DNA of 64,000 nucleotides from an uncultured Gaiellales bacterium (GTDB taxonomy: Bacteria; Actinomycetota; Thermoleophilia; Gaiellales; Gaiellaceae), in contig CAZBYA010000005.1 in assembly GCA_964496175.1 (NCBI GenBank), forward strand, positions 6,481-70,480, written 5' to 3'. A model generated the notes under the pieces. That model did not search any database. It was not told where the DNA came from and was given only the letters and a program-made list of their open reading frames with translations. Position 1 is the stretch's first letter. Each line of letters starts with the position of its first letter. The translations under genes and the position numbers were made by a program. Below, one piece after another: positions 1 to 64,000 of this stretch.

Positions 1-123
1 TGCGAATGCTGGACTCGATCGCCGCAGTCGGAACCGAGTTCACCGCTGCAGCTGCCTGGCTGGTCGTGCGACGCATACCGGCGGCAGCCACCATGCGTTC
101 GTAGCGGGCATCACCGCGGGGCC

Positions 124-1401
124 CTAGAGGCCGACGGCCTGCGCGAGCAGGAAGACGTTCAGGGCGACGATCGTCGCCGCGACGACGGCGGCGACGGCCG
201 TCGTCGCCGCGCGGTTGACGAGCGCGCCCATCACGTCGCGCCGGGCGGTGAAGACCACGAGCGGGACGAGGGCGAACGGGATCCCGAACGAGAGCACGAC
301 CTGCGAGAGGACGAGCGTCCGCGACGCGTCGACGCCGAGGCCGATCACCACGAACGCCGGCGCCATCGTCACCAGCCGGCGGAGCGCGAGCGGGATCTGC
401 CGCCGCACGAAGCCCTGCATCACCACCTGCCCCGAGAGGGTGCCGACGGCAGAGCTCGAGAGGCCCGAGGCGATCAGCGCGAGCGCGAACAGCGCGCTGG
501 AGGCGCCGCCGAGGATCGGCTCGAGCGTCCGGTGCGCTCCCACCAGCGAGTCGACGTTCTCGAGTCCCTTGCGGAAGAACGTCGCCGCCGCCATCACGAG
601 CATGGCGACGTTGATCGCGCCGGCGATCGTCATCGCGATCACGACGTCGATGCGCGTGTAGCGCAGCAGCGTCTGCGCGTCCTCGTCCGTCTCCGGGACG
701 AGGCGGTCCTGCGTCAGCGCGGAGTGGAGGTAGATGACGTGCGGCATGACGGTGGCGCCGAGGATGCCGACGGACAACAGCACGGCCTCGCGGTTGCCGA
801 ACGCGGGGTCGACCGCGTGTGTGAGCACCGCCCCGTAGTCGGGGTGCGCGAAGGCGAGCTCCGCGAGGTACGAGACGCCGATCACGCCGACGAGCGTCGC
901 GATCAGCGCCTCGAACGGGCGCAGGCCGAACCGCTGGAGCTCGAGGATCGCGAACGCCGCGACGCCGGCGACGAGGGCGGACGGGAACAGCCCGAGCCCG
1001 GTCAGCAGCGAGATCCCGATCGCGGCGCCGAGGAACTCGGCGAGGTCGGTCGCCATCGCGATCACCTCCGCCTGCACCCACAGCAGCGCCACGGCGCGGC
1101 GAGGCAACCGGTCGCGGCAGACCTCCGGGAGGTTCTGTCCCGTCGCGATCCCGAGCTTCGCGGACAGCGTCTGGATCAGCATCGCGAGCAGGTTCGCGAG
1201 CACGATCACCCAGACGAGCCGGTAGCCGAACTTCGACCCGCCGGCGACGTTGGTCGCGAAGTTGCCCGGGTCGATGTACGCGACGCAGGCGATGAAGGCC
1301 GGCCCGAGGAAGGGGAGGATGCGGAAGCGCGTGCGGTGGAGGGCCTCGTCGACGGTGCGGAGGCCGGCCGGCAGCTCCTGCCCGACGCGGGACGCGATCA
1401 C
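124..1401 (-). CDS. mntH: NRAMP-family divalent metal (Mn2+/Fe2+):H+ symporter
   Basis: 425-aa ORF with many hydrophobic segments. NRAMP hallmark 'AYIDPGNFATN' lies near the N-terminus. GC3 is high. The GTG start lies 20 nt after the hpt stop. Confidence 0.9.
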   Translation of the reverse strand: MIASRVGQELPAGLRTVDEALHRTRFRILPFLGPAFIACVAYIDPGNFATNVAGGSKFGYRLVWVIVLANLLAMLIQTLSAKLGIATGQNLPEVCRDRLPRRAVALLWVQAEVIAMATDLAEFLGAAIGISLLTGLGLFPSALVAGVAAFAILELQRFGLRPFEALIATLVGVIGVSYLAELAFAHPDYGAVLTHAVDPAFGNREAVLLSVGILGATVMPHVIYLHSALTQDRLVPETDEDAQTLLRYTRIDVVIAMTIAGAINVAMLVMAAATFFRKGLENVDSLVGAHRTLEPILGGASSALFALALIASGLSSSAVGTLSGQVVMQGFVRRQIPLALRRLVTMAPAFVVIGLGVDASRTLVLSQVVLSFGIPFALVPLVVFTARRDVMGALVNRAATTAVAAVVAATIVALNVFLLAQAVGL

Positions 1402-1408
1402 CCCGGAA

Positions 1409-1428
1409 AGTTTAGCCGTGACTAAATC
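1409..1428. promoter_or_regulatory. AT-rich inverted repeat (TTTAG-N6-CTAAA); candidate DtxR/MntR-type operator just upstream of mntH
   Basis: The plus-strand sequence 'agtttagccgtgactaaatc' sits in the 20-nt gap between the hpt stop (1422-1424) and the mntH start (1399-1401). It is unusually AT-rich for this DNA. No consensus scoring was possible. Confidence 0.25.
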
Positions 1429-1961
1429 TGCCGCAGCAGGCGCAGGTCCGGCAGGTTCCGGTAGCGCTCCCCGAGCTCGAAGCCGTAGCCGACGAAGAAC
1501 TCGTCCGGGATCGTGAAGCCCACGTAGCGCACCGGCAGGTCGTCCACGAGCCGGCGGTAGGGCCGGTCGAAGAGGGTCGCGATGCAGAGCGAGGCGGGCC
1601 GGCGGATCGCCAGCGACCGCACGAGGTAGTGCATCGTCATGCCGGTGTCGATCACCGCGTCGATCAGCACCACGTCGCGCCCATCGATCTCGGTGTCGAG
1701 GTCCTTGAGGAAGCGGATGCCGTCGCCGCCCTGCCCATAGCCGGCCAGCTCGACGAAGTCGAGCTCGTGGTGGATCTCGAGGTTGCGGGAGAGGTCGCAG
1801 ACGAAGGGAATGCAGGCCTTCAGCGAGCCGACGAGCAGCGGCTCCCGGCCGGCGTAGTCGCGGTCGAGCTCGGCCCCCAGCTCGCGGACGCGCGCGCCGA
1901 TCTCCTCGGCGGCGAGGAAGACCTCGCCGATGCGCTCGTCGCGGGCGGCCAGGGTGCTCAG
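1422..1961 (-). CDS. hpt: Hypoxanthine/guanine phosphoribosyltransferase
   Basis: The C-terminal ~180 aa of the 290-aa track ORF look like 6-oxopurine PRTases (PRPP loop 'VVLIDAVIDTGMTM', 'GFTIPDEFFVGYGFE'). The upstream part of that ORF is an Arg-rich shadow of the neighbouring gene. No in-frame ATG/GTG/TTG exists between 1961 and 2292, so the start is placed at CTG 1959-1961. The 5' end is uncertain. Confidence 0.8.
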   Translation of the reverse strand: MSTLAARDERIGEVFLAAEEIGARVRELGAELDRDYAGREPLLVGSLKACIPFVCDLSRNLEIHHELDFVELAGYGQGGDGIRFLKDLDTEIDGRDVVLIDAVIDTGMTMHYLVRSLAIRRPASLCIATLFDRPYRRLVDDLPVRYVGFTIPDEFFVGYGFELGERYRNLPDLRLLRQI

Positions 1962-2326
1962 GACGCCTTCCGCAGGCCGTACCGGGCCGCCAGGCGTTCG
2001 AAGTCGCGCTCGTAGAAGAGCTTGATCTTGACGTCGGGGTAGAGCTGCCGCAGCTTGCGCAGCTTCCGGTTCTTCCGCGTGACCAGCGACTGCTTCATCA
2101 CGGTCACCTCCAGGTAGAGATCCTGCTCCGGGAGGTAGAAGTCCGGCGTGAACGCCTCGGTGACGCGACCCTCCGCGTCGCGCTCGAGGACGAACGTGGT
2201 CGGCTCGTACTGCCAGGGGATGCCGTGCCAGTCGAGCACCTTGGCGTACTCGAGTTCCGCGGGGTTGGCGAAGCGCGGCGGTTCTGCACCGCAATATGCC
2301 TGGAAAACAGGCGTTTCCGGCACCAC
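1958..2326 (-). CDS. Small PD-(D/E)xK nuclease-like protein resembling phage T7 endonuclease I family
   Basis: The frame is strongly GC3-rich. 'AELEYAKVLDWHGIPWQYEP...FTPDFYLPEQDLYLEVT...RKNRKLRKLRQLYPDVKIKLFY' follows the E / (Y/F)TPDF / hydrophobic-E layout I recall for T7 endonuclease I. The start is set at GTG 2324-2326 to avoid overlap with the divergent gene. In-frame ATGs at 2405-2407 and 2390-2392 are alternatives. Confidence 0.55.
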   Translation of the reverse strand: MVPETPVFQAYCGAEPPRFANPAELEYAKVLDWHGIPWQYEPTTFVLERDAEGRVTEAFTPDFYLPEQDLYLEVTVMKQSLVTRKNRKLRKLRQLYPDVKIKLFYERDFERLAARYGLRKAS

Positions 2327-2371
2327 TTCAGCCAGGGTAGCAGCGGCCTCGGATGCTCTAGAGTCACCGCG

Positions 2372-3163
2372 GTGCCCTCGACGATCGCCCATCTCTCCGA
2401 TCTCCATTGCGGCGAACCTCACTTCGTACCGGACCTCCTGGAACGAGCGATTGCCGAGATCAACGACGTCAAACCAGAAATCGTCATTTGCACCGGCGAC
2501 TTGACCACCTTCGGGTTCAAGGCGGAGTACGCCGAGGCGAAGCGCTACCTCGACCGGATCGAGTGCGAGTCGCTCGTCGTCGTCCCGGGCAATCACGACT
2601 CGCGGAACGTCGGCTACGTCCACTTCGAGGAGCACTTCGGCGCCCGCTCGTCGGTGCTGCGCAAGGGCGGCGTGACCGTGGTGGCGGTCGACTCGACCGA
2701 GCCCGACCTCGACCACGGGCAGATCGGCCGCGGCCGCTACGGGTGGATCGAGGAGCAGTTCGCGGCCGAGCCGTCGGAGCTCAAGGTCTTCGTGCTGCAC
2801 CACCACCTGCTGCCGATCCCCGGCACCGGGCGGGAGCGGAACGTCGTCTACGACGCCGGCGACGCGCTCGAATGCCTGCAGCGCGCCGGCGCCCACCTGG
2901 TGCTCTCCGGCCACAAGCACGTGCCGTACGCGTGGAAGCTGGAGAACCTCTTCGTGGTCAACGCGGGGACGGTCTCGACCCTGCGCCTGCGCGGTCACAC
3001 GCGTCCCTGTTACAACCTGATCGAGGTCTCGGGCACGCACGTGGCCGTCTGGCGCCGCTACCCGTTCCACGGGCAGGAGCGGATCATCCAGTTCGACGTC
3101 GCGACCGGCGAGTACGAGAAGTACACGGGCCGGATCGAGTCGGAGGTGACGGCGAAGCGGTGA
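2372..3163 (+). CDS. Calcineurin-like metallophosphoesterase
   Basis: Motifs present: 'IAHLSDLHCG', 'ICTGDLT', 'VPGNHD', 'VLHHH', 'LSGHKH'. GTG start at 2372. The stop overlaps the next gene's GTG (GTGA at 3160-3163). Confidence 0.85.
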   Translation: MPSTIAHLSDLHCGEPHFVPDLLERAIAEINDVKPEIVICTGDLTTFGFKAEYAEAKRYLDRIECESLVVVPGNHDSRNVGYVHFEEHFGARSSVLRKGGVTVVAVDSTEPDLDHGQIGRGRYGWIEEQFAAEPSELKVFVLHHHLLPIPGTGRERNVVYDAGDALECLQRAGAHLVLSGHKHVPYAWKLENLFVVNAGTVSTLRLRGHTRPCYNLIEVSGTHVAVWRRYPFHGQERIIQFDVATGEYEKYTGRIESEVTAKR

Positions 3164-4260
3164 CGCGAGCCGTTGCCCTTGTCGACGGGGAGCACTACCC
3201 GCCGGTGGTGCGCGAGGCGCTGGCGGCGCTGCCGTACGAGTGGGTGGGCGCGATCCTCGTCGGCGGGACGGAGAAGCTGCGCGGAAAGCTCGACTACGGC
3301 GTCCCGCTCGTCGACGGCTTCGGCGACGCGGAGGTGGTGGTGGACGTCTCGGACGAGCCGGTGCTCGGCCCGGCGGAGCGGTTCCGCTGGGCCTCGCGAG
3401 CGCTCGCCGCCGGGCTGCCGTACGTGGGCGCCGACTTCCGCTTCGACCCGCCCGAGCTGGCGCTGTTCGAGCTGCCGTCGGTCGCCGTGATCGGCACCGG
3501 CAAGCGCGTCGGCAAGACCGCCGTCGCCGTCCACCTGGCGCGGCTGTACGCGCGCGACCGGTCGGTCGTCGTCGTCTCGATGGGGCGCGGCGGCCCCGCC
3601 GAGCCGGAGCTCGTCGCGACGCCGCCGACGCTCGAGCAGCTCGTTGAGCGCTCGCGCGCCGGCGGCCACGCCGCGTCCGACCACCTCGAGACGGCGCTGC
3701 TCGCGGGCGTGCCGACGATCGGCTGCCGGCGCGCCGGCGGCGGGCTCGCGGGCGCCGTCCTCACCTCGAACCTCGCGGCCGGCGCCCGGCTGGCGGCGGA
3801 GCTGCGTCCCGACGTGGTCGTGTTCGACTCGAGCGGCGCCGCGATCCCCCCGGTCGCCGTCGACCGCCGCGTGCTGGTCACCGGCCGCGGCCGCGACGCC
3901 GACGGCTACCTGAACACGTACCGCCGGCTGATCTCCGACGTCGTCGTCGCCGACCCGGAGCTGCGCCTCCGGCCGACGGGGCCGCTCGAGGGCCGCGTCG
4001 CCGTCTTCACCGCGGGCGCGACCGACGTCGCACACCTCGACGCCGACGTCGTCCACGTTTCGACGAGCCTCGCCGACCGCGAGGCGCTCCGCCGCGACCT
4101 GGTCGACGCCGACACGTACCTCGTCGAGCTGAAGGCCGCCGCGGTCGACGTCGTCGTCGAGCACGCGCTCGCGCAGGGCATCCGCGTCGTCGTCGCCGGC
4201 CACGACGTCGTCGGCGTCGACGACGAGGCGCTGCTCGCGCTCGCGCCGGTGGCTGCGTGA
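3160..4260 (+). CDS. cpgS: Cyclic 2,3-diphosphoglycerate synthetase-like protein
   Basis: 366 aa. 'LVDGEHYPPVV', P-loop 'VIGTGKRVGKTAV', 'MGRGGPAEPE', 'HAASDHLETALL', 'GCRRAGGGLAG', 'SGAAIPPV' and 'ELKAAAVDVV' match the motif series I recall from methanogen cDPG synthetases. Shorter than the ~460-aa archaeal enzymes. Confidence 0.75.
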   Translation: MTRAVALVDGEHYPPVVREALAALPYEWVGAILVGGTEKLRGKLDYGVPLVDGFGDAEVVVDVSDEPVLGPAERFRWASRALAAGLPYVGADFRFDPPELALFELPSVAVIGTGKRVGKTAVAVHLARLYARDRSVVVVSMGRGGPAEPELVATPPTLEQLVERSRAGGHAASDHLETALLAGVPTIGCRRAGGGLAGAVLTSNLAAGARLAAELRPDVVVFDSSGAAIPPVAVDRRVLVTGRGRDADGYLNTYRRLISDVVVADPELRLRPTGPLEGRVAVFTAGATDVAHLDADVVHVSTSLADREALRRDLVDADTYLVELKAAAVDVVVEHALAQGIRVVVAGHDVVGVDDEALLALAPVAA

Positions 4261-5165
4261 ACTCGAAGCCCAGGCACGGGACGCCGTTGCCGCTCGGCGA
4301 CGCGGAGTTCCCGTACTCGAAGGGCATGATGGCGCGCGCGCTGATCGCAGCCGGAGTCGCGCCCGAGCGCGCGTACCTGCTGGCGCAGCGGCTCGAGCTC
4401 GACCTGGCCGAGCGCGGCGAGCGCTCCGCGGGGATCGAGCGGCTGCTCGAGCTGGCGCGGGAGACGCTCGGCGTCGAGGAGGGGGAGCGCGCGACGCGGC
4501 GGCTCCAGCGCCTCGCCGACCTACAGGCCCTCGACGTGCCGCTGATCGTGCTCGTCGGCGGCACCACCGGCACGGGCAAGTCGACGGTGGCGGTGGAGGT
4601 CGCGCACCGCCTCGGGATCACGCGCGTCGCGTCGACCGACTTCATCCGGCAGACGATGCGCGCGTTCTTCTCGCGCGAATTCATGCCGGCGATCCACTAC
4701 TCGAGCTTCGAGGCGGGCCGGGCGGTCGAGCCCGACGTCACCGGCGACCCGACCGTGCTCGGCTTCGTCGAGCAGTGCCGCCAGGTCTGCGTGGGCGTCG
4801 AGGCGGCGGTTCACCGCGCGCTGACCGAGGGCTGGTCGATGGTGCTCGAGGGCGTGCACCTGGTGCCGGGGCTCGTCCCGGCGGCCGTTGACGGGGCGGT
4901 GCTGGTGCACGTCGTGATGGAGATCGCCGACGAGCAGGTGCACCGCACCCACTTCCACGTCCGCGACGCCGCCACGGGCGGCATCCGGCCGATGGAGAAG
5001 TACCTCGACCGGCTGGACGACATCCGCCGCATCCAGGGCTACGTCGTCGGCAGGGCCCGCCGCGAGGGGGTGGCGGTGGTCGAGAATGCGAACGTGGAGC
5101 GGACGATCGACGAGGTGCTCGACCTGGTGATGCAGGCCGCGGAGGGGGTGACGGCGCGCCCATGA
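4257..5165 (+). CDS. 2-phosphoglycerate kinase-like P-loop kinase
   Basis: GTG start overlaps the cpgS stop (GTGA). N-terminal 'FPYSKGMMARALIAAGVAPERAY', P-loop 'LVGGTTGTGKSTVA' and 'TDFIRQTMRAF...IHYSSFEAG' resemble archaeal 2-PG kinase. Confidence 0.75.
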   Translation: MNSKPRHGTPLPLGDAEFPYSKGMMARALIAAGVAPERAYLLAQRLELDLAERGERSAGIERLLELARETLGVEEGERATRRLQRLADLQALDVPLIVLVGGTTGTGKSTVAVEVAHRLGITRVASTDFIRQTMRAFFSREFMPAIHYSSFEAGRAVEPDVTGDPTVLGFVEQCRQVCVGVEAAVHRALTEGWSMVLEGVHLVPGLVPAAVDGAVLVHVVMEIADEQVHRTHFHVRDAATGGIRPMEKYLDRLDDIRRIQGYVVGRARREGVAVVENANVERTIDEVLDLVMQAAEGVTARP

Positions 5166-6145
5166 GCGAGCTGGAGGCGCCCCCGCGGCCCTTCTGCCAG
5201 TGCGAGAGCTTCGCGCGCGTGACCGAGCGCGCGGCGCTCGCCGGCGCGCGCTGGCTCGGGCGCGCCGACCAGGAGGCGGCCGAGGAGGCCGCGTTCTCGG
5301 GCGCGCGGCTCGCGCTGGAGCGGCTGCCGGTCGACGGTCAGATCGTGATCGGCGCGCACGAGGGCGCGGAGCAGCTGGCGGCCGGCACGTCGATCGGCGC
5401 GGGCGGCGAGGCGTACGACCTGGCGCTCGACCCGCTCGAGGGGCGCTCGGTGGTCGCCCGCGGCGGGACGAACGCGATCTCGATGATCGCCGCGTCGCCC
5501 CGCGGGTCGATGCCGTCGCTGCCCGACATGTACATGCGAAAGATGGCCGTCGGCCCGGTCGCGCGCGGCAAGATCGCGCTGTCGAAGCCCGTCGGCGACA
5601 ACATCCGCTCGATCGCCGACGCGCTCGGTCGCATGGTCAACGACATCACGGCGATCGTGCTCGACCGGCCGCGCCACCACGACCTGATCGAGGAGATCCG
5701 CGCGTCGGGCGCGCGCATCAAGCTGATCCAGGACGGCGACGTCACCGCCTCGATCAGCGCGGCGGTGCGCGGCACCAACGACCACCTCGCGATCGGAATC
5801 GGAGGCACGCGCCAGGCGGTGCTCGCGGCGGCGGCGCTGCGCTGCCTCGGCGGCGAGCTCCAGGCGCAGCTGTGGCCGACGCGACGGGCGGAGATCGAGG
5901 AGGCGCGGGCGCACGGCGTCGAGGACGTCGACCGCGTCTTCACGATCGACGACCTCGCCCCGCAGGAGGTGATCGTCGCGGCGACCGGCGTCTCGAACGG
6001 CGACCTGCTGCGCGGCGTCCGCTTCCTCGCCGACTCGGCCCGCACGCACTCGCTCGTCATGTGCACCCGCTGCAACTGGGTGCGCTTCGTCGACGGCATC
6101 CACTTCTTCGCACGCGAGCGGCGCGAGGAGGTCCGGCTCAGTTAG
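5162..6145 (+). CDS. glpX: Class II fructose-1,6-bisphosphatase
   Basis: ATGA overlap with the preceding gene. The 327-aa product shows GlpX-type sequence throughout ('LALDPLEG', 'KLIQDGDV', 'IGIGGTRQAVLAAAALRCLGGELQ'). Confidence 0.9.
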   Translation: MSELEAPPRPFCQCESFARVTERAALAGARWLGRADQEAAEEAAFSGARLALERLPVDGQIVIGAHEGAEQLAAGTSIGAGGEAYDLALDPLEGRSVVARGGTNAISMIAASPRGSMPSLPDMYMRKMAVGPVARGKIALSKPVGDNIRSIADALGRMVNDITAIVLDRPRHHDLIEEIRASGARIKLIQDGDVTASISAAVRGTNDHLAIGIGGTRQAVLAAAALRCLGGELQAQLWPTRRAEIEEARAHGVEDVDRVFTIDDLAPQEVIVAATGVSNGDLLRGVRFLADSARTHSLVMCTRCNWVRFVDGIHFFARERREEVRLS

Positions 6146-6154
6146 CCTCCCGCC

Positions 6155-6454
6155 ATGCCCAGCCAGGAAGAGGTCGTCGAGGCGCTGCGCCAGGTCGAGG
6201 ACCCGGAGCTCGGGATGGACATCGTCGAGCTCGGGCTCTTCTACGACGCCGAGATCGAGGGCCAGGCGGTGAAGGTCCGCTACACGCTGACGTCGATGGG
6301 GTGCCCGGCGGGACCGCTGATCCAGGAGGACATCGAGCGCGTCCTGCACGAGATCCCCGGCGTCGAGTCGGTCGAGAGCGAGCTCGTCTTCGACCCGCCC
6401 TGGACGCCGGACAAGATGTCCGACGACGCGAAGTTCATCCTCGGCTTCGGCTAG
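6155..6454 (+). CDS. DUF59/MIP18-family Fe-S cluster assembly factor (SufT/PaaD-like)
   Basis: 99 aa. 'VVEALRQVEDPELGMDIVELGL' and 'TLTSMGCPAG' are typical of DUF59 proteins. Confidence 0.85.
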   Translation: MPSQEEVVEALRQVEDPELGMDIVELGLFYDAEIEGQAVKVRYTLTSMGCPAGPLIQEDIERVLHEIPGVESVESELVFDPPWTPDKMSDDAKFILGFG

Positions 6455-6656
6455 GCCCCGGCGTCGCAGGAGGCGGTCGACACGCTGCGCTTCGCGGCTC
6501 TGATCGTCCCGATTGGACATCAACCATTCGGATGATCTTCGGTCGCGGGCCGACCGAGTACACCCTTCGGGTTATGTGCATGTCCCGTTCTCAGCTTCAG
6601 CGTGACGCGACCGCGCCGCCGCCGGGGCAGCGCCAACGCACGAAGGAGGTCACGTC

Positions 6657-7112
6657 ATGAAACGGGTGGCGATCTTGGCGGTTCTCGTCCTCACCCTGGG
6701 ACTCCTCGCGGCCGCGTCCGCGTCGATTGCAAGCGCGAAGCCGATCGGGGACGTGCTCTGCGGTCAGACGTGTGGCGGTGGGGGCGGAACGACCCAGTGT
6801 GGAACCGCGTCTGGCCAGGACCACTGGGACGACGGATTCATCGGCGACTGGTACACCGTCTACCTCGGCGTGAACTTCTGCTGGAACGGCTCAACGATCG
6901 TGTCGGCCTCGATTCAGCAGGACGGCTGCCGCGCCGGTGGCATCTACGGCTGCGGAAGCACGAACGGCCCCTTCTTGGTCGGGGGAGGTCCCGGCCAGGG
7001 CTTCGCCCACTACACGTACAACGCCAACGTGATCCTTGAGACGACGCCCCCGAACACGTACAACAAGACGGTGGATTGCTACGTGTACGCGAGTGGGAGC
7101 TGGAGCTGCTGA
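6657..7112 (+). CDS. Secreted Cys-rich hypothetical protein
   Basis: The SD 'aaggagg' lies 7 nt upstream of the ATG. Signal peptide 'MKRVAILAVLVLTLGLLAAASASIASA'. The mature part contains 8 Cys. More A/T-ending codons than in neighbouring genes. Confidence 0.6.
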   Translation: MKRVAILAVLVLTLGLLAAASASIASAKPIGDVLCGQTCGGGGGTTQCGTASGQDHWDDGFIGDWYTVYLGVNFCWNGSTIVSASIQQDGCRAGGIYGCGSTNGPFLVGGGPGQGFAHYTYNANVILETTPPNTYNKTVDCYVYASGSWSC

Positions 7113-7207
7113 CCGGACTGACCCGCATCCTGATCGGCTTGATCCTGATCGTGGTGGGCATCCCGGTGATTCTGTTCCTGGTGGTCAGGGTCGGGCACCT
7201 GTTCTAG
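7076..7207 (+). CDS. Candidate small hydrophobic peptide (up to 43 aa; below the ORF-track cutoff)
   Basis: Frame translated by hand gives '(M)LRVREWELELLTGLTRILIGLILIVVGIPVILFLVVRVGHLF*', with one clear TM helix and mostly G/C-ending codons. The start is ambiguous: TTG 7076, TTG 7139 or GTG 7151. It overlaps the 3' end of the preceding gene. Confidence 0.3.
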   Translation: MLRVREWELELLTGLTRILIGLILIVVGIPVILFLVVRVGHLF

Positions 7208-7217
7208 GGCGCAGAAG

Positions 7218-7251
7218 GGTGGTCCGGTTCGCGCTTGCGAGCCGGGCCACC
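7218..7251 (+). terminator. Strand-specific hairpin after the secreted-protein/small-ORF unit
   Basis: GGTGGTCCGGTTCGC-GCTT-GCGAGCCGGGCCACC forms a 15-bp stem whose two non-Watson-Crick positions are G-U pairs only in the plus-strand RNA. It is followed by 'ttcacg', so there is no real U-tract. Confidence 0.4.
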
Positions 7252-7438
7252 TTCACGTCGATCCGCCATGCCGGACGTGAACAGGGGTAGTCTCCGGGCA
7301 GGCTGACAGCTGCGAGCGTCCCTCGATCGAGGGACTCGCGTCCATGCCGTTTGCATACCGCCCCGCCCCTCGGCTTCCCACCGGGCGCCGCGACAGTGCC
7401 TCCTGCAAGCGACGAACGACCCCAGGAGAGAACACACC

Positions 7439-7969
7439 ATGCAGCGGCGGCTCCTCATCATCATCGGTATCGCGGCGGTGGCCCTTGCGGCGGCCACAGC
7501 GGCGGCGGCCTCGACCCTGACGACAACGGCGACGGTCACCGGCACGGCCGGGATCTCGCTCAACCTCCCGTCGAACCCGTCGGTCTCCGACACGCTCGAC
7601 GGCACCGATCAGACCGTCACGTACGCCCCCGTGCTCGGCGTCGTCGACGCCCGCGGCACCGGCGCCGGCTGGAACGTGACGATCGCGGCGACCACCTTCT
7701 CCGACGGCTCCGGCCACTCGCTCGCCGCCGGCACCGTCACCGGTGTCAGCGCGGCCTGTCACAGCGGCTCGACCTGCACCGCGGCGACCAACGCGATCAC
7801 CTACCCGCTGACGCTCAGCGCGACGGCGGCGAAGGTCTTCAACGCGGCCGCCAACACCGGCCTCGGCAAGGTCGACGTCACCCCGACCGTCTCCGTGGCG
7901 ATCCCCGGCAACTCCTACGCCGGCAGCTACACCTCGACCGTCACGCTCGCGACCGTCAGCGGCCCGTAA
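7439..7969 (+). CDS. Secreted WxL-domain-like surface protein
   Basis: Signal peptide 'MQRRLLIIIGIAAVALAAATAAAA'. 'VVDARGTGAGWNVTIAATTFSDG' and the C-terminal 'GSYTSTVTLATV' resemble WxL-type domains. Confidence 0.55.
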   Translation: MQRRLLIIIGIAAVALAAATAAAASTLTTTATVTGTAGISLNLPSNPSVSDTLDGTDQTVTYAPVLGVVDARGTGAGWNVTIAATTFSDGSGHSLAAGTVTGVSAACHSGSTCTAATNAITYPLTLSATAAKVFNAAANTGLGKVDVTPTVSVAIPGNSYAGSYTSTVTLATVSGP

Positions 7970-7995
7970 CTCCGCGAGAGCGGCCCCCGCTGCGC

Positions 7996-8025
7996 ACGAT
8001 GCGCCCCGGCGACGGGGCGCATCGT
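7996..8025. terminator. Hairpin between convergent genes (13-bp stem, GCGA loop)
   Basis: ACGATGCGCCCCG-GCGA-CGGGGCGCATCGT is a perfect hairpin, followed by 'cgttctc'. It lies between the stops at 7969 (+) and 8031 (-). Confidence 0.5.
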
Positions 8026-8030
8026 CGTTC

Positions 8031-8987
8031 TCAGCCCATCGTCAGGACGATCTTGCCGAGCTGCTCGCCCGCCTCGAGCCGCTCGTGCGCCGCGCGCGCC
8101 TCGGCGAGCGGGAACGTGCGGTCGACGATCGGCCGGGCGCGGCCGGACGCGATCAGGTCGTACGCGCCGCGAAAGTCGTCCGGCGTCCCCATCGACGAGC
8201 CGAGGATCGACAGCTGCTTCCACCAGACGCGGTGCAGCGCCGACGGCGGGTTCGGGCCCGTGGTCGCGCCACAGACGACGATCCGCCCTTCGGGCCGGGC
8301 GGCCTCCAGCGTCCGCTTCCACGTCGCCTCGCCGACGTCGTCGACGACGACGTGCGCGCCGCTTTCGGTCACCTCGCGCACCAGGGAGACGACGTCGTCG
8401 GTCTCGTGGTTCACGGTCGCGTCGGCGCCGAGCTCGCGCGCCCGCTGGAGCTTCGCGTCGCTCGACGACGTGACGACGGTGCGGGCGCCGAGCGCCTTCG
8501 CGAGCTCGAACGCCGCGGTCGCGACGCCGCCGCCGATCCCCCAGACGAGCACCCACTCGCCCGCCTCCAGGCGCGCACGCGTCACCAGCATCCGGTAGGC
8601 GGTCAGGAAGACCAGCGGGAAGGCGGCTGCCTCCTCGAAGCTCAGGTCGCCCGGGATCGGGTGGACGTAGTCGCGCGGGACCGCGATCAGCTCCGCGTGG
8701 GTGCCGTCCATCGTCTCGCCGACGATGTGCATCTTCCCGCCGCGCAGGATCCCGGGGTTGATGACGACCCGCTCGTCGGTGCCGGCGAGCACCCCCGCAC
8801 CGTCCGCGCCGAGGATGCGTGGCTTCGGCACCGCCGGCATCCCCTTCCTGATCCAGACGTCGAGGTGGTTCAGCGACGCGGCCCTGAGCTCGACCAGCAC
8901 CTCGCCGTCGCCGGGCTCGGGGTCCGCCACGTCCTCGTAGCGCAGCACCTCGGGGCCGCCGTCCTCGTGGATGCGTATCGCCTTCAC
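8031..8987 (-). CDS. Zinc-type alcohol dehydrogenase / NADPH:quinone oxidoreductase family (MDR superfamily)
   Basis: 318 aa. 'MKAIRIHEDGGPEVL...VELRAASLNHLDVWIRKG' and Rossmann segment 'VLVWGIGGGVATAAFELAKALGA'. Confidence 0.85.
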   Translation of the reverse strand: MKAIRIHEDGGPEVLRYEDVADPEPGDGEVLVELRAASLNHLDVWIRKGMPAVPKPRILGADGAGVLAGTDERVVINPGILRGGKMHIVGETMDGTHAELIAVPRDYVHPIPGDLSFEEAAAFPLVFLTAYRMLVTRARLEAGEWVLVWGIGGGVATAAFELAKALGARTVVTSSSDAKLQRARELGADATVNHETDDVVSLVREVTESGAHVVVDDVGEATWKRTLEAARPEGRIVVCGATTGPNPPSALHRVWWKQLSILGSSMGTPDDFRGAYDLIASGRARPIVDRTFPLAEARAAHERLEAGEQLGKIVLTMG

Positions 8988-9004
8988 GCGGGCACAATCC
9001 TCGC

Positions 9005-9997
9005 ATGACCGGGGCGGACGTACGGCGCCTGGCGGACGAGCTCGGCCTGGACGCGGTCGGGATCGCCCGCGCCGAGGCCTACGAGCGGACGGAAGCGCAC
9101 ATCCGCGAGCGCCGCGCCCGCGGGCTGTTCGCCGACCTCCGCTTCACGATCGCGCACCCGGAGCGCTCCTGCCATCCGGAGACGCTGCTCGACGGCGCGC
9201 GCAGCGTCGTCTCGGCGGCGCTCTGCTACTGGCGCCCGGAGACGCCGCTCGAGCGGGGTCATGGTCGGCTCGCGCGGTACACGTGGGACGACGCCTACGC
9301 CGTGCTGCGCGAGCGCCTCGACGCGCTCGGCCGCGCGCTCGGCGGCTCGTACCGCGTCCTGGTCGACGCGAACCAGCACGTCGACCGCGAGGCGGCCGCG
9401 CGGAGCGGCGTCGGCTTCTACGGCAAGAACACGATGCTGATCACGCGGCGCCACGGCTCGTGGGTCGTGCTCGGCACGCTCGTCACCGACGTCGAGCTCG
9501 AACCGACACCGCCGCTCGCCACCGACTGCGGCGAGTGCCGTCTCTGCGTCGACGCGTGCCCGACAGGGGCGCTCGACGAGCCCGGCGTACTCGACGCGTC
9601 GAGGTGCCTGTCCTACTGGACGCAGGCGCCGGCGCCGATCCCGGAGGCGTACCGGGCGGAGCTCGGCGCGCAGGTGTACGGCTGCGACATCTGCCAAGAC
9701 GTGTGCCCCTGGAACCGAGGTGTCGAGAAGCGACGCGCGGACGCGGAGGGGGGCGGGGGCCACGTCGACCTGGTCGCCTGGCTGGAGGCCGACGGGCGAG
9801 AGCTCGTCCAGGAGTACGACCGCCTGTACGTCCCGCGGAACGACGCGCGCTGGCTGCGGCGCAACGTGCTCGTCGCGCTCGGCAACGTTGGCGGGCCCGA
9901 GCACGAGCCGGTGCTCGCGCGTCACGCCTCGGGCGACGACGAGCTGCTCGCCGAGCACGCGGCGTGGGCGCTCGCGCGCGTGCGGGAGCGCGGGTGA
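9005..9997 (+). CDS. queG: Epoxyqueuosine reductase
   Basis: 'GFYGKNTMLI', two 4Fe-4S motifs ('CGECRLCVDACPTGA', 'CDICQDVCPWN') and a C-terminal HEAT-like 'RRNVLVALGN'. Confidence 0.9.
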   Translation: MTGADVRRLADELGLDAVGIARAEAYERTEAHIRERRARGLFADLRFTIAHPERSCHPETLLDGARSVVSAALCYWRPETPLERGHGRLARYTWDDAYAVLRERLDALGRALGGSYRVLVDANQHVDREAAARSGVGFYGKNTMLITRRHGSWVVLGTLVTDVELEPTPPLATDCGECRLCVDACPTGALDEPGVLDASRCLSYWTQAPAPIPEAYRAELGAQVYGCDICQDVCPWNRGVEKRRADAEGGGGHVDLVAWLEADGRELVQEYDRLYVPRNDARWLRRNVLVALGNVGGPEHEPVLARHASGDDELLAEHAAWALARVRERG

Positions 9998-11763
9998 ACG
10001 AGCGCTTCCGGACACACCAGCTCGAGTGGTGGATCGGCGTCGTGCGCCTCGCGGCCGTCCCCTTCGCCGTGCTCCAGATCGCGCTGACGAATGACTACCC
10101 GCCGGGTGAGCGCCTCGCGGCGTGGGCGCTGACGGCCGCGTTCGCGGCCGGCGCGCTCGTCCTGTTCCTGCTGGCGCAACGCCCGACCGGCACCCGCTTC
10201 GCGTACGTCGCCCTGGCCTTCGACTTCGCGGTCGTGTGTGCCTACGTGATCCTGTTCGCGTTCGAGCCGGGGACGCCGACGAGGCAGCTCCTCCTGGTCG
10301 GCGTCGTCGAGGGCGCCGTTCGCTTCGGTGTGGCCGGCGGCGTCGCGACCGCGGCTGCGGCCGTGCCGGCCGCCGCCTGGTTCGAGGCCCGCCGCTCGGG
10401 CTTCGTCCACGGCGGCTACCGCATCGACTACGTCACCTTCCAGGCGGGCGTCGGGCTGATCATGGCGCTGCTCGTCGGGTGGCTCGTCAGCCGCGTGACG
10501 GCCGAGCGCGCGCTCGCCGAGCAGCGGGCGTCGGAAGCCGAGTCGCTGCGCGATGAGCTCGGGCGCCGCGCCGACCTGCTCGAGTCCGCGAACCGCTGCG
10601 CCCGCGCCCTCAGTTCCTCGCTCGACCTCGACGAGGCGTTCTCGGCGTTTCTCCGTGAGCTCCGGGCCTTCGTCCCGTTCGAGCGGATGGCGATCGTGCT
10701 CGTGGACGAGGATGTGGCCCGTGTGATCGCGACCTCCGGGACGCGCGCCGACGAGGTGATGCCGCCCGGCTCGCGGATCAGCCTCGAGCGGAACGTGCTG
10801 ACGGAGGTGGTCGCACGCGGGCAGACGATCGTGCGCGGGCGGATGCCGGACGACCGCTACGCGGAGGAAGAGCGGCTGGTCGAGCTCGGCATCCAGAGCC
10901 GTCTCGTCGCACCGCTCCAGGTGGGAGCGCGCACGATCGGCCTCATCTCGGTCGGCCGCGCCGAGCCGGACGCGTTCGACGACCACGACGTCGAGCTGAT
11001 GACGCTGCTCGGCAGGCTCGCCGCGTCCGCGATCCAGAACATCCGCGCCTACGAGAGCGAGCGGCGCACCGTCGACGAGCTACGGAGGCTGTCTGCGCTG
11101 CGCGCGGACTTCGTCTCGCTCGTCTCGCACGAGCTGCGCAGCCCGATGGCGGCCGTGATCGGGGCGGCGCGGACGCTCCAGCAGCGGTGGCGCGAGCTCC
11201 AGCCGGGCCAGCGCGAGGCGTTCCTCGCCCTGATCGCCGACGAGACGACGCGGCTCGCGGAGCTGATCGGCGACGTGCTCGACACGTCGCGGATCGACGC
11301 GGGCACGTTCACGTACCGGTTCCGCGACGTCGACCTCGTCGCGCTCGTGCACGAGACGGTCGCCACGGCGCTCGTCGGCCAGGACGAGGTGCCGGTGCTG
11401 GCCGACGTGCCGGCGACGCTGCCCCTCATCCGCGGCGACGCCGACCGGCTGCGGCAGGTGCTCGCGAACCTGATCGACAACGCCGTCAAGTACTCGCCGG
11501 CCGGCCGGGCCGTGGAGGTGCGGGCGGCGCAGCGCGACGGCTCCGTCGTCGTCTCGGTCTCCGACGGCGGGCCGGGGATCGCCCACGACGAGCACCGGCT
11601 GATCTTCGAGAAGTTCGGCCGCGTCGCGAGCGGCAACTCCAAGCCCGGGACCGGGCTCGGGCTCTACATCGCGCGCTCGATCGCCGAGGCGCACGGCGGC
11701 ACGCTCGACGTCGCGTCCACGCCCGGCCGGGGCGCAACGTTCACGCTGAGACTTCCCGTTTAG
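9994..11763 (+). CDS. Membrane-bound GAF-domain sensor histidine kinase
   Basis: GTG start overlaps the queG stop (GTGA). It has N-terminal hydrophobic segments and a GAF-like middle region. H-box 'LVSHELRSPMAAV' and ATPase boxes 'NLIDNAVKYSP', 'DGGPGI', 'GTGLGLYIARSIAEAHGG' are present. Confidence 0.85.
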   Translation: MNERFRTHQLEWWIGVVRLAAVPFAVLQIALTNDYPPGERLAAWALTAAFAAGALVLFLLAQRPTGTRFAYVALAFDFAVVCAYVILFAFEPGTPTRQLLLVGVVEGAVRFGVAGGVATAAAAVPAAAWFEARRSGFVHGGYRIDYVTFQAGVGLIMALLVGWLVSRVTAERALAEQRASEAESLRDELGRRADLLESANRCARALSSSLDLDEAFSAFLRELRAFVPFERMAIVLVDEDVARVIATSGTRADEVMPPGSRISLERNVLTEVVARGQTIVRGRMPDDRYAEEERLVELGIQSRLVAPLQVGARTIGLISVGRAEPDAFDDHDVELMTLLGRLAASAIQNIRAYESERRTVDELRRLSALRADFVSLVSHELRSPMAAVIGAARTLQQRWRELQPGQREAFLALIADETTRLAELIGDVLDTSRIDAGTFTYRFRDVDLVALVHETVATALVGQDEVPVLADVPATLPLIRGDADRLRQVLANLIDNAVKYSPAGRAVEVRAAQRDGSVVVSVSDGGPGIAHDEHRLIFEKFGRVASGNSKPGTGLGLYIARSIAEAHGGTLDVASTPGRGATFTLRLPV

Positions 11764-13759
11764 GCCGAAGCTCGGCCGCGAGCTCGCGGGCGCGCAGGGC
11801 GACGCGGTTGCGCAGCTCCGGCGGGCCGAGCACGACCGCATCGCCGCGGTAGGACACGACCTCGCCGACGAGCCACTCGGCGCTGCCGACCGCCTTCTCC
11901 GCGACCGCCGCGCCGTCGACGAGCGGGCGCGCGCCCTTCTCGACCTCCCACCGCGCGACCGCCGGCGAGTACCAGATGCGGGCGGTCGTGGCGTGGTGGA
12001 GCTCGGACGGGTCGAACCCCTCGCGCGGCGCGAACGACTTGCGCAGCAGCTTCGCCTTGCGCATGCGATCGAGGCGGTACGAGCGCGGCTGGTCGCGCTC
12101 GACGTCCCACGTGTGCACGTACCAGTGCGGCAGCCGGCGCTCGATCGCGTACGGCTCGACCGTCCGCGTGACCGCGCCCCGCTCCTCCGGCTTCAGGTAC
12201 TCGAGCTCCACGAGCCGGTGCTCCTGGATCCCGAGCGTCAGCGTCTGCACGAGGTCCTCCTCCTCGCCGACGTGCGGCGCGGGCGTCTGCGTGAGGTCGA
12301 ACGCGCCGAACGTCTCCTCGAGCTTCGCGCGTACGCGGTCGAGCGGCGCGTGCGCGCCCGCCGCGACCATCGGCCCCACGAACTCGAGCGCGAGCCGGAT
12401 CGCGCGCGCCTCGAGCGGCGTCAGGCGCGGCGGGCGCCTGAAGGTGTCGCCGAACAGCTCCTTGTCGACGTGCACCTCGTCGCCGTGGAGCTCCGCGTAG
12501 ACGGCATAGCAGCCGCCGCCGAAGTTGACGAGGTTCAGCAGCGAGAGGTGCTCCTCGAGCTGGTCGGGCGGGATCGAGAAGCGCCCGGACAGCTCCTCCG
12601 CCGGGATCGTCGCCTCGCGCTCGTCGCCGCAGGCGGCGAGCAGGTAGGCGAGCAGCGACTGGAGGACGCCGAAGCGCTCGGGCGCGACGGGGCCCGCCGG
12701 GCGGTCGGCCGCCGTGTCGGCCTCGCCCGCCAGCTCCTCCGCGGCGGGCGTCGTCGGTGCGCCCTCGTGCGCGTGGCGCGCCGCCCGCGCACCCTCGACG
12801 ACGAGGCGCCGCAGCTCCGAGGGCTCGAGCGGGATCGCCCGGCCGTCCTGCCGCAGGATCCAGCGCGCGAGCAGGTGCGACGACGCGTACTGCGTGACGA
12901 AGACGTCGCCCTCGACGCGGTTGCGCTCGCCGCCGTACGCGCGCTCCACCCACCAGGCGGTGTCGGGCGCGACCTCGATCCGCGCCTCGCCGACGACGTC
13001 GCCGAACTGCCAGTCGGCGCGGCCGCGGTAGTCCTCCACGTCGAACTCCGGCGGCAGGCGGAAGTCGCGCTCGCGGCGCGTCGCGAAGCGGATGTCGGAG
13101 CGGATGCGCGACACGCGGAAGGTGCGGATGTCGTCCCGCTCCAGGTCGTGCCCGATCACGTACCACGAGCCGTTCTCGGGGAGGAGGGCGTAGGGATTGA
13201 GCGTCCGCTCCTCCTCCTCGTCGCGGTAGATCGACCAGTAGCGGAACTTGACGGTGCGCTGCTTCGAGATCGCGCCCTCGAGCTTGCCGAGCCGTCCCTG
13301 CAGCTCGGGCGAGTAGTCGGGGTCGCGCACCTCCACCCGCACGGCCGTGCCGGTCGGCGCCGCCTCGAGCGCGCCGGCCGAGCGGCCGAGCGCCAGGTTC
13401 TGGAGCGCGAGCCGGAGCGGCTCGGCGTACGCAAAGCGTCCCTCGAGCAGGAAGAAGCACGTCTGGAGCGCCGCCAGCTCCTCGTCGTCGAGCTCGAGCT
13501 CCGGCAGGAAGTAGCGCTCCGAGCGGAGGGTGTACAGCTCCTCGCCCGTGAACTCGTCCCGCTGGCTGTCGAGCGGCACCCCGAGCGAGACGAGCTCGGC
13601 GCGGTCGGAGTAGAACCGGCGCGCGAACGCCTCGTCGCTCATCTCCTGGTAGCCCTCGACGTTCGACTTGATGTCGCGCGCCGTCAACGGTCTGCGCTCC
13701 GCCATCAGGAACGCGACCAGCGAGAGCTGGCGGATCAGCTTGTCGGTGTCGTGGCTCAC
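11741..13759 (-). CDS. pafBC: Fused PafB/PafC-like HTH-WYL transcriptional regulator
   Basis: The 672-aa length is about twice that of a single PafB/PafC. The N-terminus 'KLIRQLSLVAFLMAERRPLTARDI...EAFARRFYSDRAELVSLGVPL' is typical, and a second HTH-WYL half begins around 'ERFGVLQSLLAYLLA'. GTG start. Confidence 0.75.
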   Translation of the reverse strand: MSHDTDKLIRQLSLVAFLMAERRPLTARDIKSNVEGYQEMSDEAFARRFYSDRAELVSLGVPLDSQRDEFTGEELYTLRSERYFLPELELDDEELAALQTCFFLLEGRFAYAEPLRLALQNLALGRSAGALEAAPTGTAVRVEVRDPDYSPELQGRLGKLEGAISKQRTVKFRYWSIYRDEEEERTLNPYALLPENGSWYVIGHDLERDDIRTFRVSRIRSDIRFATRRERDFRLPPEFDVEDYRGRADWQFGDVVGEARIEVAPDTAWWVERAYGGERNRVEGDVFVTQYASSHLLARWILRQDGRAIPLEPSELRRLVVEGARAARHAHEGAPTTPAAEELAGEADTAADRPAGPVAPERFGVLQSLLAYLLAACGDEREATIPAEELSGRFSIPPDQLEEHLSLLNLVNFGGGCYAVYAELHGDEVHVDKELFGDTFRRPPRLTPLEARAIRLALEFVGPMVAAGAHAPLDRVRAKLEETFGAFDLTQTPAPHVGEEEDLVQTLTLGIQEHRLVELEYLKPEERGAVTRTVEPYAIERRLPHWYVHTWDVERDQPRSYRLDRMRKAKLLRKSFAPREGFDPSELHHATTARIWYSPAVARWEVEKGARPLVDGAAVAEKAVGSAEWLVGEVVSYRGDAVVLGPPELRNRVALRARELAAELRPKREVSA

Positions 13760-13807
13760 CCCGAGGGGTCGAGCCTACAGTGACCGCGGCTTTCGCCGCG
13801 GCCCGAT

Positions 13808-14257
13808 CTATGCCGCGACCTTCGAGCGCTCGAGGTGCTGGTGGGACGGGCAGTAATCGCGGTCGGGCAGTGGCGTGCGCTGGCAGGGCTTGCCCTTCCG
13901 CGTGGTCGCGCGGCAGCGCGCGACCCCGCCGTCGAAGGCGCCCGCCTCGATCTGGTCCTCGACGAACGAGACCGCCGCGCAGACACCCTGCGTCACCGCC
14001 CAGGCGACCTGCGCCTGCACCGTGATCGGGAAGTAGCGGCGGATGTCCTGGAAGAGCGCCCGGTCGGGCTTCGCGAAGTAGTGCGGATCGGCCGCCAGCC
14101 GCTCCATCGTCCCCTCGCACGCCGCGAGCACCTCACGGCGGTACTCGAGCTGCGTGTTCTGGTCGACGTACGGGTCGATCAGATCCTTGATCGAGCGGTA
14201 GATCGCTCGCGAGTACTGATACATGCAGTGCTGGATGTGCAGGATCCGCTCGTCCAC
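13808..14257 (-). CDS. Hypothetical protein with C-terminal Cys/His zinc-knuckle-like motif
   Basis: GC3-rich frame. C-terminal 'CRATTRKGKPCQRTPLPDRDYCPSHQH'. The start is set at GTG 14255-14257; the track start (TTG 14293) is possible. Confidence 0.5.
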   Translation of the reverse strand: MDERILHIQHCMYQYSRAIYRSIKDLIDPYVDQNTQLEYRREVLAACEGTMERLAADPHYFAKPDRALFQDIRRYFPITVQAQVAWAVTQGVCAAVSFVEDQIEAGAFDGGVARCRATTRKGKPCQRTPLPDRDYCPSHQHLERSKVAA

Positions 14258-14447
14258 GGCGCTTCGGTTCGCTCCCTTCGACTCTAGCCGCAACCCTTTT
14301 AAGAAGCCGTAAATCCTTCTCCCCGGGACGCGACCGGGAGGACTCTAACATGCTCCCCGCCGCTGTCACAAATGTTTTCACTTCCGTAAACGGACGCAGC
14401 CGTCCACGGAGACCGCGTACCCGCGGGCCCGACCTTCACACATCGTG

Positions 14448-15182
14448 TTAGCGGGCGATCTGGCGTGAATAGGCGGTGCCGAAGCCCGCGGCGCGGGCCG
14501 TCGGCACCGCCGCGCCCGCATCGCCTCCGGTGCCGTAGACGCCGCTGAAGACCACCCAGTAGCCGGGTTGGAGGCTCGGGTAGCGGCTCGAGTCGAGGAC
14601 GCCCACCTGCGGCAACCCCGAGGCGGCGGCCTGCGAGGCCGTCCGGAACGCCGGGGCGGTGCCCCCGACCTTCGGGTAGGAGACGAGCACGACCGTCCAG
14701 CCGTTCTCGTTCGCCGGCCACTGGAGGCGGCCGTTCGGGGGCGCCGGCGGCGGCGCCGGGGCGGTCGTCGTCGCGGGTGCGGTCGTCGTGGCCGGGGCCG
14801 TGGTCGTCGCCGGGGCCGTGGTCGTCGCCGCCCCGGTCGTCGTCGGCACCGGCGTCGGCTGCGTCGTCGAGACCGGCTGCGTCGCCGCGATCGTCGTCGC
14901 GGCGGCCGCGCGACCGCTCATCGTCAGGCCCACGGCGACGCCGCCGCCCGCGAGGGCGACGCCGAGGGTCGCGAGCGAGATCCAGATCCAGTCGCCGGGG
15001 TACCAGCCGATCCTGCGGATCCAGCGCCGGCGCAGCGCCGGCAGCCGCCCGGTCACCGCCGGCAGCTCCAGGCCGCAGTCGAGGCAGTAGCGCTGGTCGG
15101 GCTGCCGCCGGGCGCCGCAGCGAGGGCACGTCTCGTCGGCGGCGGCGACCGCCTGCTCGCGCTCGTCGGCCGCGTTCGTCAC
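14448..15182 (-). CDS. Zinc-ribbon / single-TM / Thr-Pro-linker / SPOR-domain protein
   Basis: GTG start overlaps the upstream stop (GTGA). N-terminal 'CPRCG...YCLDCG', TM 'WIWISLATLGVALAGGGVAVGL' and an (ATTTAP)n linker. The C-terminal 'GWTVVLVSYP...GYWVVFSGVY...AGFGTAYSRQI' looks like a SPOR peptidoglycan-binding fold. Confidence 0.7.
   Translation of the reverse strand: MTNAADEREQAVAAADETCPRCGARRQPDQRYCLDCGLELPAVTGRLPALRRRWIRRIGWYPGDWIWISLATLGVALAGGGVAVGLTMSGRAAAATTIAATQPVSTTQPTPVPTTTGAATTTAPATTTAPATTTAPATTTAPAPPPAPPNGRLQWPANENGWTVVLVSYPKVGGTAPAFRTASQAAASGLPQVGVLDSSRYPSLQPGYWVVFSGVYGTGGDAGAAVPTARAAGFGTAYSRQIAR
14758..14847 (-). repeat. About five tandem 18-nt units encoding the A-T-T-T-A-P linker
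   Basis: Units such as 'ggggccgtggtcgtcgcc' are repeated head to tail; two copies are identical. They lie in-frame inside the SPOR-protein CDS. Confidence 0.8.
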
Positions 15183-15574
15183 GGCTCCGGCGCCGGCTCG
15201 ATCACCGTCTCCTCGGACGCGCCGTTGCCGGCGGCGGGGCCGACGGGACGGCCGCAGTTGGGGCAGAAGTGCGAGCCGCGCAGCAGCGGCGCGCCGCACT
15301 CGCACCGGGCGACGTTCCGGCGTGCGTGCAGCAGCTCGTCGATCTCGGCGAGGCGTGCGTCGATGCCGACGATCGCCGCGCAGCCCTCGGCTAGCAGGTC
15401 GTCGCGGAAGCCGCCGCGGCGGTACATCTCGACGAGCAGCCCGCCGACGTCGCGGAGGGCGTCCTCGCGCGCCTTCAGGAGCGCGCGGCGCTCGCGGCGC
15501 AGGAGCCCCGCGTGGGGCCGTCGCGGAGCGATCCCCTCGACCTCGGTCGCGCGCCGCCGGTGCAGCAGGGACAT
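15179..15574 (-). CDS. Coiled-coil protein with C-terminal zinc ribbon
   Basis: Start taken at ATG 15572-15574 ('MSLLHRRRA...'). C-terminal 'CECGAPLLRGSHFCPNCG'. The track ORF begins further upstream in what is better explained as a separate small gene in another frame. Confidence 0.6.
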   Translation of the reverse strand: MSLLHRRRATEVEGIAPRRPHAGLLRRERRALLKAREDALRDVGGLLVEMYRRGGFRDDLLAEGCAAIVGIDARLAEIDELLHARRNVARCECGAPLLRGSHFCPNCGRPVGPAAGNGASEETVIEPAPEP

Positions 15575-15599
15575 CCCGAGCGAGTCTAACGAGGCCGGC

Positions 15600-15761
15600 T
15601 TACGGCCTTCGGGTGCCGGCGGCGCGGCCGAAGCCGAGCAGGAACGCAATCAGGATCACGAGCCCGACCACCGCCACGATCGCTCCGCCCCACGGGAAGA
15701 CGACGAGGCCGATCAGCCCGATCACGAGCAGCGCGATGCCGACTCCGAGGCTTCCGGCCAC
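15600..15761 (-). CDS. Candidate 53-aa two-TM membrane peptide (absent from ORF track)
   Basis: Hand translation gives 'VAGSLGVGIALLVIGLIGLVVFPWGGAIVAVVGLVILIAFLLGFGRAAGTRRP*'. Nearly all codons end in G/C. An in-frame TGA lies two codons upstream of the GTG. The ORF exactly fills the gap between the ALDH and zinc-ribbon genes. Confidence 0.45.
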   Translation of the reverse strand: MAGSLGVGIALLVIGLIGLVVFPWGGAIVAVVGLVILIAFLLGFGRAAGTRRP

Positions 15762-15781
15762 GCCTCAGGTGTGACCCGAAG

Positions 15782-17152
15782 CTAGGTCTGCAAAACCACG
15801 AGACGCTCCTCGGTCATCTCGCGGACGGCCCACGCAGGCCCTTCCTTCGTGTTGCCCGACGCCTTGACGCCGCCGTAGGGCATCTGGTCGGCGCGGAACG
15901 TCGGCGCCTCGTTGACCGTGACGCCCCCGAACTCGAGTCGCCGCGAGGCGTCGAGCGCGGTGCGCACGTCGCGCGTGAAGATCGCGGCCTGGAGCCCGTA
16001 GCGCGTCGAGTTCGCGAGCTCGATCGCCTCGTCGACGCTGTCGACGCGCGTCAGCGTCACCACCGGGCCGAACACCTCCTCGCACTGCACCTTGTCGTCG
16101 GGAGCGGGTCCTGCGATCACGACGGGGCGGATCAGCCCGTCCTCGGTCGTGTCGCCGCCGTGCAGCAGCTCGCCCTTCGACTCGTGGACCCACTCGAGGA
16201 TCCGGTCGCGGTCGTGCTCGCTGATCACCGGCCCGACGTCGGTGTCCTCGTCGGCCGGGTCGCCGACCTTGAGCGCGGCGACCTTCGGGACGAACTCCGC
16301 CACGAACGAGTCCCATGCGTCCGCGAGCACGAAGATGCGCTGCACCGAGATGCAGCTCTGGCCCGCGAACGAGAACGCGTTCGCGGCGAGCTTCGCCGCC
16401 GCCCCCTCCGGTGCGTCCGCGCAGACGATCGCCGGCGTCGCGTTGCCGAGCTCGAGCTTCACGCGCTTGCGGTGGGCGCGCTCGGCGATCCCCCAGCCGA
16501 CGTCGCCGGAGCCGGTGAACGTGATCAGCTTCACCCGCTCGTCGTCGACGAGCGCATCTCCGATCTCCGACGCGGAGCCGGCGACGACGTTCAGCCACCC
16601 CGGCGGCAGGCCCGCTTCTTCCTCCAGGCCCGCGAGGAGGAACGCCGAGAGCGGCGTCGCGGAGGCCGGCTTGAGCACGACGGGGCAGCCGGCGGCGAGC
16701 GCCGGCGCGACCTTGTGCGCGACGAGGTTGAGCGGGAAGTTGAACGGCGAGATCGCGCCGACGATCCCGATCGGCACCCGCAGCGTGAAGGCCAGCTTCC
16801 CCTCGCCGGCGGGCGACGCGTCCATCGGCACGACCTCGCCCGCGAGCCTGCGCGCCTCGACCGCGGCGAACGTGAACGTCGAGACGGCCCGCTGCGCCTC
16901 GACGCGCGCGGCCTTCATCGGCTTCCCCGCCTCGGCCGAGATCGTGCGTGCGGCCTCGTCGTGGCGCTCCTCTAGCAGGCGCGCGATCGCGTCGAGGATG
17001 CGCGCGCGCTCGTGCGCCGGGAGGGGCCGCGACGCCGCGTCCGCGGCGGCGTCGAGCGCGCGCCGCGCCTCCGCGGCGCCGCCCTTCGCGACCCGCCCCA
17101 CGACCTCGCCGGAGTAGGGCGAGCGCACCTCGATCCACTCGCCGGTCGCCAT
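15782..17152 (-). CDS. NAD(P)+-dependent aldehyde dehydrogenase
   Basis: Real start at ATG 17150-17152 ('MATGEWIEV'). 'FNFPLNL', 'ITFTGS', catalytic 'ELGNATP' and 'FAGQSCIS' are present. The rest of the 655-aa track ORF is upstream shadow. Confidence 0.9.
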   Translation of the reverse strand: MATGEWIEVRSPYSGEVVGRVAKGGAAEARRALDAAADAASRPLPAHERARILDAIARLLEERHDEAARTISAEAGKPMKAARVEAQRAVSTFTFAAVEARRLAGEVVPMDASPAGEGKLAFTLRVPIGIVGAISPFNFPLNLVAHKVAPALAAGCPVVLKPASATPLSAFLLAGLEEEAGLPPGWLNVVAGSASEIGDALVDDERVKLITFTGSGDVGWGIAERAHRKRVKLELGNATPAIVCADAPEGAAAKLAANAFSFAGQSCISVQRIFVLADAWDSFVAEFVPKVAALKVGDPADEDTDVGPVISEHDRDRILEWVHESKGELLHGGDTTEDGLIRPVVIAGPAPDDKVQCEEVFGPVVTLTRVDSVDEAIELANSTRYGLQAAIFTRDVRTALDASRRLEFGGVTVNEAPTFRADQMPYGGVKASGNTKEGPAWAVREMTEERLVVLQT

Positions 17153-17164
17153 CCATCGGACTCT

Positions 17165-17779
17165 ATGCTCCGGCCGGTGGGGCACGCGGCGAGCGTCCGT
17201 CCGGTCCACTTCTGCGACGTCACGGTCGAGGGCGCGTTGTGGCCGGTGTTCGGCTGGCTGGTCGAGAACGGCAACGAACGGGTGCTCGTCGACACGGGGA
17301 TGATCGACTCGACGCCGGAGCTCGACGCGGAGTGGGGGCCGGTGCTGCGGCCGTGGCCGGAGCTCGGCGAGATCACGGCCGTCGTCAACACGCACCTCCA
17401 CTTCGACCACTGCGGCGGCAACCGCCGCTTCGCGGGCACGCCGACCTTCGTCCAGCGCGTCGAGCTCGAGCACGCCGTCGCGCCGGACTACCTGGAGGAG
17501 TGGGTGCGCTTCCCCGGCGAGTCGTACGTCGAGCTCGACGGCGACGCGGAGCTCTTCGACGGCGTCTCGGTGCTGTTCACGCCCGGTCACTCGCGCGGTC
17601 ACCAGTCGGTGGTCGTGACGACCGACGAGGGCCTCGTCGTGCTCGGCGGCGACGTCACGTACTCGATGCGCGAGCTGATCGACGGCGCGACGGACTCGAT
17701 CCGGCGCATCCACGACCTGCGGCCCCGCCTGGTCTACCTGGCACACCACGATCGGCCCTGGGCTCCCGCCTACACTTGA
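17165..17779 (+). CDS. MBL-fold metallo-hydrolase (lactonase-like)
   Basis: 'VLVDTGM', 'THLHFDHCGG', 'TPGHSRGH', 'LAHHD'. ATG at 17165, only 12 nt from the divergent ALDH start. Confidence 0.8.
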   Translation: MLRPVGHAASVRPVHFCDVTVEGALWPVFGWLVENGNERVLVDTGMIDSTPELDAEWGPVLRPWPELGEITAVVNTHLHFDHCGGNRRFAGTPTFVQRVELEHAVAPDYLEEWVRFPGESYVELDGDAELFDGVSVLFTPGHSRGHQSVVVTTDEGLVVLGGDVTYSMRELIDGATDSIRRIHDLRPRLVYLAHHDRPWAPAYT

Positions 17780-17784
17780 CCTCC

Positions 17785-18945
17785 ATGACCGCCTACATCG
17801 TCGACGCCGTCCGCTCGCCGATCGGGCGGAAGAACGGGACCCTCTCTCAGGTCCGCGGCGACGACCTCGCCGCGCAGGTACTGAACGGCCTGCTCGCGCG
17901 GCACGAGCTCGACCCCGCCGAGATCGAGGACGTGCAGATGGGGTGCGTGACGCAGATCGGCGAGCAGGGGTGGAACATCGGCCGGATGGCGGTGCTCGCA
18001 GCCGGGTGGCCGGTCGAGGTGTGCGGCACGACCGTCGACCGGCAGTGCGGGTCGTCGATGCAGACGAACTTCAACGCAGCCGCGGCCGTGGCGGCGGGAC
18101 AGCTCGACCTGGTCGTCTCCGCCGGCGTCGAGATGATGTCGCGCGTCCCGATGGGGTCGAACGGAGGCTCCGTCTCGGAGCGCGTCACCGACCGCCACGA
18201 GATCGTCATGCAGGGCATCTCCGCCGAGCTGCTCGCGAAGGAGTGGCGTCTCGACCGCGAGTCGCTCGACGCGTACTCGCTCGAGTCGCACAGGCGCGCG
18301 GCGGCGGCGATCGACGAGGGCCGGTTCGAGCGGGAGATCATCCCGATCGACCTGCCCGAGGCGCCGTCCGGCGGTGGCGCGGCGACCGTCACGCGCTTTG
18401 CCGTCGACGAGGCGGTGCGGCGCGAGACGTCGCTCGAGGCGCTCGGGGCGCTGCAGCCGGCGTTCATCCCGGACGGCGTCGTCACCGCCGGGAACTCGTC
18501 GCAGATCGTCGACGGCGCCGCGGCGGTGCTGGTCGCGAGCGAGTCCGCGGTCTCGCGGCTCGGACTGGAGCCGCGCGGCCGGTTCGTGTCGTTCGGGCTC
18601 GCCGGCGTCGACCCGACGCGGATGCTGCACGGCAACCCGCAGGCGATGGAGAAGGCGCTCGCGCGCGCCGGGCTGACGCTCGACGACATGGGGGTGATCG
18701 AGGTCAACGAGGCGTTCGCGTCGGTGATCCTCCAGACCGTCGCCGACCTGCACCTCGAGGACCGGCTCGGCGACCTGAACCCGAACGGCGGCGGCATCTC
18801 GCTCGGCCATCCGCTCGGCGCGACGGGCGCGCGGATCACGGCGACGCTGCTCTCCGAGCTCGAGCGCCGCGGCGCGCGCTACGGGATCGCGTCGATGTGC
18901 GTCGGCTCCGGCATGGCGATCGCCGGCGTGGTCGAACGCTTGTAG
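17785..18945 (+). CDS. Acetyl-CoA C-acyltransferase (thiolase)
   Basis: 'MTAYIVDAVRSPIGRKNG', active-site 'VDRQCGSSMQ', C-terminal 'NGGGISLGHPLGATG' and 'MCVGSGMA'. Confidence 0.9.
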   Translation: MTAYIVDAVRSPIGRKNGTLSQVRGDDLAAQVLNGLLARHELDPAEIEDVQMGCVTQIGEQGWNIGRMAVLAAGWPVEVCGTTVDRQCGSSMQTNFNAAAAVAAGQLDLVVSAGVEMMSRVPMGSNGGSVSERVTDRHEIVMQGISAELLAKEWRLDRESLDAYSLESHRRAAAAIDEGRFEREIIPIDLPEAPSGGGAATVTRFAVDEAVRRETSLEALGALQPAFIPDGVVTAGNSSQIVDGAAAVLVASESAVSRLGLEPRGRFVSFGLAGVDPTRMLHGNPQAMEKALARAGLTLDDMGVIEVNEAFASVILQTVADLHLEDRLGDLNPNGGGISLGHPLGATGARITATLLSELERRGARYGIASMCVGSGMAIAGVVERL

Positions 18946-18963
18946 CCATGCCCGCGCGGGCCA

Positions 18964-18986
18964 TGTCCGGGCTCAGAGCCCGGACA
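18964..18986. promoter_or_regulatory. Perfect 11-1-11 palindrome TGTCCGGGCTC-A-GAGCCCGGACA (operator- or hairpin-like)
   Basis: Read directly from the sequence. It lies in the thiolase-hbd intergenic region, and a related copy lies 60 bp downstream. Confidence 0.4.
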
Positions 18987-19023
18987 GGTCCCGATCCGAC
19001 GACGCGCTGGTCGGTTCGGGACG

Positions 19024-19046
19024 TGTCCACGCTCTGAGCCGGGACA
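19024..19046. promoter_or_regulatory. Imperfect second copy TGTCCACGCTC-T-GAGCCGGGACA
   Basis: The same 23-nt architecture with 2 arm mismatches. It ends 24 nt upstream of a TAGGAT -10-like hexamer (19071-19076) that precedes the hbd GTG. Confidence 0.35.
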
Positions 19047-19084
19047 CGTCTCGAAGTGGCACGGCCCAGGTAGGATCGCGCGCC

Positions 19085-19945
19085 GTGGCACGCGCGGTGC
19101 GGACGGTCGGCGTCGTCGGGCTCGGCGCGATGGGGGCCGGGATCGCCCAGCTCGCCGTCGAGGCCGGCTACCGGACGATCGGCCGCGAGGTCGACGCCGC
19201 CCGCGGCGACGCCGCCCGCGAGCGGATCGGCCACTTCCTCACCCGCAAGGTCGAGAAGGGCCAGCTCGAGCAGGCGGCTCGCGACGACGCGCTCGGCCGC
19301 CTCGACCTGACCACCGACGTCGGCGAGCTCGCGGAGTGCGACCTCGTGATCGAGGCTGCCTTCGAGGACCTCGCCGTCAAGCACGACCTGTTCCGCGAGC
19401 TCGAGCAGGTCGTCGCCGCCGACGCGATCTTCGCCACCAACACGTCGGCGCTCTCCGTCACCGAGATCGCCTCCGTGCTCGAGCGCCCCGAACGAGCCGT
19501 CGGCATGCACTTCTTCAACCCGGCGCCGCTGATGCCCCTCGTCGAGATCGTCCGCGCCGAACGCACCGCCGACGACGTCTTCGAGCGCGCGTTCGAGGTC
19601 GGGAGCACGCTCGGCAAGACGCCGATCCGCTGCGCCGACACGCCCGGCTTCGTCGTCAACCGCGTCTTGATCCCGCTGCTGAACGACTGCGTGCGCGTGC
19701 TCGACGAGGCGGGCGTGACGCCGGACGACCTCGACGCCGGCATGAAGCACGGCGCCGGCTGGCCGATGGGGCCGTGCACGCTGCTCGACCTCGTCGGCGT
19801 CGACGTGCACGTGCACGCGAGCGAGGCGCTGTACGAGAAGCTGCGCGAGCCGCGCATGGCGCCGCCCGCCCGCCTGGTGCGGATGCTCAAGGCGGGCAAG
19901 CTCGGCCGCAAGTCGGGCGAGGGCTTCTACACGTACGAGAGCTAG
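19085..19945 (+). CDS. hbd: 3-hydroxyacyl/3-hydroxybutyryl-CoA dehydrogenase
   Basis: Rossmann 'VGVVGLGAMGAGIA', 'TNTSALSV', 'HFFNPAPLM', 'DTPGFVVNR'. Confidence 0.9.
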   Translation: MARAVRTVGVVGLGAMGAGIAQLAVEAGYRTIGREVDAARGDAARERIGHFLTRKVEKGQLEQAARDDALGRLDLTTDVGELAECDLVIEAAFEDLAVKHDLFRELEQVVAADAIFATNTSALSVTEIASVLERPERAVGMHFFNPAPLMPLVEIVRAERTADDVFERAFEVGSTLGKTPIRCADTPGFVVNRVLIPLLNDCVRVLDEAGVTPDDLDAGMKHGAGWPMGPCTLLDLVGVDVHVHASEALYEKLREPRMAPPARLVRMLKAGKLGRKSGEGFYTYES

Positions 19946-21150
19946 AGCCGCGACGCCGGGCGCACGTGCCGCATCTCGACCCGGAGGCGGCGCGCCGCCG
20001 CGGGGATCGTGCTCCCCTGCACAACGACCGAGAGCAGGACGACGACGAAGACGGTCTCGTAGATGCGCTGCGCGTCGTGGACGTGCTGCGCGACCGCGAA
20101 CGCCGCGAGCAGGATCGGGACGGCGCCCTTGAGACCGCCCCAGATCACGAAGAGCCGCTCGCCGGCGTCGAGCCGCGCGGGGAGAAGCAGCGTGCCGGCG
20201 ACCAGCGGCCGCGCCACGAGCGCGACGAACGCGGCGAGCGCCAGGCCCTCGCCCCAGCGGCCCGCGCCCATGCCGCCGAGGTCGACCGTCAGCCCGAGCG
20301 CGACGAAGACCGTGATCTCCGCCAGCGTCGACAGCCCCTCCTGGAAGACCGCGATCTCCGACCGGAACGGCGCCCGGACGTCGCTCGCGAGCAGGCCCGC
20401 GATGAACACCGCGAGGAAGCCGGAGCCGTGCGCGACGGTGGCGACGCCGTAGACGATGCCGGCGAGCGCGAGCGTCCGCACCGTGTAGAGGCCGCCGGAG
20501 GGCAGCGCGACCCGCGTCAGCAGCCACCGCTCGGCCAGCCCGCCGGCGACGCCGACCGCGAGCCCGATCGCGATCTGCTCGCAGAAGACGCGGACGACGA
20601 TCCAGAAGCTCGCGTCCGCGTGTGTCGCAAGCTGGATCATCCCGAGCATCAGCGCGATCCCGACCGGGTCGTTCGCGCCCGACTCGCCCTCGAGGATCGT
20701 CCCGGTCCGCCCGTGGATCTCGCGCTCGCCGAGCACGGAGAACATGACCGCGGGATCCGTCGGCGCGACCGCGGAGCCGAGCAGCCCGGCGGTCACCCAG
20801 CCGAGCCCGAACGCCCAGTGCACGAAGAGGGCCGCGACGCCCGCCGTCGCGAACGTGCCGGCGACGCCGAGCCAGCCGATCGGGGCGGCCGCGACACGGA
20901 AGCGGCGCCAGCCGATCGAGAAGCCGCCGTCGAACAGGATCACGATCAGCGCGATCGTCCCGATCCGCTCGACCGTGGTGATCGAGAGGACGAGCGTGGG
21001 GAAGAGGTCGGACGCGATCGCCGCGGCGAGCAGGAAGACCGCCGCCGAGGGCACCGCGATGCGGGCGCTCGCCTTCGACGCGAGCAGGGCGGCGGAGAGC
21101 GCGCCGGCGACGAGCAGGACGACGGCGCCGAAGCTCGTGAGCTCGTGCAC
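19942..21150 (-). CDS. Cation:proton antiporter (CPA1, NhaP-type Na+/H+ exchanger)
   Basis: 402 aa, polytopic. 'ILFDGG', 'APTDPA', 'ESGANDPVGIAL'. Its stop shares the CTAG tetranucleotide with the convergent hbd stop. Confidence 0.85.
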   Translation of the reverse strand: MHELTSFGAVVLLVAGALSAALLASKASARIAVPSAAVFLLAAAIASDLFPTLVLSITTVERIGTIALIVILFDGGFSIGWRRFRVAAAPIGWLGVAGTFATAGVAALFVHWAFGLGWVTAGLLGSAVAPTDPAVMFSVLGEREIHGRTGTILEGESGANDPVGIALMLGMIQLATHADASFWIVVRVFCEQIAIGLAVGVAGGLAERWLLTRVALPSGGLYTVRTLALAGIVYGVATVAHGSGFLAVFIAGLLASDVRAPFRSEIAVFQEGLSTLAEITVFVALGLTVDLGGMGAGRWGEGLALAAFVALVARPLVAGTLLLPARLDAGERLFVIWGGLKGAVPILLAAFAVAQHVHDAQRIYETVFVVVLLSVVVQGSTIPAAARRLRVEMRHVRPASRL

Positions 21151-21249
21151 GCGGCCCGACGGTACTAGAGCCGGACCGCGTTCCTCAAAAAAGTCCTTAC
21201 GTTTCGCTCATTGAAGGCATAATTCGGCAGGAAAGACTGATCCTTGCCG

Positions 21250-21759
21250 ATGCGGAGGCTCTGTCTCATCCTGCTCTGTGGCCTGGTCGCCGTGCCCGCG
21301 GCGCTCGCGGCGCCGCGCGCGGCGGGTGACGGTGTGCTCGAGCTGAACGCCGTCAACGCCGACCGCGTCACGATCGTCGCCCGCGGCGCGATCTGGGGCC
21401 AGTTCGACCGTGGCACCCTGATCGTCTACAACCTGCCACAGGGCACGTCGACGCCGTACGTCAGCGGCTACGACGTGTCGTATCCGACGCTCGACGGCAA
21501 CGGCATCGTCTACAAGGGCCGCAACATCCACTTCCGCTCGACCGACGGGCCGTACCGTTTCGTGTTCACGGGCTGGGGCATCGACCTGACGGCGGTGGGC
21601 TCGGGCAAGGCGTACATCGACGGCAACGCCGACGCGATCGACATGGGCAGGTGGGCGGTCGACGACGGCGACTGGCAGCCGGTCCCGGCGAAGCTGAAGA
21701 TCGTGCCGTTCGGCGCGCAGCCGTCCGCGAGCACAGGGTCGACGACGAGCGCGCCCTAA
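21250..21759 (+). CDS. Secreted hypothetical protein (first gene of a three-gene operon with RR/HK)
   Basis: Signal peptide 'MRRLCLILLCGLVAVPAALAAP'. ATG 21250 is preferred over TTG 21244. Its TAA stop directly abuts the response-regulator GTG. Confidence 0.6.
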   Translation: MRRLCLILLCGLVAVPAALAAPRAAGDGVLELNAVNADRVTIVARGAIWGQFDRGTLIVYNLPQGTSTPYVSGYDVSYPTLDGNGIVYKGRNIHFRSTDGPYRFVFTGWGIDLTAVGSGKAYIDGNADAIDMGRWAVDDGDWQPVPAKLKIVPFGAQPSASTGSTTSAP

Positions 21760-22476
21760 GTGGGCGCGCAGGCGCCCAACATCCTGGTGGTCGAGGACGA
21801 GGGCTCGATCGCCTCGTTCGTGTCGCTGTACCTGAAGAACGCCGGCTACGGCGTGCGGACGGCGGCCACCGGCGCAGACGCGCTCGCCCAGGTCGCGTCG
21901 CAGATGCCGAACCTGATCGTGCTCGACCTGATGCTCCCCGACATCGATGGGATCGAGGTCTGCAAGCGGATCCGCCAGTCGAGCGACGTGCCGATCCTGA
22001 TGCTGACGGCGCGAGACGAGGACGTCGACAAGATCATCGGTCTCGAGGTCGGCGCCGACGACTACCTGACGAAGCCGTTCAACCCGCGCGAGCTCGTGGC
22101 CCGTGTCAAGTCGGTGCTGCGCCGCGCGGCGCCCGGCCGTCGCGACCGCGAGAGCGAGGTGATCGCGCACGGCGACCTGCACATCGACGCCGGCCGGCGC
22201 GAGGTGCACGTCGGCAACGAGGAGGTCCAGCTCGCGCCGAAGGAGTTCGACCTGCTCTGGGAGCTGCTCGACCACCGCGGGCTCGTGCTCACTCGCGACC
22301 AGCTGCTCGAGCGCGTCTGGGGCTACACGTTCGCCGGAGACACGCGCACCGTCGACGTCCACGTCCGCCAGCTTCGGCGCAAGCTCGGCGACGCGTCGCC
22401 GATCGTGACCGTGTGGGGCGTCGGCTACAAGGTCTCGCCCGCGAAGGACGCCACGAAGGACACGGCGAAGACGTAG
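21760..22476 (+). CDS. OmpR/PhoB-family response regulator
   Basis: 'LVVEDEGSI', 'LIVLDLMLPDIDG', 'LMLTARD', 'DDYLTKPF' and the winged helix ending 'VWGVGYKV'. Confidence 0.9.
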   Translation: MGAQAPNILVVEDEGSIASFVSLYLKNAGYGVRTAATGADALAQVASQMPNLIVLDLMLPDIDGIEVCKRIRQSSDVPILMLTARDEDVDKIIGLEVGADDYLTKPFNPRELVARVKSVLRRAAPGRRDRESEVIAHGDLHIDAGRREVHVGNEEVQLAPKEFDLLWELLDHRGLVLTRDQLLERVWGYTFAGDTRTVDVHVRQLRRKLGDASPIVTVWGVGYKVSPAKDATKDTAKT

Positions 22477-22482
22477 GGTCTG

Positions 22483-26228
<3,746 letters not shown>

Positions 26229-26546
26229 ATGTCCGGATTCCTGATCCTGATCGTCATCCTCGGGGCGATGTGGCTGCTGTTCGCGATGCCCGCGCGCCGC
26301 AAGCGCGCCGCCCACGTCGCGATGCAGGACTCGCTCGCGCCCGGCGACGAGGTGATCACCGCGGGCGGGCTGCACGGGACCGTGCGGGAGCTCGAGAACG
26401 GGCACCTGCGGCTCGAGATCGCCGACGGCGTCGTCGTCACGCTCGACCGGCGGGCGGTCGCGGCCGTCGCGACCGAGGTCGAGGTCGAGACCGAGGCGGA
26501 GCCGGAGCCGGAGGCGGGGCCGGAAAGCCCCGTGGAACCCGGCTAA
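26229..26546 (+). CDS. yajC: Preprotein translocase subunit YajC
   Basis: N-terminal TM followed by 'LAPGDEVITAGGLHGTV'. The ATG directly follows the tgt stop. Confidence 0.85.
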   Translation: MSGFLILIVILGAMWLLFAMPARRKRAAHVAMQDSLAPGDEVITAGGLHGTVRELENGHLRLEIADGVVVTLDRRAVAAVATEVEVETEAEPEPEAGPESPVEPG

Positions 26547-26558
26547 CCTGTCCGGCGC

Positions 26559-29444
26559 GTGGCCTCCCGCCGCTCCCACCTGACGCTGGTCCTGCTGATC
26601 GTGCTCGCCCTCGTGGGCGTCTTCTTCCTGGGCTGGAAAGGCTCGCCCGTCCACCGCTCGCTGAAGAAGGGCCTCGACCTCCAGGGCGGCCTCGAGGTGG
26701 TGCTCCAGGCGGTGCCGCCGAAGGGCCACCAGCTGACGTCGCAGGACCTGAGCCGGTCGGTGTCGATCATGCGCTCCCGCGTCGACAAGCTGGGCGTCGC
26801 GTCGCCGGAGATCCGCACGCAGAGCCCGAACCAGATCGTGATCGAGCTCGCGGGCGTGCACGACCCGGCCGCGGCCGCCGCCCTGATCGGCTCGACCGCG
26901 CAGCTCGAGCTCTACGACCTGGTGCCGGCTCTGGTCTCGCCGTCGATCACGGCGGGCTCGAACCCGCAGCCGGTGCCGATCCAGAATCTCTACGACCTCC
27001 TCTCGCGCGTGAACGCCAGCGCGAAGGCGGGCACGCCGAGCGCCTACTACCTGTTCCAGCCGGTGCACCTGAAGCAGACGACGGGCACCGGCAAGAAGCG
27101 CAGGACGACGACGACCACGGTCTGGACGCGCATCGCCGGCCCGGCCGCGACCCTGCACCTCGATCCGACGACCGGCAACCCCGGCCTGCTCGACCCGTTC
27201 CGCGGCAAGGTGCCGACGGGCGACAAGGTGCTGCCGGTGCCCGCGAAGACGGTCGTGATCAGCTGCTCGGCGAAGACGACGACCGTCTGCCCGGGCGAGC
27301 GGAGCCTCAACGGCCTGCCGCCGGGGACGAAGGTCGACTACTACCTCTTCAAGCGGGGGTCGTACCCGAACGACCAGTACGCCACGAACGGCCAGTACCC
27401 GAACATGCCGGGCAAGGACCTGAACCTGTCCGGCACGCGCCAGGACTTCGACCCGACCACCGGGCAGCCGATCGTCCTCCTCTCCTTCAACGGCGAGGGC
27501 AACAGGATCTTCAAGCAGGTGACCAAGAACGAGGCCGTGCGCGGCGAGATCGCCGGCCTCACACACAACAACTGCGGCGCGCTGTGCGCGTTCGCGATCG
27601 TGCTCGACAACGAGCTGCGCTCGTGGCCCACGGTCGACCCGGGCCAGAACCCGCAGGGGATCGACCCGACCGGCACCGGCGCGCAGATCACCGGCATCGG
27701 CAGCCTCGGCGAGGCGAAGGACCTCGCGCTCGTGCTCCAGACGGGCGCGCTGCCGGTGAGCTTCCGGACGCTCGAGCAGACCGACGTCTCGGCGACGCTC
27801 GGCAAGGACTCGCTGACGCAGGCGGAGTACGCGGCGATCGGCGGCCTGATCGCGGTCGTCGTCTTCCTGCTGCTGCTCTACCGCTTCCTCGGCGTCGTCG
27901 CCGTGCTCGGGCTCGGCATCTACGCCGCCTTCATGTACGCGGCGATCCTGCTCCTGAACGTGACCCTGACGCTGCCGGGCTTCGCCGGCCTGATCCTGAC
28001 GATCGGCGTCGCGGCAGACGCGAACGTCGTCGTGTTCGAACGCATCAAGGAGGAGGCGCGCGCCGGCCGATCGGTGCGCGCGGCGGTCGCCGCCGGCTAC
28101 GCGAAGGGCTTCCGCACGATCGTCGATGCGAACGTCGTCACCGCGATCACGGCGCTGATCCTGTTCGCCGTCGCGTCGGCGAGCGTCAAGGGCTTCGCGC
28201 TGATGCTGCTGATCGGGACCGTCGTCTCGCTGATCACGTCCGTCGCTGCGACCCGCGCGCTGCTCGGCCTGCTCGCCGGCTTCCGCTGGTTCGACAACCC
28301 CCGCTTCATGGGCGCGGGCGGCACGCAGCGGGGCCGCTTCCTCCAGATCGACTTCATGCGGCGGCGCTACCTCTGGTTCGCGATCTCGGGCGTCGTGCTC
28401 GTGATCGGAGCGGCGTCGCTCGGCGCGCGAGGCCTGAACCTCGGCATCGACTTCAAGGGCGGCGTCCAGGTGACGTTCAAGACGCTGCAGTACACGTCGC
28501 TGTCGAAGGTGCGCGCGCAGGCGCAGGCGATCGGGCACGCGAAGGACGCCGTCGTGCAGGGCCGCGGCACGTCGACGAACGGCGGCGAGAACTACAAGAA
28601 CTTCCAGATCCGCCTGAAGAAGCTGAAGCCGGCCGACCAGAGCCGCTTCACGACGCTGCTCCAGCAGAACGTGAACGCGCAGGCGCTCGGCGTGAAGAAC
28701 GTCTCGTCGAGCTTCGGCAGCCAGATCGCCCGCAGCGCGGTGATCGCGATCCTCTTCTCGCTGCTCGTGATCACGCTCTACATCACGATCAGGTTCCGCG
28801 GCCTCGCGTTCGCGATCCCGGTGGTGCTGGCGATGCTGCACGACATCCTCGTCACGATCGGCGTCTACTCGCTGACGGGACGCGAGGTGACGGAGGCGAC
28901 CGTCGCCGCGGTGCTGACCGTGCTCGGGTACTCGATCTACGACACGATCATCATCTTCGACCGCATCCGCGAGAACGTGCCGATCATGCGGCGCGCGCCG
29001 TTCGCGACGATCGTCAACGTCTCGCTCTGGGAGACGATCCGCCGCTCGCTGGCGACGACGTTCATCACGCTGCTCCCGATCGGCGCGCTGTTCTTCTTCG
29101 GCGGCGCGACGCTCCAGGACTTCGCGTTCGCGCTGCTCGTCGGCGTCACCTCGGGCGCGTACTCGTCGATCTTCATCGCGGCGCCGATGCTGACGATCTG
29201 GAAGGAGCGCGAGCCGGAGTTCGCGCGCCGGAAGGGCCGCGAGACGCCGGAGGGCAAGGCCGGCACGCCGCTCCTGGAGGAGGCCGAGGCGGCCGCAGCC
29301 GCGGAGCCGATCCCGGACACGCCGGTCGACCTGGTCGAGCAGGGCCTCGCCGCGGCCGTCGGGGACGGCAAGGGCGACGCGGACGCGAAGCGCGAGCGTC
29401 GCCGCCAGCGCAGGAAGTCGCGGCCGCATGGGCGCGCCCGGTAG
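26559..29444 (+). CDS. secDF: Fused protein-export membrane protein SecD/SecF
   Basis: 961 aa. SecD start 'LKKGLDLQGGLEV', two 6-TM RND-like blocks, SecF-type 'GIDFKGG', and a long charged C-terminal tail. Confidence 0.9.
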   Translation: MASRRSHLTLVLLIVLALVGVFFLGWKGSPVHRSLKKGLDLQGGLEVVLQAVPPKGHQLTSQDLSRSVSIMRSRVDKLGVASPEIRTQSPNQIVIELAGVHDPAAAAALIGSTAQLELYDLVPALVSPSITAGSNPQPVPIQNLYDLLSRVNASAKAGTPSAYYLFQPVHLKQTTGTGKKRRTTTTTVWTRIAGPAATLHLDPTTGNPGLLDPFRGKVPTGDKVLPVPAKTVVISCSAKTTTVCPGERSLNGLPPGTKVDYYLFKRGSYPNDQYATNGQYPNMPGKDLNLSGTRQDFDPTTGQPIVLLSFNGEGNRIFKQVTKNEAVRGEIAGLTHNNCGALCAFAIVLDNELRSWPTVDPGQNPQGIDPTGTGAQITGIGSLGEAKDLALVLQTGALPVSFRTLEQTDVSATLGKDSLTQAEYAAIGGLIAVVVFLLLLYRFLGVVAVLGLGIYAAFMYAAILLLNVTLTLPGFAGLILTIGVAADANVVVFERIKEEARAGRSVRAAVAAGYAKGFRTIVDANVVTAITALILFAVASASVKGFALMLLIGTVVSLITSVAATRALLGLLAGFRWFDNPRFMGAGGTQRGRFLQIDFMRRRYLWFAISGVVLVIGAASLGARGLNLGIDFKGGVQVTFKTLQYTSLSKVRAQAQAIGHAKDAVVQGRGTSTNGGENYKNFQIRLKKLKPADQSRFTTLLQQNVNAQALGVKNVSSSFGSQIARSAVIAILFSLLVITLYITIRFRGLAFAIPVVLAMLHDILVTIGVYSLTGREVTEATVAAVLTVLGYSIYDTIIIFDRIRENVPIMRRAPFATIVNVSLWETIRRSLATTFITLLPIGALFFFGGATLQDFAFALLVGVTSGAYSSIFIAAPMLTIWKEREPEFARRKGRETPEGKAGTPLLEEAEAAAAAEPIPDTPVDLVEQGLAAAVGDGKGDADAKRERRRQRRKSRPHGRAR

Positions 29445-29715
29445 CGGCGGAGGCGGCGGGCAGGAGCCGCTCGAGCGGCTGATCGCGCTGCTCGGCCCTC
29501 GCTGGGACGAGGTGCGCTCCGTGCTCGACGACGCCACGTCACGGTGGCGCGGCGACGCCGTGCGCGTGGGGGAGGGGACGCGGCGACGGCTGAACGAGCT
29601 CGCGTCGGAGCTCGGGCTCGTGACGCGCGAGGACTGGGACGCGCTCGACCTGCGGGTCGCGCAGCTCGAGCACCGGCTGCGGCTGCTCGAGCGCGACACG
29701 CCCGAACGTCCGTAG
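29428..29715 (+). CDS. Small coiled-coil protein (weak UbiK/BMFP-like motif)
   Basis: 95 aa, GC3-rich. 'LGLVTREDWDALDLRVAQLEHRLRLLE' is reminiscent of the 'LDLV(S/T)REEFD...LE' segment of UbiK/YqiC. It overlaps the secDF end by 17 nt. Confidence 0.45.
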   Translation: MGAPGSGGGGGQEPLERLIALLGPRWDEVRSVLDDATSRWRGDAVRVGEGTRRRLNELASELGLVTREDWDALDLRVAQLEHRLRLLERDTPERP

Positions 29716-29812
29716 TCCCTGGTACCGTGGTGGGCACGGAGCGCGGATGGGCCGCGTTCCCGTGAGATCGGGTCTCCTCGTTCGGACGCCGGATCTCGAC
29801 GTCACGAAGGAG

Positions 29813-30978
<1,166 letters not shown>

Positions 30979-30985
<7 letters not shown>

Positions 30986-31428
30986 AGCACGAGCGGCTGA
31001 CGGCGAAGCAGGCGGCGGCGCTGCGCGAGGAGCTCGAGGAACTCGAAGGGCCGCGCCGCACGGAGGTCGTCGCGGCGATCAAGAAGGCGCGCGAGTTCGG
31101 CGACCTGTCGGAGAACTTCGAGTACCACGCGGCGAAGAACGAGCAGGGGCTGCTCGAGGCGCGCATCCGCACGCTGCGGACGCGGCTCGACGGCGCCGAG
31201 ATCGTCGAGGACGCGTCGAGCGACGCGGTCGGCATCGGTTCGGTCGTCGACGTCGAGCAGGAGGGCGGCGACACGATGACCGTCGAGGTCTCGTCGGTCG
31301 GCGGCCCCGGCACGGTCTCGCCGACGTCGCCGCTCGGCGCCGCGCTGCTGGGGCGCAGGATCGGCGAGACGGTCGAGGTGCAGGCGCCGCGCGGCGCCTG
31401 GCGCGCCACGATCCGCCACATCCACTAG
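30979..31428 (+). CDS. greA: Transcription elongation factor GreA
   Basis: 'REFGDLSENFEYHAAKNEQ' coiled-coil signature plus a C-terminal FKBP-like domain 'SPLGAALLGRRIGE'. The GTG start overlaps the helicase stop. Confidence 0.85.
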
Positions 31429-31450
31429 CGCGCGTCAGTCCGGTCTTCGG

Positions 31451-31909
31451 CTACCCCGCGAGCTTCCGGTGGATGAGCGTGGCCAGCCCGAGGACCCTCG
31501 CCGGCGGGATCACCTGGCTGTAGACGTCGTACTCGTACGCTCCGAGCACGAACCCCACATTGGCGAAGCGGTACTTCTTGCTCGTGTTGTAGACGAGCCA
31601 GCCGTCCGCGCCGAGCACGGGCTCCCTCTTGATCACGGTGCCGGGCGGGTCGTCGGCGGGGTTCGGCGTCGAGGCGAGCGACCGCGGCCCGTCGTCGATC
31701 TGCAGGCGGCCGGTCGAGGCGATGTAGAGGCAGATCGTGCCGCCGTCGTTCGCCCGCTCCGGGAAGGCCCTCGCCGGCGCGCCGAGGTACTGCGAGGCCG
31801 CCGCGGTCCCGATCAGGCCGCACGGCTTCGGCGCGGCCCGGACGCCCGAGAGCGCCGCGGCCGGCACGGCGAGCGCGAGAGCGGACGCGAGCAGGACCCC
31901 CCACCGCAT
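31451..31909 (-). CDS. Secreted hypothetical protein
   Basis: ATG at 31907-31909. Signal peptide 'MRWGVLLASALALAVPAAALSG'. The upstream part of the 427-aa track ORF is Arg-rich shadow. Confidence 0.55.
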   Translation of the reverse strand: MRWGVLLASALALAVPAAALSGVRAAPKPCGLIGTAAASQYLGAPARAFPERANDGGTICLYIASTGRLQIDDGPRSLASTPNPADDPPGTVIKREPVLGADGWLVYNTSKKYRFANVGFVLGAYEYDVYSQVIPPARVLGLATLIHRKLAG

Positions 31910-31974
31910 CGGCCGACGATAGAACGGCGGGCCGAGGGATTCAAGACCGGGGCAGCGGGCCGTACGCTTGCCGC

Positions 31975-33306
31975 GTGGACGCTCCCCGGACTCGCTACGC
32001 CCGCAGCGGGAGCCTGAACATCGCGTACCAGGTGTTCGGGGCGGGGTCGCTCGACCTGGTGTACGTGCCCGGCTGGGTGTCGAACGTCGAGGAGGCCTGG
32101 GAGTTCCCGGAGTACGGCGCGTTCCTGCGCCGCCTCGGTTCGTTCGCGCGGGTGCTGATGTTCGACAAGCGCGGCACCGGGTTGTCCGACGCCGTACCGA
32201 TCGACCGCCTCCCGACCCTCGAAGAGCGGATGGACGACGTACGCGCGGTGATGGACGCCGCGCAGTCGCGTCGGGCGGCCGTCTTCGGCGTGTCCGAGGG
32301 CGGGAACATGAGCGTGCTCTTCGCGGCGACCTTCCCCGAGCGGACGAGCGCACTGGTGACCTTCGGAGTCTTCGCGAAGCGCGTTTGGAGCTCGGATTAC
32401 CCGTGGGCGCCGCGTCCCGACGACCGCGCCCGCGAGATCGACGCCGTCGAGCGCGACTGGGCGCAGCTCGATCCGGCCCCGCTCGCGCCGCAGGCGACGC
32501 CGGAGCAGCTCGAGGCGATCGCGCGGTACCTCCGCCGCTCGGCGAGCCCCGGCGCCGCCGCTGCGCTCCTGCGTATGAACACGCAGATCGACGTGCGGCA
32601 CGTCCTGCCGACAGTGTCCGTGCCGGCGCTCGTCCTCCACCGCACGCACGACCGGGACGTCGACGTCGAGGAAGGACGCTGGATCGCGTCGCAGATCCCG
32701 GGCGCTCGCTTCGTCGAGCTGCCCGGAGACGCACACCTGCCGTGGCTCGGCGACTCCGACCGGCTGCTCGTCGAGATCGAGGAGTTCCTGACGGGCGCGC
32801 GGCCCGGCGTGGAGACCTCGCGAGTCCTCTCCACGATCCTCTTCACCGACGTTGTCGGCTCCACCGAAATCGCGGCGCGAGTCGGCGACGAACGGTGGCG
32901 CGCGCTCCTCGAGCAGCATCACTCCGTCGTCCGCAGGGAGCTCGCGCGCCACCGCGGAATCGAGCTCGACACGGCCGGCGACGGCTTCTTCGCCCGCTTC
33001 GACGGCCCCGCGCGCGCCGTCCGGTGCGCAGCGGCGATCGTCGACCGTGTGCGGGAGGAGGTCGGGCTCGACCTGCGCGCAGGGGTCCACACCGGAGAGT
33101 GCGAGCTCGTCGACGGCAAGCTCGCCGGCATCGCCGTCCACACCGGCGCGCGCGTCGCCGCCGCGGCCCAGGCGGGCGAGGTGCTCGTCTCCTCGACGGT
33201 GAAGGCGCTCGTCGCGGGCTCGGGAATCGACTTCGAGGATCGCGGCGCCGCCCGGCTCAAGGGCATCGACGAGACGTGGCAGCTCTTCCGGCTCGCGCAG
33301 GCGTGA
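31975..33306 (+). CDS. Alpha/beta-hydrolase domain fused to class III adenylate/guanylate cyclase domain
   Basis: The N-terminal half carries 'FGVSEGG' (a nucleophile-elbow-like motif). The C-terminal half carries 'ILFTDVVGST', 'DTAGDGFFARF' and 'GVHTGE'. Confidence 0.85.
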   Translation: MDAPRTRYARSGSLNIAYQVFGAGSLDLVYVPGWVSNVEEAWEFPEYGAFLRRLGSFARVLMFDKRGTGLSDAVPIDRLPTLEERMDDVRAVMDAAQSRRAAVFGVSEGGNMSVLFAATFPERTSALVTFGVFAKRVWSSDYPWAPRPDDRAREIDAVERDWAQLDPAPLAPQATPEQLEAIARYLRRSASPGAAAALLRMNTQIDVRHVLPTVSVPALVLHRTHDRDVDVEEGRWIASQIPGARFVELPGDAHLPWLGDSDRLLVEIEEFLTGARPGVETSRVLSTILFTDVVGSTEIAARVGDERWRALLEQHHSVVRRELARHRGIELDTAGDGFFARFDGPARAVRCAAAIVDRVREEVGLDLRAGVHTGECELVDGKLAGIAVHTGARVAAAAQAGEVLVSSTVKALVAGSGIDFEDRGAARLKGIDETWQLFRLAQA

Positions 33307-33412
33307 GCCCGTTCGCGCGCGTGCTACGGTGCGCGGCGATACTTGAGCGAGTACCGGCTGCGCGTCCCGCGCTTCCTCTGCCCGTTCTTTCGTTGGTGGA
33401 GGAGGTGTTTGT

Positions 33413-33616
33413 ATGGCAACCGGAACCGTGAAGTGGTTCAACGATGCGAAGGGGTATGGGTTCATCACCCCTGCCGAGGGTGGCAAGGACGTGTTCGTCC
33501 ACCACTCGGCGATCACGGGCGACGGCTACAAGTCGCTCGCCGAGGGTGCGAACGTGCAGTTCGACGTCGTCGACGGGGCGAAGGGCCCCGAGGCGAAGAG
33601 CGTCGTCGCGGTCTAG
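33413..33616 (+). CDS. cspA: Cold-shock protein
   Basis: '[15 protein letters not shown]' (RNP1) and 'DVFVHHSAI' (RNP2). The SD 'ggaggagg' lies upstream, behind a ~100-nt leader. Confidence 0.93.
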
Positions 33617-33629
33617 TCCCTGTCCAATC

Positions 33630-33659
33630 GGCCTGCGAGAGCGCGCGCTCTCGCAGGCC
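33630..33659 (+). terminator. Perfect 30-nt palindrome after cspA
   Basis: GGCCTGCGAGAGCGC|GCGCTCTCGCAGGCC starts 14 nt after the cspA stop. There is no U-tract. The next gene's SD follows within 10 nt. Confidence 0.5.
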
Positions 33660-33678
33660 CCCGCTGAAGGGAGCGTCG

Positions 33679-33921
33679 ATGGAAGGGACGATGATCTGGT
33701 TCAACCCGGAGAAGCAGCACGGCTTCATCCGCACCGACGACGGAGAGCGGTTGCGGGTCGACGAGGCCGGGCTCGCGACCGGGGAGCTCCTGAGGGACGG
33801 CTGCCGCGGAACGCGTGTCTGCTTCGAGCGGATCGGTCGCGAGGACGACGCGCGGGCGGTGGGCGTGACGCTGGTGCCGCTGATGGCCGCGCGGCGGGCG
33901 CGCATGCGGGGACGGCGCTGA
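33679..33921 (+). CDS. Degenerate cold-shock-domain-like protein with Arg-rich tail
   Basis: SD 'gaagggag' followed by the ATG. 'MIWFNPEKQHGFIRTDDGERLRVDE' keeps the CSD beta1-beta3 pattern but lacks the RNP2 aromatic/His residues. Confidence 0.6.
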   Translation: MEGTMIWFNPEKQHGFIRTDDGERLRVDEAGLATGELLRDGCRGTRVCFERIGREDDARAVGVTLVPLMAARRARMRGRR

Positions 33922-34115
33922 TGGGGAGGCGCACACCGGAGTCGGCGGTCAAGCGTGCGCGCGAGCAGGCGCTGCGCGAGAAGCGCGAGCTGAAGCAGGC
34001 CAAGAAGGACGCGCGCGCGGCCGAGCGCCGCGCCGCCGCCGAGCCGGGGAGCCTCTCCGAGCCGGTGGACGTCTCCGAGACGGAGACGGACGCGGACGCG
34101 GCCGCCGAGGCGTGA
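33921..34115 (+). CDS. Small highly charged hypothetical protein (64 aa)
   Basis: The ATG overlaps the preceding TGA by 1 nt. It has a Lys/Arg/Glu-rich N-terminal half and an acidic C-terminal half. High GC3. Confidence 0.45.
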   Translation: MGRRTPESAVKRAREQALREKRELKQAKKDARAAERRAAAEPGSLSEPVDVSETETDADAAAEA

Positions 34116-34504
34116 GCAGCTTCGCCGGCAGCGGCCTGCCCGACGGGACGGCCGAGCTCGGCTACGAGCAGACGCTGGAGGCTCTCCTCGGGCTCGTCGG
34201 CCGCCCCGTCCTCGTCCTCTTCTCGGGCGCCAGCGGCTCTCCGTTCATCGCCGGCGTGGTGTCGGGACGGCTCGACCGCGGCGAGCTCGACGCGCGGCTC
34301 GAGGAGGTCCTGCTGCGCGGCGACGACGCGAAGGTCGAGACCTTCTTCTTCCACGTCGGGTCGCGGCAGAGCGGGTTCGTCCTCAGGCCCGACGAGTTCG
34401 AGCGCGGGTTCTGGCGACGCGACGGGCACCTGGTCGTGCACCTCGGGAGCTGCGCGGTGAGCGTGCTGGCGGGCGGCGAGCTGGGAGGGGCGCTCGAGCG
34501 ATGA
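34112..34504 (+). CDS. Hypothetical protein (130 aa)
   Basis: GTGA overlap with the upstream gene. GC3-rich. I recognise no motifs. Confidence 0.5.
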   Translation: MSSFAGSGLPDGTAELGYEQTLEALLGLVGRPVLVLFSGASGSPFIAGVVSGRLDRGELDARLEEVLLRGDDAKVETFFFHVGSRQSGFVLRPDEFERGFWRRDGHLVVHLGSCAVSVLAGGELGGALER

Positions 34505-34740
34505 CGAGGCAGGCGCAGGAGGATCGGCGCTCCGCGGCGCTCGACGCGTACCTGGAGCGGCAGCAGGCCGACGGCTACGAGGTCGAGACGCGGACGGCGG
34601 TGCAGGCGGTGATCGTCCGCCGCCGCTGGGACGTCGTCCGGCGGCTGACCCGCACGACGGGTGGCGAGCGCCGGCTCGTCGTCTCGGTCGACGAGCACGG
34701 CGAGGTGTCGGCCGTGGCCGCCGAGCCGCGCAGGTGGTGA
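34501..34740 (+). CDS. Hypothetical protein (79 aa)
   Basis: ATGA overlap with the upstream gene. GC3-rich. I recognise no motifs. Confidence 0.5.
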   Translation: MTRQAQEDRRSAALDAYLERQQADGYEVETRTAVQAVIVRRRWDVVRRLTRTTGGERRLVVSVDEHGEVSAVAAEPRRW

Positions 34741-34741
34741 G

Positions 34742-34966
34742 TCACCCCGCCGGCGGGGGCGACCAGTCCTGCGCGATCCGCCACTCGCTCCGCAGCACCG
34801 CCGCGTAGACCTCGCCTTTGCGCGCCGTGCCGCCGGTGGCGTCCAGGATCGCCTGCGTTCGGGCGGCGCGCGCCGGCAGCCCTCGCCGGCGCGGCACCTC
34901 GGCCAGCAGCTCCCAGGTGCCGCCCTCCACCTGACGCAGGACGACGAACCCGGGCGCGTTCGTCAT
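34742..34966 (-). CDS. Hypothetical protein (74 aa)
   Basis: ATG 34964-34966 overlaps the upstream stop (ATGA). 'MTNAPGFVVLRQVEGGTWELLAEV...'. Confidence 0.45.
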   Translation of the reverse strand: MTNAPGFVVLRQVEGGTWELLAEVPRRRGLPARAARTQAILDATGGTARKGEVYAAVLRSEWRIAQDWSPPPAG

Positions 34967-35409
34967 CTCGTGCCCTCGCCGATCGCGATGAGCTCCGCGA
35001 CCACGGCATCGAGCGGCTGCGTCGCGTCGAGCTCGTGCGTGCACGTCGCGCGCAGTAGCGGCTCGACCTCCGCCAGGTGGCGCAGGATCAGCTCCCGCTG
35101 CTCGACGCTCTTGCCGTAGCCGTTCGTCGCCCTCGTCGCGATCCGCTCGAGCAGGACCTCCGCAGGCGCGTGGAGCAGGACGACGGCGTCGAAGCGCGAG
35201 TAGAAGCGGCCCTGATTCGAGACGGTGCCCGAGACGTAAAGCGTCCGCCCGTCGTCACGGCCGAGCAGCTCCGCGATGCGGTCCTCGTCCCAGACGTAGC
35301 CGTCCTCGGCGTCCGACCAGACGGTCCACCCGTCCTCGTCGGTGTCGACGACGGCGAATCCGCGCCGCTCGAGCTCCGCGAGCGCCGTCGACTTGACCGT
35401 GCCCGACAT
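34963..35409 (-). CDS. P-loop kinase-like protein with truncated/degenerate Walker A
   Basis: The body matches a common actinobacterial AAA/shikimate-kinase-like family ('LYVSGTVSNQGRFYSRFDAVVLLHAPAEVLLERIATRATNGYGK'). The ORF starts inside the P-loop ('MSGTVKST', with V where the conserved G is expected). An in-frame TAG lies 11 codons upstream. Confidence 0.6.
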   Translation of the reverse strand: MSGTVKSTALAELERRGFAVVDTDEDGWTVWSDAEDGYVWDEDRIAELLGRDDGRTLYVSGTVSNQGRFYSRFDAVVLLHAPAEVLLERIATRATNGYGKSVEQRELILRHLAEVEPLLRATCTHELDATQPLDAVVAELIAIGEGTR

Positions 35410-35473
35410 GCCCGTCAGAGGATCCTGCGCACGCGGAGCAGGCTAGCCGCCGACGCTCAGGCACACTTCCCGG

Positions 35474-37114
35474 GTGGCGGCGACCCGGCCGAAGCACCAG
35501 CGGAACCTCGGTCGCCTGAGCGAAATCGCCCAGGTCGCGGTGCGGCACGGCTTCGGCTACGTCGTCGACGGCCGCCGCGACTCCTCGCCCGAGCTGGGCA
35601 CCGCGCGCGGCCGGCACCTCCGCGAGCTCCTGGACGAGCTCGGCCCGACCTTCGTCAAGTTCGGGCAGCTGCTCTCCACGCGCCCGGACGTCGTGCCGCC
35701 GGACATCGTCGCCGAGCTGCGGTCCCTCCAGGACGACGTGCGCCCCTTCCCGTTCGCCGAGGTGGAGCGGACGATCCGCGAGGAGCTCGGCCAGCCGATC
35801 GAGCGGCTGTTCACCGCGTTCGAGCAGACGCCGCTGGCCGCGGCGTCGATCGGACAGGTCCACCGGGCGACCCTGCCGAACGGACGGCGCGTCGTCGTCA
35901 AGGTGCAACGGCCGAACGCGTCGCGACAGATCGAGGCGGACCTCGCGCTGATGTACCAGGCTGCGCGACTCGTGAAGGAGCGCGTGCGGGCGCTCGACTT
36001 CGTCGACGCGAACGAGCTCGTCGACGAGTTCGCGCGGTCGATCCGGCAGGAGCTCGACTACCGGCTCGAGGCCCGCAACGCAGACGCGTTCCACCGCGAC
36101 TTCGCCGGGCACCCGCACGTCGCGATCCCGAAGGTGTACTGGTCGTACACGCGCTCGCGAGTGCTCACGCTCGAGGAGCTGGAGGGGGTGCAGCTCGCGG
36201 ACCTCGACGTCGCCGAGTGGACGCTCGACCAGCGCCGCCGCCTCGCGTACCTGGTCACCGAGACGTGGATGACGATGATCTTCCGGAACGGGTTCTTCCA
36301 CGGCGACCCGCACCCGGCGAACATCCTCGTGCTCGCGCCCGACCGGATCGGCCTCGTCGACTTCGGCCTCGCGGGCAAGCTGACCGACGACGACATGTCG
36401 AAGCTGACGCGGCTGTTCATCGACGCGGCGTCCGAGAACGTCGAGCTGCTGCCGCGCCGGCTCGCCGACCTGGGCGTCCGCTACCCGAAGGAACGCGAGG
36501 AGCAGTTCGTCGCCGAGCTGCGCGAGCTCTACTACCGCTACTACGGCGCGAGCGTCGCCGACATCGACCCGCTCCAGGTGATCCGCGAGGGCTTCGCGCT
36601 GATCTACACGATGAACCTGCGGCTGCCCACCCGGTTCGTGTTGCTCGACAAGGCGATCGCGATGCTCGGGTCGGTCGGCATCGAGCTCTACCCGGACTTC
36701 AACGTGTTCGAGGTGGCGAAGCCGTACGCGCGCGCCCTGATGCTCGAGCGGTTCACGCCGCGCCGCGTCGCGTCGCGCGCTAGGCGCGAGGGCTGGATGC
36801 TGACGCACATGGCCATGGAGCTGCCGTACCAGGTGCACGAGACGCTCGAGCAGGTGCGCGACGGCCGCATCGAGGTCGGCTTCGTCCACAAGGGCCTCGA
36901 CGACCTGCTGTCCAAGCTGGACACGCTCTTCAACCGGCTCGTGATCGCGCTCGTCGTCGTCGGCGGGCTGATCGGCTCGAGCCTGATCGGCATCTTCGCC
37001 AAGAGCGGGCCGCACCTGCTCGGACTGCACGTGCTCTCGGTCGCGGGCTTCCTGCTCTCGAGCGTGCTCGGGGTGTGGCTGCTCTGGGGCGTGATCCGCT
37101 CCGGCCGCCTCTAG
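35474..37114 (+). CDS. ABC1/UbiB-family atypical protein kinase
   Basis: 'LGPTFVKFGQLLSTRPD', 'AAASIGQVHRA', 'KVQRP', 'FFHGDPHPANI' and two C-terminal TM helices. Confidence 0.9.
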   Translation: MAATRPKHQRNLGRLSEIAQVAVRHGFGYVVDGRRDSSPELGTARGRHLRELLDELGPTFVKFGQLLSTRPDVVPPDIVAELRSLQDDVRPFPFAEVERTIREELGQPIERLFTAFEQTPLAAASIGQVHRATLPNGRRVVVKVQRPNASRQIEADLALMYQAARLVKERVRALDFVDANELVDEFARSIRQELDYRLEARNADAFHRDFAGHPHVAIPKVYWSYTRSRVLTLEELEGVQLADLDVAEWTLDQRRRLAYLVTETWMTMIFRNGFFHGDPHPANILVLAPDRIGLVDFGLAGKLTDDDMSKLTRLFIDAASENVELLPRRLADLGVRYPKEREEQFVAELRELYYRYYGASVADIDPLQVIREGFALIYTMNLRLPTRFVLLDKAIAMLGSVGIELYPDFNVFEVAKPYARALMLERFTPRRVASRARREGWMLTHMAMELPYQVHETLEQVRDGRIEVGFVHKGLDDLLSKLDTLFNRLVIALVVVGGLIGSSLIGIFAKSGPHLLGLHVLSVAGFLLSSVLGVWLLWGVIRSGRL

Positions 37115-37213
37115 AAAGCCCTGTGGCCGCACCGGCCGGTTGAGGAACGATCGTCGCACAATCGTGCGAATGGACGACTCGCGCGCGCGGGGGCGCGCGT
37201 CTACGGTCGTGGC

Positions 37214-37855
37214 ATGGCAGCTGCGCTCCTCCTCGCCGACGCCGAGCCGGAGACGAAGGGCTTCCTCGAGCGCCACCTCCCGCACGACGGCTTCGAGCTC
37301 GTGCCCCCGTACGGGCGCTTCGACCTCGTGCTCGCCGGCGACGGGGATCGCCTCGACCGCTGGGTCGAGCGCGCGCCCGTGATCGTGCTCGGGCGCGAGC
37401 AGGCGGACGCGCTCGACCGCATCCACGCGTTCCGCTGCGGGTGCGACGACTACGTGTCGAAGCCGTTCGAGTACCAGGAGCTCGTGGAGCGCATCCGCGC
37501 GGTGCTCCGCCGGGCGCAGCCACGGGGGCCGGAGGTGGTGGACGCGCCGCCCGTGCGGATCGACACCCGCACGCGCGACGTGCGTGTCGCCGGCGTCCGC
37601 ATCCGCCTGGCGCAGAAGGAGTACGAGCTGCTGCTCCGGCTCGCGCGCGAGCCCGAGCGCGTGTTCACGAAGGCCGAGCTGCTCCAGGAGGTGTGGAACT
37701 ACGCCACGATCGGCCGCACCCGCACCCTCGACTCGCACGCGTCGCGGCTGCGCCGCAAGCTGCGCGCCGTCGCCCCGGCGGTCGAGCTGGTCGAGAACGT
37801 GTGGGGCGTCGGCTACCGGCTGCTCCCCGCGCCCGCGACCGCGCCGGAGGTGTAG
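37214..37855 (+). CDS. Orphan OmpR-type winged-helix regulator with divergent receiver domain
   Basis: The C-terminal 'LAQKEYELLLRLA...VWGVGYRL' is canonical. The receiver keeps 'DDYVSKPF', but the acidic pocket and phospho-acceptor region ('LLLADAE', 'DLVLAGDGD') and the T/S position ('VIVLG') deviate. No kinase gene is adjacent. Confidence 0.75.
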   Translation: MAAALLLADAEPETKGFLERHLPHDGFELVPPYGRFDLVLAGDGDRLDRWVERAPVIVLGREQADALDRIHAFRCGCDDYVSKPFEYQELVERIRAVLRRAQPRGPEVVDAPPVRIDTRTRDVRVAGVRIRLAQKEYELLLRLAREPERVFTKAELLQEVWNYATIGRTRTLDSHASRLRRKLRAVAPAVELVENVWGVGYRLLPAPATAPEV

Positions 37856-37876
37856 GGCCGCGCGTACGCTTCCCGC

Positions 37877-38593
37877 GTGGACCAGGCCGGGAAGGCCGCC
37901 GCGTTCCGGCGGATGCACCACGAGCCGCCGCTGCTCGTGCTGCCGAACGCGTGGGACGTCGCCTCCGCGCGGGCCCTCGCGGAGCTGCCCGGCTGCCGCG
38001 CGCTCGCCACCTCGAGCGCCGCAGTCGCACGCTCGCTCGGCTTCGAGGACGGGGAGCAGGCGCCCGCGCAGGAGATGGTGCAGGTTGCGGCGCGGATCGC
38101 GGCGGCCGTCGACGTCCCCGTGAGCGCCGACCTCGAGCGCGGCTACGGCGACCCCGTCGGCACCGCGCGCGCGGCCTGGAACAGCGGGCTGGTCGGCATC
38201 AACTTCGAGGACTCGACCGCGGGCGCGCTCGTCCCCGTCGACGAGCAGGCGGAGGCGATCGCCGCGATCCGCGCGGCGGCGCCGGAACTCGTGGTCAACG
38301 CGCGGATCGACGTCTTCCTCCGCGGCGCGGGGACGGTCGACGACGCCGTCGAGCGGGCCGGCGCCTACCTCGCCGCCGGCGCGGACTGCGTCTTCCCGAT
38401 CCTCTGCCCGCCCGAGGCGATCGGCGAGCTCGCGCGTCGCATCGACGGGCCCGTCGCGGTCATCAACGCGCCCGGCGTGCCCGGCCCGGCGGAGCTCGCG
38501 CGTCTCGGCGTGGCGCGCATGACCTGGGGATCGGGGCTCGCGAGCGTCGCGTACGCCGAGGCGGTGCGCGTCGCCGCCGCGGCGCTCCCCTAG
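37877..38593 (+). CDS. Isocitrate lyase/PEP mutase superfamily enzyme (2-methylisocitrate lyase-like)
   Basis: 'LVLPNAWDVASAR', 'VSADLERGYG', 'GINFED'. GTG start. Confidence 0.8.
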   Translation: MDQAGKAAAFRRMHHEPPLLVLPNAWDVASARALAELPGCRALATSSAAVARSLGFEDGEQAPAQEMVQVAARIAAAVDVPVSADLERGYGDPVGTARAAWNSGLVGINFEDSTAGALVPVDEQAEAIAAIRAAAPELVVNARIDVFLRGAGTVDDAVERAGAYLAAGADCVFPILCPPEAIGELARRIDGPVAVINAPGVPGPAELARLGVARMTWGSGLASVAYAEAVRVAAAALP

Positions 38594-39846
38594 CGCCCGT
38601 GCACGATGCGGGCGCCGCGCCCGCGCGTCACGTAGCTGAACGTCCAGCGGGTGAGGACGATCAAGCGGTTCTGGAAGCCGACGAGGTAGGCGATGTGGAC
38701 GCCGAGCCAGAGCGCCCATGCGAGGAAGCCGGTCACGCGCACGCCCTTCAGCGTCCCGACCGCACGGGCGCGTCCGATCGTCGCGAGCTCGCCCTTGTCG
38801 CGGTACCGGAACGGCGCGCGCTCGCCGCGGCGGAGTGACCGCGCGACGTGCCGGCCCTGCTGCATCGCGACCGGCGCGACCCCGTGCAGCGCCTGCCCAC
38901 GCACGGCGACCATGTCGCCGACGGCGAAGATCTCGGGGTGCCCGCGCACGGTCAGGTCGGGCTCGACCACGAGCCGTCCGCCCCGGTCGAGCTCGGCGCC
39001 CGTCGCCTCGGCGAGCGCTGCGGCGAGCGGCGACGCGGTCACGCCGGCGGCCCAGACCGCGACGCGCGCGCGGACCGTCTCGCGCGCACCGTCCGCGCGC
39101 TCGACGTCAACCGTGCCGTGGCCCATGCCGACGACGCGCGTCGACAGCAGCGTCGTCACGCCGAGGGAGCGGAGCTGCCGCTCCGCGCTGCGCGACAGCC
39201 GCTCCGCGTAGCCGCCGAGGACGCGGTCGGCCGCCTCGACGAGCAGCACGCGCGCGGCGGCCGTGTCGATCGCGCGGTAGTCGCGCGGCAGCGCCTGCCG
39301 CGCGAGCTCTGCGATCTGCCCGGCCATCTCGACCCCGGTGGGGCCGGCGCCGACGACGACGAACGTCAGCCAGGACGTGCGCTCCCCCGGGTCGGGCTCC
39401 ACCTCGGCCGCCTCGAAGGCGGTCAGGATCCGGTTGCGCAGCTCGAGTGCCCCGTCGAGGGACTTCAGCTCCGGCGCGTGCCCCGCCCAGGCGTCGTTGC
39501 CGAAGTACGAGTAGCGCGCACCGCCGGCGACGACCAGCACGTCGTACGGGAGCCGCTCGCCCTCGGCGCCGTTCGGCAGGCGCCCGAGCAGCACCTCGCG
39601 GCGCTCGACGTCGAACCCGGTTGCCTCGGCGAGGACGACGCGCGCGTTGCGCTGGCGGCGGAGCACCTGACGCAGCGGCGCGGCCACCTCGACGGAGGAG
39701 AGCGCGCCGGTGGCGACCTGGTAGAGCAGCGGCTGGAAGAGGAAGAAGTTCTGGCGGTCGACGAGCGTGACGTCGGCGTCGGCGCGGCGCAGCCCGCGGG
39801 CGGCGAGCAGGCCCGCGAAGCCGCCGCCGACGATCACGACCCGCAT
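38590..39846 (-). CDS. ndh: Type II NADH dehydrogenase (NDH-2)
   Basis: 'VVIVGGGFAG', 'QPLLYQVATG', second Rossmann segment 'FVVVGAGPTGVE', 'AVGD'. Confidence 0.9.
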   Translation of the reverse strand: MRVVIVGGGFAGLLAARGLRRADADVTLVDRQNFFLFQPLLYQVATGALSSVEVAAPLRQVLRRQRNARVVLAEATGFDVERREVLLGRLPNGAEGERLPYDVLVVAGGARYSYFGNDAWAGHAPELKSLDGALELRNRILTAFEAAEVEPDPGERTSWLTFVVVGAGPTGVEMAGQIAELARQALPRDYRAIDTAAARVLLVEAADRVLGGYAERLSRSAERQLRSLGVTTLLSTRVVGMGHGTVDVERADGARETVRARVAVWAAGVTASPLAAALAEATGAELDRGGRLVVEPDLTVRGHPEIFAVGDMVAVRGQALHGVAPVAMQQGRHVARSLRRGERAPFRYRDKGELATIGRARAVGTLKGVRVTGFLAWALWLGVHIAYLVGFQNRLIVLTRWTFSYVTRGRGARIVHGR

Positions 39847-40395
39847 CTACTCGAGGATCGCCCCTTCGAGGCGGAGCAGGTGCCGCTTCCGCTCGAGGCC
39901 GCCGGCGTAGCCCGTCAGGGCGCCGTGGGCGCCGACGACGCGGTGGCACGGCAGGACGATCGGGATCGGGTTCCGGTTCATGACCGTGCCGACCGCCCGC
40001 GCGGCCTTCGGCCGGCCCACCTTGGCCGCGAGCGCGCCGTAGGTCTCCGTCCGGCCGTACGGGACGCGAGCCAGCTCGTGCAGGACAGCCTCGTTGAACG
40101 GCGCGACGCGGAGGTCGAGCGGCAGGTCGAATTCCCGGCGGCGCCCCTCGAAGTACTCGTCCAGCTCGCGGCGAACGTCGTCGAGCGGCGATCGCAGGAG
40201 CCGCGGCCCGAACGTGCGGACGAGCTGCTCCTCCGCCTGCTCCGGGAAGTACGCGATCCGGCAGACGCCGCGGTCGGTGGCGGCGACGTAGAGCTCCCCG
40301 AGCGGCGAGTCGACGAGGTCGAAGCGCACGTCGACGATCCCCTCGCGCAGCGCCGCCGCGCGAAACTGCGCGTCGAGCTCAGGCGTGACGTTCAT
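39847..40395 (-). CDS. ogt: Methylated-DNA--protein-cysteine methyltransferase
   Basis: Active site 'IVLPCHRVV', plus 'YGRTETYGALA' and 'AVGTVMNRNPIPI'. Confidence 0.9.
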   Translation of the reverse strand: MNVTPELDAQFRAAALREGIVDVRFDLVDSPLGELYVAATDRGVCRIAYFPEQAEEQLVRTFGPRLLRSPLDDVRRELDEYFEGRRREFDLPLDLRVAPFNEAVLHELARVPYGRTETYGALAAKVGRPKAARAVGTVMNRNPIPIVLPCHRVVGAHGALTGYAGGLERKRHLLRLEGAILE

Positions 40396-40855
40396 GTTCC
40401 CTCCTCAGTCTGCGGACGCCGGACGACGCCGCGGCGCGCGCGGCCTCCTCGGACGAGCCGAGCGCCTCGGCGATCTGGGCGTAGGGGAGGTCGTAGCCGT
40501 AGCGCAGCACGACCGCCGCGCGCTCCGTCGGCGGCAGCCCGTCGGTCAGGTGCTCGAGCTCGCGGAAGGCGTCGCGGCGCAACTCGACCGCGGGCTCTGC
40601 GGCCACGGTGAGCTCCGGCTTCGCCCGCAGCTCGTCCATCGCCACGTTCGTCGCGATCGTGAAGACCCACGCGCGCAGGTGACGCCCGTGCCGTAGGCGC
40701 CCGTACGCGCGCAGCGCGCGCAGGAAGGTCTCCTGCCATGCGTCCTCGGCACGCGGGCCGAGGAGCCGCCGCAGGTAGCCGAGCACGTCGTCGCGATGAG
40801 CGAGGTAGAAGCGCTCGAAGGGCGGGATCGGCGGGTCGGCCACGTTCCCCATCAT
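40379..40855 (-). CDS. ECF-type RNA polymerase sigma factor
   Basis: Region 2 'AWQETFLRALRAYGRL...LRAWVFTIATNVAMDELR' and region 4 'LPPTERAAVVLRYGYDLPYAQIAEALG'. Its 3' end overlaps the ogt start by 17 nt. Confidence 0.85.
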   Translation of the reverse strand: MMGNVADPPIPPFERFYLAHRDDVLGYLRRLLGPRAEDAWQETFLRALRAYGRLRHGRHLRAWVFTIATNVAMDELRAKPELTVAAEPAVELRRDAFRELEHLTDGLPPTERAAVVLRYGYDLPYAQIAEALGSSEEAARAAASSGVRRLRREHERHA

Positions 40856-40865
40856 CGACCCAAAC

Positions 40866-41669
40866 GTGGCAGGGTGCGGCGTTGTGAGATGCGCGGTCGT
40901 CGGTCACGTCGAATGGGTCGAGTTCGCCCGCGTCCCGCACATGCCGGCGGCCGGGGAGATCGTGCACGCGGACGAGACGTGGGAGGAGCCGGCCGGCGGC
41001 GGCGCCGTCGTGTCGCGACAGCTCGCCCTGCTCGCGGGCCGCTGCGAGCTCTTCACCGCGCTCGGCGGGGACGAGCTCGGCCGACGCAGCGAGCGGCGGC
41101 TCGCCGAGCTCGGCGTCGACGTCCACGCCGAGCGCCGCGGCAGCACGCGGCGCGCCTGGACGCATGTGGACGCCGCCGGCGAGCGCACCATCACCGTGCT
41201 CGGCGACAAGCTGCTGGCCACGCACCCGCCGCCGTTCCACGGCTACGACGCCGTCTTCTTCGTCTCCGGCGCGGTCGAGGCGCTGCGCGCGGCGCGGGCG
41301 GCCCGGTTCCTCGCCGCGTCGGCGCGCGAGCTGCCGACGCTGCGCGAGGCAGGCGTCGCGCTCGACCTGCTCGTCGCGAGCGCGCACGACCCCGGCGAGC
41401 GCTACGACGGGTCGCTCGACGCGCGTGCGGTCGTGCTGACGGAGGGCGCGGCCGGCGGCACGTTCAACGGCGAGCGCTACGCCGCCGCGCCCGCCCCGGA
41501 GCGCGTCGCCGACACGTACGGCGCCGGCGACTCGTTCGCGGCTGCCCTCTGCTTCGCGCTCGCGCGCGGCGATGCGCCCGCGGACGCGCTCGCGCTCGCG
41601 GCGCGCGCGGGCGCGGCGGTGCTCGCCGGGCGCGGCCCGTACACCTCGCAGCTAGCCTTGCGCGGGTGA
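40866..41669 (+). CDS. PfkB-family carbohydrate/nucleoside kinase
   Basis: C-terminal 'VADTYGAGDSFAAAL' signature and an N-terminal 'AVVGHV' strand. The exact start is uncertain. Confidence 0.75.
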   Translation: MAGCGVVRCAVVGHVEWVEFARVPHMPAAGEIVHADETWEEPAGGGAVVSRQLALLAGRCELFTALGGDELGRRSERRLAELGVDVHAERRGSTRRAWTHVDAAGERTITVLGDKLLATHPPPFHGYDAVFFVSGAVEALRAARAARFLAASARELPTLREAGVALDLLVASAHDPGERYDGSLDARAVVLTEGAAGGTFNGERYAAAPAPERVADTYGAGDSFAAALCFALARGDAPADALALAARAGAAVLAGRGPYTSQLALRG

Positions 41670-42439
41670 CCGCCCGCGTCGCCTGGATCTCGCTGACGCC
41701 CGTCAAGGCGCTCGCGCTCGCCCAGGTCGACGAGATCGAGCTGGACGAGCACGGGCTGCGCGGCGACCGCCGCTTCTACCTCGTCGACGAAACCGGCCGG
41801 CTCGTCAGCTCCAAGCGGCCGCGCCGCAGCGTCCTGCAGACCGCACGCGCCGAGTACGAGGAGGAGTCCCGCGTACTGACCGTCCGGACGCCCGAGGGCG
41901 ACGTGGACGCGGAGGCGCAGCCGGGCGACGAGCTCGTCACGGACTTCCACGGCGCGCCCAGGCCGGCGCGCGTTGTCGCGGGGCCCTGGGACGAGCTCCT
42001 CTCCGGGCTGGTCGGCGAGCGCCTGCGCCTCGTGGTGCCCGAGGGCCGGGCGCCCGACCGCGGGCGGAGCGGTGCGACCACGCTCCTCGCGACGGCGTCG
42101 CTCGCGGCGCTGGCCCGCGAGCTGGGCGTCGAGCGCGTCGATCCGCGGCGCTTCCGGATGAGCTTCGGCGTCGAGGGTCTCGAGCCGCACGAGGAGGACG
42201 GCTGGCTCGGGCGCCGCGTGCGCGTCGGCGACGCCGTCGTCGTGCTGCACGGCAACGTCGGCCGCTGTGCGATCACGACCCAGAACCCCGACACCGGGAC
42301 GTCCGACCTCGACACGCTGAACGCGCTCGCGCGCTACCGCCGCGACGTCGAGACGACCGAGCCGCTGCCGTTCGGCGTCCACGCCGCCGTCGCCGAGCCC
42401 GGGCGGGTGCGCCTGGGCGACCCCGTCGAACCCGTCTAA
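41666..42439 (+). CDS. MOSC domain-containing protein
   Basis: GTGA overlap with the upstream gene. 'GDRRFYLVDE', 'RFRMSFGVEG', conserved Cys in 'GNVGRCAITT'. Confidence 0.8.
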   Translation: MTARVAWISLTPVKALALAQVDEIELDEHGLRGDRRFYLVDETGRLVSSKRPRRSVLQTARAEYEEESRVLTVRTPEGDVDAEAQPGDELVTDFHGAPRPARVVAGPWDELLSGLVGERLRLVVPEGRAPDRGRSGATTLLATASLAALARELGVERVDPRRFRMSFGVEGLEPHEEDGWLGRRVRVGDAVVVLHGNVGRCAITTQNPDTGTSDLDTLNALARYRRDVETTEPLPFGVHAAVAEPGRVRLGDPVEPV

Positions 42440-44046
42440 CCGCTCGCGAGCGGGCAGGGCCCGAGGTCGACGTTCGCCGGCGCGAGCCGGTCGGCCGCGG
42501 GCGCGTTCGTCAGCTCGTCCCAGAGGTTCTCGAGGAAGCGCGAGACGGAGGGGCAGCGGACATCGGTGCCGGCGAGCGTGAACGCGCCGGCGGCGAAGAC
42601 GTGCGCGCCGGCGGACGTCACGTAGTACGTCATCTCGGCGGGTTGGCCCGAGCCGAACACGTCCGGGATCTGCGCGAGCACCTGCGTCTGCGGCGGCGAG
42701 TCGGCGGTGCGATGGTCGGACTCGATGCCGAAGGCGCCGAACGGCGAGCCGTCGGCGACGCCGGTGCCGGCGAAGAGCCACGGCGCGGCCGCGGTCGAGT
42801 CGACGACGTAGGGAGCCGAGCCCGAGACGCCGTGGTTCCAGTCGAAGTACTCGACGCCGACGAGCGCCGCCTCGGGCCGGCCGAGGTCGCGCCACAGGCC
42901 GATACGTGTGATCGTGTCGCCGCTCTGGTTCACGCGCCAGAAGAAGTTGTTCGCGGAGAGGAAGGCGAGGTTCCCGCCGAGGTCGCGGTAGCGCTGCACG
43001 GCGTCGTACTCCGCCTCCGTCGCGTACTCCTCGTGGCCGGGGAAGACGATCAGGTCGTACAGCTGGCGGAGCCGCTCGCCCGACAGCTGCTGCACGTCGT
43101 CCTGCGCGAGCATGTCGACCTGCTTGCCGCTGCGCGCGAGCCAGCGCAGGAACGTGAGGTCGTACTGGCGGAAGTGCGGAGGGACGCCACGGTCGAGGAA
43201 CGGCCGCGCCAGGTCGACCGTCCGCTGCGTCGCGCGGTAGTACCACGTGTCCGGGACGCCGTCGTGGTTCGAGTCGCGGTAGTTGTAGGCCTGCCACGTG
43301 TTCGTCGGCTCGATCACGGCGACCCGCGACGCGCCGAGCTGCGCGGGGCGGACGATGAACGGCGCGAAGCCGACCTTCGAGCCCGACGTGAGCCGGGCGG
43401 CGTAGAAGCCGCTCGGCCAGTCGCCGACCGTGAACCGGAGCGTGCGCCCGGCGGCGGCGACGTCGATCGGGTCGCCGACGGGGACGCCCTCGAGCGTCCG
43501 GTCGCCGATCGTCAGCTGCTGCTCCGGCCCGACGTGGAGCATCTGGACGCGGAGGTGCGCGTACCGGCCCGACAGCCCGAGCGCCGCGACCTCGCCCGGC
43601 GCGTAGCTCCGGCGGGCGAAGGCGGCGGCGACCGAGGTCGCGTCGGTCGATCGGATGTCGAGACCCGCCGAGGCGTTCGCGATCAGCGTCGTCGGCAGGT
43701 ACGTCGAGTTGCGGATCGACAGCGGCTGCGTCGTCGTCCGCCCGCCGGCCCGGAGCTCGAGGACGTAGCGGCCGTCCCGGATCCGGATCGTGTCGAAGCG
43801 CGGTGAGAGCACCCGGCCGCGTGCGGGCCGCCAGCCGGTCGCGCCCACGAGCCGCCAGCGGTCGACCGGCCGCGAGGCGACCAGCGCGACGGCGCCGGCG
43901 AGGTCGCGGGTGGCGAGCCGGAGGCCGTCGACCTGGGCCCGGACGACCGGGGCGGGCGGCGGGGGCGCGTTGCCCATCACGACCGCGGCCGCCGGCAGCG
44001 CGGCGGCCGAAATCGCCACGAGCAGGGCAATTCGCCGGTCGCCCAT
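42436..44046 (-). CDS. Secreted protein; C-terminal part resembles N,N-dimethylformamidase beta-subunit-like/GATase-like domains
   Basis: ATG 44044-44046. Signal peptide 'MGDRRIALLVAISAAALPAAAVVMG'. 'VAVIEPTNTWQAYNYRD', 'LIVFPGHEEYAT', 'GGNLAFLSANNFFWRV'. The rest of the 864-aa track ORF is antisense to mraZ/rsmH. Confidence 0.65.
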   Translation of the reverse strand: MGDRRIALLVAISAAALPAAAVVMGNAPPPPAPVVRAQVDGLRLATRDLAGAVALVASRPVDRWRLVGATGWRPARGRVLSPRFDTIRIRDGRYVLELRAGGRTTTQPLSIRNSTYLPTTLIANASAGLDIRSTDATSVAAAFARRSYAPGEVAALGLSGRYAHLRVQMLHVGPEQQLTIGDRTLEGVPVGDPIDVAAAGRTLRFTVGDWPSGFYAARLTSGSKVGFAPFIVRPAQLGASRVAVIEPTNTWQAYNYRDSNHDGVPDTWYYRATQRTVDLARPFLDRGVPPHFRQYDLTFLRWLARSGKQVDMLAQDDVQQLSGERLRQLYDLIVFPGHEEYATEAEYDAVQRYRDLGGNLAFLSANNFFWRVNQSGDTITRIGLWRDLGRPEAALVGVEYFDWNHGVSGSAPYVVDSTAAAPWLFAGTGVADGSPFGAFGIESDHRTADSPPQTQVLAQIPDVFGSGQPAEMTYYVTSAGAHVFAAGAFTLAGTDVRCPSVSRFLENLWDELTNAPAADRLAPANVDLGPCPLASG

Positions 44047-44110
44047 AGGCGCCACGATCGCGCCGCGGGCGCGGGCCCGCATCCGTGGTTCCGACGGACG
44101 CCTCCTGGGG

Positions 44111-44139
44111 TTTACAGGTGGGGGAAAGTGGGATACAGT
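44111..44139 (+). promoter_or_regulatory. Candidate sigma-A promoter of the dcw operon (TTTACA-17 nt-TACAGT)
   Basis: The hexamers and the 17-nt spacer were read directly. The -10 hexamer ends 18 nt upstream of the mraZ ATG. Confidence 0.5.
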
Positions 44140-44152
44140 GGGGCGCAGTGGA
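44118..44152 (+). promoter_or_regulatory. Four direct GTGG(G/A) boxes with exact 10-bp phasing (putative MraZ operator)
   Basis: GTGGG at 44118, 44128 and 44138, and GTGGA at 44148. They overlap the candidate promoter and end 5 nt before the mraZ ATG. Confidence 0.6.
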
Positions 44153-44157
44153 CCGCG

Positions 44158-44580
44158 ATGCTCCTCGGTGAACACGACCACGCCCTCGACGAGAAGAACC
44201 GGCTCACGCTGCCCGCGAAGCTGCGCGCGGCCTTCGAGGACGGCGTCGTGATCACGCGCGGGCTCGACGGGTGCCTGTTCGCCTACCCCCGCGCCGAGTG
44301 GGAGGGGATGGCCGAGCGGATCCGCCGCCTCGACCCGCTCGCCCCCGACGCCCGCGTGCTCCAGCGCCACTTCTTCGCGGGCGCGGCGCAGGGCGAGCTC
44401 GACCGCCAGGGCCGGCTCGTGCTGCCGACGACCCTGATCGAGCACGCCGGGCTCGGGCGCGAGGTGACCGTCGCGGGCGTCTACGACCACCTGGAGATCT
44501 GGGACCGAGCGAAGTGGCGCCAGCAGCCGCATCAGGCCGAAGGGAGGGCGGAAGATGTTGCCGAGCGTCTTGCCGACTGA
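44158..44580 (+). CDS. mraZ: Transcriptional regulator MraZ
   Basis: 'MLLGEHDHALDEKNRLTLPAKLR' and a second SpoVT/AbrB-like repeat 'ELDRQGRLVLPTTL'. ATG 44158 is preferred over the track's GTG 44128, which falls inside box 2. Confidence 0.9.
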   Translation: MLLGEHDHALDEKNRLTLPAKLRAAFEDGVVITRGLDGCLFAYPRAEWEGMAERIRRLDPLAPDARVLQRHFFAGAAQGELDRQGRLVLPTTLIEHAGLGREVTVAGVYDHLEIWDRAKWRQQPHQAEGRAEDVAERLAD

Positions 44581-45508
44581 GTCCGACCACGTCCCCGTCC
44601 TCGCCGAGGAGGTCGTGTCGCTGCTCGACCCGCGACCGGGCGAGACCGTCGTCGACGGCACGTTCGGCGCGGGCGGGCACGCAGAGCTGCTCGCCGCGCG
44701 CCTGCGCGGGGAGGGGAAGCTGATCGCGATCGACCGCGATCCGACGGTGGCGCCGTACTTCGAACGGCTCCGTCGCAGTACCGGCGTCAAGGCGAGGCTG
44801 CACCACGGCGAGTTCTCGTCGGTGCTGCGCCAGCTCTCGGAGAACGGCGTGCGCGCCGACGTCGTCCTGCTCGACCTCGGCGTCTCGTCGATGCAGCTCG
44901 ACCGGCCCGACCGCGGCTTCTCGTACGCGGTCGACGCGCCGCTCGACATGCGCATGGACCCGGGCGCGGAGCACTCGGCGCGCGAGCTCGTCAATGAGGC
45001 GGGCGAGCGCGAGCTCGCGGACATCTTCACGCGCTACGGCGAGGAGCGGTACGCACGCCAGATCGCCCGCGCGATCGTGGCGCGCCGCCGCAAGCAGCGG
45101 TTCGAGCGGACGGCCGACCTCGTCGAGACGATCAAGGGCGCGATCCCGGCGCCGGCGCGGTTCGGCGAGGGGCACCCGGCGAAGCGCGTGTTCCAGGCGC
45201 TGCGGATCGAGGTCAACGACGAGCTCGGGTCGCTCGAGCGGGCGCTGCCGGCGGCGCTCGAGATGCTGCGCCCGGGCGGCCGCCTCGGCGTGATCTCCTT
45301 CCACTCGCTCGAGGACCGGCTCGTCAAGCGCTTCCTGCGCGCGCAGGAGCACGGCTGCACCTGCCCGCCCGACTTCCCCGTCTGCGTCTGCGGCTCGCAG
45401 CCGACGATGCGCGCCACGCCGCGCCGCGCGGTTCGCCCGACCGCCGGGGAGATCGCGCGCAACCCGCGCGCCCAGTCGGCGCGCCTGCGCGTGGGGACGA
45501 GGGTCTGA
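44555..45508 (+). CDS. rsmH: 16S rRNA (cytosine1402-N4)-methyltransferase
   Basis: The SD 'gggaggg' lies upstream. 'HVPVL', 'VDGTFGAGGH', 'LLDLGVSSMQLD', 'ISFHSLEDR'. Confidence 0.9.
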   Translation: MLPSVLPTESDHVPVLAEEVVSLLDPRPGETVVDGTFGAGGHAELLAARLRGEGKLIAIDRDPTVAPYFERLRRSTGVKARLHHGEFSSVLRQLSENGVRADVVLLDLGVSSMQLDRPDRGFSYAVDAPLDMRMDPGAEHSARELVNEAGERELADIFTRYGEERYARQIARAIVARRRKQRFERTADLVETIKGAIPAPARFGEGHPAKRVFQALRIEVNDELGSLERALPAALEMLRPGGRLGVISFHSLEDRLVKRFLRAQEHGCTCPPDFPVCVCGSQPTMRATPRRAVRPTAGEIARNPRAQSARLRVGTRV

Positions 45509-45855
45509 TGGCCAGCGCGACGCACGCACACGCGGCGATCGCCCAGCCCGTCCCGCGGACCAGGACGCGCCCGCAGACGCGGCGCAGGCGCGCCCGCGCG
45601 CGCGGCGGCATCCTCTGGATCGCGATCAGCGGGATTCTGCTCGCGGGCGTCGTATTCGTGAACGTGGCCGTGCTCCAGCTGAACCTGTCGCTCGACTCCG
45701 CGAACGCCGAGCGCGTGAAGCTGCGCGCGGAGAACGCGGCGCTCCAGCAGCAGCTCGCGAGCGAGCTCGCCTCGCCACGAGTCCAGGCGCGCGCCGCGAA
45801 GGTGTACGGCCTCGTCCCCGCCCAACAGTACGGGTACGTGAACCTCGCGAAGTAG
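45508..45855 (+). CDS. ftsL: FtsL-like cell division protein
   Basis: Position in the dcw cluster. It has an Arg-rich N-terminus, a single TM 'ILWIAISGILLAGVVFVNVAVL' and then a coiled coil. Confidence 0.7.
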   Translation: MASATHAHAAIAQPVPRTRTRPQTRRRRARARGGILWIAISGILLAGVVFVNVAVLQLNLSLDSANAERVKLRAENAALQQQLASELASPRVQARAAKVYGLVPAQQYGYVNLAK

Positions 45856-45861
45856 GCGGCC

Positions 45862-47541
45862 GTGCGCGAGCAGCACGCCAACCGCCGGATCCGCCTCCTG
45901 CTCCTCATCTTCCTGCTCGCGTTCGCAGGGACGTTCGCGCGCGCCTTCTGGATCCAGGCTGTGCAGGCGGCGTCGCTCGGGCGGATGGCCGAGCGGCAGC
46001 ACCACGAGACCGTGACGGTGCCGCCCAACCGCGGCACGGTCTTCGACCGCACCGGCGTCCCGCTCGCGATCGGCGAGCAGACGATGACCGTCTACGCCGA
46101 CCCGATGCAGGTGACGGACCCCCAGGGGATCGCCGTCGCGGCGCACAAGCTCCTGGGCGCGAACGCGAACGCGCTCTATCCGCAGCTCCTGAACAAGCAC
46201 AGCGGGTTCGTCTACGTGCAGCGCTTCGCCGACGCGCAGGCGGCGGCGGCGTTCCTGAAGCGCGGCTTCGCCGGCGTCAACGCCTACCCGGAGGAGAAGC
46301 GGATCTACCCACAGGGCAGCGTCGCGTCGCAGGTGGTCGGCTTCGCCGGCACCGACGACAACGGGCTGACCGGCCTCGAGCTCGAGTACAACCGGAACCT
46401 CTCGGGGCGCGCGGGCAGGCAGACGATCGTGCGCGACCCGTTCGGCCGGGCGATCGACACGATCGGCTCGACGCCGGTGCGCGAGGGGCAGGGCGTGTTC
46501 ACGACGATCGACAGCGCCATCCAGGCGAACGCCGAGCTGGTGCTGCGGCAGACCGTCGCGCAATGGCACGCGCGCTCGGCGACGGCGATCGTGCTCGACC
46601 CGTCCACGGGCGGGATCCTCGCGATGGCGCAGGCGCCGGGCTACGACGCGAACCAGACCGCGCACGTCGCGCCGGGGCTGCTGACGAACCACGCCGTGAC
46701 CGACGTGTTCGAGCCGGGGTCCGTCTTCAAGCTCGTCACCGTCTCCGGTGCGCTCTCGGAGGGGCTCGTGACGCCGCAGACGAAGTTCGTGCTGCCGCCG
46801 TGCATCCAGGTCGCCGACAAGTGCATCCACGATGCGGAGCCGCGCGGCACCGAGACGATGAGCGTCGCGCAGATCCTCGCGCGCTCGTCGAACGTGGGCG
46901 CCGACACGATCGCGCGTGCGCTCGGGCCCGAGGCGCTGATGAAGTGGATCTACCGCTTCGGCTTCGGGCAGCGCACCGGCCTCGACTTCCCGGGCGAGAG
47001 CGGCGGCATCGTCCCGTCCTATCCGACGCAGTGGTCCGGCACGACGATCGGCAACGTGCCGATCGGTCAGGGCATCGCAGTCACGTCGATCCAGATCGCC
47101 GCCGCCTACGCCTCGATCGCGAACGGCGGCATCTGGGTGCAGCCGCACCTCGTCTCGCGCGTCGGCGGGCGCGTGCTGCACGGCTGGGCCCCCCGGCGGA
47201 TCGTCAGCCCGGCGATCGACGCGGAGCTGAAGAAGATGCTCACCGGCGTCGTCGACGAGCACGGCGCCACCGGCAACGAGGCCGCCATCCCCGGCTACAG
47301 CGTCGCCGGCAAGACGGGCACCGCCCAGGTGCCGGGCCCGCACGGCTATACGACGGGCAAGTACGACGCGACGTTCGTCGGCATGGTGCCGGTGCAGAAC
47401 CCGCGCCTGCTCGTGCTCGTCACCGTCTACGACCCGAAGCTCGCCATCTACGGCGGCGTCGTCGCGGCGCCGGCCTTCGCGCAGATCGCGAAGTTCGACC
47501 TCCAGTACCTGGCCGTCCCACCGGACCAACCCCTGCACTGA
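45862..47541 (+). CDS. ftsI: Class B penicillin-binding protein (septal transpeptidase)
   Basis: N-terminal TM, PBP dimerisation region, and 'GSVFK' (SxxK), 'SSN', 'KTGTA'. Confidence 0.9.
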   Translation: MREQHANRRIRLLLLIFLLAFAGTFARAFWIQAVQAASLGRMAERQHHETVTVPPNRGTVFDRTGVPLAIGEQTMTVYADPMQVTDPQGIAVAAHKLLGANANALYPQLLNKHSGFVYVQRFADAQAAAAFLKRGFAGVNAYPEEKRIYPQGSVASQVVGFAGTDDNGLTGLELEYNRNLSGRAGRQTIVRDPFGRAIDTIGSTPVREGQGVFTTIDSAIQANAELVLRQTVAQWHARSATAIVLDPSTGGILAMAQAPGYDANQTAHVAPGLLTNHAVTDVFEPGSVFKLVTVSGALSEGLVTPQTKFVLPPCIQVADKCIHDAEPRGTETMSVAQILARSSNVGADTIARALGPEALMKWIYRFGFGQRTGLDFPGESGGIVPSYPTQWSGTTIGNVPIGQGIAVTSIQIAAAYASIANGGIWVQPHLVSRVGGRVLHGWAPRRIVSPAIDAELKKMLTGVVDEHGATGNEAAIPGYSVAGKTGTAQVPGPHGYTTGKYDATFVGMVPVQNPRLLVLVTVYDPKLAIYGGVVAAPAFAQIAKFDLQYLAVPPDQPLH

Positions 47542-47548
47542 GCGCCGC

Positions 47549-47585
47549 GGGATTGACTTCCGTCCGGCTGGCGTGAGTCAATCCC
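47549..47585. promoter_or_regulatory. 10-bp perfect inverted repeat GGGATTGACT-N17-AGTCAATCCC
   Basis: It begins 8 nt after the ftsI stop and ends 31 nt before the permease start. It is comparatively AT-rich and contains TTGACT. Confidence 0.35.
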
Positions 47586-47616
47586 CGGCGACCCCCAACC
47601 TAGCCAGGAGGACCTC

Positions 47617-49176
47617 GTGGACGTCCATGACGAGACGCCGCAGGAGGCCGCACGCGACGAGGCCGAGCTCGCCCGCTTCGGCTACCGCCAGGAGCTGCGG
47701 CGGTCGCTCGGCTTCTTCAGCTCGTTCGCGGTCGCGTTCAGCTACATCTCGCCGACCACCGGCATCTTCGCCCTGTTCGCGCTCGGCCTGTCGACGATCG
47801 GCGGCATCTTCTTCTGGAGCTGGCCGATCGTCGCGCTCGGCCAGTTCATCATCGCCCTCTCGTTCGCCGAGGTGTCGAGCCACATCCCGATCGCCGGCTC
47901 GGTCTACCAGTGGTCGAAGTACCTCTCGTCGAAGGGGCAGGCGTGGTTCACGGGCTGGATCTACCTCTTCGCGGGGATCCTGACGATCAGCTCCGTCGCC
48001 GTGACGCTGCCGCTGGCGCTGATCCCGGCGCTGAACGGCATGGGCTGGCACCTCTCCAACAGCCTGCACAACCAGCGGCTGCTGGCGCTCGTGTTCATGG
48101 CCGTCGTGACGGTGCTGAACATCTACGGCGTCAAGGCCGTCGCGCTGATCAACAACGTCGGCGTGCTGTTCGAGATCCTCGGCATGGTCGTGTTCGCCTT
48201 CGTGATGGCGCTCTTCCACAACCACCAGGGTGTGGGCGTCGTCTTCCACTCCGGCGGGACGAGCGTCACGACCTCGACGTTCCTCGTCGCGATGTTCATG
48301 AGCCTGTTCGTGATCTACGGCTTCGACACCGCCGCGACGCTCGCCGAGGAGACGCGGAACCCGCGGCGCGAGGCGCCGCGTGCAGTCCTCTACTCGGTCG
48401 CCGGCGCGTTCGTGATCGGCGGCATCTTCATCTGGGCCACCCTGATGGCGGTCCCCGGCACGCTCGCGAGCGGCGTCAAGGGCGCTCTCGGCCCGGCGGC
48501 CGTGATCAGCGCGAACTTCTCGAACGCCTTCGCGACGACGTACCTGACGGTCGTCTCGATCGCGATCTTCATCTGCCTGCTCTCGATCCAGGCGAACGTG
48601 ATGCGCCTCGCCTTCGGGATGGCGCGTGACGACAAGCTGCCCGCGTCGTCGCGGCTGCGGATCGTCAGCCCGCGGCTGCACACGCCGTGGATCGCGTGCG
48701 TGGTCGTGACGCTGATCGCCGCGATCCCGCTGGTGCAGTACGCCGGCGTCGCGATCCTCGCGATCGCCGCGACGGGGATGATCTACCTCAGCTACTTCCT
48801 CGGCGGCGCGTCGATCCTCCAGGCGCGCCTGAAGGGCTGGCCGAAGCGCGAGGCGCCGTTCTCGCTCGGCCGCTGGGGCATCCCGGTGTCGGTGCTCGGG
48901 CTCGTCTACGGCGGCGGCATGCTGGTCAACTTCGCCTGGCCGCGCGTCGCGTCCAACCCGACTCCGGCCCAGACGGGGAACCTGCTGAACTTCCACTGGG
49001 GCTGGCTGAACCACCGGCCCGTGCTCTGGACGGTGCTGGTCGCGATCCTGCTCGTGGGCGGCGCCTACTACGCCGGCGCGCAGCGGCGCAAGCCGTCGCA
49101 CATCGAGGCGCCGGAGGGCGAGCTCTTCGCCGACGACGCGGCGCCCGAGGAGCCCGCGCTCGGCTTCCCGGCCTAG
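47617..49176 (+). CDS. APC-superfamily amino acid permease
   Basis: SD 'aggagg' 6 nt upstream of the GTG. 519 aa with about 12 TM segments. 'SFAVAFSYISPTTG', 'FAEVSSHIPIAGSVYQW'. Confidence 0.85.
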   Translation: MDVHDETPQEAARDEAELARFGYRQELRRSLGFFSSFAVAFSYISPTTGIFALFALGLSTIGGIFFWSWPIVALGQFIIALSFAEVSSHIPIAGSVYQWSKYLSSKGQAWFTGWIYLFAGILTISSVAVTLPLALIPALNGMGWHLSNSLHNQRLLALVFMAVVTVLNIYGVKAVALINNVGVLFEILGMVVFAFVMALFHNHQGVGVVFHSGGTSVTTSTFLVAMFMSLFVIYGFDTAATLAEETRNPRREAPRAVLYSVAGAFVIGGIFIWATLMAVPGTLASGVKGALGPAAVISANFSNAFATTYLTVVSIAIFICLLSIQANVMRLAFGMARDDKLPASSRLRIVSPRLHTPWIACVVVTLIAAIPLVQYAGVAILAIAATGMIYLSYFLGGASILQARLKGWPKREAPFSLGRWGIPVSVLGLVYGGGMLVNFAWPRVASNPTPAQTGNLLNFHWGWLNHRPVLWTVLVAILLVGGAYYAGAQRRKPSHIEAPEGELFADDAAPEEPALGFPA

Positions 49177-49185
49177 CGTTCGTGG

Positions 49186-49215
49186 TAGCGGGGGCGGCTC
49201 CGGCCGCCCCCGCTA
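49186..49215 (+). terminator. 13-bp GC-rich hairpin after the permease
   Basis: TAGCGGGGGCGGC-TCCG-GCCGCCCCCGCTA starts 10 nt after the stop. No U-tract. The murE ATG follows 12 nt later. Confidence 0.45.
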
Positions 49216-49226
49216 GATTCCCGCCG

Positions 49227-50558
49227 ATGGACCTGTTTCGCCTGGCGTCGGCGATCGGCGTGCCGGACGCTCCCGCGCTCGAGGTCCGCGACCTCGCCTA
49301 CGACACCCGCGCGGTGTCGCCCGGCGCGCTCTTCTTCTGCGTGCCGGGGGCTCGCGCCGACGGGCACGACCTGGCGGGCGAGGCGCTCGCGGCGGGCGCG
49401 GTCGCGCTCGTCGTCGAGCGCCGGCTCGAGGTCGACGCGCCGCAGCTCGTCGTCCCGAGCGTCCGCCGCGCGATGCCTGCGGCGGCCTGCGCGTTCTTCG
49501 GCGACCCGTCCCACGAGCTCGAGGTCGCGGCGGTCACGGGCACGAACGGCAAGACGACGACCGCGTTCCTGCTGCACTCGGTGCTCGACGCTGCGGGGCG
49601 GCGGCCCGCGCTGCTGACGAACATCGAGCGCCGCGTCGGCGGCGTCGAGCAGCCGACGGGGCTGAACACACCGGAGGCGATCGACCTCCAGCGCCTCCTC
49701 CGCGCGATGCTCGACGCCGGCGACCGCTCGTGCGCGATGGAGGCGACGTCGATCGCCTCCGCGAAGGGGCGGCTCGGCGGCACGCGCTTCGCGGTGCTCG
49801 TCTTCACGAACCTGACGCAGGACCACCTGGACGTGCACGGGACGATGGAGGCCTACTACGAGGCGAAGCGCGCGCTCTTCGAGCAGGCGGAGCGGGCGGT
49901 CGTCAACGTCGGCGACGAGTGGGGGCGGCGGCTCGCCGCCGAGCTCGGCGACGTGCGCACGTTCACGCCGGACGACGACCTCGGCGGCATCGACCTGAAG
50001 CTGCGCGGGGCGTTCAACCGGGCGAACGCCCTCGGCGCGATCTGGGCGGCGCGGGAGCTGGGCGTCGACGAGGCGGCGATCCGCGCGGGCATCGAGCGCG
50101 TCGCCGGCGTCCCGGGTCGCTTCGAGTCGGTCGACGCGGGGCAGCCGTTCGCGGTGATCGTCGACTACGCGCACACGCCGGACTCCCTCGCCAACGTGCT
50201 GCGGGCCGCGCGCGGCCTGGGCGACGGCCGGCTGGTCGTCGTCTTCGGCGCAGGCGGCGACCGCGACCGCGAGAAGCGGCCGCTGATGGGGCGCGTCGCT
50301 GCCGGGCTGGCCGACCGCGCGATCGTCACCACCGACAACCCGCGCTCGGAGGATCCCGCCGCGATCGCCGACGAGGTGGCCGACGGAGCGCTCGAGGTCG
50401 TCCTCGACCGGCGCGCCGCGATCGAGATGGCCCTGGCCGACGCGGCGCCCGGCGACGTGGTCGTGATCGCCGGGAAGGGAGCCGACACCGAGATGGAGCT
50501 GGCCGGGCGGCGCGTCCCCTTCGACGACCGCGTCGTGGCACGGGAGCTGCTCCGGTGA
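49227..50558 (+). CDS. murE: UDP-N-acetylmuramoyl-L-alanyl-D-glutamate--2,6-diaminopimelate ligase
   Basis: 'VTGTNGKTTT' and 'TNLTQDHLD'. The 'DNPR' motif is the one usually associated with meso-DAP specificity. Confidence 0.9.
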   Translation: MDLFRLASAIGVPDAPALEVRDLAYDTRAVSPGALFFCVPGARADGHDLAGEALAAGAVALVVERRLEVDAPQLVVPSVRRAMPAAACAFFGDPSHELEVAAVTGTNGKTTTAFLLHSVLDAAGRRPALLTNIERRVGGVEQPTGLNTPEAIDLQRLLRAMLDAGDRSCAMEATSIASAKGRLGGTRFAVLVFTNLTQDHLDVHGTMEAYYEAKRALFEQAERAVVNVGDEWGRRLAAELGDVRTFTPDDDLGGIDLKLRGAFNRANALGAIWAARELGVDEAAIRAGIERVAGVPGRFESVDAGQPFAVIVDYAHTPDSLANVLRAARGLGDGRLVVVFGAGGDRDREKRPLMGRVAAGLADRAIVTTDNPRSEDPAAIADEVADGALEVVLDRRAAIEMALADAAPGDVVVIAGKGADTEMELAGRRVPFDDRVVARELLR

Positions 50559-51745
50559 TCCCGCTCGAGCTCGACGTGCTCGAGCCGCTCGGCCGCCTCG
50601 TGACGCGGCCGTGGGCGGACCTCGTCACCGGCATGCAGGTCGACTCCCGGCGCGTCGAGGAGGGCGACCTGTTCGTCGCGGTCGGCGGCGGCGTCGACTT
50701 CGTCGAGCACGCGCTCGCCCGCGGCGCGGCCGCCGCGCTCGTCCCCGACGACGCGTTCGGCGCGCTCGCCGCGATCGCCGGCGCGGTGCGCGACCGCTCG
50801 AAGGCGCGCGTCGTCGGGATCACCGGCTCGACGGGGAAGACGTCGACGAAGGACATCCTCTACGCGCTCTGCGCGCCGCACCGGCGGACGGTCGCCAACG
50901 AGGGGAACTACAACACCGAGGTCGGCGTCCCCCTCACCGTCTGCCGCCTGGAGCCCGACACGGAGCTGCTGATCACCGAGCTCGCGATGCGCGGGCCCGG
51001 GCAGATCGCGTGGCTGGCCGCGTTCGTCCGGCCCGAGGTGGCGGCGATCACGAACATCGGACCGGCGCACCTGGAGTTCCTCGGCAGCCTGGAGAACATC
51101 GCCCGCGCGAAGGCGGAGCTGATCGAGGCGCTGCCCGCCGGCGGCGTCGCGGTCGTCCCGGAGGAGCCGCTGCTCGAGCCGTTCCTGGGGAGGGCCGACA
51201 TCTTCGTCAAGCGCGTCGACACGGAGTCGCCGCTGCCGTTCGCCACGACCTACAGCTCGCGACACCAGCTCGCGAACACGCGCACCGCGCTGGCGGTCGC
51301 CGAGTGCCTCGACGTCCCGCCGCCGTCGGGGACGCTGCACGTCGAGTTCTCGAAGCACCGGGAGGAGGAGCGTGAGCTTCCCGGCGGCGGGCTGCTGCTG
51401 AACGACTGCTACAACGCGAACCCCGTGTCGATGCGCGCGGCGCTCGAGCACCTGACGGAGCGGGCGGCGGGGAGGCGGCGCGTCGCGGTGCTCGGGGACA
51501 TGCGCGAGCTCGGCCCCGAGGGGCCCGCGTACCACGGCGAGATCGCTGACCTCCTTCGCCGGCTCGGCGTCGAGCGCGTGATCGCCGTCGGGGAGCTCGC
51601 CCGCGCGTACGGCGGCGACTGGGTCGCGACCGCCGAGGAGGCCGCCGCGCGGCTGCGGCAGGAGCTCCAGCCCGGCGACGTCGTGCTGGTGAAGGGCTCG
51701 CTCGCGGTGGGACTCGAGGTCGTCGCGGAGAACCTTACGAGCTGA
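50555..51745 (+). CDS. murF: UDP-N-acetylmuramoyl-tripeptide--D-alanyl-D-alanine ligase
   Basis: GTGA overlap with murE. 'GITGSTGKTSTK', 'NYNTEVGVPLT', 'NDCYNANP'. Confidence 0.9.
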   Translation: MIPLELDVLEPLGRLVTRPWADLVTGMQVDSRRVEEGDLFVAVGGGVDFVEHALARGAAAALVPDDAFGALAAIAGAVRDRSKARVVGITGSTGKTSTKDILYALCAPHRRTVANEGNYNTEVGVPLTVCRLEPDTELLITELAMRGPGQIAWLAAFVRPEVAAITNIGPAHLEFLGSLENIARAKAELIEALPAGGVAVVPEEPLLEPFLGRADIFVKRVDTESPLPFATTYSSRHQLANTRTALAVAECLDVPPPSGTLHVEFSKHREEERELPGGGLLLNDCYNANPVSMRAALEHLTERAAGRRRVAVLGDMRELGPEGPAYHGEIADLLRRLGVERVIAVGELARAYGGDWVATAEEAAARLRQELQPGDVVLVKGSLAVGLEVVAENLTS

Positions 51746-52773
51746 TGGCACGCGTTCTCGTGGCGGCCCTCGTCGCGATGATCATCGCGATCCTGAGCGG
51801 GCCGACGTTCATCTCGTTCCTGCGCCGGAACGAGGTCGGCCAGATCATCCGCGAGGAAGGCCCGGACCACGCGGTCAAGCAGGGGACGCCGACGATGGGC
51901 GGCCTGCTGATCGTGGCGGCCGCGACGATCGCGTTCCTCACCGTCTCGAACTACACCGTGCCGGCGCTGACGGTGTTCGGCACCGCGCTCGCGTGCGGCG
52001 GGATCGGCTTCCTCGACGACTGGCTGAAGCTGCGCCACCGGCACTCGCTCGGGCTGCGCGGCCGCTGGAAGATGCTGATGCTGGCGTGCGTGACGGTCGC
52101 GGTCGCCTACGCCGTGCACCACCAACGGTTCGAGCACCCGCACTCCGTCTTCATCCCGGGCGTCAACTACTGGCTGCCGCTCGGCTGGGGCTGGTACGTC
52201 CTGCTCTTCCTGATCATCGCCGGGTCGGTCAACGGCGTGAACCTGACCGACGGGCTCGACGGGCTCGCGGCGGGCACGGGGATCATCGCGCTCTCGACGT
52301 TCACCGCGATGGCGGTGACGATCTACATCCGCTCCGGCTTCCACGGCGAGCCGCGCATCCAGAACCGGCTCGACGTCGCCTACATCGGCGCCGCGCTGAT
52401 CGGCGCAGCCGTCGGCTTCCTCTGGTTCAACGCCTTCCCGGCCGAGGTCTTCATGGGCGACACCGGGGCGATGGCGCTCGGCGGCGGGCTCGCCGCGATG
52501 GCGGTGATGATGAAGGTCGAGCTGCTGCTGCTCTTCGTCGGCGGCATCTTCGCCGTCGTCGCGCTCTCGGTGATGCTCCAGGTGCTCTCGTTCAAGTGGT
52601 GGGGCCGGCGGATCTTCCTGATGGCGCCGCTGCAGCACCACTTCGAGATGAAGGGCTGGTCGGAGACGAAGATCATGGTGCGCTTCTGGATCGTGACCGC
52701 GATCTTCTGCGCCGCGGGCTTCGCGCTCTTCTACAAGTACTACCCGAACATCCGGCCGCCCCGGACGCCGTGA
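51745..52773 (+). CDS. mraY: Phospho-N-acetylmuramoyl-pentapeptide transferase
   Basis: ATGA overlap with murF. 'GTPTMGG', 'GFLDDWLK', 'VNLTDGLDGLA', 'MGDTG', 'APLHHHFE'-type 'APLQHHFE'. Confidence 0.93.
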   Translation: MARVLVAALVAMIIAILSGPTFISFLRRNEVGQIIREEGPDHAVKQGTPTMGGLLIVAAATIAFLTVSNYTVPALTVFGTALACGGIGFLDDWLKLRHRHSLGLRGRWKMLMLACVTVAVAYAVHHQRFEHPHSVFIPGVNYWLPLGWGWYVLLFLIIAGSVNGVNLTDGLDGLAAGTGIIALSTFTAMAVTIYIRSGFHGEPRIQNRLDVAYIGAALIGAAVGFLWFNAFPAEVFMGDTGAMALGGGLAAMAVMMKVELLLLFVGGIFAVVALSVMLQVLSFKWWGRRIFLMAPLQHHFEMKGWSETKIMVRFWIVTAIFCAAGFALFYKYYPNIRPPRTP

Positions 52774-53900
52774 GGGCGCTCGTCTACGGCCTCGCGCGCA
52801 GCGGCCGCGCGGCGGCGGAGCGGCTCGACGACCCGGTGCTCGTCGACCGCTCGCTCGGCAACGAGGACGACCTCTCGCTGCTCGACGGCGTCGACGTCGT
52901 CGTCAAGTCGCCCGGCGTCCCCGGCGGCGCGCCGCTCGTCGCCGCGGCGCGCGAGCGCGGCATCCCGGTCTGGTCGGAGGTCGAGCTCGGCTACCGCCTG
53001 CTGCCCGGCGCGAGGCTCGTCGGCGTCACCGGCACGAACGGCAAGACGACGACCACGGAGCTGCTCGGCGCGATCTTCCGCGCGGCGGGGCGCGACGTCG
53101 CGGTCGCCGGCAACGTCGGCACGCCGCTGACGTCGGTGCGCGCCGCCGACTGGGTCGTCTGCGAGCTCTCGAGCTTCCAGCTCGAGGACGTGCACGAGCT
53201 CGCGTGCGACGTCGCCGTGCTGCTCAACCTCGAGCCCGACCACCTCGACCGGCACGGCACCTTCGAGGCGTACCGCGCGGCGAAGCTCCGCATCTTCGAG
53301 CGTGCCCGCGCGAAGGTCGTCCCGCGCGGCCTCGGGCTCGCGGGGATCGAGTTCGCCGCAGACGACGAGCTGCCGGCGGAGCCGCTGATCCGCGGTGCGC
53401 ACAACCGCGAGAACGCCGCGGCGGCAACCGCGGCGGCGCGCGCGGCCGGCATCGCCGACGAGCACATCGCGGAGGCGCTCCGCACGTTCCCCGGCGTGCC
53501 GCACCGCCTGGAGCTGGTCGCCGAGCGCGACGGCGTGCGCTACGTCAACGACTCGAAGGCGACGAACGTCGCGGCGGCGCTGCGCGCGCTCGCGGCGTAC
53601 GCCGACGAGCCGGTCCACCTGATCCTCGGCGGCTCGCCGAAAGGCGAGGACTTCGCGCCGCTCGCGGCCGCGATCGGTCCCAACGTGCGCTCCGTCCACC
53701 TGATCGGCGCCGAGGCGGAGCGCCTCGCCGCGGTCGTCGAGGGCGACCGCGACGGCACGCTCGAGCGCGCGGTCGCGCACGCGCGCGAGCTCGCGCGGCC
53801 GGGCGACGTCGTGCTCCTGAGCCCCGCGTGCGCGAGCTTCGACCAGTTCGAGAACTTCGAGCGGCGCGGGGAGGCGTTCAGGAGGCTCGCGACGAATTAG
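52770..53900 (+). CDS. murD: UDP-N-acetylmuramoylalanine--D-glutamate ligase
   Basis: GTGA overlap with mraY. 'KSPGVP', 'VTGTNGKTTTT', 'NLEPDHLDRHG', 'NDSKATN'. Confidence 0.9.
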   Translation: MRALVYGLARSGRAAAERLDDPVLVDRSLGNEDDLSLLDGVDVVVKSPGVPGGAPLVAAARERGIPVWSEVELGYRLLPGARLVGVTGTNGKTTTTELLGAIFRAAGRDVAVAGNVGTPLTSVRAADWVVCELSSFQLEDVHELACDVAVLLNLEPDHLDRHGTFEAYRAAKLRIFERARAKVVPRGLGLAGIEFAADDELPAEPLIRGAHNRENAAAATAAARAAGIADEHIAEALRTFPGVPHRLELVAERDGVRYVNDSKATNVAAALRALAAYADEPVHLILGGSPKGEDFAPLAAAIGPNVRSVHLIGAEAERLAAVVEGDRDGTLERAVAHARELARPGDVVLLSPACASFDQFENFERRGEAFRRLATN

Positions 53901-53905
53901 AGCGC

Positions 53906-55138
53906 GTGCGCCGCCGCGAGCTCGACTCACGCCTGCTCATCCTCGTCACCCTCGCGCTCGTCGCCTTCGGGCTCGTGATGGTCTACAGCGCCACCTCCGG
54001 CGCGGCCGCGGTCGGCGGCAAGGACCCGAGCTACTACCTGAAGCGCCAGGGGATCTATGCGGCGCTCGGGCTCGTGCTGATGATCGTCGCGCACCGCTGG
54101 GACTACAGGCGCCTGCGCGCGCTCGCGCCCGTGCTCGTGGTCGGCTCGCTCGTGCTGCTCGCCGCGGTGCTCGTCGTCTCGCCGCCCGTGAACGGCGCCC
54201 GGCGCTGGATCTCGCTCGGCCCCGCGTCGTTCCAGCCCTCGGAGCTCGCGAAGCTCGCCCTCGCGGTGTGGGCCGCCTCCTACTACGCCAAGCGCTCGGC
54301 GCCGCAGGATCTGCGCGAGCTGTGGCGGCCGGTCGGAGCGCTCACGGGCGTCTTCTGCCTGCTGCTGATTATCGAGCCCGACATGGGCACCGCGATCTCG
54401 CTGCTCGTGATGCTCGCCGCCGTCCTGCTCGTCGCCGGGACGCCCGCGCGCGTCCTCGGGGCGGCGCTCGGGATCGTCGGCGCGCTCGGCACGCTCGCGA
54501 TCTACCTCGAGCCGTACCGGCGGGCGCGCTTCTTCGCGTTCCTGCACCCCTGGCACGACGCCCAGGGCACCGGCTTCCAGATCGTGCAGGCGATGATCGG
54601 GATGGGCTCCGGCGGCTGGTTCGGCGTCGGGCTCGGCCAGGGCGTGCAGAAGTTCTTCTACCTCCCCGAGGCGCCCACCGACATGATGCTCGCGAACATC
54701 GGCGAGGAGCTCGGGCTCGTCGGCGTCACGATCGTGATCGCCGCCTACGCGCTCTTCACCTACGCGGGGCTGGACGTGGCGATGCGCTGCCGCGACCCGT
54801 TCGGCAAGCGGCTCGCCGCCGGCCTGACGGTGCTCGTCGCGGGGCAGGCGGCGATCAACATCCTGGCCGTGATGGGGGCCGCGCCGCTGACCGGGATCCC
54901 GCTGCCGTTCCTCTCCTACGGGGGCTCGAGCCTCGTGATCCTGCTCGGCTCGGTGGGAATCCTCCTTAACATCGCGGAACGTGGCGGTAGAGCGGCAGCT
55001 TCGGTGCCTGATCGCAGCCGGCGGGACGGCCGGGCACGTGCTGCCCGCGCTCGCGGTCGCGGACGCGTTGACGGAGCGGGACGTCCACGTGAGCTTCGCC
55101 GGGTCGCCGGATCGCGTCGAGGCGCGCCTCGTTCCTGA
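53906..55138 (+). CDS. ftsW: SEDS-family peptidoglycan polymerase FtsW
   Basis: 'FQPSELAKL', 'EPDMGTA', 'PEAPTDMMLANIGEELG', 'PLPFLSYGGSS'. The first in-frame stop comes only at 55136-55138, which gives an Arg-rich ~50-aa tail overlapping murG. Confidence 0.88.
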   Translation: MRRRELDSRLLILVTLALVAFGLVMVYSATSGAAAVGGKDPSYYLKRQGIYAALGLVLMIVAHRWDYRRLRALAPVLVVGSLVLLAAVLVVSPPVNGARRWISLGPASFQPSELAKLALAVWAASYYAKRSAPQDLRELWRPVGALTGVFCLLLIIEPDMGTAISLLVMLAAVLLVAGTPARVLGAALGIVGALGTLAIYLEPYRRARFFAFLHPWHDAQGTGFQIVQAMIGMGSGGWFGVGLGQGVQKFFYLPEAPTDMMLANIGEELGLVGVTIVIAAYALFTYAGLDVAMRCRDPFGKRLAAGLTVLVAGQAAINILAVMGAAPLTGIPLPFLSYGGSSLVILLGSVGILLNIAERGGRAAASVPDRSRRDGRARAARARGRGRVDGAGRPRELRRVAGSRRGAPRS

Positions 55139-56051
55139 GGCCGGCTACGAGCTCGACACGTTCCGCGTCAGCGGCATCCCGCGCAACCCGTCGCCCGCGC
55201 TCCTGCGCGCCCTGCTGCTCGCCGGCGCCGCACCGCTCGCCTGCCGGCGCATCCTCGCGCGCCGCCGCCCCGACGTCGTGCTCGGAGCGGGCGGCTACGT
55301 GGCCGGGCCGATGGTGCTGGCCGCCGCGACGCGCGGCATCCCCGCGGCGCTGACCGAGGCCGACGCGCACCTCGGCCTCGCGAACCGCCTCGCGGCCCCG
55401 TTCGCGCGGCGCCTCTTCCTCGCCTATCCGCTCGAGACGCGCTGGCAGGGGCGGGCGCGCGTCGTCGGCCGCCCGATCCCCGCGCGCTCGCAGCCGGTCC
55501 CGCAGGACGAGGCGCGCGAGATCTTCGAGCTGCCGGCGGAGGCCAGGATCCTCGGCATCTTCGGCGCGCTCGCCGGCGCGAAGGCGCTGAACGAGTTCGT
55601 CGTCGAGACGTGGGGGAGGAGCGGCCCGCCGATCCTGCACGTCACCGGCCGGCGCGACTACGACCTCGTCCGCCGCCGCGCGCGCCGTGAGGACTACCGC
55701 GTCGTGCCGGAGACGGAGCGCTTCGGTGCGGCGCTCTCCGCCGTCGACCTGGTGCTCGGCCGCTCCGGCTCGACCGTGTGGGAGGTGGCGGCGGCCGGAC
55801 GGCCCGCGATCTTCGTCCCGTACCCGTTCGCCACCGGCGACCACCAGGCGGCGAACGCCGAGCACTTCGTGCGCGCCGGCGCCGCGATCATGGTCCGCGA
55901 GCTCGACCTCGCGGACGTCCCCGACCTCGTGCGCTCCCTGCTCGACCATCCCGACCGGCTCGCGCGCATGGGCGAGGCGATGCGCCGCGCCGCCCGCCCC
56001 GACGCGGCGGCGGAGATCGCCGACGAGCTGGTCGCGCTGGCGAAGCGATGA
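54981..56051 (+). CDS. murG: UDP-N-acetylglucosamine--N-acetylmuramyl-(pentapeptide) pyrophosphoryl-undecaprenol GlcNAc transferase
   Basis: 'AAGGTAGHVLPALAVA' close to the N-terminus fixes the start at or before about 55000. Also 'GRSGSTVWEVAAAGRPAIFVPYP...DHQ..NA'. Confidence 0.9.
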   Translation: MAVERQLRCLIAAGGTAGHVLPALAVADALTERDVHVSFAGSPDRVEARLVPEAGYELDTFRVSGIPRNPSPALLRALLLAGAAPLACRRILARRRPDVVLGAGGYVAGPMVLAAATRGIPAALTEADAHLGLANRLAAPFARRLFLAYPLETRWQGRARVVGRPIPARSQPVPQDEAREIFELPAEARILGIFGALAGAKALNEFVVETWGRSGPPILHVTGRRDYDLVRRRARREDYRVVPETERFGAALSAVDLVLGRSGSTVWEVAAAGRPAIFVPYPFATGDHQAANAEHFVRAGAAIMVRELDLADVPDLVRSLLDHPDRLARMGEAMRRAARPDAAAEIADELVALAKR

Positions 56052-57196
56052 AGGGGCGTCGCCTCTGGTTCGTCGGCATCGGCGGCGCCGGCCTGAGCGC
56101 GTACGCGCAGCTCGCCCGGGCGTGGGGGGCGGAGGTCGGCGGCTGGGACCGCGTGCGGACGCCCTACCTCGAGCCGCTCCTGGACGTGCGCCTCGAGCTC
56201 GCGCCCGAGCCCGTCGTCCCGGACGGCTGGGAGGCCGTCGTATCGTCGGCGTACCCCTCGGTGCCGGGCCTGCGCCGCGCGGAGTTCCTGCGCCAGCTCG
56301 TCGCCGAGCGGCCGGCGGTGGTCGTCGCCGGCACGCACGGCAAGGGCACGACGGCGGCGATGATCGCGTTCGTCCTGCGCGAGACCGGCCGCGATCCCGC
56401 ATGGCTGATCGGCGCGCCCGTGCCCCAGCTCGGCTCGAACGCGGGCTTCGGCGGCGGCCTGCTCGTCGTCGAGGGCGACGAGTCCGACCGGACGGTCTTC
56501 TCGCTGCCGGCGGAGATCGCCGTCGTCACGAACGTCGAGCTCGACCACCACACGGAGTACGCGTCGCTCGCGGAGCTGGAGGCGGCGTTCGACGCGTGGC
56601 TCCTCTCGGCGCGGCAGGTCGTGCGCGGTGCGCCGCCGTACGAGGGCGAGCTGGCGCTGTCCGGCGAGCACAACCGCCGCAACGCGGGCACCGCGCTCGC
56701 CGCCCTCGACGCGGCCGGGGTGCCGCGCGGGGAGTCGGAGGCGACCCTGGCGCGGTTCACCGGCACCGGGCGGCGCTTCGAGGTGCACGACCTCGGCGGC
56801 GTGATCCTCGTCGACGACTACGGCCACCACCCGACGGAGGTCGCCGCGACGATCGCCGCCGTCCGCGAGCGGTGGCCGGACGCGACGCTGCGCGTCCTCT
56901 TCCAGCCGCACCTCTACTCGCGCACGCGCCACCTCGCGTCCGAGCTCGGTGCGGCGCTCGCGACGGCCGACGACGTGACCGTCACCGATGTCTACGCGGC
57001 GCGCGAGCAGCCCGTCCCGGGCGTGACGGGGAAGCTCGTCGTCGACGCGCTCTCCGACCTCGGCGTGCTCGCCGCCTGGACGCCGACGGTGGAGCAGGGC
57101 GCGGCGCGGCTGCGTCGCCGCTCGCGTCGCGGCGACGTGCTGCTGGTCGTGGGCGCCGGCGACGTCGACCGCGCCGTCCCGCTGCTCGAGGACTAG
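56048..57196 (+). CDS. murC: UDP-N-acetylmuramate--L-alanine ligase
   Basis: ATGA overlap with murG. 'FVGIGGAGLSA', 'VAGTHGKGTT', 'EGDESD', 'DDYGHHPTE'. Confidence 0.9.
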   Translation: MKGRRLWFVGIGGAGLSAYAQLARAWGAEVGGWDRVRTPYLEPLLDVRLELAPEPVVPDGWEAVVSSAYPSVPGLRRAEFLRQLVAERPAVVVAGTHGKGTTAAMIAFVLRETGRDPAWLIGAPVPQLGSNAGFGGGLLVVEGDESDRTVFSLPAEIAVVTNVELDHHTEYASLAELEAAFDAWLLSARQVVRGAPPYEGELALSGEHNRRNAGTALAALDAAGVPRGESEATLARFTGTGRRFEVHDLGGVILVDDYGHHPTEVAATIAAVRERWPDATLRVLFQPHLYSRTRHLASELGAALATADDVTVTDVYAAREQPVPGVTGKLVVDALSDLGVLAAWTPTVEQGAARLRRRSRRGDVLLVVGAGDVDRAVPLLED

Positions 57197-57206
57197 CCTG
57201 GGACGC

Positions 57207-58106
57207 GTGGAAGCGAACGTCCCGCTCGCGCGCTACACGACGATCGGCACCGGCGGGCCGGCCCGGTGGTTCGCGCGGCCGGAGTCGGTGGCGGACCTGC
57301 AGGAGGCGCTCGTCTGGGCGGCCGAGCGGTCGGTGGCGGTCGAGGCGATCGGCCTCGGCTCGAACCTGCTGGTCCACGACGACGGCGTCGAGGCGCTCGT
57401 GCTGAAGCTCGCCGGGGCGCTCGCGGAAGCGCGCGTCGAGGGGACGACGCTCGTCGCCGGGGGCGGCGCCGCCAACGCCGTCTGCCTCCATCGCGCGCGG
57501 GCCGCCGGGCTCGGCGGCTTCGAGTTCGCCTCCGCGATCCCGGGCACGGCGGGCGGCGGTGTGAAGATGAACGCCGGCGCCTACGGCCGCGAGTGGAGGG
57601 ACGTGCTCATCGACGCCGTCGTCGTCTCGGCCGCCTCCGTGCGCACCGTCCCGGTCGAGGAGCTCGGCCTGCGCTACCGGCACTCGGGGCTGCGCGCGGG
57701 CGAGGTCGTGGCCGAGGTGCGGTTCCGGCTCGAGCCCTCGTCCGCGGACGACGTGAAGGCGAAGGCGGCCGAGCTGCTCGCGCAGCGCAAGGCGACGCAG
57801 CCGACCAACAAGCGGACGTTCGGCAGCGTCTTCAAGAACCCGGAGGGGAGCCCGGGCGCGGGGCGCATGATCGAGGAGTGCGGCCTGAAGGGGCACGCGA
57901 TCGGCGGCGCGCTGATCTCGCCGCGGCACGCGAACTTCATCGAGAACGCCGGTGGCGCCGCCAGCGCAGACTGCATCGCCCTGATGGCCGAGGCGCGCCA
58001 CCGGGTGCACGAGCGGTTCGGGTACGTGCTCGAACACGAGGTGCAGTTCCTCGGGCCCCTGGAGCTGCCGCCGATCGCAGGGGAAGCGCGGCCCGCGCAG
58101 AACTGA
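57207..58106 (+). CDS. murB: UDP-N-acetylenolpyruvoylglucosamine reductase
   Basis: 'YTTIGTGGPARWF', 'GLGSNLLV', 'IPGTAGGGVKMNAGAYG', 'GSVFKNP'. Confidence 0.9.
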   Translation: MEANVPLARYTTIGTGGPARWFARPESVADLQEALVWAAERSVAVEAIGLGSNLLVHDDGVEALVLKLAGALAEARVEGTTLVAGGGAANAVCLHRARAAGLGGFEFASAIPGTAGGGVKMNAGAYGREWRDVLIDAVVVSAASVRTVPVEELGLRYRHSGLRAGEVVAEVRFRLEPSSADDVKAKAAELLAQRKATQPTNKRTFGSVFKNPEGSPGAGRMIEECGLKGHAIGGALISPRHANFIENAGGAASADCIALMAEARHRVHERFGYVLEHEVQFLGPLELPPIAGEARPAQN

Positions 58107-58111
58107 GCCGG

Positions 58112-58918
58112 GTGGCAGCCCGGAGGAGGCCCAGCGCCCGCGCGGCGGCCCTGCCTGCGCGCAGGGCCGGGTTCGACCTCGCGCGGATCGCGCCGTCGGG
58201 CCGCTCGATCGCGCTCGGCCTGGCCCTGCTGGCGGTCGCCGTCGGCGGCTACCTGGCGGCGCTCGAGACGTCGCTGTTCGCCGTCCGCGCGGTCGAGGTG
58301 CGCGGTGGCACGCCGCAGCTGCAGGCCGCCGTCCGGGCGGCGCTCCGGCCGGAGCTCGGCCGCAGCCTCCTGCGCGTGAACGGCTCCGGGCTCGCCCGGC
58401 TCCTCGACGCGCTCCCGTTCGTGCGGACGTTCAGCTACGACCGGGCATTCCCGAACACTCTGAAGGTGACCGTGCGCAGCGAGGTGCCCGTGCTGCTCGT
58501 CCGCTACCCCCGCGGCAACGCGTACCTCGTCTCGGCGAGTGCCCGCGTGCTGGCGCCGGTGCCGAACCCGCGGCGCTCCTCGCTGCCGCGCCTGTACGTG
58601 CCGCCGCAGGTGCGGCTCCAGGTCGGCGGGCAGGCCCCCGACACCGTCGCCGCGGCCGCCGCCGCGCTCGCGCCGCTGCAGGCTGCGCCGCTCCCCGGAG
58701 GCGTCCGCTTCGTCACGAACGGCCCGCAGGGGCTCACGCTGCTGCTCTCGCACGGCCTCGAGGTGCGCCTGGGCGACCGGGGCGACGTCCGCCTGAAGTA
58801 CGCGATCGCGCGCCGCATCCTCGCCGCGACCGGGGCGGCGCAGGCGGGCGGCGGCTACCTCGACGTCAGCGTCCCCGAGCGGCCGGTGCTCTCCTCGAAC
58901 TCTCAAGTCGGAGGTTGA
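58112..58918 (+). CDS. ftsQ: Cell division protein FtsQ/DivIB (POTRA domain)
   Basis: Position in the dcw cluster. It has an Arg-rich N-terminus, TM 'IALGLALLAVAVGGYLAAL' and POTRA-like 'AVRAVEVRGG'. GTG start at 58112. Confidence 0.75.
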   Translation: MAARRRPSARAAALPARRAGFDLARIAPSGRSIALGLALLAVAVGGYLAALETSLFAVRAVEVRGGTPQLQAAVRAALRPELGRSLLRVNGSGLARLLDALPFVRTFSYDRAFPNTLKVTVRSEVPVLLVRYPRGNAYLVSASARVLAPVPNPRRSSLPRLYVPPQVRLQVGGQAPDTVAAAAAALAPLQAAPLPGGVRFVTNGPQGLTLLLSHGLEVRLGDRGDVRLKYAIARRILAATGAAQAGGGYLDVSVPERPVLSSNSQVGG

Positions 58919-58934
58919 GGTTGAGGGTGAGGGC
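58911..58934 (+). repeat. Four tandem hexamers GAGGTT-GAGGTT-GAGGGT-GAGGGC spanning the ftsQ stop
   Basis: Read directly. They create three in-frame TGA codons (58916, 58922, 58928). Confidence 0.8.
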
Positions 58935-58957
58935 CCTCGAGATCGAGCGTTTCCGTG

Positions 58958-58986
58958 TTGACACGGCAGGAAACCGGCCGTACGCT
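58958..58986 (+). promoter_or_regulatory. Candidate ftsZ-proximal promoter (TTGACA-17 nt-TACGCT)
   Basis: A perfect -35 hexamer, a 17-nt spacer and a TANNNT-type -10 hexamer, located in the ftsQ-ftsZ gap. Confidence 0.45.
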
Positions 58987-59051
58987 CCCGAAGGAAGGAG
59001 GCGCTCGACAGCCCCACCCTGCACTCGAGCTTGAGGTCGAGCCACATCGAG

Positions 59052-60110
59052 ATGAGAGATCGCTCCGGCAACTACCTGGCCGTGATCAAGGTCGTCGGCG
59101 TCGGCGGCGGCGGCACGAACGCCGTCAACCGCATGGTCGACGCCGGGCTGACGGGGGTCGAGTTCGTCGCCGTCAACACCGACGCGCAGGCGCTTCTGAT
59201 GTGCGACGCGGACGTGAAGATCCACATCGGCGCGAAGGCGACGCGCGGGCTCGGCGCCGGCGCCGACCCGAACGTCGGGCGCGAGGCCGCGACGGAGTCG
59301 CGCGACGAGTTGAAGGAGGCGCTGAAGGGCGCCGACATGGTCTTCGTCACCGCGGGCGAGGGCGGCGGCACCGGTACCGGCGGTGCGCCGATCGTCGCCG
59401 AGATCGCGCGCGAGCTCGAGGCGCTGACGGTCGGCGTCGTCACCCGCCCCTTCTCGTTCGAGGGCAGGCGGCGCGCCCAGCAGGCCGAGGCCGGGATCGG
59501 CGACCTCGCCGACAAGGTCGACACGCTGATCGTGATCGAGAACGACCGGCTGCTCCAGGTGGTCGAGAAGCGCACGCCGCTCTCCGACGCCTTCAAGATG
59601 GCCGACGACATCCTCCGGCAGGGCGTCCAGGGGATCACCGACCTGATCACCGTTCCCGGGATCGTCAACCTCGACTTCGCCGACGTGCGCACGATCATGC
59701 GCGACGCCGGCTCGGCGCTGATGGGGATCGGCACCGGGCAGGGCGAGAACCGCGCCGGCGAGGCCGCGCGGACGGCCGTCTCCTCGCCGCTGCTCGAGTC
59801 CTCGATCGAGGGCGCGACCGGCATCCTGCTGAACATCAGCGGCCCGCCGGACCTCGGGCTGTTCGAGGTCAACGAGGCGGCCGAGGTCGTCACGGGCGCC
59901 GCCGACCAGAACGCGAACGTGATCTTCGGCGCCGTGATCGACGACCAGCTCCGCGACGAGGTGCGCGTGACGGTGATCGCCACCGGCTTCGGCGTCCAGC
60001 GCCGCCGGCGGGCACGCCAGCTCTCCGAGGGCGCGCCGATCGGCGCCCGCAGCCACGAGTTCGACCTCGGCGACTCGCTCGACGTCCCCTCGTTCCTCCG
60101 GGAGGACTGA
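59052..60110 (+). CDS. ftsZ: Cell division GTPase FtsZ
   Basis: '[17 protein letters not shown]' and the tubulin signature '[10 protein letters not shown]'. ATG 59052 is preferred; the track start TTG 59031 is possible. Confidence 0.93.
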
Positions 60111-60192
60111 GGAGAGGTTTAGCGTTCGGGCGGGGCGGTGAAGACGTCCTTGCCCTCTCGGGACTGGAGTGCAGTCCCACACGACCCGGTCA

Positions 60193-60219
60193 GAAGCCCC
60201 GGCTCCCCGCCGGGGCTTC
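60193..60219 (+). terminator. 10-bp GC hairpin (GAAGCCCCGG-CTCCCCG-CCGGGGCTTC) followed by GCCTTTCC
   Basis: It lies 83 nt after the ftsZ stop and 85 nt before the gcvT ATG. It could be the ftsZ terminator or an attenuator in the gcvT leader. Confidence 0.4.
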
Positions 60220-60303
60220 GCCTTTCCTGGGGGAAGGCCGCCGCGGCGGGTCAGGGAGTCCACGGATTCACCGCAGGTCGGGCGCTCGTTAGCATCGCCC
60301 CGG

Positions 60304-61353
60304 ATGCAGACCCTGCGCCGGACGCCCCTGCACGACCGCCACGTTGCCCTCGGCGCCCGGATGGTGCCGTTCGCCGGGTGGGAGATGCCCGTCCAGTACG
60401 CCGGCGTGATCCCCGAGCACAGGGCGGTCCGCACAGACGCCGGGGTGTTCGACGTCTCGCACATGGGCGAGCTCGAGGTCGAGGGGCCGGCCGCGCGCGA
60501 CCTGCTCCAGGCGGCGCTCTCGAACGACGTCGACCGGCTCGCGCCGGGCCAGGCCCAGTACTCGCTGATCACCAACGAGCAGGGCGGGATCGTCGACGAC
60601 GTGATCGTCTACCGGCTCGAGGACGTCCGCTACCTGATCGTCGTCAACGCGTCGAACCGCGACACGGACTTCCGCTGGCTGAAGGAGCGCGAGGTGCGCG
60701 GCTCGGATGTGCGCGACGTCTCCGACGACTACGCGCTGCTCGCCGTGCAGGGCCCGAACGCGCTCGACAAGCTCGGCATCGCGCACGGGACGCCGTTCAC
60801 GTGGGAGATGGGCGAGCTCGACGGCGTCGAGGTGATGATCAACCGCACGGGCTACACCGGCGAGGAGGGCGTCGAGCTCGCGTGCATGGAGGACGACGCG
60901 GTGCAGCTGTGGGACGCGGTCCTCGCGCGCGGGATCGCGCCGATCGGCCTCGGCGCGCGTGACACGCTGCGCCTCGAGGTCTGCTACCCGCTGCACGGCA
61001 ACGACATCGGCCCGCAGTGGGACGCGATCTCCTCCGGTCTCGGCTGGGCGTGCGCGCTCGAGACCGAGTTCACCGGCGTCGAGCGGCTGCGCGAGGTCAA
61101 GGAGCGCGGCCCCGAGCGCAAGCTCGTCCCGTTCCGGATGACGGAGAAGGCGATCCCGCGACAGGGCATGGCGATCGAGGGCGGCGGCGAGGTCACGTCC
61201 GGGACGCTCTCGCCGATGCTCGAGGTGGGGATCGGCATGGGCTATGTCCCGGCGGCGTCCGCGACGCGCGGGACGGCCCTGGTGATCGACGTGCGCGGGC
61301 GTCCCCGCACGGCGGAAGTCGCGAAGAAGCCCCTCTACACGAAGGAGCACTGA
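60304..61353 (+). CDS. gcvT: Glycine cleavage system aminomethyltransferase (T protein)
   Basis: 'TPLHDRHVALGARMVPFAGWEMPVQY', 'VFDVSHMG', 'RTGYTGEEG'. Confidence 0.92.
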   Translation: MQTLRRTPLHDRHVALGARMVPFAGWEMPVQYAGVIPEHRAVRTDAGVFDVSHMGELEVEGPAARDLLQAALSNDVDRLAPGQAQYSLITNEQGGIVDDVIVYRLEDVRYLIVVNASNRDTDFRWLKEREVRGSDVRDVSDDYALLAVQGPNALDKLGIAHGTPFTWEMGELDGVEVMINRTGYTGEEGVELACMEDDAVQLWDAVLARGIAPIGLGARDTLRLEVCYPLHGNDIGPQWDAISSGLGWACALETEFTGVERLREVKERGPERKLVPFRMTEKAIPRQGMAIEGGGEVTSGTLSPMLEVGIGMGYVPAASATRGTALVIDVRGRPRTAEVAKKPLYTKEH

Positions 61354-61354
61354 G

Positions 61355-61750
61355 TTGGCCGCGAGCGAGTCGTACCCCGACGATCTCCTCTACCACCCCG
61401 AGCACGACTGGGCCCGCATCGACGGCGACGAAGCGGTGCTCGGCGTCACGTGGTACGCGCAGGACGCGCTCGGCGAGCTCGTCCACTACGAGGCGCCGGA
61501 CGTCGGCGCGACGGTCGCCAAGGACGGGTCGTACGGCGAGGTCGAGTCGGTGAAGGCCGTCTCCGACCTGATCGCCCCGCTCTCCGGCGAGGTGCTCGAG
61601 GTCAACCAGGCGGTGATCGACGCTCCCGAGACCGTCAACGACGACCCGTACCAGGCGGGCTGGCTCGTACGCATCCGGCTGTCGAACCCCTCCGAGCGCG
61701 ACCAGCTGCTCGACGTCGCCGCGTACAAGCGGCTGCTCGAGGACGCGTGA
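61355..61750 (+). CDS. gcvH: Glycine cleavage system H protein
   Basis: 'HPEHDWARI' and the lipoyl-lysine motif 'EVESVKAVSDL'. TTG start. Confidence 0.92.
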   Translation: MAASESYPDDLLYHPEHDWARIDGDEAVLGVTWYAQDALGELVHYEAPDVGATVAKDGSYGEVESVKAVSDLIAPLSGEVLEVNQAVIDAPETVNDDPYQAGWLVRIRLSNPSERDQLLDVAAYKRLLEDA

Positions 61751-63072
61751 GCTACCTCTCGCTCACGCGTGCCGACCGCGAGGCGATGCTCGCGACGATC
61801 GGTGTGTCGTCCGTCGACGAGCTGTTCCGCGACATCCCGGCCGGCGTGCGGTTCGACCGTGAGCTGGACGTGCCGCCGGCGGTGACGGAGGCCGAGCTCC
61901 AGCGCCATCTCGAGGAGCTCGCCGCGCGCAACGTGATCGACGAGGTCTGCTTCCTCGGCGCGGGCGTCTACGACCACTACGTGCCCGCCGTGGTCGACGC
62001 CGTCCTCCAGCGCGGCGAGCTGCTGACGGCGTACACGCCGTACCAGCCCGAGATGAGCCAGGGCGTGCTCCAGGCGATCTTCGAGTACCAGACGGCGATC
62101 TGCGAGCTGACCGGCATGGACGTCTCGAACGCCTCCGGCTACGACGGCACGACGGTGTCCGCGGACGCCTGCTTCGTGGCGAGGCACGCGACAGGACGGT
62201 CGAGGATCGTCGTCACCGAGGCGACCAACCCGCAGGTCCGACAGGTGGTCAAGACCTACGCGCCGGGCTTCGGCCTCGAGGTCGTCGAGGTGCCGCACAG
62301 CGGCGGCTCGACCGATCCCGAGCGCGTGCGCGAGGCGGCGCGCGACGCGGCGGCGGTGATCTTCCAGCAGCCGAACTTCTTCGGCATCCTCGAGCCGGCG
62401 CCCGACCTCGCCGCGGCCGCGAACGAGGCCGAGGCGATGCCGATCGCGCACGTCGACCTGACGTCGCTCGGCGTGCTCGAGGCCCCGGGCGCCTACGGCT
62501 GCGCGATGGCGATCGGCGAGGGCCAGTCGGTGGGGAACGCGATGAGCTACGGCGGCCCGCACTACGGCTTCCTCGCCGCCCGCTCCGAGTACATCCGGCG
62601 CCTGCCGGGACGGATCGTCGGCGAGACGGTGGACGCCGCGGGCGACCGCGGCTATGTGCTGACCCTCCAGACCCGCGAGCAGCACATCAGGCGCGAGAAG
62701 GCGACGTCGAACATCACCACCAACCAGACGCTGCTGGCGCTGGCAGGGCTGGTGCACCTGAGCCTGCTGGGACCGCAGGGGCTCCGCGAGCTGGGGGAGA
62801 CCTGCATGGCGCTCGCCGGGTACGCGCAGGAGCGGCTCCAGGCGGCGGGATTCGAGCTGGTGTTTCCAGGAAAGGCAACGTTCAAGGAGTTTGCCGTGCG
62901 CACCGGACGGAACGCGCGCGACGCGCTCGCAGCCGCGCGGGCCCGCGGTGTCTACGCCGGCTACCCGCTCGGGCGGGACTACGAGGCGCTCGACGACGCG
63001 CTGCTGGTCGCCGTGACCGAGAAGCGGACGGTCGACGAGATCGACCGTCTGGTGGAGGCGTTGCGGCCGTGA
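61747..63072 (+). CDS. gcvPA: Glycine dehydrogenase (decarboxylating) subunit 1
   Basis: GTGA overlap with gcvH. 'FLGAGVYDHYVPA', 'TAYTPYQPEMSQG', 'QTREQHIRREKATSNI'. Confidence 0.92.
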   Translation: MSYLSLTRADREAMLATIGVSSVDELFRDIPAGVRFDRELDVPPAVTEAELQRHLEELAARNVIDEVCFLGAGVYDHYVPAVVDAVLQRGELLTAYTPYQPEMSQGVLQAIFEYQTAICELTGMDVSNASGYDGTTVSADACFVARHATGRSRIVVTEATNPQVRQVVKTYAPGFGLEVVEVPHSGGSTDPERVREAARDAAAVIFQQPNFFGILEPAPDLAAAANEAEAMPIAHVDLTSLGVLEAPGAYGCAMAIGEGQSVGNAMSYGGPHYGFLAARSEYIRRLPGRIVGETVDAAGDRGYVLTLQTREQHIRREKATSNITTNQTLLALAGLVHLSLLGPQGLRELGETCMALAGYAQERLQAAGFELVFPGKATFKEFAVRTGRNARDALAAARARGVYAGYPLGRDYEALDDALLVAVTEKRTVDEIDRLVEALRP

Positions 63073-64000
63073 AGCTGATCTACGAGAAGTCGCAGCCGGG
63101 CCGCCGCGGCCTCGCCGTGCCGGTCCCCGACCTGCCCGTGCCCGAGGTGCCCGAGGAGCTCGCGCGGAAGGAGCCCCCGCGCCTGCCGGAGATCGCCGAG
63201 CCGGAGGTGATGCGCCACTTCACCGAGCTCTCGACGCGCAACTTCGGCGTCGACACCGGCTTCTACCCGCTCGGCAGCTGCACCATGAAGTACAACCCGC
63301 GCATCAACGAGCGCCTCGTCGGGCTGCCGGGCTTCGCGAACCTGCACCCGCTCGTCGAGGACGACGCCGCGCAGGGCGCGCTCGAGCTCGAGTGGCACCT
63401 CCAGGAGATCCTGCGCGAGGTGACCGGCCTCGACGCCGTCAGCCTCCAGCCTGCGGCGGGCAGCCAGGGCGAGGTGACCGGGCTGATGCTCTTCCACGCG
63501 TACTTCGCCGACCGCGGCGAGGACGAGGCGCGCCGGAAGGTCGTGATCCCGGACACCGCGCACGGGACGAACCCGGCGAGCGTCACGATGGCCGGCTACG
63601 AGCTGACGCCGGTCAAGACCGATCCGCGCGGGAACATCGACGTCGACGACCTGCGCACCAAGGTCGACGAGCACACCGCCGGGCTGATGCTCACGAACCC
63701 CTCGACGCTCGGCCTCTTCGACGAGAACATCGAGGAGATCGAGCGCATCTTCCACGGCGCCGGCGCGCTCATGTACTACGACGGCGCGAACCTCAACGCC
63801 GTCTGCGGGATCTCGCGCCCGGGCGACATGGGCTTCGACGTCGTCCACATCAACCTGCACAAGACGTTCTCGCAGCCGCACGGCGGCGGCGGGCCCGGCG
63901 GCGGCCCGATCGCGGTGCGCGCGTCGCTCGCGCCGTTCCTGCCGGTGCCGGTCGTGGCGCGCGACGGCGACACGTTCAGGCTCGACTACGACCGGCCGAA
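63069..64000 (+). CDS. gcvPB: Glycine dehydrogenase (decarboxylating) subunit 2, 3'-truncated by the window end
   Basis: Not in the ORF track because no stop lies within the window. Hand translation from GTG 63069 (GTGA overlap) gives 'VKLIYEKSQPGRRG...HFTELSTRNFGVDTGFYPLGSCTMKYNPR...DTAHGTNPAS...NLHKTF', typical of GcvPB. Confidence 0.9.
   Translation, partial: MKLIYEKSQPGRRGLAVPVPDLPVPEVPEELARKEPPRLPEIAEPEVMRHFTELSTRNFGVDTGFYPLGSCTMKYNPRINERLVGLPGFANLHPLVEDDAAQGALELEWHLQEILREVTGLDAVSLQPAAGSQGEVTGLMLFHAYFADRGEDEARRKVVIPDTAHGTNPASVTMAGYELTPVKTDPRGNIDVDDLRTKVDEHTAGLMLTNPSTLGLFDENIEEIERIFHGAGALMYYDGANLNAVCGISRPGDMGFDVVHINLHKTFSQPHGGGGPGGGPIAVRASLAPFLPVPVVARDGDTFRLDYDRP

Follow-up and report, generated by a model that had tools for sequence, protein, structure and literature searches.

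A conserved four-gene operon for a putative 2,3-diphosphoglycerate and cyclic 2,3-diphosphoglycerate pool in soil Gaiellaceae

By combining sequence, structure and synteny comparisons, we identify in a soil actinobacterium of the family Gaiellaceae (Actinomycetota, order Gaiellales) a four-gene operon that could be a conserved module for the synthesis and turnover of 2,3-diphosphoglycerate (2,3-DPG) and cyclic 2,3-diphosphoglycerate (cDPG) as a pool in the cytoplasm of a mesophilic host. We hold this reading of the whole module with moderate confidence. The cDPG pathway is probably not confined to heat-loving archaea. In the searchable literature cDPG is described from archaea only, chiefly hyperthermophilic methanogens (PMC10690619), much as an earlier sequence-only reading of this DNA had stated, and our literature search found no paper on a bacterial cDPG synthase.

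The operon occupies positions 2372–6145 on the plus strand of the window, by which we mean the whole stretch of 64,000 nucleotides analyzed. It encodes, in order, a metallophosphoesterase (MPE; 2372–3163, 263 aa), a cDPG synthetase (cDPGS) homolog (3160–4260, 366 aa), a 2-phosphoglycerate kinase (2PGK) homolog (4257–5165, 302 aa) and a GlpX-family protein (5162–6145, 327 aa). All three junctions are 4-nt start/stop overlaps, GTGA at 3160–3163, GTGA at 4257–4260 and ATGA at 5162–5165 (all plus strand), and the same 4-nt overlaps recur in 57/81, 65/79 and 36/62 related loci, respectively. Frames and junctions, already described in the sequence-only reading, were read directly and agree with independent public gene calls, which give the same four products on an identical contig. 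Judged from its junctions, the four-gene set is one tightly coupled unit. GC3 of 0.93–0.98 in all four frames gives a strong coding signal for intact ORFs, codon usage and composition are native to the host, and the surroundings are core chromosome, with the dcw cluster, SecDF and QueA in the window. The 48-bp divergent intergenic region at 2324–2371, between the start of the minus-strand orf121 (2323) and that of the MPE gene (2372), is presumed to be the operon promoter region; a sigma-70 consensus scan upstream of the operon gave no match, and none is expected at such G+C. A fifth gene, absent from the sequence-only reading, begins 9 nt after the GlpX-like gene and encodes a 99-aa DUF59/SufT-like Fe-S assembly protein (6155–6454, plus strand; Pfam FeS_assembly_P 3.1e-20; TIGR02945 97 versus a cut-off of 143). 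The gap between these two genes in relatives ranges from 9 nt to >1.6 kb, and the DUF59/SufT-like gene is probably linked loosely, outside the module.

The 366-aa protein is, on homology grounds, a true cDPGS homolog that keeps the substrate, Mg and P-loop residues. It matches the Methanothermus fervidus enzyme (PDB 8ORU/8ORK) in phmmer searches (E 1.9e-63), carries a precomputed Pfam PF27272 (CpgS_N) assignment, and its AF2 model (pLDDT 95.7) aligns in Foldseek with ligand-bound 8ORU (TMq 0.91, E 8e-33). Every motif quoted earlier for the synthetase and the kinase is present; those of the synthetase are DGEHYPPV (aa 9–16), GTGKRVGKT (112–120), GRGGPAEPE (142–150), HAASDH (170–175), GCRRAGGG (188–195), SGAAIPPV (225–232) and ELKAAAVDV (323–331). 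In the M. fervidus enzyme (Mf), 2,3-DPG is bound by K145, R146 and the trans E45, Mg is bound by D208 and T150, and charge is shielded by K149 and K406 (PMC10690619). Residues E38/K39, K115/R116/K119/T120, D174 and E323/K325 of the Gaiellaceae protein correspond to Mf E45/K46, K145/R146/K149/T150, D208 and E404/K406; all the 2,3-DPG, Mg and charge-shielding residues named in that paper are present, and they are invariant or nearly so in a 55-member family alignment. The protein is a short form lacking about 30 residues, among them the segment with Mf E305, an adenosine contact, and Mf T353 aligns with Gly. Public pipelines already name the bacterial gene cDPG synthase.

The adjacent 302-aa protein is, by profile match, a true 2PGK homolog (NCBIfam PRK04220, E 8.5e-79, 282/306 model positions), with a score of 265, below the equivalog cut-off of 343. 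It carries FPYSKG (18–23), the Walker A motif GGTTGTGKST (101–110), TDFIRQTMR (127–135) and HYSSF (147–151). Profile and sequence searches thus bear out the earlier assignment of the gene pair. Elsewhere, members of the 2PGK family serve other functions, an example being plant LPA1 in phytate synthesis.

Relatives are encoded in at least 576 stretches of species-representative genomes. The synteny survey that the sequence-only reading had called for found MPE-cDPGS-2PGK, with 2PGK adjoining cDPGS, in all 79 untruncated Gaiellales loci, the module being syntenic at 56–81% identity. Deep actinobacterial-like contigs (L086, L089 and L095), Cloacimonadota (L087) and one Asgard archaeon (L092) carry the triad as well. 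The MPE encoded by the first gene (Pfam Metallophos 4.6e-19) has all five metal motifs intact (SDLH 9–12, GDLT 42–45, GNHD 73–76, HHH 143–145 and GHKH 180–183) and a subfamily motif, GTGRERN at aa 151–157, that as PGTGRERN is common to module-linked MPEs of four lineages. Its orthologs adjoin cDPGS in L086 (52.6% identity), L095 (59.7%), L087 and L092, and in an MPE-anchored metagenome scan cDPGS came next after the MPE in 66/66 loci and 2PGK was present in 39/42. Identity to the L086 and L095 counterparts is 52–60% for the MPE versus 36–41% for the two synthetic enzymes. By these measures the MPE is the most conserved, obligately linked partner of the module across phyla and domains, which much strengthens the earlier idea that it belongs to the pathway. 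The MPE may be a cDPG/2,3-DPG hydrolase, possibly the long-missing breakdown enzyme: cDPG hydrolase activity is known, and no gene assignment was found for it in the literature searched (PMC1224877, PMC7819960). In the two loci from Methanobacteriales (L088 and L091), the order of biochemically proven cDPG producers, neither an MPE nor a 2PGK gene lies within 6–8 kb of cpgS, and the MPE is therefore not demonstrably a pathway component in organisms for which the pathway is established.

The same folds might instead perform other chemistry, the kinase and ligase acting on another phosphorylated acid or the product being another cyclic or linear pyrophosphate, in which case the MPE (perhaps together with the GlpX-like protein) would be biosynthetic towards an unknown metabolite; for example, the MPE might cleave a P-O-C bond of cDPG to give a glycerate pyrophosphate. 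The MPE is obligately linked and its conservation exceeds that of the synthetic enzymes, which suits a core step of the pathway more than an accessory hydrolase; phosphodiesters are the substrates of its closest relatives, the cDPG-accumulating methanogens have no linked MPE in the loci sampled, and two segments are missing from the short-form cDPGS. However, all reported 2,3-DPG-contacting residues of the M. fervidus enzyme are conserved, and neither the Gaiellales loci nor the MPE-anchored loci contain additional biosynthetic genes with consistent module linkage, and we consider this alternative unlikely.

A second alternative, which we judge quite unlikely, is that the pathway ends at or mainly serves 2,3-DPG, as a primer for cofactor-dependent phosphoglycerate mutase or a metabolite with a regulatory role, with a reversible cDPGS providing a small phosphagen buffer (cDPG, ADP and Pi yielding ATP) and phosphoesterases setting its level. 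M. fervidus cDPGS has been reported to be reversible and discussed in terms of energy storage (PMC1224877), and L086 has a phosphoglycerate mutase gene 2.4 kb upstream. That mutase, however, has the Pfam domains (Metalloenzyme, PhosphMutase) of the cofactor-independent type, and three or four dedicated universal genes would be many for a trace cofactor.

The fourth gene had been read as a class II FBPase (glpX). Membership in the GlpX family stood (Pfam FBPase_glpX 4.8e-106; TIGR00330 277.5 versus a cut-off of 259.3; E 8e-68 against 6AYY); identity as a canonical enzyme did not. In an alignment to M. tuberculosis GlpX the Gaiellaceae protein has DPLEG-R-S versus DPIDG-T-T, Arg95 replacing the nucleophile Thr, while DPLE (aa 90–93), LDRPRH (aa 167) and IQDGDV (aa 189) are kept. 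About 60 of 63 Gaiellales orthologs carry an Arg at this site, Thr is absent from it in every module-linked ortholog examined, and the most divergent of these also lack the M1 Asp. Class II FBPase mutants at this position are inactive (T84A in M. tuberculosis, T89A in F. tularensis). FBPase activity of the GlpX-like protein is therefore doubtful, and so is the suggested link, via a functional FBPase, to flux through gluconeogenesis.

These data also bear on the view that the operon is a horizontally acquired archaeal thermoprotectant pathway, in which a true class II FBPase and gluconeogenic flux would feed cDPG for heat or osmotic protection. The gene pair is homologous to methanogen enzymes, cDPG biosynthesis leaves gluconeogenesis at 2-PG (PMC1224877), the GlpX-like protein scores above the TIGR00330 cut-off, and a sugar-phosphate enzyme (GlpX-like or TAL/FSA) comes next after the module in most lineages of the MPE-anchored scan. 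Against this view, the essential Thr is missing from all module-linked GlpX-like copies, GC3 is native, as is composition, the module is found throughout Gaiellales in conserved synteny, and labelled family members are mostly from Actinomycetota, forming a large radiation apart from the archaeal branch. The relatives are found in MAGs of soil, palsa and permafrost origin, making a thermoprotective role unlikely. The module appears to be an ancestral trait of Gaiellales that is widespread across Actinomycetota, not a recent archaeal import, and we consider transfer of a thermoprotectant pathway very unlikely. Decayed remnants kept by synteny and annotated through homology only would fit the degenerate GlpX-like active site and the shortened cDPGS, but are extremely improbable given intact ORFs with high GC3, catalytic residues invariant across the cDPGS family, overlapping junctions conserved in dozens of species and a high-confidence cDPGS fold.

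In the reading that we favor, a module for a 2,3-DPG/cDPG pool, the 2PGK homolog would convert 2-phosphoglycerate to 2,3-DPG, as its family membership and obligate adjacency suggest, and the cDPGS homolog would form cDPG by ATP-driven intramolecular pyrophosphate ring closure, as its fold and conserved substrate, Mg and P-loop contacts suggest; we regard these two steps together as probable. The MPE would hydrolyze cDPG and/or 2,3-DPG back towards phosphoglycerate, making the pool mobilizable as in E. coli ppk-ppx, a step that we propose more tentatively from the strict gene linkage and the intact dinuclear-metal site. The GlpX-like protein would be not a working FBPase but either a partner with a ligand-binding or regulatory role or a phosphatase that differs in mechanism or substrate. 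The pool would probably serve as an anionic compatible solute and/or as a store of phosphate, carbon and energy, and not for thermoprotection. A storage role of cDPG for carbon, phosphate and energy has been discussed (PMC1224877, PMC7819960), and in a Thermococcus MAG a cDPGS-2PGK pair lies beside a mannosylglycerate synthase gene, a compatible-solute context. Points against the proposal are that co-transcribed synthesis and hydrolysis genes risk futile cycling if enzyme activity is not controlled, that the 2PGK homolog falls short of equivalog level, that the cDPGS is a short form and that the nearest structures to the MPE are phosphodiesterases.

Compared with the cDPG pathway of M. fervidus, the Gaiellaceae operon has both enzyme families, and the same reactions from 2-PG would be expected. 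The two synthetases share their fold (TMq 0.91), the P-loop GTGKR(V/I)GKT, the HAASDH Mg ligand, ELKAAAVDV and the trans-subunit GGTEK, but are about 35% identical, and the 366-aa protein lacks an insert in the N domain and the stretch around Mf 300–334 of the 460-aa enzyme. The Gaiellaceae host is a mesophilic soil bacterium with its cDPGS and 2PGK genes in an operon with MPE and GlpX-like genes, whereas cpgS stands alone in the Methanobacteriales loci sampled. The structures closest to the MPE in sequence and structure searches (15–21% identity) are Rv0805, a class III cyclic-nucleotide phosphodiesterase, and GpdQ, a glycerophosphodiesterase, both phosphodiesterases and not pyrophosphatases, and public pipelines name module MPE orthologs Icc/CpdA. 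The dinuclear-metal fold and all five metal motifs are shared, but module MPEs carry their own PGTGRERN motif, the NCBIfam CpdA model gives the module MPE 41 bits versus a cut-off of 225, and the strict MPE-cDPGS linkage suggests a substrate different from that of Rv0805/CpdA/GpdQ. With GlpX of M. tuberculosis, F. tularensis and E. coli, the fourth protein shares the family, DPLE as M1 metal motif, RPR in the P6 pocket and IxDGD as sugar-binding motif; it differs in having Arg95 where the catalytic nucleophile is Thr (T84 in Mt, T89 in Ft), and in a shortened, hypervariable GEGEKD segment. Finally, the E. coli ppk-ppx operon, encoding polyphosphate kinase and exopolyphosphatase, offers a functional analogy, in that enzymes for synthesis and hydrolysis of a phosphate and energy reserve share one transcription unit, although its proteins belong to unrelated families and what it stores is polymeric, not a small cyclic pyrophosphate.

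The sequence-only reading had placed four overlapping genes on the + strand of the window between 2372 and 6145, and its coordinates stood exactly: a metallophosphoesterase (MPE, 2372–3163), a homolog of cDPGS, the synthetase for cyclic 2,3-diphosphoglycerate (3160–4260), a homolog of 2-phosphoglycerate kinase (2PGK, 4257–5165) and a GlpX-like protein (5162–6145). The junctions overlap as GTGA at 3160, GTGA at 4257 and ATGA at 5162, every motif quoted in that reading is present in the encoded proteins, and profile and structure searches matched the Metallophos, cDPGS, 2PGK and FBPase_glpX families. Public gene calls on the identical contig give the same products (263, 366, 302 and 327 aa) and place a gene of 99 aa after them, and GC3 is 0.93–0.98 in each of the four frames. 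A scan of window positions 1900–6800 found no promoter or terminator, which is uninformative on co-transcription because none is expected at this G+C; Rfam found no riboswitch or RNA element over the whole window.

The cDPGS homolog matches the M. fervidus structures 8ORU/8ORK (phmmer, E 1.9e-63) and a second solved cDPGS, 9SXB (E 5.6e-58), and PF27272 (CpgS_N), precomputed on the identical protein, identifies the N-terminal domain of CpgS. Its AlphaFold (AF2) model (pLDDT 95.7, pTM 0.92) has the two-domain fold, with ligand-bound 8ORU as top Foldseek match (E 8.4e-33, TMq 0.91) and LpxK as runner-up (TMq 0.46). In the M. fervidus enzyme 2,3-DPG is contacted by K145, R146 and the trans-subunit E45, Mg is held by D208 and T150, K149 and K406 act as charge shields and E404 contacts the nucleotide (PMC10690619). 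HMMER and a 55-member alignment, made of 50%-identity representatives of the family, agree in aligning K145/R146/K149/T150 with K115/R116/K119/T120 of the window protein, D208/E404/K406 with D174/E323/K325, and the trans-subunit E45/K46 with E38/K39. Among the 55 representatives, conservation in all these substrate, Mg and phosphate columns is complete or at least 90%. The window protein is predicted to catalyse 2,3-DPG + ATP -> cDPG + ADP + Pi.

The nucleotide pocket is less constant. The adenosine/ribose contacts of the M. fervidus enzyme are E305, P335 and T353; the window protein, a short form without an N-domain insert of ~16 residues, also lacks ~30 residues matching M. fervidus 300–334, including the adenosine-contacting E305, and has a Gly aligned with T353. 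Because this region varies across the family, these contacts may not define cDPGS. Short (about 355–397 aa) and long (about 430–470 aa) forms exist in the family, and matches across Gaiellales loci are 345–415 aa long. Both deletions are recent within the lineage, since P0122, a family member of 428 aa that is 64% identical to the window protein, retains both segments.

The third gene encodes a protein that aligns with NCBIfam PRK04220 (COG2074 family) over model positions 12–293 of 306 (E 8.5e-79), with a score of 265 bits that lies below the equivalog cut-off of 343. It carries the Walker A motif GGTTGTGKST (aa 101–110) and FPYSKG (aa 18–23), and a structure search returned no solved relative. 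The gene adjoins cDPGS in 79/79 untruncated Gaiellales loci. The predicted reaction is 2-PG + ATP -> 2,3-DPG + ADP.

The MPE (Pfam Metallophos, 4.6e-19) has the complete set of metal-binding motifs DxH, GD, GNH(D/E), H and GH, in the form SDLH, GDLT, GNHD, HHH and GHKH. Public pipelines label its orthologs Icc/CpdA despite a score far under the model cut-off (NF008359, 41.1 bits against an equivalog cut-off of 225), and its nearest solved relatives, Rv0805 and GpdQ, are only 15–21% identical. The MPE–cDPGS pair was found in 81/81 Gaiellales loci. When metagenomes were scanned with an alignment of MPEs, giving loci L096–L175 (G+C 36–72%), 66 loci reached at least 400 nt past the MPE, and a cDPGS lay beside the MPE in 66/66 of them, starting within 400 nt in 63 and at 430–480 nt in three where the tblastn alignments are partial; 2PGK was present in 39/42 loci extending far enough. 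Module-linked MPEs have an intact metal site and share the subfamily motif PGTGRERN. From this linkage and conservation the MPE emerges as an obligate partner and as the module's most conserved component. The proposal that it is the cDPG/2,3-DPG hydrolase thus divides in two: a functional link to cDPGS and 2PGK is well supported by genomic context, and the substrate remains a candidate. The proven cDPG producers sampled, Methanobacteriales loci L088 and L091, have no linked MPE.

Within Gaiellales, 4-nt overlaps recur at 57/81 MPE/cDPGS, 65/79 cDPGS/2PGK and 36/62 2PGK/GlpX-like junctions. Loci of more distant lineages were reached via contigs encoding family representatives, and 2PGK is again next to cDPGS in L086, L087, L092, L093 and L095. 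A 44% G+C contig, L086, has the order MPE (52.6% identity to the window MPE), cDPGS (38%), 2PGK (39%), transaldolase or fructose-6-phosphate aldolase (TAL/FSA family) and rho, and L095 (54% G+C, no lineage named) has S49 peptidase, MPE (59.7%), cDPGS (35.7%) and 2PGK (40.8%). The order is cDPGS, 2PGK, CBS and a tandem double MPE in a Cloacimonadota MAG (L087), GDPD, cDPGS, 2PGK and a tandem double MPE in a Borrarchaeum-like Asgard contig (L092), and mannosylglycerate synthase, cDPGS and 2PGK in a Thermococcus MAG (L093); cpgS stands alone in the two Methanobacteriales and in an unclassified bacterium (L094). The double-domain MPEs (L087:10733–12232 and L092:8367–9902) are 499 and 511 aa long; in the former the C-terminal half resembles a pseudo-enzyme domain because its metal motifs are degenerate (GG for GD, PAGRD for GNHD, GTSSH for GHKH). 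In L093 (Thermococcus paralvinellae, 4467–8171) the pair lies directly 3′ of a mannosylglycerate synthase-type glycosyltransferase gene, which would place two different compatible-solute pathways side by side, and its 2PGK carries an ATP-cone.

The placing of a sugar-phosphate-type gene after the module may in part have an older source. A tal-glpX-rho-rpmE neighbourhood is known from Bacillus, and rho-rpmE lies downstream of the module in L086 and L089, so this placing may partly reflect that neighbourhood. The gene order lysA-hom-thrC...rho-rpmE surrounds the module in L086, a contig which we take from this synteny to be actinobacterial. In many lineages other than Gaiellales the fourth gene is a TAL/FSA member in place of GlpX-like; in L089 rho-rpmE comes next after it, and it follows 2PGK in L096, L099–L102, L104–L106, L108, L112, L113, L116, L132 and L169.

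Transfer of the pair from archaea, as the sequence-only reading had envisaged, was not detectable in this genome. The order Gaiellales consists mainly of uncultured members, known for the most part from soil MAGs, and the closest cDPGS proteins (at least 80% identity) come from Gaiellaceae, Gaiellales or Thermoleophilia MAGs. In a one-genome-per-species collection, searched with a 7-member alignment, at least 576 stretches encode a cDPGS relative; the best 80 of these are all Gaiellales-type MAGs at 56–81% identity, several named after palsa, permafrost or soil catalogues. At 50% identity the family as a whole falls into 947 clusters (E ≤ 1e-3), 236 of them at E ≤ 1e-30, with further bacterial source names from Rubrobacteraceae, Coriobacteriia, Acidimicrobiales, Pseudonocardiaceae and Cloacimonadota and archaeal ones from Methanobacteriaceae, Thermococcus paralvinellae and the Asgard groups Hodarchaeota and Borrarchaeum. 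A search with an M. fervidus fragment gave mainly gene calls that were truncated or frameshifted, at most 375 aa long, and was used for names and archaeal contexts only. In a rough neighbor-joining tree, midpoint-rooted on the frameshifted P0128, with most tips unlabelled and giving no direction of transfer, the labelled archaeal sequences share one branch far from the window clade, together with one sequence whose source is named "bacterium" (P0209, from L094) and unlabelled tips. Recent horizontal transfer is rejected on composition, as the GC (0.66–0.77) and GC3 of the operon match those of neighbouring genes, and elsewhere the window carries core-chromosome genes (a dcw cluster with FtsZ, SecDF, QueA, PafBC-like). 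Native composition, core context, Gaiellales-wide relatives and the separate position of archaea together lend no support to a detectable transfer from archaea into this bacterial genome; "archaeal-type" simply records where the enzymes were first studied.

The gene that follows the operon, the 99-aa DUF59/SufT-like gene at 6155–6454 (+), begins 9 nt after the GlpX-like gene. We reject it as a module member because its distance varies from 9 nt to >1.6 kb among relatives; the protein has the Pfam FeS_assembly_P domain and scores 97 bits on the SufT model TIGR02945, below the equivalog cut-off of 143.4. Of the 81 Gaiellales loci, 63 have the GlpX-like gene, and 10 lack it, so that DUF59 there lies directly 3′ of 2PGK.

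Several other genes of the window merit description. A 121-aa ORF (orf121, 1958–2323, −) is divergent from the operon and 48 bp upstream of it, and exceeds all its neighbours in conservation (68–93% identity in 74 Gaiellales loci). Considered as a candidate regulator of the operon, it neighbours the module within Gaiellales only, being absent beside it in the other lineages examined; a Pfam search gave no family match, and its sequence, by eye, suggests a PD-(D/E)xK-like motif (…TPDFYLPE…LYLEVTVMK…). The 5′ end of a hypoxanthine/guanine phosphoribosyltransferase-type gene (1422–1970, −) apparently overlaps its 3′ end, and the start of this gene is uncertain because the length given by public gene callers differs between relatives (83, 128 and 204 aa). 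Downstream lie genes for a small protein, rich in Cys and Gly and predicted to be secreted, that matched no family (6657–7112, +) and a WxL-domain surface protein (7439–7969, +; Pfam 2.2e-10), a domain best known from Firmicutes. An alpha/beta-hydrolase (Pfam 2.4e-09) is fused to an adenylate/guanylate cyclase catalytic domain (7.2e-12) at 31975–33306 (+). An 864-aa protein (42436–45030, −), whose C-terminal part is an N,N-dimethylformamidase beta-subunit-like domain (1.2e-59), is encoded just upstream of the dcw cell-wall and division cluster (PBP, MraY, MurG, MurB and FtsZ, 45862–60110).

We propose that 2PGK would phosphorylate 2-PG to 2,3-DPG, which cDPGS would then convert to cDPG. Family membership, conserved residues and linkage make it probable that both synthesis steps take place. 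The MPE could reopen or dephosphorylate the product and so render the pool mobilisable, a step suggested by linkage and given slightly less than an even chance. A link to F420/2-phospholactate is rejected, as Thermococcus and Cloacimonadota carry the cDPGS–2PGK pair yet, to our knowledge, do not make F420. A cDPG hydrolase activity has been described in M. thermautotrophicus, and the literature discusses osmolyte, thermostabiliser and store of carbon, phosphate and energy as roles of cDPG (PMC1224877, PMC7819960); our literature search found no paper assigning a gene to the hydrolase activity. Thermoprotection is a less plausible role for it in a mesophile than that of a solute or phosphate reserve.

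A broader reading that joins these claims is tentative and somewhat improbable: that cDPG/2,3-DPG metabolism, instead of being a hyperthermophile speciality, is widespread among mesophilic Actinomycetota of soil (in all Gaiellales) and shared by some Cloacimonadota and Asgard archaea, that it is encoded by a conserved three-gene module whose linked MPE is the cDPG/2,3-DPG hydrolase, and that the accompanying GlpX-like protein, which lacks the catalytic threonine, is a new non-FBPase GlpX member, serving as regulator or as phosphatase of 2,3-DPG. Homology-based naming is already known, as NCBI and JGI label many close relatives "cyclic 2,3-diphosphoglycerate synthase". Full-text literature searches found cDPG genes discussed for archaea only and nothing joining Gaiella with diphosphoglycerate; as far as we can tell, the Gaiellales-wide presence, the cross-domain MPE–cDPGS–2PGK module and the Thr-less GlpX-like partner are undescribed. 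cDPG is regarded as an extremolyte confined to hyperthermophilic methanogens (PMC10690619), and genome studies use the gene for its synthetase as a thermophily marker, as in ancestral reconstructions for ammonia-oxidising archaea (PMC7554672, PMC7819960). If Gaiellales universally carry and use the pathway, this marker would be unsafe and the ecological role of cDPG would need rethinking, with protection against desiccation or osmotic stress, or storage of phosphate and energy, as candidate roles in oligotrophic soil. Strict linkage also makes the MPE a concrete gene candidate for cDPG hydrolase, an activity known only biochemically (PMC1224877), and mesophilic enzymes could aid biotechnological production of cDPG (PMC12136491).

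The name class II FBPase (glpX), given to the fourth gene in the sequence-only reading, is not supported as a functional assignment. The protein belongs to the family (Pfam FBPase_glpX, 4.8e-106) and passes TIGR00330 marginally (277.5 bits against a cut-off of 259.3), but the nucleophile Thr of GlpX occurs in none of the module-linked orthologs. Among 63 Gaiellales orthologs the motif reads DPLEG-R-G in 38, DPLEG-R-A in 11 and DPLEG-R-S in a few; around GEGEKD these sequences are hypervariable. In distant copies linked to the module (L114, L126, L136, L138, L159, L168 and L171) the Thr position is taken by Ala, His or Leu; in L114 the preceding Gly is replaced too, and some of the distant copies have also lost the M1 Asp. 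Two of these metagenome contigs, L159 and L168, have the order MPE, cDPGS and GlpX-like with no detectable 2PGK between, and in their GlpX-like proteins the M1 Asp is gone (EPVEG), along with the RPR motif (RER). Annotations of the PGAP style that give "class II FBPase" in these genomes may thus be wrong, which would affect reconstructions of gluconeogenesis. A sugar-phosphate-type protein habitually follows the module, and, judging by its residues, the GlpX-like member should not be classified as a functional FBPase; it is perhaps a ligand sensor, a scaffold or a metal-water phosphatase, possibly acting on 2,3-DPG.

Class II FBPases are characterized by a DPxE metal site (M1), an RPR pocket (P6) and an IxDGD motif (PMC10289334). 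The window protein, which aligns with M. tuberculosis GlpX at E 8e-68, keeps all three, as DPLE (aa 90–93), LDRPRH (aa 167) and IQDGDV (aa 189), and has a shorter GEGEKD segment than the M. tuberculosis enzyme. It differs at the hydroxyl nucleophile (Thr/Ser) directly after DPxEG, where Thr (T84 in M. tuberculosis, T89 in F. tularensis) is replaced by Arg95, a position at which T-to-A variants of GlpX are completely inactive (PMC10289334, PMC5485559).
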